Notes: generated by a model from the letters alone, not told the origin. A stretch of DNA of 64,000 bases from an uncultured delta proteobacterium (GCA_963815115.1 CAWFFN010000012.1:768001-832000), one strand, 5' to 3'. Positions 1-64,000 are shown, counted from the first letter of the stretch. Numbers and translations: made by a program.

Positions 1-122
1 GAAGAGGGACGCTCCGGCCTCGCGCGCCGCTCCGCCCGTCGTCGTGGTCACCCGCCCCCCTTTCCGCGGCGTGGCCGCGCGGCAGAGACGGACGGCGATC
101 TACCAGAAAGGCCCGATGGTCG

Positions 123-1007
123 TCACGCCGACAGGAGCGCGGAGGCGAGCTCCCGCCACTGTGGCAACGGAAGCGCCCGAGGATCGGCGGGCAGCACCTG
201 CACGCAGACATGGTCTGCGCCGGCAGCGAGATGCGCGCGCACCCGGGCCAGGAGCGCGTCGGCGTCGCCCCACGCCACGATGGCGTCGACCAGGCGGTCG
301 CTGCCGCCGTCGCGCAGGTCGTCGTCGCCGAAGCCGAGGGAGCGCAGGTTGCGCACGTAGTTGGGCAGGCCGAGATACATCGCCATGTGCCCCCGGGCGA
401 TGGTGCGTGCCTTTGCCGGGTCGGTCTCGAGGACGAGAGCCTGCTCGGGCGCCAGGAGCGGCCCGCGCCCCATGATCTCGCGGGCGCGCGCGGTGTGCTC
501 CGGAGGCACGAAGTAGGGATGCGCCCCGGCGGTGCGCTGGCCGGCCAGCGCGAGCATCTTCGGCGCGAGCGCGCCGATCACGCGGCGAGGAGGCTCGCTC
601 GGCGGCGCCGCCAGGAACGGCGCCGCATCCATGGCATCGAGGTAGCGGCGCATGAACGAGAGAGGCTTGTCGTAGCGGTGCCCGCGGAGCCCCTCGACGA
701 GGGGAGCGTGGCTGACGCCGATGCCGAGGAGGAAGCGCCCGGGGTACGCCTCGTCGAGCGTCTTCTCCGCCGCGGCCATGGTCATGGCGTCACGTCCCCA
801 GACGTTGGCGATGCCGGTGGCCACGGTCAGGCGACGCGTGGCGGCGAGCAGCAGCCCGGCGTGCGTGAACGCCTCGCGCCCCATGGCCTCGGGGATCCAG
901 AGTGCGGGATAGCCGAGCGACTCGATCTCGGCGGCCGCCTCCTGCGCCTTCGCGGCGGGCTGCAGCTCGAGTGCGAACGTCCAGATGCCGACACGTCCGA
1001 TGTCCAT
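123..1007 (-). CDS. LLM-class F420-dependent oxidoreductase (MSMEG_4141/TIGR03620-like)
   Basis: Start placed at MDIGRVGIW. Motifs IESLGYPALWIPE, VATGIANVW, RFLLGIGVSH, GALAPKML, GAHPY, AGADHVCVQ. Confidence 0.9.
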   Translation of the reverse strand: MDIGRVGIWTFALELQPAAKAQEAAAEIESLGYPALWIPEAMGREAFTHAGLLLAATRRLTVATGIANVWGRDAMTMAAAEKTLDEAYPGRFLLGIGVSHAPLVEGLRGHRYDKPLSFMRRYLDAMDAAPFLAAPPSEPPRRVIGALAPKMLALAGQRTAGAHPYFVPPEHTARAREIMGRGPLLAPEQALVLETDPAKARTIARGHMAMYLGLPNYVRNLRSLGFGDDDLRDGGSDRLVDAIVAWGDADALLARVRAHLAAGADHVCVQVLPADPRALPLPQWRELASALLSA

Positions 1008-1107
1008 CGCGTCCGTGTGGCACGGGCACGGTCCGATGCCAAGGGGCGGACCCGCGTTGCCGTCGCGACCGCACGGCGCTAGAGGGGCCGCGGGAGGGCC
1101 CCGACCC

Positions 1108-1665
1108 ATGAGTCGACGTGCCGCCGCGATCGCCGCCGTCCTGTTCCTCACGCCCCTCGGAGCCGCCGCCGTCGAGGTCGCCGGCGTGTCGTTCCCGCCC
1201 ACGGTGCAGGCCGGTGGCAAGACCCTCACCCTCAACGGTGCCGGGCTGCGGACGCGGTTCTTCTTCAAGGTGTATGCGATGGGCCTCTATCTGGAGCATC
1301 CCAGCAGCGACGCCAGGGCGATCCTCGCTGCAGACGGGGTGCGCCGGGCCGAGCTCCACATGCTGCGCTCGGTGTCAGGCGCCGAGATGGGCGACGCCAT
1401 CGCGACGGCCGTCAACGCCAACGCCGGCAGCGCGGCCGGCCGGCTGAAGGATCGCGTCGACCGCCTGAAGGCCATGTTCACGAGCGCCAACCAGGGCGAG
1501 GTCATCACCCTCACCTACCTCCCCGGCACCGGCACGGTGGTCGCCGCGAAGGGCAGCGACGTCGGCACCATCGAGGGCAAGGACTTCGCAGATGCGCTCT
1601 TCGGCGCGTGGATCGGCACGGCGCCGGTGGACGACTCGCTCAAGCAGGCGCTCCTCGCGGGCTAG
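1108..1665 (+). CDS. Exported chalcone-isomerase-like protein
   Basis: Signal peptide followed by EVAGVSFP..LTLNGAGLRTRFFFKVYAMGLYL ... DFADALFGAWIG..PVD.SLKQALL; GGAGG upstream. Confidence 0.88.
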   Translation: MSRRAAAIAAVLFLTPLGAAAVEVAGVSFPPTVQAGGKTLTLNGAGLRTRFFFKVYAMGLYLEHPSSDARAILAADGVRRAELHMLRSVSGAEMGDAIATAVNANAGSAAGRLKDRVDRLKAMFTSANQGEVITLTYLPGTGTVVAAKGSDVGTIEGKDFADALFGAWIGTAPVDDSLKQALLAG

Positions 1666-1825
1666 AGCGATCCGAGGTTCCGTCTCGGGTCGCTCAGCTG
1701 CGCATTCCGTCGCCAGGGAGTGCCGCGATCGCGAGCATCCCTGTCCGATCGGGCGAAGACCCACCGCGTCCGCACGTGGGCGGGACGCTGGCACCGCGGT
1801 TGCTGGAACGCGAGGCGATCCGTTC

Positions 1826-3097
1826 ATGCTCGGACTGGTGCTGACGGCCGGGGGCGCGCGCGGCGCCTATCAAGCCGGTGTGCTGAAGCGCATCGGCGAG
1901 ATCCCCGGGCTGCGCGAGGCGCCGTCGCCGTTCTCCATCGTCACCGGGGCGTCCGCGGGGGCCATCAACGTCGCCGCCGTCGCCGCCGGCAGCGCGAGCT
2001 TTCACGACGCCACCCAGCAGCTCGCCGCCATGTGGTGCCAGCTCCAGGTGGAGCAGGTGTTCCGGACCGACGCGCTCTCGCTCGGGCTGGGGGCGTTCGG
2101 CATGCTGCGCGACCTGGCGCTGGGTGGTCTCTTCGGCCGCACCGTCACCCAGGCGCTCTTCGACACCGCACCGCTGCGGGAGCTGCTCGCCCGCGCGCTG
2201 CCGCTCGACGGCATCGCCGAGGCGATCCGGCTCGGCCACCTCTATGCCATCGCCGTGTCGGCCACGAGCTACCACTCGGGTCGCTCGTTCACCTTCGTCC
2301 AGGGCCGACCCGGGCATCCCGTGTGGCGGAAGTCCAGGCGCGTCGTCCTGCCGGTCGAGCTGACCCTCGACCACGTGTGCGCATCGGCGGCCATCCCGAT
2401 CGTGTTCCCGCCCGTGCGCGTGCGCTCGCCGGCGGGCGACCTGTACTTCGGCGACGGCGCGCTCCGCCTGTTCACGCCCTTCAGCCCCGCCATCCGTCTC
2501 GGCGCCAGCCGCGTGCTGGCCGTCGGCGTGCGCTCCCAGCGTGCCGCCGACACGCTGTCGCGCGAGGAGCTCGCGACCGCGGAGGAGACCGGCGCGGCCG
2601 GGTCGGTGCTGCCATCGCCGCCGCTGGCGCAGATCTGCGGCGTGTTCCTGAACGCCATCTTCCTGGACCACCTCGACGGCGACCTGGACCATTTGCGGCG
2701 CATGAACGAGCTCATCCTCGCCTACGGCGGGGACCTCGAGGCGCGCAAGGAACGCGCCGCGGCCGCGCGCGTCAGCGAGCCGATGCGGCTGGTGACCCCG
2801 CTCGTGGTCAGCCCGTCGGAGGACCTGGCGATGGTCGCGCAGCGCTTCGCGCACCGCATGCCGCGTCTCGTGCGCTACCTGATGGACGGACTCGGCACCC
2901 CGGACGCGCAGAGCGCCGACCTGATGAGCTACCTGCTGTTCGACGCCGCCTACACGCGAGCGCTCGTCGACATCGGCCACCGCGATGCCAGCGAGCGCAT
3001 CGGCGAGATCGAGGCCTTTCTCCGCGTGTCACGGTCGTCGCGCAGCAAGGGAAGGGTACGCGCGGGCCGCCCGGACCGGGAACGCGCCGCCGGCTGA
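1826..3097 (+). CDS. Patatin-like phospholipase
   Basis: GLVLTAGGARGAYQAG glycine loop, GASAG nucleophile elbow, ASAAIP..FPP, DGA catalytic Asp. Confidence 0.92.
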   Translation: MLGLVLTAGGARGAYQAGVLKRIGEIPGLREAPSPFSIVTGASAGAINVAAVAAGSASFHDATQQLAAMWCQLQVEQVFRTDALSLGLGAFGMLRDLALGGLFGRTVTQALFDTAPLRELLARALPLDGIAEAIRLGHLYAIAVSATSYHSGRSFTFVQGRPGHPVWRKSRRVVLPVELTLDHVCASAAIPIVFPPVRVRSPAGDLYFGDGALRLFTPFSPAIRLGASRVLAVGVRSQRAADTLSREELATAEETGAAGSVLPSPPLAQICGVFLNAIFLDHLDGDLDHLRRMNELILAYGGDLEARKERAAAARVSEPMRLVTPLVVSPSEDLAMVAQRFAHRMPRLVRYLMDGLGTPDAQSADLMSYLLFDAAYTRALVDIGHRDASERIGEIEAFLRVSRSSRSKGRVRAGRPDRERAAG

Positions 3098-3287
3098 GCA
3101 GCGCCCGCGACGCTCTCGCGCGCCCTTGATTCGCCCGCGTCGGCTCGCGCCCGCCGGCCGAGATGTTCGCCGGGCCGAACGTGCTCGAGGTGCACGAGGT
3201 GATGACCAGTACCGACCTGGACCTCGCGTGACGCGTTAGAAGAAAAGTGGCTTGACACGAATCGCCGACCGGCGCCAACGGGTCGGC

Positions 3288-4334
3288 ATGACGACGCTCC
3301 ATCGAGGTCTCACGCTGTTCATCCTCGGAGCGCTCGTGCTGGGCGCCGGTAGTCCGGTAGCGGCCAAACCCACTCCCACCCAGAAGTGCACCGCCGCCAA
3401 GGTGAAAGCGGCCGCGAAGAAGCTGTCGGCGAAGCTCGCGTGCTACGCCAAGGCAGCGACGAAGAACGCTCCAGTCGACGACGAATGCCTGGGCAAGGCC
3501 GAAACCAGCTTCAGGACGGCCTTCTCGAAGGCCGAATCGAAGGGCGGCTGCATCACCAGCGGCGACGCGACCGCGGTCGAGGCCGGGATCGAAGCCTTCG
3601 TCCAATCGTTGGCGACTGCCCTTCCCGACGGCGGTACGAAGGACGGGGGGAAGTGCGCGTCCGGGAAGCGCAAGGCGGCGGGAAAGAAGGCGATGGCCAA
3701 GCTCCTGTGCTACGCAAAATCCGCCACCAAGAACGTGCCGGTGGATGCCGGCTGCCTCGGCAAGGCGGAGGCCAACCTCGAGAAGGCCTTCAGCAAGGCG
3801 GAGAAGAAGGGCGGGTGCACGACGAGCGGAGACGCGGCGACGGTCGAGGACGCGGTCGACGCCATCGTCGCGCAGGTGGTGGCGCAGCTCACCACCCCGC
3901 CGACGACGACCACGACCGCCACGACCACCACGGCGGGGGGGCCGACCACCACGGCAACGGGGCCGACCACCACCGCGACCGGAGCGAGCACCACCTCGAC
4001 GACGATGGCGCCGGCCGTTCACGTCGTCATGGTCGGACCCAACGACATGCTGGTCTTCGACCCGGCGTCGCTTCCCATCCACGTGGGCGAGACCGTGCGC
4101 TGGGTGTGGGCCACGAGCTTTCACAGCGTGGTGAGTGGCACGGTGTCCACGGACGGGACCCGGATGCCGGACGGCCTGTTCTGCTCGCCGAACAACACCG
4201 CGTGCGACACGCTCCAGACCTCCAACGCGGGTGACACGTACGAGCGCACGTTCAACACCACGGGCACGTTCCCGTACTACTGTGCTCCGCACGGCAACAT
4301 GGGCATGGTCGGGACGATCGTGGTGCAACCCTAG
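3288..4334 (+). CDS. Exported protein: two Lys/Cys helical repeats, Thr-rich linker, C-terminal plastocyanin/azurin-type cupredoxin
   Basis: Signal peptide. Type-1 Cu ligands FHSV ... YYCAPHGNMGMVGTI. F.P..L.I..G.TV.W start of the cupredoxin fold. Confidence 0.85.
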   Translation: MTTLHRGLTLFILGALVLGAGSPVAAKPTPTQKCTAAKVKAAAKKLSAKLACYAKAATKNAPVDDECLGKAETSFRTAFSKAESKGGCITSGDATAVEAGIEAFVQSLATALPDGGTKDGGKCASGKRKAAGKKAMAKLLCYAKSATKNVPVDAGCLGKAEANLEKAFSKAEKKGGCTTSGDAATVEDAVDAIVAQVVAQLTTPPTTTTTATTTTAGGPTTTATGPTTTATGASTTSTTMAPAVHVVMVGPNDMLVFDPASLPIHVGETVRWVWATSFHSVVSGTVSTDGTRMPDGLFCSPNNTACDTLQTSNAGDTYERTFNTTGTFPYYCAPHGNMGMVGTIVVQP

Positions 4335-5038
4335 GCAGACGAGGGCTGCGTGGTGCGGTCGGGCGCGCCCCGTCGCCCCGCCGCCCGCGGGGAGCGCAGC
4401 AGCAGGCGGTCGAGCACGGCGATCGTGAGCAGCGAGAGCAGCGCGGAGAACGCGACGTCGCTCACGAAGTGGGCTCCCGACAGCACCCGCACGGCGCTGA
4501 CCGCGACCCCCGCGGCCAGCGCCGCGCCCACCGCGAAGGCCGATCCCGCAGCGACGCCGAGGGCGGTGAGCGCGAAGGCCGCGGCCGCGTCGCCGCTGGG
4601 AAAGGCGCAGTTCCGCCGGCATTGCGCCGCCGGAATTCCCGCGCGCGAGAACTGCGCGCCGCCGCCGAACTGACTGATCTCGCTCGGACGGGCACGGCCC
4701 CAGTGCTGCTTCAGTATCGAGTTGACGATGAGGCCGGGCCCGACGAGGAACGTGAGCAGGACCAGAAGGAGGCGGGGTGTGTCGAAGCCTCGCAGGATCG
4801 GGCGCCCGGCCATGCGGTTGGCCGCCAGGAGCACGATCGCGCCGACGACGGCCAGCCAGCAGCTGATCGAGACCAGCCAGCTCATCCGCAGCGCCAGCCC
4901 GTAGCGCGACAGCAGGAACTCGCCCGGACGGGAACGGTAGACCAGGCTCGAGATGGCGAGGTCGAGCCGCGGAAAGACGACGAAGAATGTGCCGATGACC
5001 GCCGCCGTCCCGATCGCCGCCCACAGGAGCCGCCGCAC
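4331..5038 (-). CDS. PAP2-family membrane phosphatase (lipid A phosphatase-like)
   Basis: C1 KQHWGRARP, C2 FPSGD, C3 RVLSGAHFVSDV; several TM segments. Confidence 0.85.
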   Translation of the reverse strand: MRRLLWAAIGTAAVIGTFFVVFPRLDLAISSLVYRSRPGEFLLSRYGLALRMSWLVSISCWLAVVGAIVLLAANRMAGRPILRGFDTPRLLLVLLTFLVGPGLIVNSILKQHWGRARPSEISQFGGGAQFSRAGIPAAQCRRNCAFPSGDAAAAFALTALGVAAGSAFAVGAALAAGVAVSAVRVLSGAHFVSDVAFSALLSLLTIAVLDRLLLRSPRAAGRRGAPDRTTQPSSA

Positions 5039-5120
5039 GGGGGTGAGTCCTAGGCGCGCGAGGCGTCTCCGTCCAGTGCGGGTGGGCGGTCGCCGGAAGC
5101 GGAGAGCGGGGGCACGCTGG

Positions 5121-5501
5121 TCAGACGTTCCCCGGCCCGCGCAGGTTCTCGGGGCCTCCCTCCACCCAGATCAGGTCCTCGACGAGCTCCTCCAGGAACG
5201 TCGGGTGGTCGTCGCCCCGGCGACCACCCGGGATGGGGTGGCTCGTGCCGTCGTTGGCGCTCGCGGGCGCGTCGCGCAGCGTGTCCAGGATCACCTGGCG
5301 CAGTCCGGCGAGGCTGCGGCCCTGGAAGTCCGCGAGATCTCCCAGGCTGTCACCGCCGGTGAGTCGTTCCCGCAGATCGGCCTCTCCGATCTTCAGGTAG
5401 CGTGCCGCCGCCGCGTGCACGGCGACGAACCGGGACCGGACTGCTTCGAGATAGGCCTGCAGGCTCGACACGCCGCCGCTTACTTCGATTCTGATCTCCA
5501 T
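5121..5501 (-). CDS. Hypothetical protein (126 aa)
   Basis: GGAGG RBS before MEIRIEV; amphipathic helical sequence (AAARYLKIGEADLRERL..G.SL.DLA). Confidence 0.65.
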   Translation of the reverse strand: MEIRIEVSGGVSSLQAYLEAVRSRFVAVHAAAARYLKIGEADLRERLTGGDSLGDLADFQGRSLAGLRQVILDTLRDAPASANDGTSHPIPGGRRGDDHPTFLEELVEDLIWVEGGPENLRGPGNV

Positions 5502-5630
5502 CGTCGTCCTCCGGGTTGCGCCATCCGTCCGTCCGGAAGGCGATGCGCGACCTGCATCCCCTTGAGGGCGGGATGGGCGCGTTCGGTTGACCCGGGCGCC
5601 CGGCGGTAGCGAAGATGCTACCCTCGGACG

Positions 5631-6089
5631 ATGGCAGATCAGACCATCGAAGGATGTGGGTGCCCGCCGACGGTGACCCCCATCCCGTCCACGGGCGGCG
5701 TGCACCACGTTTTCATCACGGTGAACGACCTGGCGCGCTCGCGTCCCTTCTATGCCGCCCTCATGCCGCGGCTCGGCTACCCGGCGACCTGGGAGTACGA
5801 GGGTCTGAGCGCGGGCTGGCTCAGCCCCGGCGGAAGCTTCTGGATCAAGCAGGCCGATGCGCGGCACGTCGGCGCGAGCTTCTCGAAGGACCGCGTCGGG
5901 CTCTGCGAGGTGGCGTTCCGCGCCGAGAGCCGCGAGCAGGTGGATGCGCTGGCACGTGACGTCGAGAGCTTCGGCGGGACGATCCTGGATGCGCCCCGTG
6001 AGTACCCGGAGTACGTCCGGGGCTACTATGCGGTCTTCTTCGCAGACCCGGACGGGATCAAGCTCGAGCTGGTGCACATTCCGGCCTGA
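5631..6089 (+). CDS. VOC/glyoxalase family protein
   Basis: VHHVFITVNDLARSRPFY, GL.EVAFRAESREQVD, YYAVFFADPDGIKLELVH. Confidence 0.92.
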   Translation: MADQTIEGCGCPPTVTPIPSTGGVHHVFITVNDLARSRPFYAALMPRLGYPATWEYEGLSAGWLSPGGSFWIKQADARHVGASFSKDRVGLCEVAFRAESREQVDALARDVESFGGTILDAPREYPEYVRGYYAVFFADPDGIKLELVHIPA

Positions 6090-6145
6090 AGCGTTCCGGC
6101 GCCCGTCCCGTTGCCAGGGACCGGGATCCTCAGTAGCGGTGCGCG

Positions 6146-7099
6146 ATGGACCTCGGGGACACGAGCGGGCGCGATCCGAAGACCGTCCTCCTCGTGCTGC
6201 TCGCGCTGCTCGCCGTCGTCTTCACCGTGGGGTGGATCCGCGAGCTGCGCCGCGCCCATCGCCGGGACGGGGAGCCCGGTACCGAGCCGGGGAGGCCCGG
6301 AGCGCTCGAGGTCGCCGTCGGCGCGGTCGCGGACTTCTTCGACACGCTCGGCATCGGCTCGTTCGCGACCACGACGTCGATCTTCAAGCTGCTGCAGATG
6401 GTGCCCGACCGCCTGATCCCCGGCACCCTGAACGTCGGCCACGCCCTGCCGTCGGTGGCGCAGGCGCTCATCTTCATCGCCATCGTCGAGGTGGAGACGC
6501 GGACGCTGGCGCTGATGGTCGGCGCCTCGGTCCTCGGGGCGTGGCTCGGTGCCGGCGTGGTGGCGGGCTGGCCGCGCCGCCGCGTGCAGATCGGCATGGG
6601 CAGCGCGCTGCTGGTCGCCGCCGCGCTCACGCTCCGCCAGCTCCTGCAGGGGAGCCTCTCCGGTGCCGGCGCGCTGTCGCTCTCGGGCGTGTCGCTCGGC
6701 GTCGGCGTCGCGGGCAACTTCGTTCTCGGCGCGCTCATGACGCTCGGGATCGGGCTCTACGCGCCGTGCATGATCCTGGTGGTCCTCCTCGGCATGGACG
6801 CCCGCGCCGCCTTTCCCATCATGATGGGCTCGTGCGGCTTCCTGACCCTCGTCGCCGGCATGCGCTTCATCGCGCGCCGGGCGTACGCGCCGCGTGCGGC
6901 GCTCGGACTCACCCTCGGTGGCACGCCGGCGGTGCTGGTGGCCGCGTTCGTCGTGAAGTCGCTGTCGCTCGACGCGGTGAGGCTGCTCGTGCTCGTGGTC
7001 GTGGTGTACACGGCCGTGGCCCTGCTGCGATCGGCGGCGGACGCGCCGCCGGCGCTCGCGCCCGACGAAGCGCCGGAGAGCGCCGCGGGCGGGGCGTGA
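6146..7099 (+). CDS. TauE/SafE (TSUP) family membrane transporter
   Basis: FFDTLGIGSFATTT, IPGTLNVGH, LMTLGIGLYAPCM, AFPIMMGSC; highly hydrophobic. Confidence 0.88.
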   Translation: MDLGDTSGRDPKTVLLVLLALLAVVFTVGWIRELRRAHRRDGEPGTEPGRPGALEVAVGAVADFFDTLGIGSFATTTSIFKLLQMVPDRLIPGTLNVGHALPSVAQALIFIAIVEVETRTLALMVGASVLGAWLGAGVVAGWPRRRVQIGMGSALLVAAALTLRQLLQGSLSGAGALSLSGVSLGVGVAGNFVLGALMTLGIGLYAPCMILVVLLGMDARAAFPIMMGSCGFLTLVAGMRFIARRAYAPRAALGLTLGGTPAVLVAAFVVKSLSLDAVRLLVLVVVVYTAVALLRSAADAPPALAPDEAPESAAGGA

Positions 7100-7269
7100 C
7101 GCGGCGGAGCGCTGGGCAGGCGAGCTCGACAGCGCAGGCGATCCGCAACCTGGCGGGGATCGAGCGCCGCATCCTCGTGTACGGCGGGAGCGACTCGTGG
7201 CGAACCGACGACGGCGTCGAGGTGATGTCCGACGCCCGGTTCAAGGGCGAGCTGGCGAAGGGGCTCTGA
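7096..7269 (+). pseudogene. Probable C-terminal remnant of an AAA/DUF4143-type protein
   Basis: AIRNLAGIERRILVYGGSDSWRTDDGVEVM resembles, from memory, the C-terminus of AAA_14-DUF4143 proteins; no N-terminal part is present. Confidence 0.4.
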
Positions 7270-7354
7270 ACCCGGACGCACCGTCGCCCAACTCCCGCTC
7301 ACCCGACGCATGATCCGCACACCGGGCCGATTCGCGGAAGGCGCTGAAAACGCG

Positions 7355-7780
7355 TCATCGGCCGTTCGCCGGCGTCACGGATGATGGTGGTCCTGAAGTT
7401 CCCTCCACTCCGAGCGCCTCGTTCAGCGGCCCGATCGCGAACAGCCAGAGCAGGTAGTAGACCACCGGCAGGAACACCGGCAGCACGATGGCGGCGGGAA
7501 ACCACGCGCCTTCCGCCAGGAAGAGCAGGTTGACGCCGACCGCCGCGAGGAAACCCAGGAGCGCGCCCCACGCGCCGATCCCGAGCCGCGGCTGCCGGCG
7601 CGCCCAGAGCAGATTCCACAGGCCCCACAGGATCGGTAGCAGGAAGAACGGCACCTGCCGGAGGGGCATCGCCGGGACCAGCGACGCCATCGACGTGCGC
7701 AGCGCGTACGGCCCGACGAGCACCGTTCCCGCCACGCCGGCGCCGATCAGGTAGGCGAGCAGGTCGCGGCGGCGAACCAT
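7355..7780 (-). CDS. Hypothetical 4-TM membrane protein in the ECF operon
   Basis: Four hydrophobic segments; starts 3 nt after the upstream gene ends. Confidence 0.75.
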   Translation of the reverse strand: MVRRRDLLAYLIGAGVAGTVLVGPYALRTSMASLVPAMPLRQVPFFLLPILWGLWNLLWARRQPRLGIGAWGALLGFLAAVGVNLLFLAEGAWFPAAIVLPVFLPVVYYLLWLFAIGPLNEALGVEGTSGPPSSVTPANGR

Positions 7781-7783
7781 GCG

Positions 7784-7996
7784 TCAGAGGAGGCCGCCGG
7801 CCGTGAGCACGCGAAGCGGGTCGGGCACCACGGCGAGGGTAGCGATCGCGACGGCGAGCGCCGCCATCTCGCCCCAGCCCATCGCCGGCAGGCGCAGCGG
7901 GACGCGCTCGTCGCGTCCCAGCCGGGCCCGGACTCGCGGCCAGAGGTCGCGGTCGGGTGCGGGCGTGCCGGAGCGGATCAGGTCGAGCGTTTGCAT
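7784..7996 (-). CDS. Small putative anti-sigma factor (70 aa, single TM)
   Basis: Directly downstream of the ECF gene; P.RDLWPRVRARL motif followed by a TM helix; GAGGAG RBS. Confidence 0.65.
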   Translation of the reverse strand: MQTLDLIRSGTPAPDRDLWPRVRARLGRDERVPLRLPAMGWGEMAALAVAIATLAVVPDPLRVLTAGGLL

Positions 7997-8003
7997 TCGT
8001 GGA

Positions 8004-8552
8004 TCACTCCTCTGGCTCCAGGTCTGCGAGCATGACACGGAGCCGGCGCAGGCCGTGGAACAGGCGGGACTTGACGGTGCCGAGCGGCGCACGCGTCACG
8101 CGCGCGATCTCCTCCAGCGACAGCTCGCCGAGCAGGCGCAGCGAGCATGCCTCGCGCTGCGCCACCGGCAGCGCGGCGAACGCCGCCGCAACCCGCTGCT
8201 GGATGTCGTCCCGGACCTCCGCGGGCGGGGTGCCGATCTCCGGCGCGTCCGACAGCGGCAGCCAACCCCACAGGCGTCTGGCGCGCAGGCGATTGCGGGC
8301 CAAGTTGCGTGCGATGGCGAAGATCCAGGGACGCAGGGGCGCGCCCTCGCGCCAGCGCTCCCGGTGTCGGTGCAAGCGCAGGAACGTCTCCACCACCAGA
8401 TCCTCTGCGGTCGCCGGGTCGTCCAGGATGCGCGCCAGATGGCGGCCCAGCGGTGCCTGGTAGCGGCGGAAGATGATCTCGAGAGCCGTGGGATCCCCCG
8501 CTCGGAAGGCCGCAAAGAGCGCCTCGTCGCTCGGCTGCGGCGCAGCTGACAT
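8004..8552 (-). CDS. ECF RNA polymerase sigma factor
   Basis: SDEAL..GD..A, AEDLVVETFLRL, WIFAIARNLARN (region 2); LSLEEIARVTRAPLGTVKSRLFHG (region 4). Confidence 0.93.
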   Translation of the reverse strand: MSAAPQPSDEALFAAFRAGDPTALEIIFRRYQAPLGRHLARILDDPATAEDLVVETFLRLHRHRERWREGAPLRPWIFAIARNLARNRLRARRLWGWLPLSDAPEIGTPPAEVRDDIQQRVAAAFAALPVAQREACSLRLLGELSLEEIARVTRAPLGTVKSRLFHGLRRLRVMLADLEPEE

Positions 8553-8566
8553 CCGTCATGCCTGCT

Positions 8567-8593
8567 GTACCCCGGAAGCGGGCAGGAAGTTCA
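8567..8593 (-). promoter_or_regulatory. ECF-type promoter for the sigma operon (TGAAC-N16-GGGTAC)
   Basis: Minus strand reads TGAAC ttcctgcccgcttccg GGGTAC just upstream of the sigma ATG. Confidence 0.7.
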
Positions 8594-8607
8594 ATGGCTC
8601 CGGCCAT

Positions 8608-8634
8608 TGAACCCGGGACGCGCCTTGCGGGTAC
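8608..8634 (+). promoter_or_regulatory. ECF-type promoter for the kinase-P450 operon (TGAAC-N16-GGGTAC)
   Basis: Plus strand reads TGAAC ccgggacgcgccttgc GGGTAC, with the same boxes and spacing as the divergent promoter. Confidence 0.7.
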
Positions 8635-8666
8635 CTGGAGACGAGTGCAAGGAGAGGAGGCCGGTG

Positions 8667-8855
8667 ATGATCCCCTTCGACTACGGGTTCGGTGCCTTCC
8701 AGGCGCCCGTCGCGCGGGCGCTCGCCTGGCTCGCCACCCTCGGTGCCGGCGCGACGATCGCCGTCGTGGCGCTCGTGGCCGTCGAGCTGCGGCGAGCGAC
8801 TCGCCGCAGCTCGACCGTTCGTTCCGTGCCGCCGACGCTCCGCGAGGCGGCCTGA
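8667..8855 (+). CDS. Small single-TM protein (62 aa)
   Basis: GAGGAGG RBS; MIPFDYGFG..., one TM helix, basic tail; ends 2 nt before the next gene. Confidence 0.7.
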   Translation: MIPFDYGFGAFQAPVARALAWLATLGAGATIAVVALVAVELRRATRRSSTVRSVPPTLREAA

Positions 8856-8857
8856 TC

Positions 8858-11470
8858 GTGCTGCGCCGCTTCGTCGCCTACCGCGTGCTCCGCATCGCCG
8901 CCGTCGCGGTGCCGGCGATCGTGCGCTACCGCTGGCTCGATCTGCGCGAGCGACTCGGGCGGCCTGCACCGCCCGAGGCCTGGGAGCGGGTGCACGACCA
9001 CGTCGCGCTCGGACTGCACGACCTGGGCGTCCATCTTGCCGGGCTCTTCGTGAAGCTCTGCCAGGTGGTGGGCGCCCGCGCGGACAACTTTCCCGCTCCC
9101 TTCATCCGCCGGCTCGGGCGGTTCCACGACGCCGTCCCGCCGCGTTCCTTCTCCGAGATGCGGCGGCAGATCGAGCGCGAGCTGGGTCGGCCCCTCGAGG
9201 AGGTCTTCCTCGACGTCGACGAGGCGCCGCTGGCGGCCGCCTCGCTGGCCCAGGTGCACCGCGCCACGCTGCTGGACGGCACCCCGGTCGCGATCAAGGT
9301 GCAGTACCCGGAGATCGCGCACCTCGCGCGTGTCGATCTGGCCAGCCTGCGCCTGGTCGGCCGCGCCGCCGGAAGCCTGCTGCGCGTCTTCGACCTGCGC
9401 AGCATCATCGACGAGATCGCCGAGTTCGTCGCGCTCGAGCTCGACTTCGCCCGCGAGGGCGACACGACGGAGCGCATCCGCGCGGCCCTGGCGGACGACC
9501 CGACGGTGCGCGTGCCGCGCGTCCACCGCCGCTACACCACGGGCAAGCTCCTGGTCCTCGAGTATCTCGACGGCATCAAGGTGACCGACCTCGACCGGCT
9601 CCGGGCGGCGGGCCACGACCTGGCCGAGGTCGCGCGCCGCATCGGGCGCCTCTATGCGCGCATGATCTTCGAGCAGGGCTTCTTTCAGGGCGACCCGCAC
9701 CCCGGGAACCTCCTCGTGCTCCCGGGCACCGTCATCGGGCTGCTCGACTTCGGCCTGGCCAAGGAGCTGCCCCCCGGCTTCGGCACCGCGGTCGGCGAGC
9801 TCGTCACCCGCGGCCTCGCGGGTGACGCCGGCGGAGCGCTCGCCGCCGCACGGCGCGCCGGCTTCGTCGTGCCCGACGATCAGGCGACGGCGCTGCCGGG
9901 GCTCGTGCTGGTGCTCCTCGGCGACCGTGACGAGCAGGCCAACGCGGCGGCGCTCATCGCCCAGACGCCGGTCACGCGAGTGCCGAGCCATTTCGGCCTC
10001 ATCGCTCGCGTCATCCTGCTGCTGAACGGCCTCTCGCACCGCCTCGCCCCCGGCCAGCTCCTGGTGCAGCGCGCCCTGGTCGAGGCGATCGCCGAGCAGT
10101 CGCCCGGGCCGGGCGCGCAGCCCGCAGCCGGCGACGGACTCCCGCCCGGTCCCGACGGACCACCCCTGCTCCAGGTCCTGCGCTGGCTGCAGTGGCCCCT
10201 GCCGCTGCTCGACGAATGCGCCCGCCGCTTCGGCGACACCTTCACGCTCCGCCTCCCCGGCAGCTCACCCGTCGTCTTCTTCTCCCACCCCGACGCCATC
10301 CGCGCCATCTTCACCGGCGACGAGGAGGATCTGCGCGCCGGCGAGGCCAACGCCACCCGTCTCGAGTCGATCCTCGGGAAGCATTCGCTCCTCCTGCTCG
10401 ACGGTCAGGAGCATCTGCGCGAACGCCGGATGCTACAGCCGCCCTTCCACGGCGATCGCATGGAGGCCTACGGGACGGTGATGCGCGACATCGCTGCCCG
10501 CGCCGTCGACGCCTGGCCCGCCCGGCGTCCATTCCCGATCCATCCGGAGATGCAGGGCGTCACCCTCGACGTCATCCTGCGCACCGTCTTCGGGCTCGAC
10601 GAGGGTCCCGCCAAGCGCGAGCTGCGGGGGGCGCTGATCGAGCTCCTCGGCATGGGCGCGAATCCGCAGCTCCTGCTTGCCGCTGCGCAATCGAACGGGA
10701 ACCCGGCGGGAGCGGCGGCCCGGCTCCTGGCAGTTCGCACGCGCGTCGACGAATTGCTCTTCGGCGAGATCGCGACGCGCCGGCGGGCCGACGTCGCCGG
10801 CCGCAGCGACGTCCTCTCGCTCCTCGTCCAGGCGCGCGACGAGGACGGCCGCCTCCTCGACGATCAGGCCCTGCGCGACGAGCTGGTGACGATTCTCCTC
10901 GCGGGTCACGAGACCACGGCGACGGCGCTGGCGTGGGCCGTGAGCCATGTCCTCGCGCACCCCGACGTGCGCCGGCGGTTGCACGACGAGCTGCGCGGCG
11001 CCGGTCCCGCTCCGCTCGATCCGCAGCGCGTCACCCGCCTCGAGTACCTCGACGCGGTGTGCCGCGAGACCCTCCGCCTGACGCCCATCCTGCCGATCGT
11101 GGGCCGCCGGCTGACCCGGCCGATGCGCCTGGGAGGCGTCGACCTGCCTGCCGGGGCGGTGGCGGCTCCGTGCATCTATCTGGCCCACCGCCGCGTCGAG
11201 CGCTGGCCGGAGCCCGAGCGCTTCCGGCCCGAGCGCTTCCTCGAGAGCAAGCCCACGCCGTACGAGTTCTTCCCCTTCGGCGGCGGCGTGCGCCGCTGCC
11301 TCGGCATGGCGTTCGCGCTCGCCGAGATGAAGATCGTCCTCGCCGAGGTGCTCACCCGGGTCGAGCTCACGGCAGCGCCCGGCTACCAGGTCCGGGTGGT
11401 TCGCCGCAGCGTCACCCTGGCGCCGTCGGAGGGCATGCCGGTCGTGGTCGAGCGTCGGGCGGCTGCCTGA
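8858..11470 (+). CDS. UbiB/ABC1 (AarF) atypical kinase - cytochrome P450 fusion
   Basis: Kinase half: KLCQ, AAASLAQVHRA, VAIKVQYP, ELDF.REG, GDPHPGN, LLDFG. P450 half: LPPGP, AGHETT, ETLR, PERF, FGGGVRRCLG. Confidence 0.92.
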   Translation: MLRRFVAYRVLRIAAVAVPAIVRYRWLDLRERLGRPAPPEAWERVHDHVALGLHDLGVHLAGLFVKLCQVVGARADNFPAPFIRRLGRFHDAVPPRSFSEMRRQIERELGRPLEEVFLDVDEAPLAAASLAQVHRATLLDGTPVAIKVQYPEIAHLARVDLASLRLVGRAAGSLLRVFDLRSIIDEIAEFVALELDFAREGDTTERIRAALADDPTVRVPRVHRRYTTGKLLVLEYLDGIKVTDLDRLRAAGHDLAEVARRIGRLYARMIFEQGFFQGDPHPGNLLVLPGTVIGLLDFGLAKELPPGFGTAVGELVTRGLAGDAGGALAAARRAGFVVPDDQATALPGLVLVLLGDRDEQANAAALIAQTPVTRVPSHFGLIARVILLLNGLSHRLAPGQLLVQRALVEAIAEQSPGPGAQPAAGDGLPPGPDGPPLLQVLRWLQWPLPLLDECARRFGDTFTLRLPGSSPVVFFSHPDAIRAIFTGDEEDLRAGEANATRLESILGKHSLLLLDGQEHLRERRMLQPPFHGDRMEAYGTVMRDIAARAVDAWPARRPFPIHPEMQGVTLDVILRTVFGLDEGPAKRELRGALIELLGMGANPQLLLAAAQSNGNPAGAAARLLAVRTRVDELLFGEIATRRRADVAGRSDVLSLLVQARDEDGRLLDDQALRDELVTILLAGHETTATALAWAVSHVLAHPDVRRRLHDELRGAGPAPLDPQRVTRLEYLDAVCRETLRLTPILPIVGRRLTRPMRLGGVDLPAGAVAAPCIYLAHRRVERWPEPERFRPERFLESKPTPYEFFPFGGGVRRCLGMAFALAEMKIVLAEVLTRVELTAAPGYQVRVVRRSVTLAPSEGMPVVVERRAAA

Positions 11471-11573
11471 GCGCGGGCTGCCCTGGTCGGCTGATCGAGG
11501 CGCCCCGGGAGGCCCGGATGGGTCACCAAAATAGATGTTGTAAGTGCAGTCCAACCCGGAGTAGTACGGCCCG

Positions 11574-11587
11574 ACTGACATGTCAGT
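11574..11587. promoter_or_regulatory. Perfect 14-bp palindrome ACTGACATGTCAGT, possible operator
   Basis: Lies in the AT-richer intergenic region upstream of the 11726 gene. Confidence 0.45.
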
Positions 11588-11671
11588 ATTGGATGTCAGG
11601 CGAGCGCGGTGCGGACCGCGTGAGAGCCGAAACCCATGCCCAGACCCGGAGCGCCCGCTCCGGGCATCGCC

Positions 11672-11709
11672 GACGGATGCCTAGCCAACAGACGGATGCC
11701 TAGCCAACA
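11672..11709 (+). repeat. Perfect 19-bp tandem duplication (GACGGATGCCTAGCCAACA x2)
   Basis: Copies at 11672-11690 and 11691-11709, directly before the AAGGAGG RBS. Confidence 0.9.
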
Positions 11710-11725
11710 AAGGAGGGGGTTCAAC

Positions 11726-13903
11726 ATGAGACTGTCTGCTTTCGCGAGCGTCTTGGTCCTCGCCGCACTCGTCAGAGGTGCCGCTGCACAGGTCGTCCCG
11801 CCACCATTGACCGCCACCGTGGTCAACTTCGACGACATGGTGGCCAGTGATACCTGCATGCCCAACGGGCCCATCACCAACGAGTACGCGGGGCTCGGTC
11901 TGATCTTCAGCGGCTTCGGGCTGAGTGGCGGCGCCCTCATCAACGGAAATTGCAACTACGGCAACAACGGCATGGCGGTGTCGCCGCCGAACCTCATGGG
12001 CTTCGCCACCATCATCAACTACCCGAACGGCGGCGCCGAGATATCTCCCGAGACCCTCACCTTCTACCCGCCGATCACCTACCTGCAGTTGGACACCTTC
12101 ACTTTCTCCGACATCTGCGAAGGGACCAACATGTTCTTCGCCAACGCATTCGCGGAGGACGGCACACCGGTCGGCAATATCTCTTTCGTGAACGGCGACC
12201 CCAGGACGGTACAATTCACGTTCTCGCCGACGCCCGCGCAGAAGGTGGTCATCACCAGCAACAAGACATGCGGAAATTCGTTCCTCAAGGGCGTCGAGAC
12301 GTTCACCCTCGACAACATCGCCTGGATTTCCGTGCCGGCCGCCGCGAGCAAGTGCGCGCAGGGCGAGATCGACGCCGCCGGCAAGAAGGCCAAGGCCATC
12401 GCGACCTGCTACTCCAAGGCGCTCCAGAAGGGCCTCGAGGTCGATCAGAGCTGCATCCAGAAGGCCGTCAACACCTTCAACAGCAGCGTCGCCAAGTCGC
12501 AGGACAAGGGCGATTGCCTGGTCGGTGGCCGCCATGGTGACAACCAGGACGTGAGCCAGCTCGAGGCCGCCGTCGACAACCTGATCGCGAGCAGCCTCCA
12601 GATGGTGACCGGCGGGCAGCCGGGACCCAGCATCTGCTTCGGCAAGAAGCTCGCCTCGATCGGCAAGAAGGCGCAGTCCTTCACGAGCTGCTGGTCCAAG
12701 GCGGCAAAGAGCGGGACGAACCCGGACGAGGCATGCGCCCAGAAGGCCGCGAGCTCGTTCAACGGGTCGCTCAAGACGTGCGGCACTCCGACCCAGCTCG
12801 CCCCGCTCGAGTTCCTGATCGACCAGTTCGGGAATGCCGTCTCCCGGAGCATCCAGGTGCCGACGACCACGACGACCACGACGACCACGAGCACCACCAC
12901 CACCACCCAGCCGCCGCCGCTGGGCGACCACCTGAGCTTCACGACCACGCCGGGCACCGCCAACTGCACGATCGCGCCGACGGATGACCCGATGACGTCG
13001 TTGCCGGCCCCGCCGTTCTCGGGCGAGCTCGACTCCGACACGGCCGGCACCACCAAGATCGCCGATCTCGGCCTGGGCTGCCTCTACATCGGCGGCGGGA
13101 TCGCCACCGTCGCGCCGTCGCAGATTCCGGAGAATGCGACCTCGATCTTCAACACCACCGATGGGATCAACCTGACGGCGAGCCTCGGCACGAGCCGGGA
13201 GGATTGCACGACGGGACCGCAGCCGACCCTGCACTGCGTCAACAATGGCGCCGTCGAGTGCACGAGCGACGCCGACTGCGCCAACACGCCCGGCGGCTGC
13301 GCGCCCGATGCCACCTGCTTCTTCGGTCCCCCGATCCCGGTCAACGGCTTCCCGCCGACCTGCGTCATCAACGTCTTCGCGGCCGACGGGAGCGGGACGC
13401 TGGACATCCCCACCGGCCAGTCGAGCGTCAGCATCAACCTCGGCTCGCGCGTCTACCTCGCGCCGTTGTTCAGCGGCATGACCTGCCCGTCGTGCAGCGG
13501 TGGCTTCTGCGACAGTGGACAGAACGCCGGACAGCCGTGCTCGACGGCGAACAGCGCCAACACCAGTCTCGAGTGCCCGCCGTTCGACTCGCAGTTCATC
13601 TCCACCCTGCCCGTCGACCTGACCCCGCTCAGCAGCGGGACGACCACGGTCACCGCAGCCGATGGCATCTTCTGCTCTGGGCAGATCAATGCGGGCGCAT
13701 TCGGTCAGGCGGCGACGCAGGCAATCACCCAGGTGGGCTCGCCATCCGGAGATCTGTCGGACGGCCTGCCCCATGCCGGCGTCCTGGTCAGCGACTTCTG
13801 CATCCCGGCGACGGGCAACGTCGCCCTCGACGGGATCGCCGACCTGCCCGGTCCGGGCTCGCTCAGCCTGCCGGGGAACGCGACGTTCGTCACCGTACCG
13901 TAG
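11726..13903 (+). CDS. Exported multidomain Cys-rich protein (beta domain, paired Lys/Cys helical module, Thr linker, Cys-rich C-terminal domain)
   Basis: AAGGAGG RBS, signal peptide MRLSAF...AAA-Q, poly-Thr linker, strong GC3 codon bias. Confidence 0.85.
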   Translation: MRLSAFASVLVLAALVRGAAAQVVPPPLTATVVNFDDMVASDTCMPNGPITNEYAGLGLIFSGFGLSGGALINGNCNYGNNGMAVSPPNLMGFATIINYPNGGAEISPETLTFYPPITYLQLDTFTFSDICEGTNMFFANAFAEDGTPVGNISFVNGDPRTVQFTFSPTPAQKVVITSNKTCGNSFLKGVETFTLDNIAWISVPAAASKCAQGEIDAAGKKAKAIATCYSKALQKGLEVDQSCIQKAVNTFNSSVAKSQDKGDCLVGGRHGDNQDVSQLEAAVDNLIASSLQMVTGGQPGPSICFGKKLASIGKKAQSFTSCWSKAAKSGTNPDEACAQKAASSFNGSLKTCGTPTQLAPLEFLIDQFGNAVSRSIQVPTTTTTTTTTSTTTTTQPPPLGDHLSFTTTPGTANCTIAPTDDPMTSLPAPPFSGELDSDTAGTTKIADLGLGCLYIGGGIATVAPSQIPENATSIFNTTDGINLTASLGTSREDCTTGPQPTLHCVNNGAVECTSDADCANTPGGCAPDATCFFGPPIPVNGFPPTCVINVFAADGSGTLDIPTGQSSVSINLGSRVYLAPLFSGMTCPSCSGGFCDSGQNAGQPCSTANSANTSLECPPFDSQFISTLPVDLTPLSSGTTTVTAADGIFCSGQINAGAFGQAATQAITQVGSPSGDLSDGLPHAGVLVSDFCIPATGNVALDGIADLPGPGSLSLPGNATFVTVP

Positions 13904-13924
13904 TTTCGATCCGACGTGAGCAAC

Positions 13925-13958
13925 GCCCGGCGCCGGCCCGTGTGGGCCGGCGCCGGGC
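13925..13958. terminator. 15-bp GC-rich stem-loop after the 11726 gene
   Basis: GCCCGGCGCCGGCCC-GTGT-GGGCCGGCGCCGGGC between convergent genes; no U-tract. Confidence 0.55.
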
Positions 13959-14229
13959 CGCACTTCCCTCGGTGCGATACGAGACTGGCGGACAGCGCGT
14001 CGCCAGGATCGCCGCGGCGGAGCCGGCCGCTAGCGCGGCAGCGACGCGGAGTGGCGCCGTCCGGACGGGGCGGGCGGCGCCCCTCCCTCATCGGGGATCC
14101 GCGATGCACCCTGCCACGTCGTGGCCGGCTGCAGGATCCAGCGGAGCACGCGCCCCCAGAACGATCTGGGGGCGCGTGGTGGCCGGCGGAAGCGGATCAC
14201 CCTGGCAGGCATCCCGAGACGATTTCGTA

Positions 14230-15915
14230 TCAGGCTTCCGCCGCGACGACCATGTCTTCCGGATACGCCGGCATCCCGAACTCCGGCACGTCGAGCCCCT
14301 CGAGCTCGATCGCGGCCGAGACCCGCAGGCTCCGTACCGCGTTCACGATCTTGAAGACGACGAACGTGGCGCCGAACGCCCACGCCGCACACAGGGTGGC
14401 GCCGATCAGCTGGCAGAGGAACTGGCTCGTGTCGCCATGGAGCAGCCCGGTGACACCCTGCCCGGCGGTCCCGAGATAGCTCGTGGCGCCGACGCCGTTC
14501 CAGCCCGCGCCGTAGGTGCCGTCGGCGAAGATGCCGAGGGCCACCGCGCCGAACCAGCCGCAGTAGCCGTGGACCGAGATCGCGCCGCAGGGATCATCCA
14601 CGTGGATCACGCGCTCGTTGAAGAGGACTCCGCCACAGACGATCATCCCCGCCAGGATGCCGATCACCACGGCGGCATTGGCGCCGACGAACGCGCAGGG
14701 TGCCGTGATCGCGACCAGCCCGGCGAGCATGCCGTTGCAGGCCATCGAGATGTCGGGCTTGCCGAACATGAAATACCACACCGTCATCGCCGAGGCCGCG
14801 CCGGCGACCGCCGCCAGGTTCGTGTTGATCGCGATCACCGAGATGCGGAGATCGGTCGCGCCGAGGGTCGAGCCCGGGTTGAAGCCCATCCAGCCGAACA
14901 GCAGGATGAAGGTGCCCGTGACGACGAAGACGACGTTGTGGGCCGGGAAGGCACGCGGCTTCCCGTCCGCGGAGTACTTGCCTATCCGCGGTCCGAGGAT
15001 GATCGCGAGCGCCATGGCGGCGAACCCGCCGACGGCGTGGACGACCGTGGAGCCGGCGAAGTCGCAGTAGCCGTGGCCGAGGCCGAGCGTGGTACCCCAC
15101 TGCGACATCCATCCACCGCCCCAGACCCAGCAGCCGAAGATCGGGTAGAGGATCGCGCCCATGAAGATTTCGGTCAGCAGGAAGGCACCGAAGGTGATGC
15201 GCTCGCAGATGGCGCCGACGATGATGTACCCGGCGGTCTCCATGAAGACGACCTCGAACATGGCGAGGACGTTGACGCCGGCGTCGTACCCGGTGCCGCT
15301 CAGGAAGAAGCCGTGTCCGCCGAGGAAGCCCCACGAGCCGCCACCCAGGAGCCACTGGTTGAGGGTCGGCGTCCCGCCGAGGTTGAGCGGCGCCGCGTTC
15401 ACGGCGACCGCGCCGAACTGGAAGGCGAAGCCGCACACGTAGTAGGCGAGGAAGGCGAAGACGTAGGCGGCGAAGTTGAGCATCATCAGGTGGCCCGCGT
15501 TCTTCTTCCGCACCAGGCCGCAGGTGAGGAGCGCGAATCCCGCCTGCATGAAGAGGACGAGGTAGCCGGTGTTGAGGGTCCAGGCGAAGTTCGTGGCGAG
15601 GCGAATGTGACCGACGGCATCGGCCAGCTTCGTCGCCAGCGGCTCCCGCTCCGCCTGCGCCTGGAACTCATCGAAATCCTTCTTCTTGGAGACGTAGTCC
15701 TCCGCCGTCTTGTCCGCGGGCTCGACGACGACGAAGGCCGTGCCTCCCGCGTCGTAGACGCTGGCCCGGTCTCCCGTTGCGATGCCGGCGGGATCGGGCT
15801 TCGGCTCATCGTCCGCGCGGCAGACGCCGCCATGGCCGGCAATCACCATCGCGACGACGGCCGCCAGGATCGCCTGCGCGCGGCGACGCCCGGTTCCGAG
15901 CAAGGGTTCCACCAT
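14230..15915 (-). CDS. amtB: Ammonium transporter
   Basis: FMQAGFA, DFAGSTVVH..GG, LGPRIGKY, PAHN, LLFGWMGFNPGS, NGMLAGLVAITA, DDPCGAISVHG, ELEGLD; AAGGAG RBS. Confidence 0.96.
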   Translation of the reverse strand: MVEPLLGTGRRRAQAILAAVVAMVIAGHGGVCRADDEPKPDPAGIATGDRASVYDAGGTAFVVVEPADKTAEDYVSKKKDFDEFQAQAEREPLATKLADAVGHIRLATNFAWTLNTGYLVLFMQAGFALLTCGLVRKKNAGHLMMLNFAAYVFAFLAYYVCGFAFQFGAVAVNAAPLNLGGTPTLNQWLLGGGSWGFLGGHGFFLSGTGYDAGVNVLAMFEVVFMETAGYIIVGAICERITFGAFLLTEIFMGAILYPIFGCWVWGGGWMSQWGTTLGLGHGYCDFAGSTVVHAVGGFAAMALAIILGPRIGKYSADGKPRAFPAHNVVFVVTGTFILLFGWMGFNPGSTLGATDLRISVIAINTNLAAVAGAASAMTVWYFMFGKPDISMACNGMLAGLVAITAPCAFVGANAAVVIGILAGMIVCGGVLFNERVIHVDDPCGAISVHGYCGWFGAVALGIFADGTYGAGWNGVGATSYLGTAGQGVTGLLHGDTSQFLCQLIGATLCAAWAFGATFVVFKIVNAVRSLRVSAAIELEGLDVPEFGMPAYPEDMVVAAEA

Positions 15916-15956
15916 GGTCGTGTTCTCCTTTCGGACGCGGTGGTCCTGCGCCTCCT

Positions 15957-15972
15957 AGCAATGACGACACCA
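15957..15972 (-). promoter_or_regulatory. sigma54 (-24/-12) promoter of amtB
   Basis: TGGTGTCGTCATTGCT has GG-N10-GC and lies ~40 nt upstream of the amtB ATG. Confidence 0.7.
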
Positions 15973-16037
15973 CATGAACGCCGGCGCGGAGCGGAGTCGG
16001 CGATTTCTCGGGGTGACGGACGCCAGCCGTCGAATCG

Positions 16038-16075
16038 TGCTCGAAGATGAGGCGGCAGTGCTCCGCCGACGAGCA
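16038..16075. promoter_or_regulatory. Tandem NtrC-like enhancer sites
   Basis: TGCTC-N7-AGGCG (16038-16054) and TGCTC-N7-GAGCA (16059-16075), 21 bp apart; they resemble TGCAC-N7-GTGCA. Confidence 0.55.
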
Positions 16076-16339
16076 GAAAATCGTTGGTAGACTGGAAGCT
16101 AGTAGCGCGCGGCAGCTTGCGGAGTGCAGTTCCCGTCCCGCAGATCGTGGGGCGGGGTGCACCACGGCCCCCACGGCCATTGCAATCTGCATCGTCGCCG
16201 GCGGCGCCTCCGGCGAGTCGCCGGTCGACCGAGGGCGATCGGGAGCCGGATGACGCGCGCTCGCCCAGGCTGATGGCTCGGCCCCGGCCGGCCGTCGGTG
16301 CCGCCTCGCCCCGGGGGGCCGGCCACCCGGCTCTTGCAG

Positions 16340-16597
16340 TCAGCGTCCGCTACGGAGCGGCCGATTGCCCCCCGGCGCGGCCGCGTCGAGGCGGGCGTCG
16401 CGCTCCGCCAGCACGGCTGCGATGCGTTCGACCAGCTCGTCGACGGCGTCGCCCCTCGCGATGAAGGACGTCTCGAGCCAGCCGTCGACCAGCCGACGTG
16501 CCTCGACGGCCTGGGCCGAGGGCGGTGCAGGCGGCGGCGTCGGCTCGGAGGTGACGCGGGTGGATCCTCTGCGAACGAGCTCCAATCGTGCGAGCAT
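16340..16597 (-). CDS. Hypothetical protein (85 aa)
   Basis: GGGGAG RBS; helical C-terminal part (ARRLVDGWLETSFIARGDAVDELVERIAAVL). Confidence 0.55.
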   Translation of the reverse strand: MLARLELVRRGSTRVTSEPTPPPAPPSAQAVEARRLVDGWLETSFIARGDAVDELVERIAAVLAERDARLDAAAPGGNRPLRSGR

Positions 16598-16886
16598 CAG
16601 GTCACTCCCCTGTGCGGACCATCGCGGCGTTTCGCCCGCCGGGCAGCGGCGGGAGCTCCGGAACCGGCGTCGCGTTGCGCTTGGTCGTGTCCGGAGACCC
16701 GAGATCGCGCCCAGCAATACGCCGGGAAACCCCACACCGGATGGCGTGAGCACCGTCCGGTCAGGTCGTCGCCCCGGGCGGGTCGAGGGGCGGCGCAATG
16801 CATCATTTGCCTTGGCAAGCGCTGGGTTAGGCCAGGTTCATGAAACTGTTGCCAAAACTGCGCTTGGCCATGTTAAGTCGCCCGCC

Positions 16887-19800
16887 ATGCTTTTTTCCCG
16901 AACGGTGTCCGTTGCGCTCGTCTGCGCCTTCCTCGCGCTGGCCTCTGGTCCCGCCCAGGCCGCGATCTCGTTCGTGCAGGGACTCGGCACCGCTCAGGCG
17001 AACAGTGGCTCGACGCTCTCGATCGAGCTCGGCGCAGCCATCACGGTCCCGGTCGGCGATACGATCATCGTGAGCTTCGCGATGAACCCGCGGGGTGAGC
17101 GTCGGCGACGTGCAGTGCTCGGACTCGGGCGCGAACGTGTGGCACGTCGATGGGGACGTGACGCGCGGCTCGGCAATCGACGGCGTGCGCGCGGTGACGT
17201 GCTCGACCCGCGTCACCACCGCGCTCGCGAACGGGCGACTCGATCACCGTGAGCCATCCTGCGAACGCGGACGAGCGCGCCATGACGGCGACCGAGTTCT
17301 CGGGGCTGCGCGCGAACGCGGTCGACCGCGTGGCCACCGGCCTGGGCGTCGATGACCCCAGCCCGCTGACCGCCATCACGGCCGTCACGACGATCGCCAA
17401 CGAGCTCCTGGTGGGTACGATCGGCGTCGAGGGAACACCCCAAGCCCCCGATACCTTCACGGTGGGTGCGGGCTACCTTCCGCTCGCGCGCGCGGGAACG
17501 CTGGGTGGCGGCGCGGCGGGCAACATCTCGGTCAACGGCGAGTACCGGATCGTGAGCGCCACGGGCCAGTACGTCGCCAACGCGACGCTCGGCGTGGCGC
17601 GAGACTGGGCCGCGATCATCACGACCTACGAATCCGCATGCGGGAACGGCGTGGTCGACCCCGGCGAGCAGTGCGACGACGGCAACGCGGTCGCCGGCGA
17701 CTGCTGCTCGGCTGCGTGCACCTTCGAGCCCGCCATCACGGTCTGCCGGGCCTCGGCGGGCTTCTGCGACGTCGCCGAGACCTGCACCGGCTCGAGCGGC
17801 ACGTGTCCGGCCGATGCGAAGAGCACCGCCGTATGCCGGGCGTCGGGCGGCGACTGCGACGGCGCCGAGTCCTGCGACGGCGTGCACGACGACTGTCCAC
17901 CCGACACCCTGCCGGCGATGGCCGGAACCGTGTGCCGCCCGAGCGCCGGGGCCTGCGACATCGAGGACACCTGCGACGGCGTGCACCCGACCTGTCCGCC
18001 CGACGCCAAGAGCACGGCCGTCTGCCGCGGGGCGGCGGGGCCCTGCGACGTGGCCGAGTCCTGCGACGGCGTCAACAACGCGTGTCCGCCCGACGTCCTG
18101 GCGAGCGCGCAAACCCCCTGCCGCGCCGCCGCCACCTTCTGCGATCAAGTCGAGAACTGCACCGGCTCGAACGCGCTATGTCCGCCGGACGCCAAGAAGG
18201 CCGCGACGATCGTGTGCCGCCAGGCCGCGGGCATCTGCGACGTGGCCGAGTTCTGCGACGGCATCACCGATGATTGCCCGGCGAACGGCTTCAAGGGAGC
18301 GGGGGACGGAGTGCCGCGGCTGCCGGCGGAGTCTGCGACCTTGCAGAGAGCGTGCACCGGCTCGAGCGCCGCCTGTCCCGCCGACGTGAAGAGCACCTCT
18401 CCGTGCCGCCCGGCGGCTGGCGCGTGCGACGCCGCCGAGTCGTGCGACGGCGTCCATGACACCTGCCCGGCCGACGAGTCTCGCCCTCGTGGGTACGACC
18501 TGTCGAGACGCTGCTGGCGATTGTGACGTCGCCGAGACCTGCACCGGGATCGAGCCGAGCCTGTCCGCCCGACGCCTTCGCACCTGCCACGGTCACGTGT
18601 CGGCCTGCGGCCACATTTTGTGACGCCCCCGAGTCCTGCACGGGGTCGAACGCGGCCTGTCCTCCCGACGCGAAGAAGCCGCCGAGTGTCGTCTGCCGGG
18701 GGGCCGTGGGCACGTGCGACGTGGCCGAGTTCTGCGACGGCGCCAACAATGCCTGCCCGCCGAACGTCTTCGTCACGGGCGGGACGGAATGTCGGGCCTC
18801 CGCGGGCGATTGCGATCCCGCCGAGACCTGCACGGGCTCGAGCGGGGCGTGCCCCGCCGACGCCAAGAGCACGGCGGTCTGCCGGCCCGCGGTGGGCGCG
18901 TGTGATTCCGCCGAATCGTGCGACGGCGTCAGCAACGGCTGCCCGCCCGACGTGATGGCGCCCGCCGGCGCCGACTGCCGTGCGTCCGCCGGCACGTGCG
19001 ACGTCGTCGAGAAGTGCGACGGCAACGGCACGGCCTGCCCCCAGGACAAGTTCGTGACGGCAGGGATCGTCTGCCGCCCGGTCGCCGGCACCTGCGACGT
19101 CGCGGAGACGTGCACGGGCAGCAGCCCGCTGTGTCCGGCGAACGGATTCGTCGCGCCCGGCGTCGAGTGCCGTGCCTCGGCGCGGCGTGTGCGACCCGGC
19201 CGAGCAGTGTACCGGCTCGGCAGCCGCGTGTCCGCCCGATGCGAAGAGCACGGCGACGTGCCGCCCGACCGCGGGCGACTGCGATCTTCCCGAATCATGC
19301 AATGGCTCGAGCAACGACTGCCCGACCGATGCGAAGAAGACCGGTGTGTGCCGCCAGGCTGCCGGCACGTGCGACGCCGTGGAGTCCTGCAACGGCACGA
19401 GCAACGACTGCCCCCAGGATCTCTTCCTGCCGGGCGGCACGACCTGCCGTGCCGTCGCTGCCGGTTCGGCGGGCGCGTGTGACATCGCCGAGCAATGCAC
19501 CGGGTCGAGTCCCATCTGCCCGACCGACGACATCAAGGACGCTGGCGTGCCGTGCCGGGCAGCCGCCGGCCAGTGCGACGTGGCCGAGGCGTGCGACGGG
19601 GTGCACCCGGCCTGCCCGGCCGATGCCAAGAGCACCGCACAGTGCCGCGCCTCGGCGGGTGACTGCGATCCCGCGGAGTCGTGCGACGGCACGCACAACC
19701 ACTGCCCCGCCGACGCGAAGAGCGCCGCCGTCTGCCGGCCCGCCGTCGGAGCGTGCGACGTCGCCGAGTCGTGCAACAACAGGGACAACGACTGTCCCGC

Positions 19801-21070
19801 CGACAAGATCGCGACCGCCGGGACCACCTGCCGCGCCGTCGCCGGCGACTGCGACGTCGCCGAGACCTGTGACGGCGCGAGCTTCGCGTGCCCGGTGGAC
19901 AAGTTCGTCCTCGGAGGCACCCCGTGCCGCGCCGCGGGCGGGACCTGTGACATCGCCGAGCAATGCACGGGCTCGAGCGCGGCCTGCCCGGTCGACGTGA
20001 AGAGCACGGCGATCTGTCGTCCTTCCACGGGTCCCTGCGACGCCGCGGAGTCCTGCGATGGCGTGGGCAACGGCTGTCCGCCGGATGTCCTGGCGGTGAA
20101 CGGCACGCCGTGCCGTCCGGCCGCGGGCGTCTGCGACGCCGTCGAGACGTGCGACGGGACCAGCGTCACGTGTCCTGCCGACCAGAAGCGGACGGGCGAC
20201 TGCCGGCCGCCGGCGGGGCCGTGCGACGTTGCCGAGCGCTGCGATGGCATCAGCGACACCTGCCCCGCCGACCGCGTCGTGGCCGCGGGCTCCACCTGTC
20301 GCGCGGTGGCCGGCGCATGCGACGTCGTCGAGACGTGTGACGGCACCAACGTCACGTGTCCCGCCGACAGCTTCGTCTCGGCTGGAACCACGTGTCGGCC
20401 GGCGGCCAGCTCGTGCGACGTCGTCGAGACCTGCACCGGTACGAGTGCCACCTGTCCGCCCGACACCAATGGTCCCGACGCCGATCGCGACGGGGTCTGC
20501 GATCCTCAGGACGATTGCCCCGGCACCGCCGACCCCGCCCAGGGCGACGCCGACGGAGATGGCATCGGTGACGCCTGCGACCCGTGCACCAGGTCCGACG
20601 CGGGCGCCATGACGGCCCGCGCGCTCAGGGTGAAGGGGCTCAGGAGCGGTAAGGGAGAGCAGACCCTGACGTTCCATGGCACGATGACGGTGCCGACGAA
20701 CCCCGAGATCGACCCGGTGGCGAGGGGGGTCCGCGTCCTCATCACGACGGCGGCCGGCGATGTGGTGGTGGACGTGACCATTCCGGGTGGTGGCGGTTGG
20801 AAGACCAACCGCGCCCGGACGACGTGGAGCTACCACGGTGGCGCGGGAGGCCGCATCAGGGAAGTCACGATGCGCCGGAGCCGCTCTGCACCGGGCACGA
20901 TCCGCTTCAGCGTGAGCGGAAAGGGGGCGAACCTCGCGCCGCCCGACGGCACGCCGATCACGGCGACGATCGTGCTGGACGCGCCGTTCGCCACGACGGG
21001 CCAGTGCGGCGAGGCCGACTTCGGATCGTGCAAGAAGTCGAAGTCGGGGAAGGCGCTCGTCTGTAGCTGA
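16887..21070 (+). CDS. Large exported protein (~1,390 aa) with DUF4215 motif, ~29 disintegrin-like repeats, TSP3 motif and C-terminal beta domain; frameshifted in this assembly
   Basis: Signal peptide at 16887. The protein continues across ORFs 17095, 17249, 18523 and 19172. Motifs CGNGVVDPGEQCDDGN and DADRDGVCDPQDDCP..DADGDGIGDACD. Confidence 0.8.
17744..20464 (+). repeat. ~29 tandem coding repeats of 30-36 aa, consensus CR-x5-CD-x2-E-x-C-x-G-x4-CP-x-D
   Basis: Counted by hand after restoring the reading frame. Confidence 0.9.
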
Positions 21071-21119
21071 CGCGCACTGCCTGATGGTCTCGGCTTCCGG
21101 GCGCCGGTAGGCTGCAGCC

Positions 21120-21956
21120 GTGCGGCTCGCCACCTGGAACGTCAACTCCGCGCGCGCGCGGCAGGCGCGCCTCCTCGAATGGCTCGACCAGCGCCGGCCG
21201 GACGTCGCGTGTCTCCAGGAGACCAAGATGAGCGACGCCGAGTTCGCCAAGGTCTTCGGCGACGAGCTCACCCGCCGGGGCTACGTCGCGGCCCACCACG
21301 GCGACGGCCGCTGGAATGGCGTGGCCATCGTGTCGCGTTCCGGGCTGGAGGACGTCCGTCGGGGCCTGCTCGACCAGCCCGGATTCCCCGATCCCGAGGC
21401 GCGGGCGCTGGCGGCGACGTGTGCCGGGGTGCGGGTCTGGTCGGTCTATGTTCCGAACGGGCGGACGCCCGACGATCCACACTTCGCCTACAAGCTGGCG
21501 TGGCTGGCCGCGCTGCCACGGACGCTGGCCGCGGAGACCGCCGCCAGCACGGTGGTGTGCGGCGATTTCAACGTCGCCCCCAGCGATGCGGACGTCTGGG
21601 ATCCTGCCGCGTTCGCGGGCTGCACGCACGTGACCCCGATGGAGCGGGGCGCGGTGGCGGATCTGGTGACCGGCGGCCTGGTCGATCTGGTCCGGCGGCG
21701 CTGGCCGGATCAGCGCGTGTTCACCTACTGGGACTATCGCGCCGGCATGTTCCATCAGGACCTCGGCATGCGTATCGATCTGGTGCTGGCGAGTTCGGAC
21801 GTCGCCGCGCGCGCGAAGGCCGTCTGGATCGATCGCCAGGCTCGCAAGGGCACTGCGCCGAGCGATCACGCGCCGATCATCGTCGATCTCGATGACGCGC
21901 CCGACGGTGACATCGGACCGCTGGTGCCGCCGCCGTCCGCGGCTCGTCGTCGCTGA
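21120..21956 (+). CDS. xth: Exodeoxyribonuclease III
   Basis: ATWNVNS, DVACLQETK, WNGVAI, SVYVPNG, GDFNVAP, FTYWDYR, GMRIDL, SDHAPI. Confidence 0.95.
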   Translation: MRLATWNVNSARARQARLLEWLDQRRPDVACLQETKMSDAEFAKVFGDELTRRGYVAAHHGDGRWNGVAIVSRSGLEDVRRGLLDQPGFPDPEARALAATCAGVRVWSVYVPNGRTPDDPHFAYKLAWLAALPRTLAAETAASTVVCGDFNVAPSDADVWDPAAFAGCTHVTPMERGAVADLVTGGLVDLVRRRWPDQRVFTYWDYRAGMFHQDLGMRIDLVLASSDVAARAKAVWIDRQARKGTAPSDHAPIIVDLDDAPDGDIGPLVPPPSAARRR

Positions 21957-21987
21957 AGGATCTTCGAGCGAGTGCGTTGCTACGCGC

Positions 21988-23268
21988 TCAGTGGGGCCCG
22001 TCGTGGCCGCGATCGAAGCAGTCCCGCCGGAAGCGTCCGAACTGCTGGGGCGCAAACCCGGGAAGGTCCGATCGATCGATCGCGAACACGAAGAATCGAT
22101 TCGGCTGGGTGGGCACGAAGTCGTTGTCGTTGGTGACGACGAGCAGGTGGCGGCCATCCTGCAGGTCGGGGCCGAAGGCGAGGCCCTCGATCTTCTCGGG
22201 GAACGACGCCCCCGCCAGCCCGAAGGCAGGATCGAGCAGGTCGAGGAAAGGCGCCTTCGCGACCGGAGTCACGCCGTCCGGCGTCCCCGTCTGGGGCAGC
22301 GTGGCGACGGCGCGGATGTCGCTCGCCCCCGAGATGTCGATGCGGAAGATCTTCTTGAACGCCGCCGAGGTCCCGGCATTGCCGTCGCGCTCGATGACGA
22401 GGAACTCGTGGTCGTTCACCGCCAGGATCTCGTTGACGCCGTTGCTCTTGCTGTCGAGCTGATACAGGAACTCCCGGATGGCGCCGCTGTCCAGGTCGAT
22501 CTCGACGAGGCGGTTGTTGGTGCCGACGCGCTTGAGCGACGCGTCCAGCGCGCCGTCCTGGATCAACGCGCTCTGCATCAGGCCGTACAGCTTCCCGCCA
22601 TCGGGTGAGATCGCCAGTCCTTCCATGCCGCGGTTCGACTGACGCCCGCTGATGTTGGCCGCCAGCTCGACGTTGCCGTCGGCCGACGGGAGGTCGATCA
22701 GGAGCTTGTTCGGGAGCTTGAGCGAGCGCAGGCGCGTGCCCCGATCGAGGTCGAACTCGTGGACGAAGGGGCCGTACTCGTCCGAGACGAAGGCGGTCTG
22801 GCCGCAGCGGTCGACGCGGATGCCTTCCGGATCGAAGCGCAGGCTGTCGGGCGAGTTGGTGGCGTCGAACGCGCCGGCCGAGCCGGTGAGGAAATCGTGG
22901 CCGTCGTGCATGAGCCGCGTCGCGAGCAGCGCGGGCGTGATGGCGAATCCGTTCCGGCCCTTCGTGACCGCGAGGCGGATCGTGTAGATGCGATCGACGT
23001 ACGAGGTGGTCCCGTCCGCCGGCCCGCGATCCGGCGTCGCGACGTACAGGCTGTCGATGCCGGTGTAGGTGATCGCGGAGCCCAGGCCGCCCACCCGGTT
23101 GCCCGGGGTCACGCCGTCTTCGAGGACCTTCGTGAGACCGGACTGGTCGGTGGCGGTGCCGGGGATGTCCCCCTCGCCGATGAAGGTGACGGTTGCGGAT
23201 GCGCTCGCCGCCGAGAGCAGCAGGGCGAGAGCGAGGGTGGGACGCTGCGAGGACGATCGTGTCATCAT
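21988..23268 (-). CDS. Exported esterase-like activity of phytase (phytase-like) family protein
   Basis: Signal peptide; PDRGP, DPEGI, VSDEYGP, NRGMEGLAISPDG, LVIERDG, EKIEGLAFGP, NDNDF. Confidence 0.92.
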   Translation of the reverse strand: MMTRSSSQRPTLALALLLSAASASATVTFIGEGDIPGTATDQSGLTKVLEDGVTPGNRVGGLGSAITYTGIDSLYVATPDRGPADGTTSYVDRIYTIRLAVTKGRNGFAITPALLATRLMHDGHDFLTGSAGAFDATNSPDSLRFDPEGIRVDRCGQTAFVSDEYGPFVHEFDLDRGTRLRSLKLPNKLLIDLPSADGNVELAANISGRQSNRGMEGLAISPDGGKLYGLMQSALIQDGALDASLKRVGTNNRLVEIDLDSGAIREFLYQLDSKSNGVNEILAVNDHEFLVIERDGNAGTSAAFKKIFRIDISGASDIRAVATLPQTGTPDGVTPVAKAPFLDLLDPAFGLAGASFPEKIEGLAFGPDLQDGRHLLVVTNDNDFVPTQPNRFFVFAIDRSDLPGFAPQQFGRFRRDCFDRGHDGPH

Positions 23269-23382
23269 GCTTCCTCCGTCGGGGATCGGGATGTGGCCGA
23301 TACGAAGGAAGCACTGTAGGCCGCGGACCTTTACGGGTCGGTTGCCGCAGGGTGACAGTTGTCCGTTGACAATCGAGCTGGA

Positions 23383-23586
23383 CTAGCGCGCGTTGCGACC
23401 CATGCGCACGTAGTTCGCGATCGCGAGCACGACGATCGCGATCGCGGCGACGCCGAACCAGGGAGTCAGGGGCGCGCCGGTATCGCCGACGTAGCTGTAG
23501 ATCCAGTATCCCGCGAACGCCAGCGCGAGCACCAGCAATGCGGCCGTCACCAGGGTGCCGTACTCCGGAGGCTCTTCGCTGGCCAT
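23383..23586 (-). CDS. Small 2-TM membrane protein (67 aa)
   Basis: AAGGAG RBS; MASEEPPEYG followed by two TM helices. Confidence 0.7.
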   Translation of the reverse strand: MASEEPPEYGTLVTAALLVLALAFAGYWIYSYVGDTGAPLTPWFGVAAIAIVVLAIANYVRMGRNAR

Positions 23587-23660
23587 GCTGGCTCCTTCTC
23601 GCACCCTTCTCGAACCCCGGGCCGATGCGGTCAACAGGGGGTCCGGTGCGACGGCCGCTC

Positions 23661-26630
23661 CTACGCGAGCGTCGCGGCGTCCGCGGCACCGGCGTCCAGG
23701 AGTGTGGCGGCTTCGCGCAGGTCCGGCGCGTCGTGGCCCTCCCTGAACCAGCCGTACACGGCGGCGAGCCCGTCCCGAGCCTCCGCGTCCCGTTCCCGAC
23801 CTCGCAGCAGGCGACTCAGGCTGACCGCGGCCCGAAGCTCGAGCGATCTGGCCTGCTGGCGGCGTGCAATGTCGACCGCGCTCCGGAAACACCGCTCCGC
23901 GTCGGGGTGGTCCGGCGGCGGGTCGCCAGTACCGTCGCGCCGCAGGAGCAGGTCGCCCTTCAGCCGGAGCAGCTCCGCCTCGAAGTAGCGCTCCCCGTGG
24001 CGCTCCAGCGCGTCGAACGCCTGCAGCAGCTCGTGGTGCGCGTCGTCCAGCCGGCCGATGCGGGTGTAGCCCTGCACCGCAAGGGCGCGATAGGCGGCCT
24101 CGTGGGTGCCGGCACCCATGCCGCAGTAGCTGCGGATGCCGCGCTGCAAGAGCTCGACGGCCTCGGAGCCCGGTGCGAGCTCGGCCAGCGCCCAACCCCG
24201 TTGCACCGAAGCGATGGCGGTCCAGTACGCGAGGCCGTATTCCCCTGCCAGCGCGAGCACGCCGCGCGCCAGCTCGTCGACGCGGCGGTGATCCTGTCGC
24301 AGCACGTGGACCCAGGCCGCGTGCGTCAACGCGAGGGCCAGCGTCGGCGGATGGGACAGGCTCTGCGCCCAGCCGAGCGCCGCCTCGGCGCACGACCGCG
24401 CTTGCTCGGGATGGCCGGCGAGCCACAGGACGCGGGCGAGGTGACCGAGGCAGCACACCTTGGGGTCGTGGCCGCTGAAGCGATGCGCATCGGGCGGCGG
24501 CTCACGATCGTAGAGCGCGATGCATTGCTCGAGATGTGCTCTCGCGGCCGCCAGATCCGTCGCCCGCAGGCGGTTGCATCCCATCGCATGGTGGCCCTCG
24601 ATCAGGAGGGCGCCATCGCCGGACTCCTCGCCGAGACGGAGCAACTGCCGCGCCAACGGGCTACCTGTCTCCAGGTCTCCCCGGATGCTGTAGAAAGCCT
24701 CGAGGCCCCCGATCACCACGAAGCGCTCCGGGCAGTCGCCGATGCGCTCGGACAGCGCGAGGGCACGCGCATAGACGGCGCCGACCTCTGGCGCCGCGAA
24801 GCCCTGCACCTGAGACAGCGCCCCGCCCAGGGCGATCTGCACCTGGAGCTCGTCGAGCGTCCGCGTCCCGGCGTCGGGTGAGCCCGGGAGCTCCCGGAGC
24901 GCGGCACGGAGATGGGCCGCGGCTTCGGTGAATGCGTTGCGCAGGACGGCCTGCTCGCCGGCATGGCGGTGATGGCGGAAGGCGCGGGCGTGATCCCCGG
25001 AACGCGCGAAGTGGCCCGCCAGGGTGACGGCGATCTCCGGCGTGCGGCGCCCGTAGGCTGCCTCGAGTCGCTCGCCGATCCGCTGGTGCAGCCGTCTCCG
25101 GACGCTCTCGGGAACGAGACCCAGCAGCACCTCGAGATGCAGAGCGTGCGTGAAGGCATACTTCCCGCTCGCCGTCCCGTCCGGCCACTCGCCGATCCCG
25201 AGGCGGCGCAGGAACTGTCCCCGCCGTGCCAGCGCGGCGCACGATGCGTCCACCGCCTCGACGTCCTCCTCGAGCGCAACCGCCACCTCTCCCGCGCTGA
25301 ACTCCATCCCCGCGACGCCGGCCGCCTCGAGGATCCGCTGGTGCTGCCTCCCCACCCGCCCGATCTGCTTCTCGATGGCTCCGCTCAGGCTTCTCGGCAT
25401 CTCACGGAGCAGGGTCTCGAGATCGGGCGTCGTCGCGCCTCCGCCGCCGTTCGTCTCCTCGCTCGCGGCCCTCAGGCTCGAGGTGACGTGCGCCACGAAG
25501 AGGGGGTTGCCACCCGTCCGCCGATGCAGGGCGTGTGCGAAGCCCTCCGGAAGTGGGCGGTCTCCCAGGCGCGCCCGCAGGTACTCCTCGGTCGCGGCCT
25601 CGGTGAGCGGCGGCAGCGGCACCTCGGCGCAGGACTCGCCGTGCTCCAGGAGACGACGGATCGCGTCCAGCGAGTGGTCGTCGATGCCGGCCTCGACTGA
25701 TCGATAGGTCCCGACCACCAGCAGGCGCGCGGGGCCGCGTTGATGAGCCAGCGCCACGAGCATGTCGAGCGTCGAGGGATCGCTCCAGTGCAGATCCTCC
25801 AGCACGACGACGATCGGCGTCCGGGTGGTGAGTGCTTCGATGCCGACGACCATCTCGCGCAGCATCCGTAGCCGCGTCACTCCGGCATGCTGCCGCTTGA
25901 GCGCCTCCCGATCGGAGGCAGAGATGAGCCCCGAGAGCTGCAGCAGCCAGGATGGCGCGTGCTCGCGCAGAAGGGATACGAGTTGATCCCCCGTCGGCCC
26001 GCGGCAGAGACGATCCAGCGCCTCCAGCACCGGCATGAAGGCTTCACCGGGCCCGTTCTGCTCGACGCACTGCCCGCGGGCGATTCCCAACACGCCCCGG
26101 GTCGCGGCACGTTCCAGGAACGCCTCGACGAGCGTGGTCTTCCCGATTCCCGGACCGCCGGTCACGAAGACGATCTGACGCTGGCCAGCCAGGGCACGCT
26201 GGAGGTGGCCGTCGAGGCGCTCGAGCTCCGGGTCGCGACCCACGATCGGGCAGCGCGGTCGCCTGCCCCCGCCGACGGGTCCCTCTCCGGCACCAACCGC
26301 CGCGATGAACCGGTACCCGCGACCATGAACGGTCTCGATGAAGCGGGGCACTCTCGCGCTGTCGCCCAGGGCCTTGCGGAGCTCGCTCATGCAGACCGCG
26401 AGGACGACCTCGCTCACCGAGACCTCAGACCACACGGCACCCAGCAGCTCGTCCTTGGTCACGAGTCGGTTCGGGCGCAACGCCAGGAAGTGCAGCAGAG
26501 CAAGCGCCCGATGGCGAAGGGGAACCACCTCGTCCCCGCGCACCAGGCGCCCCTCGGCCATGTCGAGCACGTAGGAGGCGAAGCGAATCGGCGGGGCTGG
26601 CAGCTTGGGATGCTCGGGCGGCCTGGTCAT
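23661..26630 (-). CDS. Winged-helix (OmpR/CadC-type) - AAA_16 STAND NTPase - TPR regulator
   Basis: LVTKDELL..VW, LRKALGD..PRFIETVHGRGYRFI; Walker A GGPGIGKT; Walker B VVVLEDLHW; GGNPLF; C-terminal SLELRAA..L. Confidence 0.92.
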   Translation of the reverse strand: MTRPPEHPKLPAPPIRFASYVLDMAEGRLVRGDEVVPLRHRALALLHFLALRPNRLVTKDELLGAVWSEVSVSEVVLAVCMSELRKALGDSARVPRFIETVHGRGYRFIAAVGAGEGPVGGGRRPRCPIVGRDPELERLDGHLQRALAGQRQIVFVTGGPGIGKTTLVEAFLERAATRGVLGIARGQCVEQNGPGEAFMPVLEALDRLCRGPTGDQLVSLLREHAPSWLLQLSGLISASDREALKRQHAGVTRLRMLREMVVGIEALTTRTPIVVVLEDLHWSDPSTLDMLVALAHQRGPARLLVVGTYRSVEAGIDDHSLDAIRRLLEHGESCAEVPLPPLTEAATEEYLRARLGDRPLPEGFAHALHRRTGGNPLFVAHVTSSLRAASEETNGGGGATTPDLETLLREMPRSLSGAIEKQIGRVGRQHQRILEAAGVAGMEFSAGEVAVALEEDVEAVDASCAALARRGQFLRRLGIGEWPDGTASGKYAFTHALHLEVLLGLVPESVRRRLHQRIGERLEAAYGRRTPEIAVTLAGHFARSGDHARAFRHHRHAGEQAVLRNAFTEAAAHLRAALRELPGSPDAGTRTLDELQVQIALGGALSQVQGFAAPEVGAVYARALALSERIGDCPERFVVIGGLEAFYSIRGDLETGSPLARQLLRLGEESGDGALLIEGHHAMGCNRLRATDLAAARAHLEQCIALYDREPPPDAHRFSGHDPKVCCLGHLARVLWLAGHPEQARSCAEAALGWAQSLSHPPTLALALTHAAWVHVLRQDHRRVDELARGVLALAGEYGLAYWTAIASVQRGWALAELAPGSEAVELLQRGIRSYCGMGAGTHEAAYRALAVQGYTRIGRLDDAHHELLQAFDALERHGERYFEAELLRLKGDLLLRRDGTGDPPPDHPDAERCFRSAVDIARRQQARSLELRAAVSLSRLLRGRERDAEARDGLAAVYGWFREGHDAPDLREAATLLDAGAADAATLA

Positions 26631-26817
26631 TCGGGTCGACTTCACGAATCTTCCCCTGGGCTGTCCCGAGGCCCAGCCACGGGGGCGGGTCTCTACGCCA
26701 AACGTGGCCGTCCGCACAAGTGCCACGATGCCGCGTCCAGATGGAGACCGAAGAATAATTGAAGGACTTGGGCCGTCCGCGCGGGATACGATCGCGGTCA
26801 GAAAGTCGCCCCTGCAT

Positions 26818-27393
26818 ATGACGAAAAAGAGCCCTTCATACGACGTCGAGACTGGGCGGGCTCCAGGCGGCGAACCCCCGGCGACTCCCCCGCGGAGCGA
26901 CGGTGGACGACCCGCTGGGACCGGGCCGAAGGTCGTCCTGCTACGCGGCCGGGGGGCACTCGGGCCGGTCGAACAGCCCCCGGGGACCTCGGATCTGCGG
27001 CTCGATCTGCAAGGCCCGATCGACAGCCTGCGCTCCATCCGGGGCGACCTGGAGCTCTACTACTGGGAGCGCCCCGGCCACGGCGAGCAGCAGGAGCGCG
27101 AGCGGTACCAGGTGAGCCTCTGGATCCGGCAGGTCAGCGAGCGAACGGCGGCGCTGGAGGGCATCCTGCTCCACATGGGTACACCGTCGGTCGTCTTGAG
27201 CGCCGTCGGCACGGCCGAGGGCGAGGCGCTTCGGAGCGAGGCCCGTCTCCTCCGCTGCTGGATCCGGGAGGAGGAGCCGTTCGAGCAGGTCCTCCACACC
27301 GTGGCCGGCGTTCTGCATGCCGCCGACGTCATCTGCCTCGGCGCGGCCGGCGGGAGAGCCGAGGCCAGAGCAGGCCGACCCCGGCTCCCGTAG
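26818..27393 (+). CDS. Hypothetical protein (start uncertain)
   Basis: Globular helical core (LELYYWE...ERYQVSLWIRQVSER); divergent from the STAND regulator. Confidence 0.6.
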   Translation: MTKKSPSYDVETGRAPGGEPPATPPRSDGGRPAGTGPKVVLLRGRGALGPVEQPPGTSDLRLDLQGPIDSLRSIRGDLELYYWERPGHGEQQERERYQVSLWIRQVSERTAALEGILLHMGTPSVVLSAVGTAEGEALRSEARLLRCWIREEEPFEQVLHTVAGVLHAADVICLGAAGGRAEARAGRPRLP

Positions 27394-27443
27394 CACGCGT
27401 CCAGTCACGTCGACGGCAGGCTCGACGTCGACGCCGGCCCGCG

Positions 27444-28487
27444 TCATGGGATCCACGCCACGATCACCTGCGTGCCGGGTGTCGCGCTGGCGGCGCGAGG
27501 TTCGAGCGTCACCTGGATGCCGTCGGGCGAGAGGGCAAGCTCGGGGCTGTCGGCGATCAGGCGGCCACTTCCATCGGCGTCGGGCTGCACCGCGCCCAGC
27601 GAGGTCCAGCTGGTGCCGTGCCGCACCCACACCTGGTACGTCTGTCCAGCCGGCGCCGCCGGGAACCTGGAGAGAGTGATCACGGCGATCGTGGCCCCGG
27701 GGCGCCCGCGGTAGCGGGCGTGGGTGCCCTGGGCTTCCTCGGGCGTCCCGGGTGCGGGGGAGAGGCGGAGGTTCACGCTGTCGCTCGCCGTCACCATCGA
27801 GAGCGCCCGGTCATAGCGTGCCAGCGTGGCGTGCTCCGACCAGTGGCGAATTCCGAGAACGGCCAGCACCGAGAGTGCGGCCAGCGCCGCCCAGTGCGGA
27901 GCGAGCGTCCCGCGCAGCTTCTGGAGGCCCGCACGGATGCGTGTCTTGGCCGTTCCGAGCGGCAGGCCGAGCTCGGCTGCGACCTGCTCGTGCGTGAGAT
28001 CGTCGAGGAAGGCGAGGCTCAGCGCCTGCCGTTGCGCGAGCGGCAGCTCATCGACCGCCGATTGGATGATGGCGCGGCGGCGCTGCTGCGAGGCCGCCTC
28101 GGCGGGCCCGAGGTCACGCGCGGCCAGCCCTTCGAGCACGAACCCGTCGGGATCGGCGACGATCTCCGGCTGGCGGCCGCGCCGACGCAGCTCGTTCAGC
28201 AGGCGGAAGTGCGCGATCTGCAGGAGCCACGAGCGTACCGTGCCGCGCTCGGGATCGAAGCGGGCTGCGTTGCGCCAGACCACCAGGAATACCTCTTGCA
28301 CCAGGTCCTCGGCGGCCGTGCGGTCGAGCGTCTGAGCGGCGAGCGCGAAGATCGGCCGCGCGAAGCGGCGGTGGAGCAGCCCGAGCGCCTCGGCGGAGCC
28401 CTGGGCCACCTGGCGCATCAGCGCCTCATCGCGCGGGGCGTCCTCCCTCGATGGCATCCGCCGGCGTCCGTTGGTGTGAGCGTACAT
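27444..28487 (-). CDS. SigK-like ECF sigma factor fused via a TM helix to an RskA-like anti-sigma C-terminal domain
   Basis: AEDLVQEVFLVVWRNAARFDPERG, LTHEQVAAELGLPLGTAKTRIRAGL; TM WAALAALSVLAVLGI; then PAAPAGQTYQVW, SLG, VTLEP...P. Confidence 0.88.
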   Translation of the reverse strand: MYAHTNGRRRMPSREDAPRDEALMRQVAQGSAEALGLLHRRFARPIFALAAQTLDRTAAEDLVQEVFLVVWRNAARFDPERGTVRSWLLQIAHFRLLNELRRRGRQPEIVADPDGFVLEGLAARDLGPAEAASQQRRRAIIQSAVDELPLAQRQALSLAFLDDLTHEQVAAELGLPLGTAKTRIRAGLQKLRGTLAPHWAALAALSVLAVLGIRHWSEHATLARYDRALSMVTASDSVNLRLSPAPGTPEEAQGTHARYRGRPGATIAVITLSRFPAAPAGQTYQVWVRHGTSWTSLGAVQPDADGSGRLIADSPELALSPDGIQVTLEPRAASATPGTQVIVAWIP

Positions 28488-28678
28488 CGCCAGCCTTCAT
28501 CCATACACCGGGCCGGCCGATCTGGATTTGGTCCGGAGCCGAGCGCTCGTTCACCGGTTCTCCGCCGCGGCAGGGGAGGCGACGTCGAGCCGCGTCTTCG
28601 CCGGGGTGCCTTCCCCTTCGACAGGTGGCGAAGTTTCTCGACGAGCGACTCCTCCTGCCGGTGCGCGGGCGCGCCGCT

Positions 28679-29824
28679 TCAGGAGCAGGACGGTAGAGCG
28701 GCCGGGAAGGTCGTATGGGCTACGTTTCCGCTCCAGCAGTTGCCCGTGCCGGTCTCGTCCCAGGCGAGGTCGACGGCGAACACGGGATTGATGAGGGGCG
28801 ACGGGTCGCTCCCGTTCCCGAGCGCGACGTTGGAGCGGATGCGGTTGAAGTCCGGATTGGGCTCGATGTCCAGCGCTGCACAGTCGGCCGTCGACAGGTT
28901 GTTGGCCACGCAGAAGTTCGCCACCGCGATCCCGAACGAGTCGTTGCCGGTCACGAGGTTGTGATCGACCAGGTTCCGGTCCGTGGCGAGGACCAGGATG
29001 CCGGTCCCCGGCGGCACCGCGCACACCTCGTCGGTCGGGTCGAGACAGGTGTTCGGCTTGTTGTTGTTCTGGCTGATGTTGTGGTCGACGCGGTTGTCGG
29101 CGTTCTGCTTCACGTCGAGGAAGATGTTGGTGAAGGTGAGGATGCCGGCCGTGTTGCCCGCAGCGGCGTTGTGGTCGAGGCGAGAGTTCGAGCAGTTCTC
29201 GAGCTCGAAGCCGCTCACGTTCCCCGTCGCCAGGTTGTGGTCGATACGGACGTCGTGTGACTGCCCGATGTAGATGCCCGTGTCGTTGGCGCCGGTGGCG
29301 ACATTCAGGCTGACGCGCCCCGCGCCGCAGTGCGAGGGGAAGATGTCGTACTCGGCGTTGTTGTTGGTGCTCGTGAGCTCGACGCTCCAGTCGTCGACGC
29401 AGAAGAGGAAGATGCCCTCGCCGCCGAACCCGTTGACGGTGAGGCCGCGCACATGCTCACCGTGGAGGCGCTGGGAGGGATCGGCAAAACACGTCGCCCC
29501 GTCCGCGCCCTGCTTCGCGATCGCGATTCCCTGGTCCTGGCCGCCGGGGTTCTCGAGCACGACGGCGCCGAAGCCCGCGAACAGGCCCACGAGCGAGATG
29601 CCGTCCTTGTCGACGACGACGGCGCACGTGTGCGCCGGATCGGTGGGGCAGGGCCGTCCGTGCTCGTGATACCTGCCGGGCGAGATCAGGACGGTGTCGC
29701 CCGGTCTCGCGGCGTCGACCGCCGCTTGGATCGAATGGCCCGGCCTCACGTTCAGGATCCGGGCGTTCGCTGGAAGCGCTCCTCCGACCAGCAGGGAAAC
29801 CATTACGACGACCGTGCGTGTCAT
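28679..29824 (-). CDS. Exported right-handed parallel beta-helix protein
   Basis: Signal peptide; PGHSIQAAVDAARPGDTV.I.PG.Y; DTGIYIGQS, GNVSGFELEN, Asn ladders; AAGGAGG RBS. Confidence 0.9.
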   Translation of the reverse strand: MTRTVVVMVSLLVGGALPANARILNVRPGHSIQAAVDAARPGDTVLISPGRYHEHGRPCPTDPAHTCAVVVDKDGISLVGLFAGFGAVVLENPGGQDQGIAIAKQGADGATCFADPSQRLHGEHVRGLTVNGFGGEGIFLFCVDDWSVELTSTNNNAEYDIFPSHCGAGRVSLNVATGANDTGIYIGQSHDVRIDHNLATGNVSGFELENCSNSRLDHNAAAGNTAGILTFTNIFLDVKQNADNRVDHNISQNNNKPNTCLDPTDEVCAVPPGTGILVLATDRNLVDHNLVTGNDSFGIAVANFCVANNLSTADCAALDIEPNPDFNRIRSNVALGNGSDPSPLINPVFAVDLAWDETGTGNCWSGNVAHTTFPAALPSCS

Positions 29825-29970
29825 GGTGGGCCTCCTTCGCGTGCTCTCGCTCCGGGTATGCCCGCCTCGCTGCGATCGTCAAGACGAGAAGCGCTTCGGA
29901 GCGCGTGACGCGCCGCGCGCAGCGACGCGCCTGGTCGCTGCGCACGCGGTCAACGGCAGATTGCGGGGCG

Positions 29971-30276
29971 TCAGTAGCAGTAGGTCTCGTTGCCGAGGCG
30001 CTTGCAGGCGTGCGGATCGTTGCTGAAGCTCTGGACGCTGATGACCAGCGTATCCCGCGACGGGAGCGGGCGGTCGAAGGTCACCGGACCGGCAAAGCCC
30101 TGCGTGCGGAGCGCGAGCCCCGCCTCACGGGCGTGCGGATCGGTCTGCGTCCCGAGCCGCATGGCGATCCCTGGCCAGCGGCAATCCAGCTGGGACCCCA
30201 CGCCCACGCAGGCGCCGAGGGCCGACCCCGATAGCAGCAGACTCCCCGCAAGGGTGAGCGCGCCGAGGTGCGACAT
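29971..30276 (-). CDS. Small exported Cys-containing protein (101 aa)
   Basis: GAGGAGG RBS; signal peptide; Cys pairs CVGVGSQLDC and CKRLGNETYCY. Confidence 0.7.
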   Translation of the reverse strand: MSHLGALTLAGSLLLSGSALGACVGVGSQLDCRWPGIAMRLGTQTDPHAREAGLALRTQGFAGPVTFDRPLPSRDTLVISVQSFSNDPHACKRLGNETYCY

Positions 30277-30375
30277 GGTTCGAACCTCCTCGCCCACGAT
30301 GAAAGCCCCATGTCGGAGGTGACACAAGCCCCGGACTCGTGCCGCCGGCGCGCCGCGGCAACGATCCGCGGCGAG

Positions 30376-33181
30376 CTACTTCGACCGACTCAGCAGTCGA
30401 GCGCGAGCGCGCTCGAAGCGGTCGGCCAGCGCGCGCGCCGCGTCGTCCAGCGCGGGTCCCAGGTGCGCCCAGCTCGTGCTGGCGCGCTCGACCTCCTGCT
30501 CGACCTGCTGCCGCGACCGTGTCTCGCGATCCGCGCCGCCACCGATCGTGTTGGCGGCGAGCCGTTCCCGCAATGCGAGCGCCATTTCCTGGAGGGAGGT
30601 CTCGCGCGAGACCTCGGGACCGGCGCCGAACAGCGTCTCGAGGCGAGCGCAGAGCTTCTCGCGCCGCTTCCTCGTGACCTCCGGATCGAGCTTGGTTCCT
30701 CGCAGGCTCCCCGGCCGGAGAGCGGCGATCTGCTCGCACGCGCCATGCAGCCGGGCGCGCAGCGCCCGCGCGTCGTCGAGCGTCGCCACACCGAGACCAA
30801 GCCAGGCGCCCCAGGCCTCGTCCACCTTCTGCCCGATTTGATCGGCCGGCGGGCTGTCCTCGCCGGCGAGGGAGGTGGCCAGCGCCTCCAGCTCGTCGCA
30901 GATGGTCTGCGCGCTGCGGATCGTCTCCTCTTGTGCCAGCTCCTCGCGACGGTTTCTCCGGTCGAAGAACCGATCACACGCTGCCCGGAAGCGCTCCCAC
31001 AGCGCATCTGCCTGACCGCGCGGCGGCGTTCCGCTCCGCTTCCATTCCGCCTGGAGCTGCTTGATGGCGGTCGCCGTCTCCTCCCAGTCGGTCGAGTCGG
31101 CGAGCGCCTCGACCTGCTCGCAGAGCGACTCCTTCCGCTTCGCGCTCTCGCGGCGCCCCTCGTCCAGGCGATCGAAGTGCTCCTTGCGGCGCGTGAAGAA
31201 GCGGTCGCAGGGCTCGCGGAATTCCTGCCAGAGGGCCGCCCGTGTATCTGCCCGCTACCGGGCCGATCTCCTTCCACGCCGCCTGGAGTCGCCTGATCTC
31301 GGCCGCCGTCTCGTTCCACTCCGTGGAATCGGCCAGTCCGGCGACCTCCGCGCAGAGCGCCCGCTTCTTCTGGAGGTTGCTCAGGAGGTGGGCGTCGCAG
31401 CGCCGGCGAAGCTCGTTGCGTGCGGTGCGGAAGCGCTCCCAGAGCGCTTGCGAGCGGTCTGCGCTCGTCGTGGCTACCTGCGCCCACTCGTCCTGGAGCC
31501 GGCCGAGCTGCCGCATTCCCTCGGCGAGGTCGTTCGACTCGAGGAGCGCCTCGACGCGAGCGATGAGCTCTTCCTGGGCGCTGGCGTTCGCCCAGCGCCG
31601 CCACTCCTCGGTTTGCTCCACCTGCGAGATCCGCCCCAGGAGCCGGTCGCGCGCTTCGCGGAGCCGCTCGGTCCAGGTCGCGCGCCTCTCCGAGGGAGGC
31701 AGCGGGCCGAGCTCGCCGAGGGCGGCGTCGGCCGCCTGTACCTCGCGTCGCCCCGCGCTCGGCTTGAGCGCCGGCGACTGCGCCATCTCCTCGAGTCGGC
31801 CGTACAGCGCCTGCAGGCGATGCAGGTTCGCCTGCTCGATCTTCGATCGCTGCTGATCGGCCTCCTGCCGTCGCTCCCGGAAACGCTCCTCCGCAGCCGC
31901 GAAGCGGCGCTCGATGGACTCGATCTCCGGACCGGTCTCGTCGCCGCGCGGCCGCGCATTCCAGCGGGTGGCGAGCGCCTTCCAGGCCTGCGCCGATGGC
32001 AGCGGCGAGGAACCGGCCAGCGCCTCGGCGTCCGCTGCGATGGCCTCGAGGTTCGCGCGCTGCGCGTTCGCGGCAAGCCGGCGCTGGTGTCGCACCCCGC
32101 ACGCCTCGCACGCCAGAGCAAAGCGCCGCGCGAGCGCGACGCCCTGCTCGCCCGCGACGGGAGGGAGGCGATCCCATGCCGCGCGCGCCGTGGCGAGGTC
32201 GCGTGCCGCGTCGGCTCCATCGAGCGTCTCGACACGCTCGCAGAGGGCCTGCCGGGCGACGACACCCTCGTCGAGCACGCTCCGCACCGCGTCGGCCTCG
32301 GCACGCCTCCGCGCGAGGCTTCCCGCGTCCCGCAGGATATCCTCGCACGTCTTGTCGAACGGCTCGGCCACCTCCGTTCTGGGCTCGGCGCTGCGCGCCA
32401 GCTCCTGCCATTCTCGCTGGACCTGTCGCACCCGTTCGGCGGCCTCGATCACGTCCGGCATGGCGCGGAGCGTGTAGGCCAGCGTCAGCAGCTCGAGCTG
32501 GCGGGCACGTGCTTCCTTGGCGTCGACCGCGGGTCGTTCGCCCGATCGCGATGCGAGCAGCGCTTGCGCGCGCTGCTTGACGCTCTTCGCGGCGCTGCGG
32601 CTGCCGGCGATCGCCTGCAGCGAGGCGGTGTCGTCGATCCGCTCGAGCGCCCGGAGCGCGAGCTCGGGCGGACAATCCGCGAGCGCGATGCTGCGCAGCA
32701 TCGCCGGGTCCGCGATGCGGTCCAGGGCGGCGCCGCGAATCACAGGGTCGTCTGCGCCGGTGACGACGTCGCGGAGGAGGCGATCGCCGGATACGCGCGC
32801 GAGCGCGCCGGCACGTACGCTCTCGTGCGTCGCCTTCGCGGCCACCGTGGCGAGGGTGCGCGGGTCGGTGAGGCCTTCGAGCGCCGCCGTGCACTCGGCG
32901 AGCGAGTCTCCCGAGGCGGCGATCTTCACCCGGACCTCCGCTGCCCGCTCGACGGCGAGATCGCGCAGGGCCGGGTCGGCTTCACCCTGCGCCACGCGTT
33001 CGAGAAGGGCGGGATCCTCCAGCTTCTTGATGGCGACCCGGCGCACGTGCGGATCCGGATCGGCTCCGGCGATGGCCCCGAGGCGATCCCGCTCCTCGCT
33101 GCCCATGTCCCTGACCGCGGCAGCGCGCACGGCGGGGTCGGGATGGCGCCACCTGGGCCGGAGTCGAGCGATCAGGTCCAT
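30376..33181 (-). CDS. DUF349-domain protein; one +1 frameshift near 31241
   Basis: N-terminal PRWRHPDPAVR HEAT-like repeats; LQ..WK.IGPV...LW..FR..CDRFF repeats. After ACG-G-GCG the frame continues without a stop to 30376. Confidence 0.85.
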
Positions 33182-33262
33182 TGGTTCGGTTCCTGGGCCT
33201 CCCGACTTGTCTACTACGGGAGGTGGATCGGAGCCCAGCACTTCGCGTCGGGCCGCGAGGCC

Positions 33263-33718
33263 TCAGGCCCGCTCCGGGCCGGGGAGGCCGGCGTCCCCAT
33301 CCGCCCCGGGCGCTCCCGCCACCCGCACGCCCCACCAGCGTGCGCGCTCGGTCCGGTCGAGAAGGACCAGGACGAAGCGAGCGGGCCCATCGCACGCCAC
33401 CGCCCGGATCCGCATCCCGGGGGCGAACGGCGAGCCCGACGAGGACCAGAAAACGTCGCCCGTCCCGGGCATGTCGCGACCCGCCGGCAACCCGGTGAGC
33501 AGGGTCAGGAGCTCGTGGGCAGTCGGCAGCCGCTGCCCGCGGTCCGCGACGGCCGCGGCCGCCTCGGCCCACACCACCGGCAGGGTCGCAGGCGCCGGCG
33601 CCCACTCGAGTCCCGTGTCGCGATCGGCGAGACCCTGCCGGGTGGCGATGAAACGTGGTGGATTTTGCGTGCCGTCAGGCGTGCCGGCGCCTGCGCGGAC
33701 GGTCCTGGCGGGTGCCAT
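33263..33718 (-). CDS. DUF1566 (Lcl C-terminal)-like protein
   Basis: DRDTGLEW, WAEA, RLPTAHELLTL, FWSS. Confidence 0.72.
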   Translation of the reverse strand: MAPARTVRAGAGTPDGTQNPPRFIATRQGLADRDTGLEWAPAPATLPVVWAEAAAAVADRGQRLPTAHELLTLLTGLPAGRDMPGTGDVFWSSSGSPFAPGMRIRAVACDGPARFVLVLLDRTERARWWGVRVAGAPGADGDAGLPGPERA

Positions 33719-33837
33719 CGACCCTCAGGCGTTCACTCCGCGTGAACACCGTTCATCCGAGGAGTAGCGAAGGCCGCGACGGGGGGACGCTCAGCCCGGT
33801 CCGGAACGGGAGACTCCCGGATGCGTCGGCTGGCCCT

Positions 33838-34056
33838 TCCTGGAGCGCCGCGGCCTCGTACCGTCGCTGGCCGCAGGCGCGGATGCTGCTCGAACGCGGC
33901 ATCGATCCGACTGCGCAGAGCAAGTACGGCGACACGCTCCAGACCATCCTCGAGACGGCACGGATGGACGAGCGGGATCTGGCCGCTCCCGAGTATCAGG
34001 CGATGATCGCGGATCTCGCGGCACACGGCGTGCGCGTCGCGCGGCACGCGAGCTGA
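33838..34056 (+). pseudogene. Probable C-terminal fragment of an ankyrin-repeat protein
   Basis: AAASYRRWPQARMLLERGIDPTAQSKYGDT resembles one ankyrin repeat; no convincing start codon. Confidence 0.4.
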
Positions 34057-34108
34057 GACGGAGTCGGCCGCGTTCGCACGCCGGGCCGCTCCGTGGAAGA
34101 CTCGGGCG

Positions 34109-34423
34109 GTGCATGGTCACCGGTCGACGACCGGCATCGCGGCGGGGTGCCTGCTCGCCTCCGTCCTCGGCTCGGGGTGCGGTGGGGAGCCCGAGTCGCA
34201 CGCGCCGGCGACGGTCATTTCCACCTCGACCACGAGCACGTCCCTCCAGCTCGTCTCGACGACGGTCGCGACCTCGTCCTCGACGACCACGCTCCTGCCC
34301 GCGCCCGCCAACGCCGACGAGGCACGGCGGCTCCTCGAGCGCCAGGGTGTCGATCCGGCGGAGCTTTCGCGCGAGATCGGGGAGCACATGCGACACCGGT
34401 TCCGGCCCGCGCCCGCCGAGTGA
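34109..34423 (+). CDS. Putative small lipoprotein with Ser/Thr-rich linker
   Basis: Hydrophobic stretch ending LGSG-C, then an S/T tract and a short helical C-terminus. Confidence 0.6.
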   Translation: MHGHRSTTGIAAGCLLASVLGSGCGGEPESHAPATVISTSTTSTSLQLVSTTVATSSSTTTLLPAPANADEARRLLERQGVDPAELSREIGEHMRHRFRPAPAE

Positions 34424-34514
34424 ATTCGCGCCGACGGCCAGAAAGCGTGGACAACCGCTCCCGCGTCGCGGTAGCTTCTCGCCCGCTCGCCATACCTCGG
34501 GGGAGGGACAATCC

Positions 34515-36734
34515 ATGAAGACACTCGCGGTCGTCACGGCCAGCGTGCTTGCGCTGTTCGCATCGTCGTTGCCGGTACGGGCCGGGCTCACGCCGGCACA
34601 GAACTGCCAGGACACCATCGTGTCCGCGGCTCAGAAGTATTTCGACGCGGTATACAAGGCGGAAGCCAAGTGCCGCGATGGTCGGGCGGTGACCGGCGCG
34701 CCTGCCGACTGCTCGATCGACCCGGGCGTCACGGCCGCCATCGCGACCGCCGAGGGCAAGCTGTCGAGCAAGATCACCGCGAAGTGCCCGGGTGGCGTGG
34801 TCGCTCAGACCGATCTCGGCCTCGCCTGCGCGGGCGCCGCGACCGTCGGCGACGTGGTCGATTGCATCACGGACGACGTGCATGGTCCGCGCGCCAAGGA
34901 GCTCGTCGACGCGGTCTACGACGACTCCGGTCAGATCACCGATGCGCTCCTCCGCAAGTGCGAGCAGACGATCTCGAAGGCGGTCCGCAAGGGCGCCAAG
35001 CTGCGGCAGAAGGCCCGTCGCAAGTGCGCCAAGCCGATTGCGCTGGTGGAGAGCGCGCCCGGGGACTGTCCCGACCTGAAGGCGTTCAAGTCCTTCGACA
35101 AGGCCCGCGACAAGCTGACCGTGCTGGTCGAGAAGAAGTGCAGCGACACCCAGGTGCTCGACGCCGCCCTCGAGTTCGGCGGCGAGTGCGCCGACACGCG
35201 CGCGGGTGCACCGGCGGCCGCGTTTCAGTTCCTGACCTTCGACCGCAGCGGCATGACGAACACGAACACGATCCCGCCGCACACGCGGCTGGCGCGCTGC
35301 ATCGCCGCGACGACCGCGGTCCAGGCGGATACGGGCTCGGCCGCCGTCAGCGCGCTGTCCGACCTGGGCGACTTCCCCTTCGGTATCGCCGCCGGCGACG
35401 CGACCGACACGGCGTTCGTCGCCTGGACGCAGGTCGACCTCGCGGCGACGCCTCCGTTCACGCTCGAGGTGGCGACCGATCCGAGTTTCTCACCGGTCGC
35501 GCAGAGCATCACCGGTCTGATCCCCAATCTCGCCCGCGACAACACGATCAAGGCCGAGGTGACCGGTCTCACCGCGTCGACGCGCTACTACTATCGCTTC
35601 ACTGGTGCCGGCGGCCCCAGCCGTACGGGCCGCATCCTGACCGCTCCCGTGCCGAGCTCGACCGCCCCGTTCACGTTCGCCTTCACGGGGGACTCGAACG
35701 CGTTCTTCAAGCCCTACGCCGTGCTCGAGGGCATCACCCGTGACGATCCCGATCTCTTCCTCTACGTCGGCGACACGGTCTACGCCGACGACACCCGGAG
35801 TGGTACCGGCGAGGCCATGGTGCTCGGCGACTACCGCAACAAGTATCGCGAGAACCGCGACGACCGCGCGCTCCGCGATCTGATGGCCAACGTCGGCACG
35901 AACGCCATCTGGGACGACCACGAGGTCACCAACGACTTCTACGGCTCGCCGTTCGGCGCGTTCGGCCCGCAGATCATCGCCGGCAACGAGGCGTTCCGCG
36001 AATGGATGCCCATGCGCGAGAACGGCGGCGATCCGATGGCGCTCTATCGCAGCTTCAAGTGGGGCGACGTGGCGGAATTCTTCCTCACCGACAACCGCCA
36101 GTACCGCAGCGCGCAGGCGTACGTGACCGAGCCGGCGTGTCTGAGCGCCGGCGAGCCGGCAGTCGTCCCGCCCGCGGGAGCCTGCGCCAACGAGGTCAAC
36201 AACCCGGCGCGCACCTACCTGGGCGCCGCGCAGAAGGCGTGGCTCAAGGCCGGGCTCGCCGCCTCGACCGCCAAGTGGAAGTTCGTCATGAACGGCCCGG
36301 TGATCACGAACCTCCTCTTCCTGCCCTACGATCGCTGGGAGGGCTACGCCGCCGAGCGCACCGAGATGCTCGAGTTCTTCCGCAATCCGGACGGCAACGT
36401 GATGACCGACGACCACATCAAGAACGTGATCTTCCTCTCCACCGACATCCACGCCGCGATCTACGACCCGACCGTCAGCAATCCGGGGCCGTCCGCAGGA
36501 AGCATCCAGGAGATCGTCGCGGGCGCCATCGGCATGGACTCGATCTATCGCGAGCTGCCGGCCGGCATTCTCCCGTTCGTGAACGGACTGCCGGGTCTCT
36601 TCCCGAACATCCAGTTCTTCGACATCGACCGCCGGAACTACGTGTACATCACGATCGATCCCACGCAGGCGACGTTCACGTACCGGGACAACACCGGATC
36701 GGTCCTGAAGGAGATCAACCTCACCGCCGAGTGA
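34515..36734 (+). CDS. phoD: Alkaline phosphatase D family protein with N-terminal paired Cys/Lys helical module
   Basis: FPFGIAAGD, GL..STRYYYRF, GDTVYAD, WDDHEVTND, DNRQYRS, DRWEGY, STDIH; GGAGG RBS; Sec-type signal peptide. Confidence 0.92.
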   Translation: MKTLAVVTASVLALFASSLPVRAGLTPAQNCQDTIVSAAQKYFDAVYKAEAKCRDGRAVTGAPADCSIDPGVTAAIATAEGKLSSKITAKCPGGVVAQTDLGLACAGAATVGDVVDCITDDVHGPRAKELVDAVYDDSGQITDALLRKCEQTISKAVRKGAKLRQKARRKCAKPIALVESAPGDCPDLKAFKSFDKARDKLTVLVEKKCSDTQVLDAALEFGGECADTRAGAPAAAFQFLTFDRSGMTNTNTIPPHTRLARCIAATTAVQADTGSAAVSALSDLGDFPFGIAAGDATDTAFVAWTQVDLAATPPFTLEVATDPSFSPVAQSITGLIPNLARDNTIKAEVTGLTASTRYYYRFTGAGGPSRTGRILTAPVPSSTAPFTFAFTGDSNAFFKPYAVLEGITRDDPDLFLYVGDTVYADDTRSGTGEAMVLGDYRNKYRENRDDRALRDLMANVGTNAIWDDHEVTNDFYGSPFGAFGPQIIAGNEAFREWMPMRENGGDPMALYRSFKWGDVAEFFLTDNRQYRSAQAYVTEPACLSAGEPAVVPPAGACANEVNNPARTYLGAAQKAWLKAGLAASTAKWKFVMNGPVITNLLFLPYDRWEGYAAERTEMLEFFRNPDGNVMTDDHIKNVIFLSTDIHAAIYDPTVSNPGPSAGSIQEIVAGAIGMDSIYRELPAGILPFVNGLPGLFPNIQFFDIDRRNYVYITIDPTQATFTYRDNTGSVLKEINLTAE

Positions 36735-36805
36735 GCGCCGTGAGGTGCGGGGCCGGGCGAGGCATGTCGCCCGGCCTCGCATTGCCCCCGGGATCGAGGG
36801 CCGCC

Positions 36806-37837
36806 ATGCTCGCCGCTCTGCCTCGACGTGTCCCATCCCGGAGCGACGACCGGAAGGCGTGCCGCCCGCGCACGCGTCTCGTGTTTCTTCTGCTCCTGGT
36901 CATGGCGAGCCTGCTCGCCACGCCGGCCCTGGCCGACGACCGGACGGTGGACACCCAGCGTCTCCTCGAGCTGCTGACGGGCGTGCGCCTGGCCTACCTC
37001 GAGGCGTTCGAGGACCGGGGTGCCGAGCTCGAGTCGCATACCGATCTCGAGGAGGCGCGGCTCCGCTTCGCCGAGGCGCGCCAGCTGAACGATCGCCTGC
37101 ACCTGCTGCCGGACGAGGAGGTGTCGGCGCTCGCCACCGGCCTGGACGCCGAGGTCGGCCGCTTCGACGTCCCGGACCGCATCGAAGCGCTCGTCGCGAC
37201 GGTGACGAAGGCGACCGGCGTGACCCTGATCACGCTACCTCCCGCGCCGCCATCGGCGGTACGGGGCCGGGAGCTGTTCCGCGAGAACTGCACCGGCTGC
37301 CACGGACCGCGCGGGGCGGGGGACGGCCCGGATGCGCGCCGGGGCGAGATCACGCCGGCCGATTTCACCAGCGTCGTGTTCATGCGCCGCGAGATACCCC
37401 TCGACTTCTTCCACATGATCGGTCTGGGACATCGCCGGCGCGGGATGCCGGAGTGGTCGCAGAGCCTGGGCGTGCAACAGCGCTGGGACCTGGTCGCGTG
37501 GATCTGGACCCTGCAGCACCCCGATGCCGACCGCGTCGGGGGCGCCCGGGTATGGCGCGATCGGTGCACCGGCTGCCATGGCGCGGATGGCGCCGGGGTC
37601 GCGGGGAAGGGCGCCGATCTGAGCCGTCCCGGCAGCCTGATCGAGCGCAGCGATCGCATCGTGTTCGTCCGCCTGTCGGGTCCCTCGCATGCCGAGGCCT
37701 TCGCCGGCCTGAGCGACACGGAGCGGTGGCAGGTCGTCGGTCACGTCCGGGCGATCAGCCTGGGCGGGGTCGGGACGCACTCCGAGCCGCGACAGGGCGT
37801 TCCGCTGCCAGACCGACAGCGGAAGCGGCTACGGTGA
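36806..37837 (+). CDS. Exported di-heme c-type cytochrome (N-terminus PbrT/FTR1-fusion-like); start uncertain
   Basis: Two CTGCH motifs; GMPEW axial-Met motif; signal-like LLLLVMASLLATPALA. Confidence 0.82.
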   Translation: MLAALPRRVPSRSDDRKACRPRTRLVFLLLLVMASLLATPALADDRTVDTQRLLELLTGVRLAYLEAFEDRGAELESHTDLEEARLRFAEARQLNDRLHLLPDEEVSALATGLDAEVGRFDVPDRIEALVATVTKATGVTLITLPPAPPSAVRGRELFRENCTGCHGPRGAGDGPDARRGEITPADFTSVVFMRREIPLDFFHMIGLGHRRRGMPEWSQSLGVQQRWDLVAWIWTLQHPDADRVGGARVWRDRCTGCHGADGAGVAGKGADLSRPGSLIERSDRIVFVRLSGPSHAEAFAGLSDTERWQVVGHVRAISLGGVGTHSEPRQGVPLPDRQRKRLR

Positions 37838-38332
37838 GTGGTGGGCCTCGGCCTCGAGCGCGCACTTCGCGAACAGCGGCTCCAGCGAGTCCAGATCGAC
37901 CGGCTTCACGCGGTGATGGTCGAACCCTGCCGCCTCGGCCTGGCGCTTGTCCTCTTCCTGTCCCCATCCGGTGACCGCCACGAGCTGCATGGTCCGGCCC
38001 CATGCCGCGGCGCGGATCTGACGTGCGACTTCGTAGCCGTTCGTCTCCGGCATGCCGATGTCGAGCAGCACGATCTGGGGAAGAAACTCGGCCGCGATCG
38101 CGAGCGCTTCTCGCCCCGAATAGGCGGTGCACACCTCGTGCCCCATCATTCTGAGCAGCATCGCCGAGCCGTCTGCACTGTCGCGGTTGTCGTCGGCGAC
38201 CAGCACGCGCAAGGACTTGCGGCCATTGCCCGCCGGCGCGGCGGCGTCGGCCGATGCGGCCGCGGGGTCTCCCACCGGTCTCGTCCGCACGAGGATCAGG
38301 CCACCCGAATCGGTGTACTTCGCCTGGCTCAC
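37829..38332 (-). CDS. Response-regulator receiver domain, probably the remnant of a hybrid histidine kinase
   Basis: VLVADDN, LLDIGMP..NGYEV, AVTGWG, VKPVD. Confidence 0.85.
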   Translation of the reverse strand: MSQAKYTDSGGLILVRTRPVGDPAAASADAAAPAGNGRKSLRVLVADDNRDSADGSAMLLRMMGHEVCTAYSGREALAIAAEFLPQIVLLDIGMPETNGYEVARQIRAAAWGRTMQLVAVTGWGQEEDKRQAEAAGFDHHRVKPVDLDSLEPLFAKCALEAEAHHSP

Positions 38333-38509
38333 CGTTGATAAACGACCGTCCCGCACCGAACGCGTGGACGGCACGGTACGAGGATAGCCGCGTCGAAGCG
38401 GACCGTCGATCCCGTTTCGAGCGCGGCTGCCGAAGTTTCCGGGAAAGCGACTCCCGTCGACCTGCCCGGGTGCCAGCGGGAAGGCGCGCGGGCTCCGCCT
38501 GGCAGAGGC

Positions 38510-41500
38510 CTACAGCTCCCACTCGACGGGGAACGTCGGGTCGGGCTGGTAGGCGCAGAAGAGTCCGGTCTGCACGGAGCGGTCGAGGTGGCGGCCGAGG
38601 ACGGGGCATCCGGCCTCGATCTTGCGCACGACCTTGCGCACCGCGCGGGTGACGTTCAGGCGCGCCCGCTCCGCGTCGGATCCCGCCTTGCGGGCGCGGC
38701 CACCCAGGCCGGTCGCGCGGTTCAGCTCGTCGGCGAGCATCTCCATCTCCTCGCGCAACCGGGCGGCACGTCCGATGTCGTTGAACTCCTCGGCCTCCTG
38801 CAGCTCGCCTTGCAGCTCGCCGAGTCGCGCCTTGTAGGCGCGGCGGGCGTCGGCGTCGAGCATCTCGCCGGCATCGCCGGCGCGCAGGTCCTCGGCGCCC
38901 CCGAGGTCGAGCGCATGGAATTCGTGGCCCGGATTGCGCAGCAGCTCGAGAAGATACGCGACGCCCTTCATGTCCTTGAGCCGCGTGAGCTCGTCCTCGC
39001 AGTTGACCGTCCAGACGTCCCCCTCGTGACGCAGGCGTGCGATGCGAGATGCCGGGCTGGCATGAGCGGGCGCCGCCGGGACCGCGGCCGGCGTCCGCGA
39101 CGCCGCGTCGTCTGCCGCCAGCCGCTCGTGCAGGGCGACGAGCTCGAGACGCGCGGCCGTCGCGGCCGCTTCCGCGAGGAGCGTGGCGGCGCGCTCGCGA
39201 TCGCCACGCTTCCCGCGCGCGCGCAGGCTGCGCGCCAGCTCGTGCTGGGTGTGCGCGAGCTGGGGCAGGGCCCCGATGCGCTCGTTCTTGGCGAGCGCGC
39301 TCTCGAAGTGGGCGATCGCTGTGTCGAGCTGTCCGAGGGTGTGTGCGAGGAGGCCGGCGTAGCGAGCCGCCGAGCCGAGGCACCCGACCGTGGTCGCGAG
39401 GATGACGACGGCGTCGACGTGCGGCGCGAGGAGCGGCACCAGCGGCTCCGCGAAGCGCGGCGCGCCGGCCAGCGCACACGCCTGCGCCAGGTTGGCATAG
39501 GTGCCGAGGAGGTTGCCATCCCGGGGCAGGTCCTCGAAGCCCGCCCTCCCGAGATCGTCCAGCACCTGATGCGCGGCGTCGGTTCGACCGAGCGTCGCGT
39601 GGAGCATCGCGAGGGCGGCGCGCCAGATCGGCAGGTTCACGCCGCGCTCGGCGGCCATGACCACGAAGGGCTCGATCTCGCCGAGACGTCCCTCCTCGGC
39701 GCGGATCATGAAGGACTGCACGCCGAAGAACGCCGCCACGTTGTTGAGGTTGCTCGGCGTGAGCAGGCCGACGGCTCGGCGCGCCAGCCGCCTGGCATCG
39801 CCGAGGCGTCCCGCGAGCTGCGCGAGCGTGCCCTCGACGACCGTGACGTGCCATCGCACGGTCGGCAGCCGGCAGGCGGCGGCGAGCTCACGGTAGCGGC
39901 GGAGCGCCTCGTGCACGACCGGCATGTCGGCGAGCTCCAGGTGGTCCAGGATGCGCCACCCGAGTGCTTCCGCCATCGCCATGGGGTCGCGAGCGGCGGT
40001 CGCGAGCTCGAGGATCTGCTCGCCGATCTCGCACCGGTGTGCCGCCTCCCCGGGCTCCCACAGAGCGAGCTGCCTGGCGCGCAACGCCGCGAGCAGGGCG
40101 ACGTCGTCGTGGCGCCGGCGCGCGATCGCGACCGCCTCCTCGCTGTAGGCATGGCGTCGCGTGGCATCGGCGAAGTAGAGCGAGCGCGCCAGCTGCGCCA
40201 GCAGGATGGTGCGCGGGTGGCCGTCCCGCGACCCGACGAGCTCGACCGCCTCCTCGAGGAGGCGGACGAAGGGCCAGTCGACCGTGCCCGTCTCCTCGCG
40301 CGGAGCCACGGTGAGCGCAACGGGGAAGATGTAGGTGTAGCCGAGGTCGCGCGCGAGCTGCGCCGCCTCGATCAGCGTGGCGCGCGCTCCCTCGGCGTCG
40401 CCCGCCGCCTGCTGTGCGCTCCCGAGCGGCAGGAGGATGGCGAGGCGCGTGTCGGGTGACACGGTGGTCCCGCGGCTCGCCTGCAGCGCGCGCTCGAAGT
40501 GGCCGGCCGCTTCCTCGTAGCCCAGCTGGCCGAAGGCGTACTGCCCCGCGCGGCTGGCGAACTCGATCGCCTTCACCAGCGTGCCGAGGGGCGCCGCCTC
40601 GAAGTAGTGATGCGCGATGTCGCCGAGCACCGGATCGAGCGCCTCTCCGTGCACGGCCTCGAGCGCCTCGGCCGTGGTGCGATGCAGCTCGGCGCGCTCG
40701 GTGACGCCGAGATCACCCGTCAGCGTCTCCTGGAGGAGCGCGTGGGTGAAGCGAAAGCCACCCGGTCGCTCCTCGACGTCCTCGATCGCCCCCAGCCGCA
40801 CCGCCTCGGCGAGCTCCGAGAAGACCGCCTCGACCGGTAGTCCGACGATCCGCGCCAGCACGCCGAACTCGAACTCCCGTCCGATCACGGCCGCCGCCGC
40901 CAGGATGCGTCGCCCGGCGGAGGACATCGGCTCGATACGGCGCCGGATGACTTCCTGGACCCCGGCGGGAAGATCGAGATGTCCGGATCGGAGCGCCGAG
41001 GCATCGAGCTGTCCCCGCGTGATGAGGAGCTGGACGACCTCGGTCACGAAGAAGGCGTTGCCCTCCGTGGCGCGCAGGATGGCCTCCACCGCCTCGGGCG
41101 CCGGCGCCCGCCCGCAGGTCGCCAGCACGTACTCGCCGACGTCGGCCGCCGTCAGCCCGGTCAGCGTCAGCCGGTGGCTCGACCGGGCGAGGTCGCCGAG
41201 AACCCGCGCCGCGGCCGCCGCCTGGCGCAGCTCGGTCTCGCGATACGTGCCGAGCACGAGGAGCCGCTGCTCGCGCAGCTCGCGCGCGACGAAGGTGAGC
41301 AGCAGCAGCGACTCGTTGTCCGCCCAGTGGAGATCGTCCAGCACGATCACCAGGAGCTCCGTCCTGGCGATCGTGCGCAGGAACATCGTCACCGCGTCGA
41401 AGAGCCGGAACCGGGCGGCTTCCGGATCGAGCGTCTCGTCGGTTGCCGCGACCACGTCCGGGCAGCGCGTGCAGACGCTCGGCACCACCCGTGCCACCTG

Positions 41501-41812
41501 CGGCCCGTCGTCTCCCAGCTCGGCGCGGAGCCGCTCCGGAGGCGTCGCCGCGACGTACGCGCGCAGCGCCTGGATCCACGGCCAGTAGGCGGGCGCGCCC
41601 TCCATCTCCTGGCATCGCCCCCACAGGACGCGACCGGGCGCTACGCCGGCGGCGGCCTCCTCGACCAGCCTGGTCTTGCCGACCCCGGGCTCCCCGCGGA
41701 CGACCACCACCCGGCCGCTGCCCCCCTGCGCCGCGGTGATGTGTGCCGCAAGCGACTCTCGTTCGGCGACGCGACCGACGAAGGGGCGATCCGTCGGCCC
41801 CACGACTGCCAT
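38510..41812 (-). CDS. AAA_16 STAND NTPase - TPR protein with C-terminal putative DNA-binding domain
   Basis: FVGR..E, GEPGVGKT, IVLDDLHWAD, TEGNAFFV, FTHALLQE; C-terminal KG..YL..LL..PG.EFH ... ERARLNVT ... TGLFCAYQP. Confidence 0.9.
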   Translation of the reverse strand: MAVVGPTDRPFVGRVAERESLAAHITAAQGGSGRVVVVRGEPGVGKTRLVEEAAAGVAPGRVLWGRCQEMEGAPAYWPWIQALRAYVAATPPERLRAELGDDGPQVARVVPSVCTRCPDVVAATDETLDPEAARFRLFDAVTMFLRTIARTELLVIVLDDLHWADNESLLLLTFVARELREQRLLVLGTYRETELRQAAAAARVLGDLARSSHRLTLTGLTAADVGEYVLATCGRAPAPEAVEAILRATEGNAFFVTEVVQLLITRGQLDASALRSGHLDLPAGVQEVIRRRIEPMSSAGRRILAAAAVIGREFEFGVLARIVGLPVEAVFSELAEAVRLGAIEDVEERPGGFRFTHALLQETLTGDLGVTERAELHRTTAEALEAVHGEALDPVLGDIAHHYFEAAPLGTLVKAIEFASRAGQYAFGQLGYEEAAGHFERALQASRGTTVSPDTRLAILLPLGSAQQAAGDAEGARATLIEAAQLARDLGYTYIFPVALTVAPREETGTVDWPFVRLLEEAVELVGSRDGHPRTILLAQLARSLYFADATRRHAYSEEAVAIARRRHDDVALLAALRARQLALWEPGEAAHRCEIGEQILELATAARDPMAMAEALGWRILDHLELADMPVVHEALRRYRELAAACRLPTVRWHVTVVEGTLAQLAGRLGDARRLARRAVGLLTPSNLNNVAAFFGVQSFMIRAEEGRLGEIEPFVVMAAERGVNLPIWRAALAMLHATLGRTDAAHQVLDDLGRAGFEDLPRDGNLLGTYANLAQACALAGAPRFAEPLVPLLAPHVDAVVILATTVGCLGSAARYAGLLAHTLGQLDTAIAHFESALAKNERIGALPQLAHTQHELARSLRARGKRGDRERAATLLAEAAATAARLELVALHERLAADDAASRTPAAVPAAPAHASPASRIARLRHEGDVWTVNCEDELTRLKDMKGVAYLLELLRNPGHEFHALDLGGAEDLRAGDAGEMLDADARRAYKARLGELQGELQEAEEFNDIGRAARLREEMEMLADELNRATGLGGRARKAGSDAERARLNVTRAVRKVVRKIEAGCPVLGRHLDRSVQTGLFCAYQPDPTFPVEWEL

Positions 41813-41935
41813 ACGGGAGAGAAATGTAGTGAGCGGGCTGGCATCGGGTCAAGCGCGCGCCGCGGGTCCCGATGTTCTTTCCGCTTCACGCGCGCGGGCC
41901 AATCGTGGTAGGCGGAGGCGGGGGAAGAACCGCCA

Positions 41936-44776
41936 GTGTTGCGATTCGCAGCTCTCGGCTTGCTCGTCGTCGCCCTCACCGGGTCGCCGGTTCGGGCCAC
42001 CACCGCTCGGGATCTCTGCGGCGACCCCGTTCCCGATCCCTGCCGGATCACGACGTACCGCGCGGTGGAGCCCGGATCTGTTCTCGACTTTCGCCCCGGC
42101 GCTCTCGTCCTCGCCGCGAATGGAATCCTCGACGCCGGCTCCGGTCAGATGGGGATCGTCGCCCGCGACGTGACGCTCGGGGCCGGAGCCCGGCTGCTCG
42201 CGGCAGGCGGCCGGATCGGCGTCCTCGCGGAGGATCGCATCACGGTCGACGCCACTGCCAGGATCGACGTATCGGCCACGGGCGGCGGCGGGGCCATCGT
42301 GCTGTTCGCGCTCGGCGACGTGCTGGTCGACGGCGCTCTGCGCGCGAAGGGGATCGGGATCCCGGCCTTCGGCGGATCGGTCTCGGTCGCGGCCAACGGC
42401 GCCGTTCGCCTCGACGACGTGGATGCCAGCGGCGGCGCCCAGGCCTATCCGATCGCGGATCGGGCGAGCGTGCGCGTCGTGGCCGGCGGCCGCGTGGATC
42501 TGAACGGCCTCATCGACGCCTCGCACGGCGAGTGCCTGACCTGCTCGATCGAGATCGAGGCGGGCGGCGACCTCACCGTCCAGAAGCTGGACGTGCACGC
42601 GACGGGCCCGTCGGGCAACGGAGGCTCGATCACGGTCGAGAGCGAGGGTTCGATCACGTTGAACGGCGATCTCGCTGCGCCCGGCGGCGGGGGCGACCCG
42701 GATTTCGGTGGCGGCGGTGGTGACGTCGAGGTGGCCGCGCACGACGACCTCGAGGTGAACGGCTCGATCCTGCTGGGTGGCACGGCGCCCGACGGCGACG
42801 GCGGCACGTTCGACCTGCAGGCGGGCGGCGATCTCCGCATCGCGGCCTCGTCCGTGCTCGATGCGGAAGGTGGCGGCGAAGGCTGCGGCGGCTCTCCCAG
42901 CTCGCTCGACGCGGGCCGCGATCTCACCATCGGACGGATCAAGGCCGGCGGCGACTCCTGCGGCGGAGGATCGCTGGACGCGTCGGCCGGCCGCGACGTC
43001 ACGGTGCTCGGCCGGATCACCGCGGGCGCCAGCGCGGACGGCTCCGGGGGAGACCTGGCCATCACCGCGGCGCGCTCGGCGGACGTCCGTGGCGACCTCG
43101 ACGCCAGCGGAGCGGCAGCCGGGAGCGGGGGCTCGGTCCTGGTCGAGGCCTGTACGGTGAGCGTCCCGGCCGGCGTCGTGATCCAGACAAACGGGCTCGA
43201 CGGCAGCAACACCCTGCTCGCGCATGGCCTGATGACGGTCGCGGGCCGCCTCGAAGCGGGCGGTGCGAACGTCCTCGCGTTCGGGAACCCCGCGAGCCCG
43301 CCGATCGTCACCGGAACCGTCGTCCCTCCGGCGACCCCGAGGCTCGACCCGAGCCTCACCCCATGCAGCGGGCTGGCCACATGCGGCAACGGCACGCGCG
43401 ACGCATCCGAGGAATGCGACGACGGCAACACGGAGTCCTGCGACGGGTGCTCGGCCGGCTGCCAGGTCGAGCTCTGCGGCAACGGCCGGCTCGATTGCGG
43501 AGAGGTGTGCGATCCACCGGATCTCGAGCACTGTGATGCCGCTTGCCAGGTGCTGCCGCAGGCCATCGTCACGCTGGGCGGGGCGCCCCGCCGCAACGGC
43601 TGCGAGCTCGAGTGGAAGGTGGAGCTCGCCGATCCGGCCCTGGACTCGCACGGCCTCCCGAAGACGACCCAGAGCTGCATCGACGGAGATCCCGCCTGTG
43701 ACGCCGACGCCGTCAACGACGGCCGCTGCACGATCCGGACGCGAGTCTGCCTGCGCGCCCAGGACCCGCGACTTCCCGACTGCGCGCCGGGCGCGATCGA
43801 CAGCGTCAAGATGAAGTCGCCGTTGCCGCTGGATTCCGACGATCCGACCGACGTCGCCAACGCGAACGTCCTGCGCGACGCGCTCGGCGCCCTGGGCGTG
43901 ACGGTGAAGCAGGGGACGACGGTCGTGCATCCGGGCGTTCCGGATGCCCAGCCCGATCACTGCACCCCGCCGCTCTCGCTGGTCGTTCCGCATGGCGCGA
44001 GGAAGGAGCGCCGCCGCTTCGACCTCGGCGCCCGGGACGTCGACGGCAACGTCATGACCGGCAACCCGCTCAGGCTCGACTGTGCCCCGAGCACCGCGGT
44101 GTGCGGAGACGGCGTCGTCGGCACGGGCGAGGATTGCGACGACGGCAACACGCAGGGGTGCGACGGCTGCTCGCCGACCTGCCATTCGGAGGGGTGCGGC
44201 AACGGCGTCATCGACTGCGACGAGCAGTGCGACGCCGGCACGCCGAACCCACCTCCCGCGACGGGCTGCACGGCCGCCTGCACGGAGGCGCCGCCCGCAC
44301 TGCGCATCCCGGGCGGCGGTGGACGCCCGGTCGACTGCGCCCATGAATGGGCGCTGGTCCTCGACCCGGGCGAGACCGCGGTCGACGGGCGGGGCGTCCC
44401 GAAGACCACCCAGGAGTGCGTCGATGGCGATCCCCGGTGCGACTTCGACGCGACGTCCGGTACCTGTCGCCTGCACGTCTTCTCGTGCCTCGGTGGCGCC
44501 GATGTGCGCCTGGGGTGTCCGGCTGCCGGCGTCGTCAGCGTCGACGTGGTGCAGCCGCGCGTCTCGGACGGCGGCACGGTCCGCGATGCGCTGGTCGGTG
44601 CCCTGGCCGAGCTGCGCCTTCCCGTGGGTCCCGGAGAAGCGTGCACGCGGCGGGTCGATGTCGCCGTGCCGGCGGGGAGGAAGGGCGCCGTGCTCAAGCT
44701 GCGCGCCGACCTGGCCGGCGGAAAGCCCGACCGGGACAAGCTGAAGCTGCGCTGCCTGCCGGCATCCGCGCCGTGA
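41936..44776 (+). CDS. Exported adhesin-like protein: Gly-rich beta-helical region, DUF4215 motifs, duplicated Cys-rich C-terminal domain
   Basis: Signal peptide; GG.GG.I.I.A.GD repeats; CGNG..EECDDGN..CDGCS; two GG..C..EW..PKTTQ.C.DGDP.CD domains. Confidence 0.88.
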   Translation: MLRFAALGLLVVALTGSPVRATTARDLCGDPVPDPCRITTYRAVEPGSVLDFRPGALVLAANGILDAGSGQMGIVARDVTLGAGARLLAAGGRIGVLAEDRITVDATARIDVSATGGGGAIVLFALGDVLVDGALRAKGIGIPAFGGSVSVAANGAVRLDDVDASGGAQAYPIADRASVRVVAGGRVDLNGLIDASHGECLTCSIEIEAGGDLTVQKLDVHATGPSGNGGSITVESEGSITLNGDLAAPGGGGDPDFGGGGGDVEVAAHDDLEVNGSILLGGTAPDGDGGTFDLQAGGDLRIAASSVLDAEGGGEGCGGSPSSLDAGRDLTIGRIKAGGDSCGGGSLDASAGRDVTVLGRITAGASADGSGGDLAITAARSADVRGDLDASGAAAGSGGSVLVEACTVSVPAGVVIQTNGLDGSNTLLAHGLMTVAGRLEAGGANVLAFGNPASPPIVTGTVVPPATPRLDPSLTPCSGLATCGNGTRDASEECDDGNTESCDGCSAGCQVELCGNGRLDCGEVCDPPDLEHCDAACQVLPQAIVTLGGAPRRNGCELEWKVELADPALDSHGLPKTTQSCIDGDPACDADAVNDGRCTIRTRVCLRAQDPRLPDCAPGAIDSVKMKSPLPLDSDDPTDVANANVLRDALGALGVTVKQGTTVVHPGVPDAQPDHCTPPLSLVVPHGARKERRRFDLGARDVDGNVMTGNPLRLDCAPSTAVCGDGVVGTGEDCDDGNTQGCDGCSPTCHSEGCGNGVIDCDEQCDAGTPNPPPATGCTAACTEAPPALRIPGGGGRPVDCAHEWALVLDPGETAVDGRGVPKTTQECVDGDPRCDFDATSGTCRLHVFSCLGGADVRLGCPAAGVVSVDVVQPRVSDGGTVRDALVGALAELRLPVGPGEACTRRVDVAVPAGRKGAVLKLRADLAGGKPDRDKLKLRCLPASAP

Positions 44777-44845
44777 CGCCGGTTCGACGAATGAGGTCGA
44801 ACTCCGGCTCGACGCGTGCCAGCGCCCGGTGAGCTGGATCGAACC

Positions 44846-45805
44846 TCAGGCCGTCGCAGCCGCCGACCCCTGCGAACACGGGCCGGCGAGACGGGACAGC
44901 GCCCCCACGTTCGTGATCGTCTCCACGGCGACGCCGAGCGTGCGGAAGAAGCCGCGCAGCGGCGCGGAGGGGCCGATCTCGAGGACTCGCGTGCCGGCGG
45001 TGAGGAGGGCGTCCATGTTGCTCCGCCAGCGCACCGTGCTGCTCACCTGGCGGACGAGACAATCGAGGATCTCGCCAGGGTCCGGGTCGTGAAAGCCACC
45101 GCTGGCGTTGGCCGTGACGGCCGCGGCGCGCGCCGCGTCGAGGACGCCGGTGGCTTCCTCGTGGAGCACCGGCGCGAACGCGGACTCGGTGCCGGCCATC
45201 AGCCGAGAGTGGAACGGGGCGCTGCCGTCGAGTGCGATCAGCCGGCTCGCCAGGTGGATCAGCCGCCGCTCCGCCACGCGCGTGTCGTCGGCAAGACCCG
45301 ACAGCACCACCTGCTCGCTCGAGTTGTCGTTGGCGATGTCCACTTGGAGGTCGGCGATGGTGCTGGCAATCGTCTCGAGGTCGAGGTTGGGGCCGATGAC
45401 GGCTACCATCCGGCTCCGGCTCACCGGCGCCGCCTCTTGCATGAGCCGGCCCCGGATCCGGACGATGCGCAGCGCGGCAGCGAGGGGCAGGGCGCCCGAC
45501 GCGACCAGCGCCGTGTACTCGCCCAGGCTGTGGCCGCCCCAGGCCGCCACCGCAAGGTCGGTCTCGGCTTCGAGCGCCCGCAGGATGGCGATCTCGGTCG
45601 CGAGGATGGCGGGTTGTGCGAATTCCGTCAGCCGGAGTCGGGGGGCGGTTCCGAAGCAAATGGCGTCCAGGTCGAGGTCAAGCGCCTCGGAGCCCTCCTC
45701 GTAGACCATCCGGGCGGCCGCGAAATTCTCATGGAAGTCGCGACCCATTGCGCTACGCTGAGAGCCCTGGCCCGGGAAGACGATGATGGTTGCGGGAGAA
45801 TCCAT
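44846..45805 (-). CDS. fabD: Malonyl-CoA:ACP transacylase
   Basis: VFPGQGSQ..MG, TEFAQPAI, GHSLGEY, RGRLMQ, ANDNS..QVVLSG, APFHS, VRW. Confidence 0.93.
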   Translation of the reverse strand: MDSPATIIVFPGQGSQRSAMGRDFHENFAAARMVYEEGSEALDLDLDAICFGTAPRLRLTEFAQPAILATEIAILRALEAETDLAVAAWGGHSLGEYTALVASGALPLAAALRIVRIRGRLMQEAAPVSRSRMVAVIGPNLDLETIASTIADLQVDIANDNSSEQVVLSGLADDTRVAERRLIHLASRLIALDGSAPFHSRLMAGTESAFAPVLHEEATGVLDAARAAAVTANASGGFHDPDPGEILDCLVRQVSSTVRWRSNMDALLTAGTRVLEIGPSAPLRGFFRTLGVAVETITNVGALSRLAGPCSQGSAAATA

Positions 45806-45913
45806 GACCGTGATTGCGTGGCCCGGACTAGAGGAGGATATGACCCTCGTCAAGTGATCGGACCTCAGGAGCCGGGGAAATTACGGTAAGAGCCTCATAT
45901 TCCAGTTTTTCCC

Positions 45914-46558
45914 ATGGCTGACCCGAGTAAGGTCAAGGGGCGTGCCCCGGTCGAGCCCACGCGAACGGCACGCGCCCGCCCCGCTCCCCTCTCGCGTGGC
46001 GAGGTGACGCGTGCCCGCATCCGGGAGGCCGCCAACGACCTCTTCCTGCGCCACGGGGTGGACGGGACGACGGTCGAGGCGATCGTCGCCGCCGCCCGGA
46101 TCTCGAAGCCGACCTTCTATCTCTACTTCCAGCGCAAAGAGGACCTGCTGCTGGAATACGGCCTGCAGCGCCTGCGACTCGTGCGCGAGCTGCTGCCCGA
46201 TCTGATCGCGCGCCCCACCTTCCGCGAAGCCCTGAACGCGCTCCTCGACGCCGTCGTGCGCGGAAAAGCTTGGGGGCGCGAGCTCACCGGGCGTGCCATC
46301 CTCGAGATCGGCACGAGCGCCGAGCGCCTGCCCGTCGCGGCCCCCCATACCTTGCTCAAGCCGCTGATCGAGCTCGGCCAGGCGCGTGGCGAGGTTCGCA
46401 CCGACATCCCGGCCGAAGCCCTCGCGCATTTCGTGCTGCGGTCGATCCTCGGAGCGTTGAGCGATTGGGGTCTCGGCAGCGATCGACTCGACCGCGATCA
46501 GGTCCTCGAGCGCACCGTGACGCTCGTGCTCGACGCGCTCGCTCGCCGCGACTCGTGA
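45914..46558 (+). CDS. TetR/AcrR family regulator
   Basis: TRARIREAA..LF...G...TTVEAI..AA.ISKPTFYLYFQRKEDL. Confidence 0.92.
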   Translation: MADPSKVKGRAPVEPTRTARARPAPLSRGEVTRARIREAANDLFLRHGVDGTTVEAIVAAARISKPTFYLYFQRKEDLLLEYGLQRLRLVRELLPDLIARPTFREALNALLDAVVRGKAWGRELTGRAILEIGTSAERLPVAAPHTLLKPLIELGQARGEVRTDIPAEALAHFVLRSILGALSDWGLGSDRLDRDQVLERTVTLVLDALARRDS

Positions 46559-46668
46559 GCAGTCGTCGGTGAAGCATGTTCCTGGGCATTGACGGTACCC
46601 GTGCTCCGCGGCACCCTCGCCACGAGATGGCTCGTCGCGGGCTCGACGGGCCCGGCGGGGGATATGAC

Positions 46669-48072
46669 ATGGCGGACGTTCTCGTCGTCGGTGGGGGAAT
46701 ATGTGGACTCGGCACCGGCGTGCTGCTCGCGCGCGACGGTCACGAGGTGACGGTCGTCGAGCGCGACGCCGACCCGGTGCCCGACACGCCGCAGGAGGCG
46801 TGGGACGCGTGGGAACGCAGGGGGGTCACGCAGTTCCGCCAGCCCCACAACTTCATGCCCGGCCTGCGCCTGATGCTGGAGGCCGAGCTGCCCGACGTCC
46901 AGGAGGCGCTCCGTCGCGCCGGCGCGAGCCGGTTCGACATGCTGAACCCGTTGCCGCCGTTCTTCGCGGACCAGTCGGCGCGCCCGATCGACGACAAGCT
47001 GTGGACGTACACGGCCCGCCGACCCGCTGGCGAGTGGGTCTTCGCCGACGTCGCGCGCAACGAGCCGAACCTGACGATGAGACGCGGCGTCGAGGCGTCG
47101 GGGCTGCTCACCGGTCCGGCGGCGACCGCCGGCGTGCCGCACGTCGTCGGAGTCCGCACCGCCGACGGCGAGGAGCTGCGGGCGGACATCGTCGTCGATG
47201 CCATGGGGCGGCGATCGAGGAGTCCGGCGTGGCTCACGGCGATCGGTGCGCGTCCGCCCTACGAGGAGCAGGCGGACTGCGGGTTCACGTACTACACGCG
47301 GTACTTCAGGGGTACCCCGCCGCAGCGCATCGGTCCGGTGTTCATGCCGGTGGGGACGATCGCGATACTCACCCTGCCGGGCGACAACGGGACCTGGTCG
47401 GTCACGCTCATGACCGCGTCCGGCGACACGCCGCTGAAGACCCTGCGCCAGCCCGACAAGTGGACGAACGTCGTCGGGGCGTGTCCGCTGCAGGCGCACT
47501 GGCTCGACGGGGAGCCGATCACCGACATCCTCGCCATGAGCGGCATCGTCGATCGCTACCGGCGCTTCGTCGTCGACGGTGTGCCGGTGGCGACGGGCCT
47601 GCTCTCCGTGGCCGACGCGTGGGCGTGCACCAACCCGTCGGCCGGCCGCGGTCTGACCGTGGGCTTCATGCACGCGGTGCGACTGCGCGACGCCGTGCGA
47701 GAGGCGATCGACGACCCCTGCGCGCTCGCCCGCCGGTTCGACGAGCTGACGGAAGCGGAGGTCACCCCATGGTACCACGCACAGATCGCGGGCGACCGCG
47801 TGCGCTTTGCGACCATCCAGGCCTTGCGCGAGGGACGCGAGCCGCCGCAGCCCGGCGATCCCCTGGCGAGGCGCATGGCGTCGCTCGCCGCGTCCATGAT
47901 CACGGACCCGGATCTGTTCAGGGCCGGGCTCGAGTACATCGGGACCATCACGCCGATCCAGGAGATCATCGAGCGCCCCGAGGTGGAGCGGCGCGTGCTC
48001 GCCGCGAGCGGCGCGGCGCCGATCGAGCTGCCGGGGCCGAGCCGGCAGGAGCTGCTCGAGCTCGTGGCCTGA
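46669..48072 (+). CDS. FAD-dependent oxidoreductase (monooxygenase/epoxidase-like)
   Basis: VLVVGGGICGL..V.ERD Rossmann motif; DIVVDAMGRRS; VADAWACTNPSAGRGL. Confidence 0.9.
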   Translation: MADVLVVGGGICGLGTGVLLARDGHEVTVVERDADPVPDTPQEAWDAWERRGVTQFRQPHNFMPGLRLMLEAELPDVQEALRRAGASRFDMLNPLPPFFADQSARPIDDKLWTYTARRPAGEWVFADVARNEPNLTMRRGVEASGLLTGPAATAGVPHVVGVRTADGEELRADIVVDAMGRRSRSPAWLTAIGARPPYEEQADCGFTYYTRYFRGTPPQRIGPVFMPVGTIAILTLPGDNGTWSVTLMTASGDTPLKTLRQPDKWTNVVGACPLQAHWLDGEPITDILAMSGIVDRYRRFVVDGVPVATGLLSVADAWACTNPSAGRGLTVGFMHAVRLRDAVREAIDDPCALARRFDELTEAEVTPWYHAQIAGDRVRFATIQALREGREPPQPGDPLARRMASLAASMITDPDLFRAGLEYIGTITPIQEIIERPEVERRVLAASGAAPIELPGPSRQELLELVA

Positions 48073-48127
48073 GGGCAGTCCCGGCGCTGGCAGAGCGACC
48101 CGAGACGGAGTCTGGGGTCGACCTCCT

Positions 48128-49339
48128 CTAGCGGCCGGGCGGGCGTCGCAGGAGATCGGCGAGCGTCCCGAACGCGGTCTTGTCGTCCGGCTTCGCCAGG
48201 TGCTCCTCGGTCTCGCGACGCTGATCGCGCTCCGCGGCGTCCTGTGCCTCCTTCGCCTGCTCGATCATGGAGAGCCCGATCCGTCGCTTCGCGGGATCGA
48301 GCTCGATGACGGTCACGTCCACCTCGTCGTCGACCGAGACCACCTGGCGCGGATGCGCGACGCGGCGATCGAGCACCATGCGCGAGACGTGCACCAGGCC
48401 GTCCAGCCCGGGGCTCAGCTCCACGAAGGCGCCGAACTGCTCGAGCCGACGGACGCGGCCGCGCACGCTCGTTCCAACCGGGAAGCGCTCGCCCGCCGTC
48501 GCCCAGGGATCGGGGGCGAGCGCTCGCAGCGACAGTCCGACGCGCCGGCTGCCCTTCGCGTCGGTCTCGAGCTTCACGACCTGCGCGTCCACCTGCTGGC
48601 CCACCTGCAGGACGTCGGCGGGATTGGTCACGCGGCCGGGGCCGATCTCGCTCACGTGGATGAGTCCCTCGACCCCGCCGAGATCGACGAACGCGCCGAA
48701 GTCGCGGAGCGACGTCACCGTGCCGGATACGACGGCGCCCTCGTGCAGCCGCTCCCAGGTCGCCGCGGCCTGCACCTCCGCCTCCTCGTCGAGCAGCTGG
48801 CGGCGGGAGACGACGACGTTGCGTCCTCCCCCTTCCAGCTTCGTGATCCGGAAGCGCAGGCGCTCGCCGACGTAGGTCCGGCCTTCCACGCGCCGCCGGT
48901 CGATCTGGGAGCCGGGACAGAAGGCCCGGGCGCTCCCGATCTGTACCTCGTAGCCGCCCTTGATCTCGCCCGTGACCACGCCCTCGACCGGGATCCGGTT
49001 CGCGAACGCCTGCTCGAGCTCGCCCGGCAGGTGGCTGCCACGGCCCGCGACGCGCTTGAGCACGATCGAGCCGGTGCGGGAGCCGTCGTCCACGACCGTC
49101 GCCTCGATCTCGTCGCCCTCCTTGAGGCTCACCTCGCCGGTCCCGGGGTCGCGAAACTCCCCGGTGTCGATCGCGGCCTCGGCCTTGCCGCCGACGGCCA
49201 CGAACGCGGTCGTCGCACCCACCGAGATCACGCGGCCGCGGACGACGTCGCCGGCGGCGAGGCGCTGCTGGCGGCGCGGGGAACCGGTCTCGCTGGCGGC
49301 GAGCAGCGCCGCGAAATCGTCGTCATCCGGCTCGGTCAT
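48128..49339 (-). CDS. rpsA: S1 RNA-binding domain protein (short four-domain RpsA-like)
   Basis: AFCPGSQID, NVVVSRR, DFGAFVDLGGVEGLIHVSE, FGAFVEL.PGLDGLVHVS, RRIGLS, FGTLADLL. Confidence 0.88.
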   Translation of the reverse strand: MTEPDDDDFAALLAASETGSPRRQQRLAAGDVVRGRVISVGATTAFVAVGGKAEAAIDTGEFRDPGTGEVSLKEGDEIEATVVDDGSRTGSIVLKRVAGRGSHLPGELEQAFANRIPVEGVVTGEIKGGYEVQIGSARAFCPGSQIDRRRVEGRTYVGERLRFRITKLEGGGRNVVVSRRQLLDEEAEVQAAATWERLHEGAVVSGTVTSLRDFGAFVDLGGVEGLIHVSEIGPGRVTNPADVLQVGQQVDAQVVKLETDAKGSRRVGLSLRALAPDPWATAGERFPVGTSVRGRVRRLEQFGAFVELSPGLDGLVHVSRMVLDRRVAHPRQVVSVDDEVDVTVIELDPAKRRIGLSMIEQAKEAQDAAERDQRRETEEHLAKPDDKTAFGTLADLLRRPPGR

Positions 49340-49414
49340 GGTTCGCGAGGGCGCCCGCGCGCCCGACGACTCCAGTCATCACGTCGGCGCGGGCGGGACA
49401 AGTGGCGGCGGTCC

Positions 49415-52400
49415 TCATGCTCCGAGGGAGGCGAGCAGCGTCCGGGCCGAGACCAGGTCGGCGGTGTCGAGTCCCTCCGTGAAGCGGGCATAGAGCGGCG
49501 CGAGCAGGTCGCGTGCCCCGGTCGGGTCGCCCGTGCTCGTCCAGAACCGCGCCAGGCTGGTCGCCGCGCGGAGCTGCAGCGCGGGTCCGCCCCGGCGGCG
49601 CGCCACCTCGACGGCGCGGCGCAGGCGGGCCTCGGCCCCGCGGGACGGCCCTTCGCAGCGACCCAGTGCCTCGCCCCCGATCCGGTGCAGCTCCGCCTCG
49701 AAGGCGCGCGCCCCCGTCTCCTCCAGGACGGCGCACTCCGTGTCGACGATCGCCAGTGCTTCCGCCGCCCGCCCCTCCTGGATGTAGGTGGCGGCGAGGC
49801 AGGCACGGGCGGCGCTGTTGAAGTTGGAGCGCGCGCCGATCGCCGCCACGCAGCCTCGCTCCATCTCCGCGATGCCCTCGCGCGCGCGTCCCTCCTCGGC
49901 CAGCGCCCATCCGTGCACGAACTCGCCCCACCCGAGCCACTCCGGGAATCCCTGCTCGGTCGCGACGGCGATCAGCGCCTCGCCCAGGTCGCGGGCGCGG
50001 CCCGGCTCCCGGCGAAGCTGGTACACCCACGCGGCGAAGAAGAGCGCGATGCTCAGGCTGAAGGGGTGTGCTCGCTGGCGGGCGAAGTCGACGAGGGCAC
50101 GCGCGCGCAGCTGCGCCTCGTCTGCCTTGCCGCAGATCCACGACACCATCGCGAGATAGCCCTGCGACACGATGGACGGATCGTGGCCGTAGCGCAGCGC
50201 GTGCGAGCCGTGGCGCCCGACGTCGTACACCCGCAGCACGTCGTCGAGATGGCGCCGCGCGCGGTAGGGCTCGCCGTGCCAGAAGCGGATCTCCCCGAGG
50301 AGCCTGCGCGCCTCCATGACCAGCGCCTCGTCGCCGGCCTGCCCTCCACGTTCGAGGAGCCGCTGGGCGAGAGCCGCCGCCCGCCCGAGCCTGCCCTGCT
50401 CGATGGAGACGCCCGCGAGGCCATGGAGTGCCGTCAAGAGCTCCGGCGCCTCGCCCACCTCCTCGCACAGCGCCTCGGCGCGCGCGTACGCGCGCTCGGC
50501 TGCGGGTGCGGCGTGTCCCCTGGTGGCGACGAGCACGGTCCCGAGGCGGGCCTGCAGCACGAGCTCCCGGCGATCGCGCGCGCGCGACACCGGCACCGTC
50601 GCCAGCAGCTGGATGGCCGTGGTGAGCTGGTGCTCCGCCTCCGCATTCGCCGAGCGCGCCGCCGCCTGCTCGGCGGCGAGGCCGAGGTGCTCGATCGCCT
50701 GCCCGGCGTCGCCGCTGCGCTCGTAGTGGTGCGCGATCGCGCCGTGGTGCGCTCGCAGATCCGCGGCGAAGACCCGCTCGATCGCCCGTGCCGCGCGCTC
50801 GTGGAGCGCGCGGCGACGATCCCCGAGGAGCGACGCATAGGCGGCCTCCTGGGTGAGCGCGTGCTTGAAGACGTACTGCGTGCCCGCCCGTGAGCGCTCC
50901 TCGTACAGGAAGTCGGCCGCCTCGAGGGTGGCGAGCTGCCGGCGCAGCTCCTCGTCGGGCTCGCCGCTGACCTCGCTGGCGAGGTCGCTGCCGACCGTCC
51001 GTCCGACGACCGCGAGCGTCTGCAGCAGCGCCTTGGTGGCGGGATCGAGCCGATCGATGCGAGCGGCGAGCACCTCGTGCACGCTCGCGGGCAGGCGGAT
51101 GTCGGTGAGCGGTCCGTGCTCGTGCACTCCCTGCTCGACGAGCGCCTGCACGATCTCTTCCATGAAGAACGGATTGCCCTCGGCCTTCGCGAGCACGAGC
51201 TCGTGCACGGCCGCGAGGGCCGCGTTCTCGCCGAGGAGCGCCGTGAGAAGCGCCTTCGCATCGTGTGGGCGGAGAGGCTCCAGCTGGAGCTGCGTGGTGC
51301 TCCATCCTTCCCGGTACTCCTGGCGGTAGTTGGTCAGGAGCAGTACGGAGGCGTGCGCTGCCGCGGCGGCAAAGTCCTCCAGGAAGAGGGCGCTCTCCGC
51401 GTCGACCCAGTGCAGGTCCTCGACGATCACGACGAGCGGCCGCTCGATGCTCTCGCGGAGCCAGAGACGCGCCAGGGCTTCGTGCGTGCGCCGCTGCCGG
51501 ATCTCCGGCGCCATCTGCTGGAGCGAAGCGCCGGCGTCCGCGATCCCGAGGAGCGAGAGCAGATGCGGCAGCGTGTCCTCGAGAGCCCGGTCGAGGGCGA
51601 GCACCTTGCCGGTCACCTTCTCGCGCCGGTGGCGCTCGTCGTCGTCCGGCCGGATGCTGCAGTAGCAGCGGACGAGCTCCATGATCGGCAGGTACGAGAA
51701 GGCCTTCCCGTGCGGCGCGCACCCGGCGTCGAGGACGAGCGCGCGCTCCCGCGCCCGGCCCTTCAGCTCGTGGAAGAGCCGCGACTTCCCCACGCCGGCT
51801 TCCCCCACGACCGCGACGCTGCGTCCCGCGCCATGGATGGCCTCCGCGAGGGCTCGCTCCAGGATCGCGAGCTCCGGCGCTCGTCCCACGAAGCGCGCCA
51901 GCCCGCCCGCGGCGCGTCGCTCGAACGGCGTCTGCAGGCGGCCGACGCCGAGGAGCTGGTAGAGGCGCACCGGCTCCGGAGCGCCCTTCACGCGCGCGGC
52001 GCCGAGGGGCTGGAAGTCGAAGAAGCCGGTCGTGAGGGCGTACGTCCGCTCGCTGACGACGACGCAGCCGGGATCGGCCAGGCTCTCCATGCGTTGCGCG
52101 AGCCCGATGGCATGGCCGACCGACACGACGTCGGCGGGTCCGTCGCCGTGGTGGGTGCTGCGCACGACGACCTCGCCGGTGTTGAGCCCGACCCGGATCG
52201 CGAGGCTGGTACCCTTCTCGAGCCGCAGCCGCTCGGCGTACCGGCGGATGTCGTCCTGCATGCGGAGCGCCGCATGGAGCGCGCGCCGCGCGTGGTCCTC
52301 GTACGCCACGGGCGCGCCGAAGAGGGCGAAGACGCCGTCTCCGGTGGACTGCACGACGTGGCCGTCATAGCGCGCGACCGCGTCGCTCATGAGCGCGAGC

Positions 52401-52519
52401 GCCGGAGCGACCACGGCCTCCGCCTCCTCGGGGTCGAGCTCCGCCATGAGGTCCATGGAGCCCTGGATGTCGGCGAAGAGGGCGGTGACGATCTTGCGCT
52501 CGCCTTCGGTCGCAATCAT
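49415..52519 (-). CDS. Class III adenylate/guanylate cyclase - AAA_16 - TPR protein
   Basis: ERKIVTALFADIQGS, TGDGVFALFGAP, RVGLNTGEVV; GEAGVGKS; EDLHWVD; EGNPFF; FKHALTQE. Confidence 0.92.
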   Translation of the reverse strand: MIATEGERKIVTALFADIQGSMDLMAELDPEEAEAVVAPALALMSDAVARYDGHVVQSTGDGVFALFGAPVAYEDHARRALHAALRMQDDIRRYAERLRLEKGTSLAIRVGLNTGEVVVRSTHHGDGPADVVSVGHAIGLAQRMESLADPGCVVVSERTYALTTGFFDFQPLGAARVKGAPEPVRLYQLLGVGRLQTPFERRAAGGLARFVGRAPELAILERALAEAIHGAGRSVAVVGEAGVGKSRLFHELKGRARERALVLDAGCAPHGKAFSYLPIMELVRCYCSIRPDDDERHRREKVTGKVLALDRALEDTLPHLLSLLGIADAGASLQQMAPEIRQRRTHEALARLWLRESIERPLVVIVEDLHWVDAESALFLEDFAAAAAHASVLLLTNYRQEYREGWSTTQLQLEPLRPHDAKALLTALLGENAALAAVHELVLAKAEGNPFFMEEIVQALVEQGVHEHGPLTDIRLPASVHEVLAARIDRLDPATKALLQTLAVVGRTVGSDLASEVSGEPDEELRRQLATLEAADFLYEERSRAGTQYVFKHALTQEAAYASLLGDRRRALHERAARAIERVFAADLRAHHGAIAHHYERSGDAGQAIEHLGLAAEQAAARSANAEAEHQLTTAIQLLATVPVSRARDRRELVLQARLGTVLVATRGHAAPAAERAYARAEALCEEVGEAPELLTALHGLAGVSIEQGRLGRAAALAQRLLERGGQAGDEALVMEARRLLGEIRFWHGEPYRARRHLDDVLRVYDVGRHGSHALRYGHDPSIVSQGYLAMVSWICGKADEAQLRARALVDFARQRAHPFSLSIALFFAAWVYQLRREPGRARDLGEALIAVATEQGFPEWLGWGEFVHGWALAEEGRAREGIAEMERGCVAAIGARSNFNSAARACLAATYIQEGRAAEALAIVDTECAVLEETGARAFEAELHRIGGEALGRCEGPSRGAEARLRRAVEVARRRGGPALQLRAATSLARFWTSTGDPTGARDLLAPLYARFTEGLDTADLVSARTLLASLGA

Positions 52520-52697
52520 CGAACGAGCTCCGCCCCGAGCTTCTCTCGCCAGCACGAGCGGCCCGGCATGGACCGCGTGCGCGGTTCTCGTCCGGCCCGA
52601 GAGTGGTGTCAACCGCGAAGCCGCGCTCGCCGGCGCGCCCGGCCGGGGCGCCGAGAGGACGCGAGCGCTTCGGCCACGTCCCCCCGGCGCAGCGCGC

Positions 52698-53576
52698 TCA
52701 GGCGCTCGCCGCGGTGCGGGCGCCTTCGGCCCGGTGCCAGTGCTCGCGCAGCGCCTCCGCCAGCTCCTCCGGCCGCTCCTCCGGGAAGAAGAGCTTGGCG
52801 TCGGGAAGCTCGATCACCCGGTCGGCACCCGCGATCGTGTCACGGAGCCAGTGTGCCCACTCGATACCGAAGAAGATGTCGCCGGTGCCCCAGACGACCA
52901 GCGTCGGGGCCGTCAGACGCCGGAGCTGCGGCTCGGCCGCGACGTTCGAGTGGCAGTCGATCGCCAGGATGAAGCGCTCGAGGTCCTTCGTGCGCTCGGG
53001 GGACGCGAACAGCGGCTCGACGTACCCGCGCAGCGTGTCCGCGCTCAGGCGCTCGGGGTGCTCGTAGCCGATGGCGAACTGGGCGCGGGCGTCCTCGACG
53101 TCGGCGAGCATGCGGCGGCCGATCTCGGGCAGCAGCCCCTCCCGGGCCGCCACCATCATCGGCTCGGCCGCGGGCGGCGGGAAGTTGTCGTGCACGTCGC
53201 CGTTGGTGAGGGTCAGGCTCCGGACGCGCGAGGGGTTGCGCGCCGCGAAGAGCTGCGCGATGGCCGTGCCGCTGTCGTTGGAGACGACGTCGACCCGGTC
53301 GAGCCCGAGCCGATCGCAGAGCGCCACCAGCATGGCCGCCTGCGCGTCGAACGAGAGGTCCTGATCGGGGCGCGCGCGCGTCCCGCCGTGCGCCATCAGG
53401 TCGACGGCGATGCAGCGCCGGACGTCGGCGACGCGATCGATGACCGGGCGCCACAGGTCGCCGTTCAGGAAGACGCCGTGGACGAAGAGGGCGGCCGGGC
53501 CGGCTCCGCGCTCGGTGTACGCGATGTCTCCGAAGGGCGTCGTGGCGTACATTCGGTCTTTCGGGCGATTCTCCAT
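52698..53576 (-). CDS. Alpha/beta hydrolase (epoxide hydrolase/dehalogenase-like)
   Basis: FVHGVF, DL.AHG.T, VSNDSGTA Asp elbow, PTLVVWG.GD; GGAGG RBS before MENRP. Confidence 0.9.
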   Translation of the reverse strand: MENRPKDRMYATTPFGDIAYTERGAGPAALFVHGVFLNGDLWRPVIDRVADVRRCIAVDLMAHGGTRARPDQDLSFDAQAAMLVALCDRLGLDRVDVVSNDSGTAIAQLFAARNPSRVRSLTLTNGDVHDNFPPPAAEPMMVAAREGLLPEIGRRMLADVEDARAQFAIGYEHPERLSADTLRGYVEPLFASPERTKDLERFILAIDCHSNVAAEPQLRRLTAPTLVVWGTGDIFFGIEWAHWLRDTIAGADRVIELPDAKLFFPEERPEELAEALREHWHRAEGARTAASA

Positions 53577-53622
53577 GCGATCCTCCATGCGGTGGAATCC
53601 GCCGGGCGGCGCTGCTAAGCGA

Positions 53623-53668
53623 TACCGACCGACAGTCGGTCTGGCTTTACCGACCGACTGTCGGTATG
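53623..53668. promoter_or_regulatory. Twin TetR operator (ACCGAC-W-GTCGGT x2)
   Basis: TACCGACCGACAGTCGGTCTG (53623-53643) and TACCGACCGACTGTCGGTATG (53648-53668) between the divergent hydrolase and tetR genes. Confidence 0.85.
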
Positions 53669-53678
53669 TCAAGAGCGA

Positions 53679-54272
53679 ATGAGCAAGAAGGCCGAACAGG
53701 GGCAGGAGACCCGCCGGGAGCTGATCGCCATCGCGACCCGGCTCTTCGTCGCGCACGGCTACCACGGGACGTCGATCGACGCCGTCCTGCGCGAGGCGGG
53801 CATCAGCCGCGGCGCGCTCTACCACCACTTCGACGGCAAGGACGCGCTGTTCGAGGCCGTTCTCGACCGGGTCGAGGCCGACGTCGCCGAGCGCGTCGCG
53901 AAGGCGGCCCGGGGCGTCGACGATCCCGTCGAGGCGCTGCGCGCGGGGAGTCACGCCTGGCTCCGGCTCGCCCGCGACCCGGCCGTGCGCCAGATCGCGC
54001 TGGTCGACGCCCCCTCGGTCGTGGGCTGGGAGAAGTGGCGCGAGATCGACGAGCGCTATGCGTTCGGGCTGCTCAAGGGCGCGCTCGGCGCGGTCGCCGC
54101 CAGCGGGCGGGTGCGGAAGGAGCTCGTCGACGTCCTGGCACACATGCTGCTGGCCGCGCTCGCCGAGGTGGCGCTCGTCATCGCCCGGGCGAAGGACGCC
54201 AAGGCCGCGGTGCGCACCGGCCAGGCCGCGGTCGACGAGCTGCTCGACGGCCTGTTCGGCCCCGGCGCGTGA
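53679..54272 (+). CDS. TetR/AcrR family regulator
   Basis: TRRELI..A..LF...GY.GTSID.V..AGISRGALYHHFDGKDALF. Confidence 0.94.
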   Translation: MSKKAEQGQETRRELIAIATRLFVAHGYHGTSIDAVLREAGISRGALYHHFDGKDALFEAVLDRVEADVAERVAKAARGVDDPVEALRAGSHAWLRLARDPAVRQIALVDAPSVVGWEKWREIDERYAFGLLKGALGAVAASGRVRKELVDVLAHMLLAALAEVALVIARAKDAKAAVRTGQAAVDELLDGLFGPGA

Positions 54273-54320
54273 GGCGGCGAGGGCGCGTCGGGCGCCCCCG
54301 CCGTCTCACGGGCGGACACG

Positions 54321-55628
54321 TCAGAGATCAGGGCACAGCCAGGGCTTGGCCTTGCAGGTCGGAGGAATGTCGTCGATCACCTGCACCCTCGACAGGTGGA
54401 TGGTCCGGACGGCCACCGCCTGGTAGCCGTCCGCATCGGTCACGGTCAGCACGAGATTGCGCTGGACGGTCTCCCCGACGTCGACGTTCGGGAGGTTCCA
54501 GGTCATGGTCGGGTGGTTCGTGCCGGTGACGGGCGTGGCGTTCAGCGAAGTCCAGCTGTAGCTGAGCGGCGGGCGCAGGTCGGTGGCCTGCGCGGTGTAG
54601 GTGGCGGAGAAGGGGAGGTCGGGCTCCTGCTCCACCGAGTAGTCGCCGTAGAAGGTCACCCACGACTGCCGGTCCTTCAGGGTCCATGTGCCGGCGAGCG
54701 TGAGGCCGCTGCCGTCGTACGCGTTGATGCGCGTGTAGCTGAAGACCGCCTTCAGCGGCGTCTGGGGCACGAGCACGGATCGCGGAACCATCTGGGCGAT
54801 CTTGCAGCCCGGCCCGGCGTCGATGATGTCGCCGAGCGAGCCTCCCGCGCCGCCCGTGAGCGAGGCGAGGATGGTGTCGATGGTCGTCTCGGTCGGCTCC
54901 GCCCAGGTCGACGTGTCGCAGTTGATGCTGCCGTACTGGTTGACGGTCAGGAAGTCGTAGATGTGGAGCCGGAAATCGGTGTTCGAGAAGAGGCCATCGT
55001 ACCAGCCGTCGAGGCCGAGATCGACGACCGCCCGCCCGTAGTAGTCCGAGTTCGTGTAGTCGAGCACGAAGTTGCCGTTGAGATGGACGTCCCCGTCCGG
55101 GTCGGGATAGCCGTCGTCGTCCAGCGTCCGCGGCTGATCCTGCACCCGGATGCTCACCAGCCGGCGGATGCCCTGGGGGTGGAACTGGAACCCGAAGGTC
55201 TCGCTGCCCGCGATGACGCTCTGCTGGCCGAGCCCGACGTTGCGCGCGGTCGCGGTGTCGGTGCTGCCATAGCTTCCGGGCGGGTAGAGCCAGGCGCCGA
55301 AGAGCTGCTTTCCGTTGACGCAGGTCGACCGGACGTCGGGGTTGGGCGCCGGATCGTCGTGGTGGATGTCGAGGCTCCGCATGGCGCTGACGACGCTCGT
55401 GCGGAGCCCGTCCGCGAATGTCGGCGCCGCGCCGTTCAGGCAGGCCGAGAACTGCACCACGATGTCCGGCTGCGACACGTACTGGGGGGGCGGCGGCGGT
55501 GGGAGAGAGATGGTGCCGGTGGTGCAGGGTGGGTCGGGACAGGCGGCCTTCAGCGCATGCGCCGCGCCGGCCAGCCCCAGCACCACCCCCAGGATCGGCA
55601 CCGTGTATCGATTCATTGTCTTGGACAT
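54321..55628 (-). CDS. Exported hypothetical protein with C-terminal PKD/Ig-like domain
   Basis: AAGGAG RBS; signal peptide; PPLSYSW...LTVTDADG; tail PPTCKAKPWLCP. Confidence 0.8.
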   Translation of the reverse strand: MSKTMNRYTVPILGVVLGLAGAAHALKAACPDPPCTTGTISLPPPPPPQYVSQPDIVVQFSACLNGAAPTFADGLRTSVVSAMRSLDIHHDDPAPNPDVRSTCVNGKQLFGAWLYPPGSYGSTDTATARNVGLGQQSVIAGSETFGFQFHPQGIRRLVSIRVQDQPRTLDDDGYPDPDGDVHLNGNFVLDYTNSDYYGRAVVDLGLDGWYDGLFSNTDFRLHIYDFLTVNQYGSINCDTSTWAEPTETTIDTILASLTGGAGGSLGDIIDAGPGCKIAQMVPRSVLVPQTPLKAVFSYTRINAYDGSGLTLAGTWTLKDRQSWVTFYGDYSVEQEPDLPFSATYTAQATDLRPPLSYSWTSLNATPVTGTNHPTMTWNLPNVDVGETVQRNLVLTVTDADGYQAVAVRTIHLSRVQVIDDIPPTCKAKPWLCPDL

Positions 55629-55796
55629 TGCGACTCCTTTTCCTTGCTCGATCCGAGTCGGCTGGTTTTGCGATCGTCGATTGCCGATCGCGCCGCTCCC
55701 ATCCCCGGTGTGAGGGTGCGGTGCACGATGGTTCGGTGGGATGCGCGCGCGAGCGCACCGGTCCGTCGATGATCCGATGAGCCGAGTTGCGCGTAG

Positions 55797-58700
55797 TCAA
55801 CCAGAGGCCCGGCGCTGCCCGACGCGGTGCACGAGCTGGTAGAACGTCGGCAGCGCGAGCAGCGTGAACAGGGTCGACGTCACGAGCCCGCCGATCATGA
55901 CGACGGCGAGCGGACGCTCGATCTCCGTCCCGTGCAGGTGCAGCACGAGGAGCGGCAGGAGTCCGAGGATCGCCGTCGCGGCCGTCATCACCTTCGGGCG
56001 CACGCGTCCGATGCTCGCTTCGCGCAGCGCCACGTCGAACGAACTGCCTTCGGCCATCAGCGTCCGTGTCTGCGTCACCAGGACGAGACCGTTCTGGACC
56101 GCGATGCCGAGGAGGCCGATGAGCCCGACCAGCGACGAGACGTTCCAGGTCTCGCCGGCCAGGAGCAGCGCGAGGATCGCGCCGACGAACGCGTCGGGGA
56201 GGGTCGCGAGGATGACGAGCGCTTCGGCCAGCGAGCCGAGGGCCAGGTAGAGCAGGACGGAGACGGCGAGCAGCGCGATGGCGATGGCCATGAGCAGCGA
56301 ACGCGAGGCGCGGGCCTGGGTCTCGACGCGTCCGCCGACGTCGAGGAAGTAGCCCGTGGGGAGGCGAAGCTCCTTCGCGAGTCGCCGCCGCACCTCGCCG
56401 GCCGCCCCGAGCAGGTCCCGCCCCTCGACGCTCGCCTCGACGGCGATCCGCCGGCTGCCGGCCTCGCGCCGGATGCTGGCGGGGCCGAGCGTCTCCTCGA
56501 TGGTCGCGAGCTTGCCGAGCGGGATGCGCGTGCCGTCGTGCCCGTCGATGAGGAGGCTCCGGATTCCGGCGAGATCGGCGCGGTAGTGGTCCTGCAGGCG
56601 CACGACGAGTGCGAACCGGCGCTGTCCCACCCAGACCTCCGACATCTCCTCTCCGGCAAGTCCGATGCGGAGAGCGCGAATCACGTCGCCCGGGGTGAGG
56701 CCGGCGCGGGCGGCGGCGGCGCGATCCACCGTGATGCGGAGCTGGGGAAGATCCGTCAGGCGCTCCACGCGCAGGTCGGCCAGCCCCTCGACGCCCTCCA
56801 TCACGCGCCGCGCCTGGTCTCCGAGTCGCGCCAGCTCGTCGAGATCGCGTCCGAAGATGCGGACGGAGAGATCGGCCGACGTTCCGCCCAGGCCCTCGTC
56901 GATCCGCATTCCGAGCGGCGTCGTGAAGAGGAAGGACACGCCGGGCACCTCGGCGAGCCGGAGCCGCATCCGGTCGCGCAGCTCGTCGAGCGACGCCGTG
57001 CGCTCCGGCCGGAGAACCACCAGGGTGTCGGAGAGCGTGTGCGGCATGGGATCCTCGGTCCGCTCTGCCCGGCCGGTCCGGCGGACGACGTCCTCGACCT
57101 CCGGAAAGCCGCGCAGGATGTCCTCGACCCGGTGGTTCGAGCGGTCCACCTGCTCGATCGACGCTTCGGGGGGCAGCGTCGTCTGGATGAGCAGCGCGCC
57201 TTCGTCGAGCCGCGGCATGAAGTCCGAGCCCACGCGCGAGGCGAGGAGCAGGGCAGGGATCGTGATCGCGAGCGTACCGAGGCGGACTGCGCCCGCGTGC
57301 CGCAGGCAGACGTCCAGGAGCGGAGCGTACGCGCTCTTCAGACGCCGGATGATCCAGACGTCCTCGGGCGTGTCGGGAGGGCGCGGCCGGAGCACGAGGC
57401 CGCCCAGCGCCGGAACCAGCGTGAGGGCGAGGACGAGCGACGCGGAGACCGCCGCGACGACGGCGGCGGCAAGCGGCCGGTACATCCGGCCCTCGATGCC
57501 CGTCATGCTGAAGAGGGGCAGGAAGACCGCGACCACGATGAGCGTCGCGAACGCGATGGGCCGGCCGACCTCGACCGCTCCCTCGACGGCGCGCTGCCGT
57601 CGCGAGTCCCGATCGTGTGACGCGGACAGGCGGTGCACGATGTTTTCCGTCACGATGATCGCGGCGTCCACCAGGAGCCCGACGGCGATCGCGAGGCCGC
57701 CGAGCGTCATCGCGTTGAGGCCGATCCCCGCCGGCCGCAGGAGGAGACCCGAGAGTCCGACGGAGAGCGGGATGGTCGCCGTCACCACCAGGGCGGCGCG
57801 GAGATCGCCCAGCAGCGTGACGAGCGCGACGACGACCAGGAGCGCGCCCAGCAGGACGGCTCGGCCGACTCCGCCGAGCGCCCCCTGCACGAGCTCCGAC
57901 TGGTCATAGGCGATGCGGAGCTGCACGCCGCGCGGGAGCGTGTGGCGGATGTCCTTCACGGCCTCCCGGATGCCGGCCGCGACGGTCACCGTGTCCGCGC
58001 CGAACTGCTTGATGACCCGGCACGCGACGACCTCACCGGCCAGACGGTGGGCGATCCCGCGGCGGACGGCCGGAGCCTCCCGGACATCCGCCACGTCGCC
58101 GAGCAGGACGGGGATGGTGCCCCGGATCGCCACCACGGTCTCGCGGAGATCCTCCGGAGTGTTGATCCGCCCGACTCCTCGTACCGTCCATTCGGTCGCT
58201 CCCTGGACGACGAAGCCACCGGCCGCATTCACGTTCGCGCCCTCGACCGCGTGCAGCACCTCGTCGAGCGTGACGTCCCGCGCCGCCATCCGCTCGGGGT
58301 CGAGCTGCACCTGGTACTGGCGCAGGTAGCCTCCGAGGCGGTCGATGGCCGCGACGCCCGGCACCGCAAGCAGCCGGTTCTTCACCTCGAACTCGGCGAG
58401 GTCCCGCAACGTCATCAGGTCCGCGACTCCGGGCTCCGCCTCCAGGGTCACCTCGAAGATCTCGTTGAGGCGTCCCGTGAGGCTCGAGACGAGCGGTGTG
58501 TCGGTGCCGGGAGGCAGCTGGCCGACGACCTGGCTGACGCGCTCGCTCACCAGCTGGCGCGAGCGGAAGTAGTCTGCGTCGGGCTCGAACTCGATCGTCA
58601 CCTGCACGACGCCGAGCTGCGACGTCGAGCGCACCCGGCGGATGCCGGGGAGCCCGGCGAGCGCGACCTCGAGCGGAATCGCGATGCCGGTCTCCAGCTC

Positions 58701-58907
58701 CTCCGGTCCCATCGCCGGGTTCTGCGCGATGACGTTGAAGACCGGCGTGGCGAGGTCGGGGAAGACGTCGCGCGGCAGGTCCCTGAGCCAGATGGCCCCG
58801 AGCAGGCTTCCCGCGAGAGCGAGGACGAGGGCGAGTCCCGGACGCCCGGACGAGCGACGGATCAGGCGCTCCACGATGCCCGCCTTCGTCCGGGGTTCAG
58901 TGCTCAT
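55797..58907 (-). CDS. czcA: CusA/CzcA family heavy-metal efflux RND permease
   Basis: LP.DVFPDL, MTLGGLAIAVGLLVDAAIIVTEN, GIEGRMYRPLA, GSDFMPRLDEG, RVRPKVMT, GTEIERPLAVVMIGGL. Confidence 0.95.
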   Translation of the reverse strand: MSTEPRTKAGIVERLIRRSSGRPGLALVLALAGSLLGAIWLRDLPRDVFPDLATPVFNVIAQNPAMGPEELETGIAIPLEVALAGLPGIRRVRSTSQLGVVQVTIEFEPDADYFRSRQLVSERVSQVVGQLPPGTDTPLVSSLTGRLNEIFEVTLEAEPGVADLMTLRDLAEFEVKNRLLAVPGVAAIDRLGGYLRQYQVQLDPERMAARDVTLDEVLHAVEGANVNAAGGFVVQGATEWTVRGVGRINTPEDLRETVVAIRGTIPVLLGDVADVREAPAVRRGIAHRLAGEVVACRVIKQFGADTVTVAAGIREAVKDIRHTLPRGVQLRIAYDQSELVQGALGGVGRAVLLGALLVVVALVTLLGDLRAALVVTATIPLSVGLSGLLLRPAGIGLNAMTLGGLAIAVGLLVDAAIIVTENIVHRLSASHDRDSRRQRAVEGAVEVGRPIAFATLIVVAVFLPLFSMTGIEGRMYRPLAAAVVAAVSASLVLALTLVPALGGLVLRPRPPDTPEDVWIIRRLKSAYAPLLDVCLRHAGAVRLGTLAITIPALLLASRVGSDFMPRLDEGALLIQTTLPPEASIEQVDRSNHRVEDILRGFPEVEDVVRRTGRAERTEDPMPHTLSDTLVVLRPERTASLDELRDRMRLRLAEVPGVSFLFTTPLGMRIDEGLGGTSADLSVRIFGRDLDELARLGDQARRVMEGVEGLADLRVERLTDLPQLRITVDRAAAARAGLTPGDVIRALRIGLAGEEMSEVWVGQRRFALVVRLQDHYRADLAGIRSLLIDGHDGTRIPLGKLATIEETLGPASIRREAGSRRIAVEASVEGRDLLGAAGEVRRRLAKELRLPTGYFLDVGGRVETQARASRSLLMAIAIALLAVSVLLYLALGSLAEALVILATLPDAFVGAILALLLAGETWNVSSLVGLIGLLGIAVQNGLVLVTQTRTLMAEGSSFDVALREASIGRVRPKVMTAATAILGLLPLLVLHLHGTEIERPLAVVMIGGLVTSTLFTLLALPTFYQLVHRVGQRRASG

Positions 58908-60102
58908 GCTGATCCCCCTCGCCGCGGGACTTCTCGGCCTGCGCCTTCAGCAGGAAGGCGCCGTCCACGACGACCTCCTCTCCCGCCCGGATGCCAGAGA
59001 GGATCTCGACGGCTCCGCCGAGGTCGCGGCCCCGTCCGACGATCCGGACCTCGAACGTCCCCGCGCCACGCGGCACGAAGACGCACCAGCCTCGGGCCAG
59101 CCGTTGCAGCGCCGGCGCCGGCACGGCGAGGACGCTGGGCGCCTGATCCTCGACGGGGAGGGTGGCCGTGGCCGACATCCCCGGCCGGAGGATGTCGTCG
59201 CGGTTCTCGATCTCGACACGCACGGTGACCGTCTTCGATTGCGCCTCGACCTGGCGTCCGACGTTGGTGACCGGACCCGCGAAGGTGCGACCGGGAAGCG
59301 CCGCGAAGACGACGCGTGCCGTGGAGCCCGGCGCGAGGCGCACGGCGTCGCGCTCGAATGCGTGAACGGTCAGCCACAGCCGGGAGAGGTCGGCGATGCG
59401 GTAGAGCGGGCGGCCGGGCTCGGCCATCTCCCCCTGCGCCCCGCTGCGCTCGATCACGGTGCCCGCCATCGGCGACCGCAGGAGGAACGTGGAACTCTCA
59501 CGGCGAGACACCTGGGCGTTTCCCGGCGCGATGCCGAGGGCGTTCAGCGCCGCTTCCGCCGCGGCGGCATCGGCCCGTGCCGTCGTGGCGGCGGCTTCGG
59601 CTTCCTCGAGCTCGCGCCCTGGCGCGATCTGCTCGGCCACGAGTGCGCGTTTGCGCGCCAGCGTCCGGAGCGCCAGCTCGAGCCGCGCCCGCGCCCCCAG
59701 CAGCTGCGCGCGTGCCTTCCCCAGCTCGGGACTCTGCAGCTCCACCAGTGGCTGGCCGGCGCTCACGCGGCTCGCCGGAGGGACGCGCATGCGGAGGATG
59801 CGGGCGGAGACGGGCGAGGAGACGATCGCGTAGGAGTCCTCGTCGGGCCCGAGATCACCGAGCACGGAGACGCCCTCGACGCCTTCCCGTTCCTCCGCCC
59901 GGGCGGTGGTGAGACGCAGATCGCGCAGCATGTCCGGCTCGATGCGCAGGAGGTCGCCGGCGGCTGGCCCGGGCTCCGAACGCTCCGGCGCCGCGTGGTC
60001 GCTCTCGACGTGCTCGTGCAGCTCGCTCGGGGCCTCGCCCTCGCGGCACGCGGAGAGGGCCGCGAGCAGACAGACGATCGGGAGAACGGCGATGGCCCTC
60101 AT
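58897..60102 (-). CDS. RND efflux periplasmic adaptor (CzcB-like lipoprotein)
   Basis: Lipobox LSAC; LRSPMAGTVIER, IADLSRLWL, LRPGMSA, VVVDGAFLLKA; His-containing termini. Confidence 0.93.
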   Translation of the reverse strand: MRAIAVLPIVCLLAALSACREGEAPSELHEHVESDHAAPERSEPGPAAGDLLRIEPDMLRDLRLTTARAEEREGVEGVSVLGDLGPDEDSYAIVSSPVSARILRMRVPPASRVSAGQPLVELQSPELGKARAQLLGARARLELALRTLARKRALVAEQIAPGRELEEAEAAATTARADAAAAEAALNALGIAPGNAQVSRRESSTFLLRSPMAGTVIERSGAQGEMAEPGRPLYRIADLSRLWLTVHAFERDAVRLAPGSTARVVFAALPGRTFAGPVTNVGRQVEAQSKTVTVRVEIENRDDILRPGMSATATLPVEDQAPSVLAVPAPALQRLARGWCVFVPRGAGTFEVRIVGRGRDLGGAVEILSGIRAGEEVVVDGAFLLKAQAEKSRGEGDQHEH

Positions 60103-61322
60103 CGCAGCACCCCCGCCATGGTCTCGAGGTCGAAGCGCGCGCGCGCCGCATCGAGCTGCCGGGCCGTGTAGGCGAGACGCGCGTCGAGAATCTCGCGACG
60201 CACGGCGAGGAGATCGGGGAGGTTGGTCTGTCCGAGCTCGTAGCTGCGGGTGGCCAGCCGGTCGCTCTCGTCGAGCAGCGGCAGCGCGTCCCGCTGGAGC
60301 TCCTCGACCGCGTCCACCTCCCGCTCGTACGCGTCGAGCGCGGCGCGCACGTCAGCGGCGGCGGCACGGCGGCCGGACTCGAGCGTCAGACGGAGTCGGC
60401 GCGCCCGCGCCGACGCGGTCGCCCGCTGCTCCTGGCCGGTGACGAACACCGGAAGGGTGATGCTCAGTCCGGCAAGCGGGACGTTCGCCTCTTCCTCCCG
60501 CTTGTAGCCGAGCCGCACGCCGACCTCCGGCCAGCGCGACGCTTCCCCGAGCTGTCTCTCGGCCTCGGCCTCGCGGAGCTCCGCGTCCAGCGCGCGGAAG
60601 TCCGGCCGATCCGTCACGATCTCGAGCAGGGAGCCGAGCCGGTACCTCGGCCGATCGTCGAGCGACCCGGTCACCGCCAGCGGCTCGTCCGGCTCGAGTC
60701 CCAGCAGCACCCGGAGGTCGCCGAGCGCGCGGGCCTGCTCAGCCTCGGCGTCGCGGACCTCGGCGCGTGCTCTCGAGGCAGCGATGCGGGCGGCATTGAC
60801 GTCGAGGATCGCCACCTCGCCGTTCCGGTGGCGCCGCTCGGCGATCCGCACGAGATCGGCGGCGATCTCCGACGCGCGCGTGCGCAGGCGGGTCTGCTCG
60901 CCGGTCGCGAGGCCCCGGGAGAACGCGACCGCCACCTCGCGCAGCAGCCGCCGCGTCTCGTCGTCGGCGCCGGCGCTCGCGCGGTCGACGCCGGCCTCGG
61001 CGCCGGCGATCCGGGCGCCCCGCTGGCCGGCCAGCTCGAGCCCCTGGCGCACGTCGAAGTCGACGTCGGTGCTGCGTCCCTGCCTGGAGAAGCTGGGACC
61101 GGCGGCCGCCTCGACGACCGGGTTCTGGCGCAGCAGGACCGATGCTCCCCGGAGCCGGCCACGGGCCTCCGCGACCCGCTCGCGGGCGGCGAGCACGGCG
61201 GGGGCGTGCTCCCTGGCGATGTCGAGCGCGCGCGCGAGGCTGAGCAGCTCGGCCGATCGCGCGCACGGTGCCGAGAAGCCGACGAGGACGCCGGTGAGTA
61301 CGAGCGTACGGAATGAGACCAC
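60099..61322 (-). CDS. TolC/CzcC family outer-membrane efflux protein
   Basis: Signal peptide; NP.V, QGLELAGQRGARI, LSITLPVF, SYELGQ..L.DLL; coupled to the adaptor gene. Confidence 0.92.
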   Translation of the reverse strand: MVSFRTLVLTGVLVGFSAPCARSAELLSLARALDIAREHAPAVLAARERVAEARGRLRGASVLLRQNPVVEAAAGPSFSRQGRSTDVDFDVRQGLELAGQRGARIAGAEAGVDRASAGADDETRRLLREVAVAFSRGLATGEQTRLRTRASEIAADLVRIAERRHRNGEVAILDVNAARIAASRARAEVRDAEAEQARALGDLRVLLGLEPDEPLAVTGSLDDRPRYRLGSLLEIVTDRPDFRALDAELREAEAERQLGEASRWPEVGVRLGYKREEEANVPLAGLSITLPVFVTGQEQRATASARARRLRLTLESGRRAAAADVRAALDAYEREVDAVEELQRDALPLLDESDRLATRSYELGQTNLPDLLAVRREILDARLAYTARQLDAARARFDLETMAGVLR

Positions 61323-61462
61323 GGGTCACCTCTTTTGAACCCGGCGGGCGAAGCGCCGGGTGCGAGACCGATCACGACGGCGGCGCGGTCGAGGTCTCGA
61401 CCACGTCGCGGCGCCTGGAGGGCAGCGCGGAACGCGCTACCCGACGGCGAGACGTGAGCGGC

Positions 61463-61843
61463 TCAGCAGAGGCGAACGGCGGTGCCGAGCGCGCGCGGTG
61501 GGCTGGGCGGAGCGGGCCGCACCAGCGGCGACCGGCTCGCCTGCCACGCGGAGGCGGTGCGACCGCTCCGAGCGGCGAGCGCAAGCGGAGAGAGCGCGGG
61601 CGCGAGCGACGAGCTCCTCTCCTTGACCGCGCTCAGCCCGAGCGCAGTATCGACGCACCCGCCAGAGCATCGAGCATCCAGGCTCGGCCCGTCGGCGGGG
61701 GCCTTTGCCCCGCAGCAGGGCGCGTCGGTCACCTCGATCTCGCGGTGGCCGTCGCCGCCGAGGCAGAGGACGCGCCCGGTGAGGCCGGTCGTCGTCACCA
61801 GCAGCGCGAGCGCGACGGCGATGTGGGCGACCCTGCGGAGCAT
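61463..61843 (-). CDS. Small exported Cys/His protein leading the efflux operon (CzcI-like position)
   Basis: Signal peptide; VLCLGGDGHREIE, CC, C...CVD. Confidence 0.6.
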   Translation of the reverse strand: MLRRVAHIAVALALLVTTTGLTGRVLCLGGDGHREIEVTDAPCCGAKAPADGPSLDARCSGGCVDTALGLSAVKERSSSLAPALSPLALAARSGRTASAWQASRSPLVRPAPPSPPRALGTAVRLC

Positions 61844-61924
61844 GCCTCACGGAGTCGGTACCGGAACGCCGGCCCGGGAGCAAACCTCCTGGGCCGGCGG
61901 CGGCATGCAACCGGTTCTGGGAGA

Positions 61925-62854
61925 TCAGAGCCCGGTGCGGAAGATGAGCGAGCTCTCGTTCTGCACGACGGCCTCGTGGTTGCCGAGCGTGAAGACGTCG
62001 CCGGATTTCGTCGAGAACCCGATGAACCCGTTCGATCCGTCCTTCGTCGGTCCGCCGAGGTTGACGTAGGAGACGCCGATGTCCGCGGGGTGGTCCTCGA
62101 AGAACCGGATCGCGACGTCACTGGGCTCGGCCGTGTCGGGCGTCACCAGGTTCGTCCACCGGAGGACCATGACGCGCTGGGGCTTCTGGCCGACCACCTG
62201 GTACTTCACTTCCTTGGTCTCGCCGCACTGGGCGAGCGCGAAGACCGATGCGGCCGGTGCGCTCGCCGGGCTGAGCTGGTTGCACGGCGCGACGGGCTTG
62301 TTGAAGCTGATCCAGCCGTTGGAGGTCACCCAGACCCTGCGATAGCTCTTGCCGTCGAACTTCACGGCGAAGGGCAACGACACCGAGAACGGCTTGCCGT
62401 TCGCCAGGGTCGCGCGGTGGTTGAACGGCTGCTGCGTCCAGAAGGTCGAGAAGAACAGCGGGGTGTGGGAGAACGGCAGGCAGTCACCGACGCCGAGCAG
62501 CGAGCGGTTGACCACCGAGATGTCCTGCCGGAGACCGTCCGGAGGCACCGTGACCGGGACGTCCGTCGTGTCGAGGCAGTTTCCGGTCACCCGCAAGAGC
62601 TGCTCGCCGCTGGGCACCGAGAAGAGAAAGTAGAAGGCGCCGCCCGGGAACGACTCGGTGACATCGACGACCGGGTTGCCGAAGAAGTCGACGACGCCCA
62701 CGGCCTCGACGCGGGCGCCGGACACCGGACTGCCCGAGGGCGCGGCGCTCACGGTGCCGAACACGAAGGTGATCTCGGCCCGCGCCGGCCCTGCAATACC
62801 CATCGCCAGCAGAAGGCCGGCTGCCACCGATCCTGCTCGTGCGTGTCTGAACAT
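61925..62854 (-). CDS. Exported protein: carboxypeptidase-regulatory-like Ig domain plus NIDO-like domain
   Basis: GGAGG RBS; signal peptide; GTV....G.PVSGARV; LPFAVKFDGKSY..VWVTSNGWISF. Confidence 0.75.
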   Translation of the reverse strand: MFRHARAGSVAAGLLLAMGIAGPARAEITFVFGTVSAAPSGSPVSGARVEAVGVVDFFGNPVVDVTESFPGGAFYFLFSVPSGEQLLRVTGNCLDTTDVPVTVPPDGLRQDISVVNRSLLGVGDCLPFSHTPLFFSTFWTQQPFNHRATLANGKPFSVSLPFAVKFDGKSYRRVWVTSNGWISFNKPVAPCNQLSPASAPAASVFALAQCGETKEVKYQVVGQKPQRVMVLRWTNLVTPDTAEPSDVAIRFFEDHPADIGVSYVNLGGPTKDGSNGFIGFSTKSGDVFTLGNHEAVVQNESSLIFRTGL

Positions 62855-63023
62855 GTCAATTTCCCTCCCGTATCCTCGAAAATTTGGGCGGGCGTTGCCC
62901 AGAACGTCGCGACGTCAGGGCGCCCTTGCCGTCGGGTTGGGTGTTCAGGTCCCGGGAACGGTTGTTCTCGGCGGCAGGCGGCGCGCATGCCGAGAAAATC
63001 GGCACGAGCACGACGGGGCATGC

Positions 63024-63512
63024 TCAGCGGGCGCGAGGCGCCAGACGGCGCATGGTGTCCTTCGAGGCGCCGGGGCCGGGGACGGTCCGCAGGTCGCGTC
63101 GCGAGACCGGCCGGCCGTCGGCGTCGGTCAGGCGGAGCCGGGGGATGCGCCGTCCCGTGCGCCGGTCCTGAACGATCACGGGCTCGTGCCCCCTCCCGAA
63201 GACCCACTCGTCGGACCATTCCCGGAGCGTCGTCAGCACGGGCAGCAGTGCCTCACCCTTCTCGGTCAGGCGGTACTCGAACCGCTGGCCCTCGCTGCCC
63301 ACGTCCACGCGCTCGAAGATACCATGATCGACGAGATGCTGGAGCCTCGCGGTGAGGATGTTCTTGGCGATGCCGAGGCTGCTCTCGAAATCGCTGAAGC
63401 GGCGGGCGCCGAAGAAGGCGTCGCGCACGATGAGCAGGGTCCACCAGTCCCCCAGGACCTCGAGGGACTGCCCGATCCCGCAGTTCATGTCGGAGAAGCG
63501 CTTCCGCCCCAT
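63024..63512 (-). CDS. HxlR-family winged-helix regulator
   Basis: NCGIGQSLEVLGDWWTLLIVRD...RRFSDF..LGIAKNILTARL..LV..GI, EYRLTEKG. Confidence 0.93.
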   Translation of the reverse strand: MGRKRFSDMNCGIGQSLEVLGDWWTLLIVRDAFFGARRFSDFESSLGIAKNILTARLQHLVDHGIFERVDVGSEGQRFEYRLTEKGEALLPVLTTLREWSDEWVFGRGHEPVIVQDRRTGRRIPRLRLTDADGRPVSRRDLRTVPGPGASKDTMRRLAPRAR

Positions 63513-63535
63513 GGCCGGAGTATAGCCCGGGAGAA

Positions 63536-63556
63536 CTGGTTGCATCAAGCAACCAG
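63536..63556. promoter_or_regulatory. Putative HxlR operator CTGGTTGC-N5-GCAACCAG
   Basis: Perfect 8-5-8 inverted repeat in the 64-bp divergent intergenic region. Confidence 0.75.
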
Positions 63557-63576
63557 ATCGGCTACCGACGGCGATC

Positions 63577-64000
<424 letters not shown>

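Follow-up and report, generated by a model that had tools for sequence, protein, structure and literature searches.

The UbiB family is ancient, widespread and linked to disease through COQ8A/B, and its mechanism is debated, the proposals being that its members act as kinases, ATPases, lipid extractors or decarboxylases. In the COQ8 literature the signature set of the ABC1/UbiB domain consists of KxGQ, an Ala-rich loop, a catalytic Lys and Glu, DxHPGN and DFG; the KxGQ-type N-terminal extension occludes the peptide site, and E. coli UbiB, about 540–560 aa in length, has C-terminal transmembrane helices. COQ8A/B are described as ATPases whose C-lobe pocket, in which an Arg is named, holds CoQ intermediates under the control of ATP hydrolysis; they take a precursor out of liposomes and pass it on to client enzymes (PMC13418538). 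UbiB, which the preprint purified in a C-terminally truncated form, is proposed to supply the soluble Ubi complex with intermediates (bioRxiv 10.64898/2026.03.05.709815); the published model is that of an ATPase extracting or chaperoning hydrophobic CoQ intermediates to hydroxylase-containing client complexes (PMC13418538; bioRxiv 10.64898/2026.03.05.709815). MABP-1 (Rv3197; 5yjz) and MSMEG_1954 (7cy2) are depicted as transmembrane-less ATPases that bind erythromycin and whose pocket opens by a nucleotide-dependent shift of the N-terminal accessory domain (PMC6208485; PMC8696161), MABP-1's ATPase activity being unaltered by erythromycin and its mode of action unsettled (PMC6208485). Finally, some plant ABC1K are reported to be true protein kinases, at least one of which is Mn2+-dependent (PMC8956952).

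Polypeptides in which a P450 is joined to a helper domain are represented by P450 BM3/CYP102, the CYP116B-type enzymes and the CYP51–ferredoxin proteins, in which the partner is a C-terminal redox domain. The fusion described here likewise unites a P450 and a helper domain in one polypeptide, but its partner is N-terminal and non-redox. It is encoded in a 64,000-nucleotide stretch of DNA from an uncultured delta proteobacterium, the whole of which is referred to as the window, and the features of the locus are the following:

7355..7780, minus strand: 141-aa membrane protein containing several hydrophobic stretches, encoded downstream of the ECF sigma gene
8004..8552, minus strand: ECF-type sigma-70 factor (Pfam Sigma70_r2 and r4_2), divergently transcribed
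8667..8855, plus strand: small ORF with one hydrophobic, transmembrane-like segment, 62 aa from ATG 8667, open from TTG 8607
8858..11470, plus strand: ABC1–P450 fusion ORF, 870 aa plus TGA, start GTG 8858
8858..10090, plus strand: ABC1/UbiB-family atypical kinase-like ATPase domain, residues 1–411, Pfam PF03109
9053–9064, plus strand: K66-L-C68-Q69, within the N-terminal accessory helices of the ABC1 half
ABC1 half, plus strand: A-rich loop A127–H134 (AAASLAQVH)
ABC1 half, plus strand: motif residues K147; E194/D196/E200; D279PHPGN284; D297FG
ABC1 half, plus strand: C-lobe helices ending at about residue 414 (AF2 secondary structure)
10091..10135, plus strand: inter-domain linker, residues 412–426 (SPGPGAQPAAGDG...), 15 residues, Pro/Gly/Ala
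10136..11467, plus strand: cytochrome P450 domain, residues 427–870, Pfam PF00067
Start of the P450 domain, plus strand: LPPGP hinge, matching the start of the stand-alone paralogues
P450 half, plus strand: I-helix A682GHETT; E737xxR740; PERF P791–F794
P450 half, plus strand: heme loop F807GGGVRRC814LG, the Cys814 codon being 11297–11299

A Pfam scan of the 870-aa product returns ABC1 PF03109 (residues 89–323, E 2.8e-69, 233.4 bits vs. a threshold of 22.9), the match covering profile positions 2–236 of 244, p450 PF00067 (residues 429–849, E 1.9e-67, 228.5 bits vs. a threshold of 22.8) and no further Pfam family. No stop interrupts the frame between 8558 and the TGA at 11468–11470, and four elements support GTG 8858 as the start: GC3 in the fusion frame is 0.88–0.97 in each 300-nt interval from 8858 to 11470, junction included, while in 8558–8857 it is 0.59 vs. 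0.83 in the +1 frame, i.e., that of the small upstream ORF; the equivalent MLRR is the start of most homologues, in which KxCQ lies at offset 65, as in the window protein; a GAGG is found ~12 nt 5′ of the GTG; and the TGA of the upstream ORF has its last base 2 nt ahead of the GTG, an arrangement that makes translational coupling possible. The motifs named in the initial annotation (KLCQ, AAASLAQVH, VAIK, DPHPGN, DFG, AGHETT, ExxR, PERF and FGGGVRRCLG) are all found, the catalytic motifs of both halves being intact, and the view that the fusion is genuine and complete is borne out by the presence of both Pfam domains in one ORF and by 81 full-length two-domain relatives among the matches listed. 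The fusion protein has no transmembrane helix by Kyte–Doolittle analysis over 19 residues, the highest mean within the ABC1 half being ~1.55 and the sole mean >1.6 belonging to the P450 core helix past the heme Cys.

That a sequencing or assembly error joined two adjacent genes in the window is effectively refuted. The frameshifts of some database relatives (P0088, P0124, P0125) and the chimeric nature of P0081 do indicate that errors occur in such high-GC metagenome assemblies, but all three plus frames of the stretch 10091–10150 are free of stops and of ATG, GTG, TTG and CTG, which, together with the uninterrupted coding statistics and the conservation of the fusion, confirms the earlier contention that a gene pair joined by an indel is unlikely. 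Within residues 380–470 a single in-frame codon, GTG 10064 in the last ABC1 helix, is start-like. Furthermore, in-frame full-length fusions of 815–902 aa, 81 in number, come from JGI, ENA, NCBI and Logan, and no clean split form is found at ≥64% identity among the relatives examined, the shorter-looking near relatives being in 22 cases out of 22 either frameshifted or fragments that begin within the ABC1 part. Across the family the linker is variable in sequence and narrow in length, the segment corresponding to query residues 409–427 having 17–19 residues in 59/67 members (range 15–25); its pLDDT is <50 at residues 418–422 of the AF2 model, which is the source of both the secondary structure and the pLDDT and which, being devoid of an inter-domain error map, does not allow an interface or a channel to be read.

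The ABC1 half shares with COQ8A/COQ8B (ADCK3/4) and UbiB the Pfam family, the A-rich loop, the catalytic Lys/Glu, DPHPGN and DFG, so that the signature motifs are present with the Gly of KxGQ replaced by Cys (C68). On the other hand, its scores with the two UbiB equivalog models, TIGR01982 (225.4 vs. a cut-off of 487.55) and PRK04750/NF003404 (157.1 vs. a cut-off of 667), fall short, no transmembrane helix is present and the tree assigns it to another clade, the 411-aa half grouping with proteins of 417–451 aa, apart from the UbiB-like outgroup of 539–560 aa. The match to COQ8B (1.9e-25) stops at query residue 336, and the nearest solved relatives are 5yjz (MABP-1, 6e-33) and 7cy2 (MSMEG_1954, 6.8e-33). 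Like the fusion's ABC1 half, these two proteins are compact (439–452 aa), have no transmembrane region and consist of an N-terminal helical accessory domain and a kinase-like core; unlike the fusion, they are stand-alone, without P450, and the alignment extends over residues 27–319 only. Judged by its sequence, the ABC1 half is a member of the UbiB family and not a UbiB orthologue, and of the UbiB/COQ8 identity originally assigned to it the family domain stands, whereas the equivalog models, the lack of transmembrane helices and a clade nearest MABP-1 speak against the rest. For these same reasons a link to quinones is not indicated; Ubi/Coq genes are absent from the window ORFs scanned with Pfam.

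The KxCQ variant, also pointed out in the initial annotation, is indeed present as KLCQ, but it is not fusion-specific and was discarded as a hallmark, being common in the clade: among the stand-alone relatives at the loci listed the third position is Cys in 29/80 and Gly in 39/80.

P450s are recognized by the I-helix (A/G)GxxT, the K-helix ExxR and PERF, and family membership requires that identity to a named member exceed 40%. In the fused P450 the heme-thiolate loop FxxGxRxCxG is present as well, its Cys being invariant in an alignment of 67 sequences. The label “CYP110” derives only from JGI automatic names on homologues (“cytochrome P450 family 110”), and by these names the window P450 may be termed CYP110-like. 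The structures nearest to it are those of CYP184A1 (7wzl/7wzm, oleic-acid complex), CYP120A1, which has the same fold and is known with retinoic acid, P450 BM3, whose heme domain is again of the same fold, and CYP3A/4B (CYP4B1); the target TM-scores are 0.77–0.88 (AF2 model vs. P450 structures), CYP102 and CYP51–ferredoxin structures are also among the fold matches, and the ligands held by the nearest structures are fatty acids, retinoids or terpenoids. The stand-alone CYP110-like P450s from Binatia and their relatives (444–470 aa, 55–63% identity) have the same signature motifs and begin with M..LPPGP, at the same point as the fused P450, the difference being the 426-residue N-terminal ABC1 extension of the fusion; the fused copies are ≥69% identical to one another vs. 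≤63% to the stand-alone ones. The ABC1 domain sits just before the PPGP hinge, where microsomal-type P450s have their membrane anchor. No reductase, FMN, FAD or Fe–S domain is detected by Pfam in the 870-aa fusion and no ferredoxin/reductase gene among the window ORFs scanned; therefore, the ABC1 half does not act as redox partner and the fusion, having no flavin or Fe–S domain, is not self-sufficient.

The relatives of the fusion were taken from 120 database matches listed, with domains called by purpose-run HMMs. Both domains are present in 99/120, of which 81, counting the window's own entry, are full length and 18 partial, the order being ABC1 → P450 in all 99 two-domain relatives among these matches. 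The family to which the window protein belongs (F1), whose few named records are Candidatus Binatia, Thermodesulfobacteriota and “bacterium”, was aligned as 67 sequences of 61–90% identity. Invariant in 67/67 are, in the ABC1 half, K66, C68, Q69, A127–H134, K147, E194, D196, E200, D279–N284 and D297–G299 and, in the P450 half, A682–T686, E737, R740 and F807–G816 including C814, PERF being invariant or nearly so. As far as the alignment tells, both halves are under constraint.

This constraint bears on the idea that the ABC1 half is a mere membrane-targeting or scaffold module that replaces the N-terminal anchor of class-II-like P450s, ATP turnover being irrelevant. The domain does occupy the anchor position, right before the LPPGP hinge, in a protein without a transmembrane helix of its own, and COQ8 is described as having a membrane-associated N-terminal region (PMC13418538); nevertheless, 411 residues with all ATP-site residues invariant in 67/67 would be a costly passive anchor and the stand-alone P450 paralogues work anchor-free, so that this role is very improbable.

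A second fusion group (F2) consists of five proteins (P0106, P0108, P0110, P0111 and P0118; the one named record is Myxococcota). It resembles the window fusion in the ABC1 → P450 order, the ABC1 clade and the total length (815–866 aa), and its ABC1 half, 48% identical to that of the window, keeps KLCQ and FHGDPHPGN. It differs in the linker, in an Arg-rich insert of about 25–30 residues in the ABC1 C-lobe and in a P450 of an unrelated family, which is only 24–26% identical to the window P450 and matches PikC, EryF, TamI and Vdh (1e-93 to 1e-85; CYP107-like). The ABC1 tree unites F1, F2 and 14 stand-alone proteins in one clade (SH-aLRT 100), within which stand-alone proteins fall between F1 and F2; therefore, either the pairing had two or more origins or a single replacement of the P450 took place. 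An exclusive F1 + F2 clade is rejected (AU p 1.7e-80). Fusion of an ABC1 domain to a P450, with the catalytic residues of both intact and conserved, is a recurrent architecture. The whole protein matches one atlas cluster (59 members, p450 100%, ABC1 85%, commonest phylum Actinomycetota, score 0.83) that, as a lead, could represent a further fusion group. The openly searchable literature contains no relevant report on an ABC1–P450 fusion, in line with the initial statement that it is uncharacterised.

The reading that we favor, with a probability of roughly 0.5, is that a compact, transmembrane-less ABC1 ATPase captures a hydrophobic ligand and hands it, across a tether of ~15 residues, to the CYP110-like P450 that oxidizes it. 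The ABC1 half, like COQ8, UbiB and MABP-1, would be a nucleotide-gated module binding a hydrophobic small molecule, taken up at the membrane surface or in the cytosol; a change of nucleotide state would release the ligand to the covalently adjacent P450, and the latter would hydroxylate or oxidize it with electrons supplied by a separately encoded ferredoxin or flavodoxin system. While the client of COQ8/UbiB is a flavin or di-iron hydroxylase, that of the fusion would be its attached P450. We infer the capture of the ligand, its hand-over and their coupling to ATP from the occurrence of one ABC1 clade in fusions with two unrelated P450 families and from the nucleotide-gated binding of hydrophobic molecules, and the ligand hand-over, described for the relatives; these make presentation of the substrate by the ABC1 half the best-supported reading. 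The earlier suggestion that a lipid is presented to the protein's own P450 is retained to this extent, a membrane lipid being one option and a soluble hydrophobic metabolite or a xenobiotic being equally open. A complex prediction of the ABC1 half with the P450 half, based on the family alignment, gave scores of 0.49, 0.09 and 0.11 vis-à-vis a mark of 0.32, in runs without controls, and counts neither for nor against an association of the two.

The invariance of the kinase-like catalytic set (Lys, Glu, DPHPGN and DFG) could also suit a role as protein kinase or nucleotide sensor, the P450 being turned on or off by phosphorylation or by an ATP/ADP-dependent conformational change, since fusions of a regulator to its target are common. 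Such a function would not account for the recruitment of two unrelated P450 families with one and the same domain order, and the KxGQ-type N-terminal extension is present (helices 6–73 of the AF2 model). The report on plant ABC1K, at least one of them described as an Mn2+-dependent protein kinase (PMC8956952), makes a regulatory role conceivable, but COQ8, UbiB and MABP-1 are described not as protein kinases but as ATPases and ligand binders (PMC13418538; bioRxiv 10.64898/2026.03.05.709815; PMC6208485) and we hold regulation to be distinctly unlikely.

Upstream of the fusion, the small ORF (Kyte–Doolittle maximum 2.13) has a weak, sub-threshold LapA_dom match (19.4 bits vs. a cut-off of 28), no NCBIfam match and atlas matches of 0.85–0.88, which are leads only. 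By eye, the frameshifted homologue P0124 has a hydrophobic N-terminus that resembles this ORF; BLASTP yielded nothing (E 49). The ECF gene (TIGR02937 sigma70-ECF, 70.1 bits vs. a cut-off of 42.9) starts 54 nt away from the small ORF's open frame, a position that makes the sigma factor a candidate regulator of the fusion operon, and the 141-aa membrane protein (Kyte–Doolittle maxima 2.0–2.4; no Pfam or NCBIfam match) is possibly its anti-sigma partner. A promoter/terminator scan of 8400–11800, uninformative for ECF-type promoters, gave no sites.

With such neighbors the same capture and oxidation could serve defence, the ABC1 half binding an incoming xenobiotic or antibiotic, the P450 inactivating it and the ECF factor inducing the operon under envelope or chemical stress. 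To the divergent ECF gene and the membrane protein adjoining the operon can be added the lack of a biosynthetic cluster around the fusion gene among the window ORFs scanned, the resemblance of the F2 P450 to the macrolide hydroxylases PikC and EryF, and the fact that the solved relatives nearest the ABC1 half are macrolide-binding resistance ATPases (PMC6208485; PMC8696161). However, the MABP-1 model NF050082, although among the NCBIfam matches, gives 123.6 bits, far below its cut-off of 800, and identity to MABP-1 is low; the window P450 is closest to fatty-acid and retinoid binders and not to macrolide enzymes, many PikC/EryF-like P450s use unrelated substrates, and control by the ECF factor is deduced from position only. 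Defence is, overall, an unlikely function.

The ABC1 half alone finds 25,175 cluster representatives (E 1e-3 or better). At the 80 genome loci with ABC1 relatives among the matches listed (28–52% identity), the genes are all stand-alone, none being a fusion, and neither F1 nor F2 is represented. A P450 lies within 8 kb at two of these 80 loci (L031 and L042), which is not above expectation for P450-rich genomes; a general ABC1–P450 gene linkage is therefore rejected. None of the four same-clade stand-alone loci (L001–L004) has a P450 nearby. In one of them (L002) the clade member is directly 5′ of a UbiA-family prenyltransferase gene, and in another (L004) a PhyH-family dioxygenase gene is 5 nt 3′ of it; a lipid-type enzyme gene directly downstream in 2/4 is, with n = 4, an anecdotal observation. 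The compact clade, so far unstudied, is met mainly in records bearing the names Myxococcota or Binatia, an oxygenase or prenyltransferase gene being an occasional neighbor.

What could these fusions mean for the UbiB family? A plausible though tentative answer is that they are natural covalent chaperone–client pairs and that the compact clade consists of ATP-driven loaders feeding oxygenases, to which they would have been hard-wired at least twice. If so, the loaders would draw molecules of poor solubility from membranes or solution and pass them to oxygenases, and the fusions would make up a new P450 fusion class, the partner of which provides substrate and not electrons, a substrate-access partner that bears on the engineering of P450s for very hydrophobic substrates. 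Soluble-looking, without transmembrane helix and with the optical read-out of a heme, the fusion is a convenient experimental model; on this view it would be the first system in which the much-debated hand-over by proteins of the UbiB/COQ8 type could be measured within a single polypeptide, the spin shift or turnover of the P450 acting as a built-in reporter. The fusion also provides a Rosetta-stone argument, made stronger by the involvement of two unrelated P450 families, for the model in which the UbiB family delivers substrate to a hydroxylase.

An uninterrupted reading frame of the forward strand extends from position 8558 to the TGA at 11468-11470 and, counted from the GTG at 8858, yields a product of 870 residues in which Pfam recognizes ABC1 (PF03109, residues 89-323, E 2.8e-69) and p450 (PF00067, residues 429-849, E 1.9e-67), both textbook families, and no others. 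Taken in 300-nt windows between 8858 and the stop codon, the GC3 of this frame never leaves the range 0.88-0.97, and neither a dip nor a frame switch marks the ABC1-P450 junction; 5' of 8858 it falls to 0.59 and the frame of a small upstream ORF takes over with 0.83. This shift indicates that the start had been correctly placed at GTG 8858, a position matching the start of most homologues. Likewise, all the motifs listed in the initial annotation are found in the ORF, and the linker, described there as lacking stops and starts, indeed contains no stop, ATG, GTG, TTG or CTG in any plus frame between 10091 and 10150.

A whole-protein, word-indexed search, in which 8000 candidates were scored and 743 relatives had E ≤1e-3, provided a list of 120 relatives that were scanned for both domains with HMMs made from sequences of this analysis. 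Both domains are present in 99 of the 120, invariably in the order ABC1 → P450, and a P450 without ABC1 in the other 21; 81 of the 99 are full length in both domains, the remaining 18 being partial. The 81 comprise 76 window-type fusions (F1, the window's own entry counted) and five members of a second group (F2). The F1 proteins are 853-902 aa long, share 61-90% identity with the window's protein and come from assemblies of JGI, ENA, NCBI and Logan. The 22 shorter or odd relatives inspected are all collinear with the window protein. Those with at least 64% identity in which Pfam finds only a P450 have their first residue within the ABC1 portion (query positions 292-386) and are therefore fragments, while P0088, P0124 and P0125 run into out-of-frame Arg/Pro-rich sequence and are thus frameshifted copies rather than split genes.

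A search with the P450 half points to an identity gap between fused and stand-alone P450s: matches of at least 69% are fusions or short pieces from contigs of 1.2-6.4 kb, and the first full-length stand-alone P450 (P0308, 446 aa) has 61% identity to the window's P450. Queried exhaustively by phmmer with the ABC1 half, the 50%-identity representatives, a clustering that could hide some proteins, included no full-length stand-alone ABC1 more than 54% identical. That, as initially proposed, the ORF is a fusion and not a gene pair joined by an indel is upheld by the 81 full-length fusions among the 120 listed relatives and by the lack of a clean split form among the relatives searched. The alternative that two genes were joined by error is rejected as extremely improbable, full-length fusions having been recovered from several sources. 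A separate peculiarity concerns P0081, from a Logan contig, which is identical to P0066, from a Binatia MAG, from residue 1 to ~575, some 150 residues into the P450, beyond which identity falls to roughly 45-55%; judging from this pattern, P0081, which was included in alignments A1 and A2, looks like either an assembly chimera or a recombinant of the fusion gene with a paralogous stand-alone P450.

In an alignment of 67 F1 sequences the invariant positions of the ABC1 half are K66, C68 and Q69 of the KxCQ signature, the Ala-rich loop A127-H134, K147, E194, D196, E200, D279-N284 and D297-G299, and those of the P450 half are A682-T686, E737, R740 and F807-G816 with the heme ligand Cys814. The linker sequence varies within a narrow range of lengths, the segment 409-427 measuring 17-19 residues in 59 of the 67 proteins (range 15-25), and the fused P450 opens with LPPGP, the same N-terminal point as in its stand-alone paralogues (M..LPPGP). 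An AlphaFold2 model built on the family alignment, which comes without an inter-domain error map, has a mean pLDDT of 78.9 and a pTM of 0.72, with pLDDT below 50 at linker residues 418-422. In a hydropathy scan no segment of the ABC1 half reaches transmembrane grade, and the sole value above 1.6 comes from a conserved helix of the P450 core that follows the heme Cys.

The initial assignment of the N-terminal half to a UbiB/ABC1 kinase domain holds at the level of the ABC1 family of Pfam and fails for UbiB proper, since both NCBIfam UbiB equivalogs score far below their cut-offs (225 vs 487.55 and 157 vs 667); as judged from its sequence, this half is not UbiB. In a maximum likelihood tree of 62 ABC1 domains, with UbiB-like proteins of 539-560 aa as outgroup, it falls in a clade with an SH-aLRT of 100 and a stem length of 0.69, composed of 32 rows: 13 F1, 5 F2 and, with lengths of 417-484 aa, 14 stand-alone proteins of compact size, among which most of the records that carry a name are Myxococcota. 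The solved structures closest by sequence (E ~6e-33) are 5yjz, the mycobacterial macrolide-binding ATPase MABP-1, and 7cy2, taken, on the basis of how the molecule is named and of the study's three entries, to be its relative MSMEG_1954; both rank ahead of COQ8B and COQ8A. According to PMC8696161, the accessory domain of MSMEG_1954 shifts on ADP binding and the pocket opens.

Stand-alone relatives of the ABC1 half (28-52% identity) were listed at 80 genome loci, the F1 and F2 genomes not being among them, and none of these loci holds a fusion. The third position of the KxCQ motif is here Cys in 29 cases, Gly in 39, Ser in 5, Ala in 2, Met in 1 and unresolved in 4, so that the departure from KxGQ pointed out in the initial annotation is present in the fusion, without being distinctive of it. 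A P450 lies within 8 kb at only two of the 80 loci (L031 and L042), so that linkage to a P450 is not the general rule for stand-alone ABC1 genes. As to the four loci of the fusion's own ABC1 clade (L001-L004), L002 (Myxococcaceae, 7364-10445) has TetR, ABC1 and, 88 nt downstream, a UbiA-family prenyltransferase, and L004 (a Myxococcales MAG, 7944-11318) has ABC1, a PhyH-family dioxygenase 5 nt downstream and then an aminotransferase. Both sets are apparent operons and, though anecdotal at two of four loci, are suggestive of lipid or oxygenase partners; the neighbourhoods of L001 and L003 contain nothing telling. ABC1 domains evidently gain other C-terminal partners too, as in P0184, a 968-aa protein with 36% identity to the window's ABC1 half and a long C-terminal HEAT-repeat region.

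The structures nearest to the window P450 by sequence and fold (target TM-score 0.77-0.88) are CYP184A1 (7wzl/7wzm, 7wzm with oleic acid), CYP120A1 with retinoic acid, P450 BM3, CYP3A and CYP4B, and a CYP51-ferredoxin heme domain; the label "CYP110" borne by homologues is a JGI automatic name only. Many of the stand-alone paralogues with 55-63% identity are source-named Candidatus Binatia (P0308, P0335, P0368, P0370, P0393) and one Methylomirabilota. This P450 lineage takes other N-terminal partners as well, for in P0104 (1062 aa) a P450 with 45% identity to the window's is preceded by a carbamoyltransferase (Carbam_trans_N and _C).

The F2 group consists of five proteins (P0106, P0108, P0110, P0111 and P0118; one named, Myxococcota) having the same domain order as the window's. 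Their ABC1 half, with KLCQ present, is 48% identical to the window's, and their P450 half 24-26% (BLAST E 1e-9 to 1e-13). The F2 P450 has no PPGP start, its heme loop reads FGxGxHxCLG, and it matches PikC, EryF, TamI, PksS and vitamin D3 hydroxylase with E from 1e-93 to 1e-85, none of which occurs among the best 60 of the 170 matches of the window P450 with E ≤1e-20 or in its fold list. P450s of two unrelated families have therefore become fused to members of a single ABC1 clade. F1 and F2 form distinct groups in the ABC1 tree, and stand-alone proteins branch both between these groups and inside them; one such protein, encoded by the complete gene L001, nests within the F2 clade. An exclusive F1 + F2 clade, a group defined after the first tree had been seen, costs 221.6 log-likelihood units and is rejected (AU p 1.7e-80). 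These sequence relationships would fit either two separate fusions or a single fusion followed by P450 replacement; either way, ABC1-P450 linkage was favoured by selection more than once. An Atlas cluster with a score of 0.83 (59 members, p450 in 100% and ABC1 in 85%, commonest phylum Actinomycetota) hints, as a lead only, at more fusion groups. An Arg/Glu-rich insert of ~25-30 residues, between the equivalents of window residues ~355 and ~358 in the ABC1 C-lobe, occurs in all five F2 proteins and is missing from F1.

In the available text of the sources, COQ8A/B are ATPases whose C-lobe pocket binds CoQ intermediates via the head group, with access gated by ATP hydrolysis, and which aid the extraction of precursors from liposomes and their subsequent delivery to client enzymes (PMC13418538); for E. 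coli UbiB, which may do more, a role in passing intermediates from the membrane to the soluble Ubi complex is proposed (bioRxiv 10.64898/2026.03.05.709815); the pocket in which MABP-1 and MSMEG_1954 bind a hydrophobic drug is nucleotide-gated (PMC6208485, PMC8696161); and MSMEG_1353, a similar mycobacterial ATP-binding protein listed as an Rv0647c homologue, influences envelope lipids (bioRxiv 10.64898/2026.02.26.708182). Because of this literature on relatives and of the recurrence of the fusion, "capture and oxidise" would be its likeliest mechanism, with a probability that we put, by analogy, at about one half: the ABC1 half would bind a hydrophobic molecule and, in a nucleotide-controlled step, pass it to the P450, tethered ~15 residues past the last ABC1 helix, while the electrons would be supplied by a separate partner. 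From the intact ATP site we infer that the hand-over would be ATP-driven. That the ABC1 half is instead a regulatory kinase or nucleotide switch is unlikely, and that it is a passive membrane-targeting module quite improbable. Pfam detects neither a flavin nor an Fe-S domain in the 870 aa, and no ferredoxin or reductase gene occurs among the window ORFs scanned.

The genes closest to the fusion are the following:

7355-7780, reverse strand, 141-aa multi-pass membrane protein of no family, after the ECF sigma gene
8004-8552, reverse strand, ECF sigma factor, divergent from the 62-aa ORF
from ATG 8667, forward strand, small ORF of 62 aa with one hydrophobic segment, ending 2 nt before the fusion's GTG
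11636-13903, forward strand, Cys-rich, probably secreted protein of 755 aa, beyond an AT-rich spacer downstream of the fusion

The 62-aa ORF has no family in Pfam or NCBIfam. The product of 11636-13903 begins like a signal peptide, is rich in Cys, includes a poly-Thr stretch and matches no Pfam family. With an ECF gene so placed and no biosynthetic cluster evident around the fusion in the window, the same capture and oxidation could serve xenobiotic defence under ECF control, a job that appears rather unlikely. At 4-8 kb upstream, in mixed orientations, are lipid-related genes, which encode a patatin-like lipase, a chalcone-isomerase-like protein and a PAP2 phosphatase. Just past the fusion stop, in a window of 71% GC, an AT-rich island (11520-11600) contains a perfect 14-bp palindrome, ACTGACATGTCAGT, at 11574-11587, with a partial repeat ATGTCAG nearby, and may be an operator or promoter of the downstream gene. 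Elsewhere in the window are found further genes of the Cys-rich secreted type that match Disintegrin or DUF4215 (17249-18526, 18523-19482 and 41936-44776); a single reverse-strand ORF (27444-28487) where ECF sigma regions 2 and 4 occur together with a C-terminal anti-sigma domain of the RskA type, which is a sigma/anti-sigma fusion or else two genes that the ORF call ran together; and three large reverse-strand AAA_16 (STAND-like) ATPase genes (23661-27038, 38510-41812 and 49415-52612), one with Trans_reg_C and TPR repeats and one with an adenylate/guanylate cyclase domain.

The architecture is already in databases under automatic labels ("cytochrome P450/predicted unusual protein kinase..." at JGI, "cytochrome P450" at NCBI). 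The initial statement that no characterised example is known agrees with the full-text literature searched, in which no description or characterisation of an ABC1-P450 fusion was found, subscription papers and InterPro architecture tables being outside this scope; in the available text of the Binatota genome survey (PMC8262859) P450 appears only as the cyp153 marker. The fusion can be regarded as a P450 joined to a partner with neither a redox function nor a catalytic one on the same product, and it would serve as a natural test case for the hand-over model of the UbiB family.
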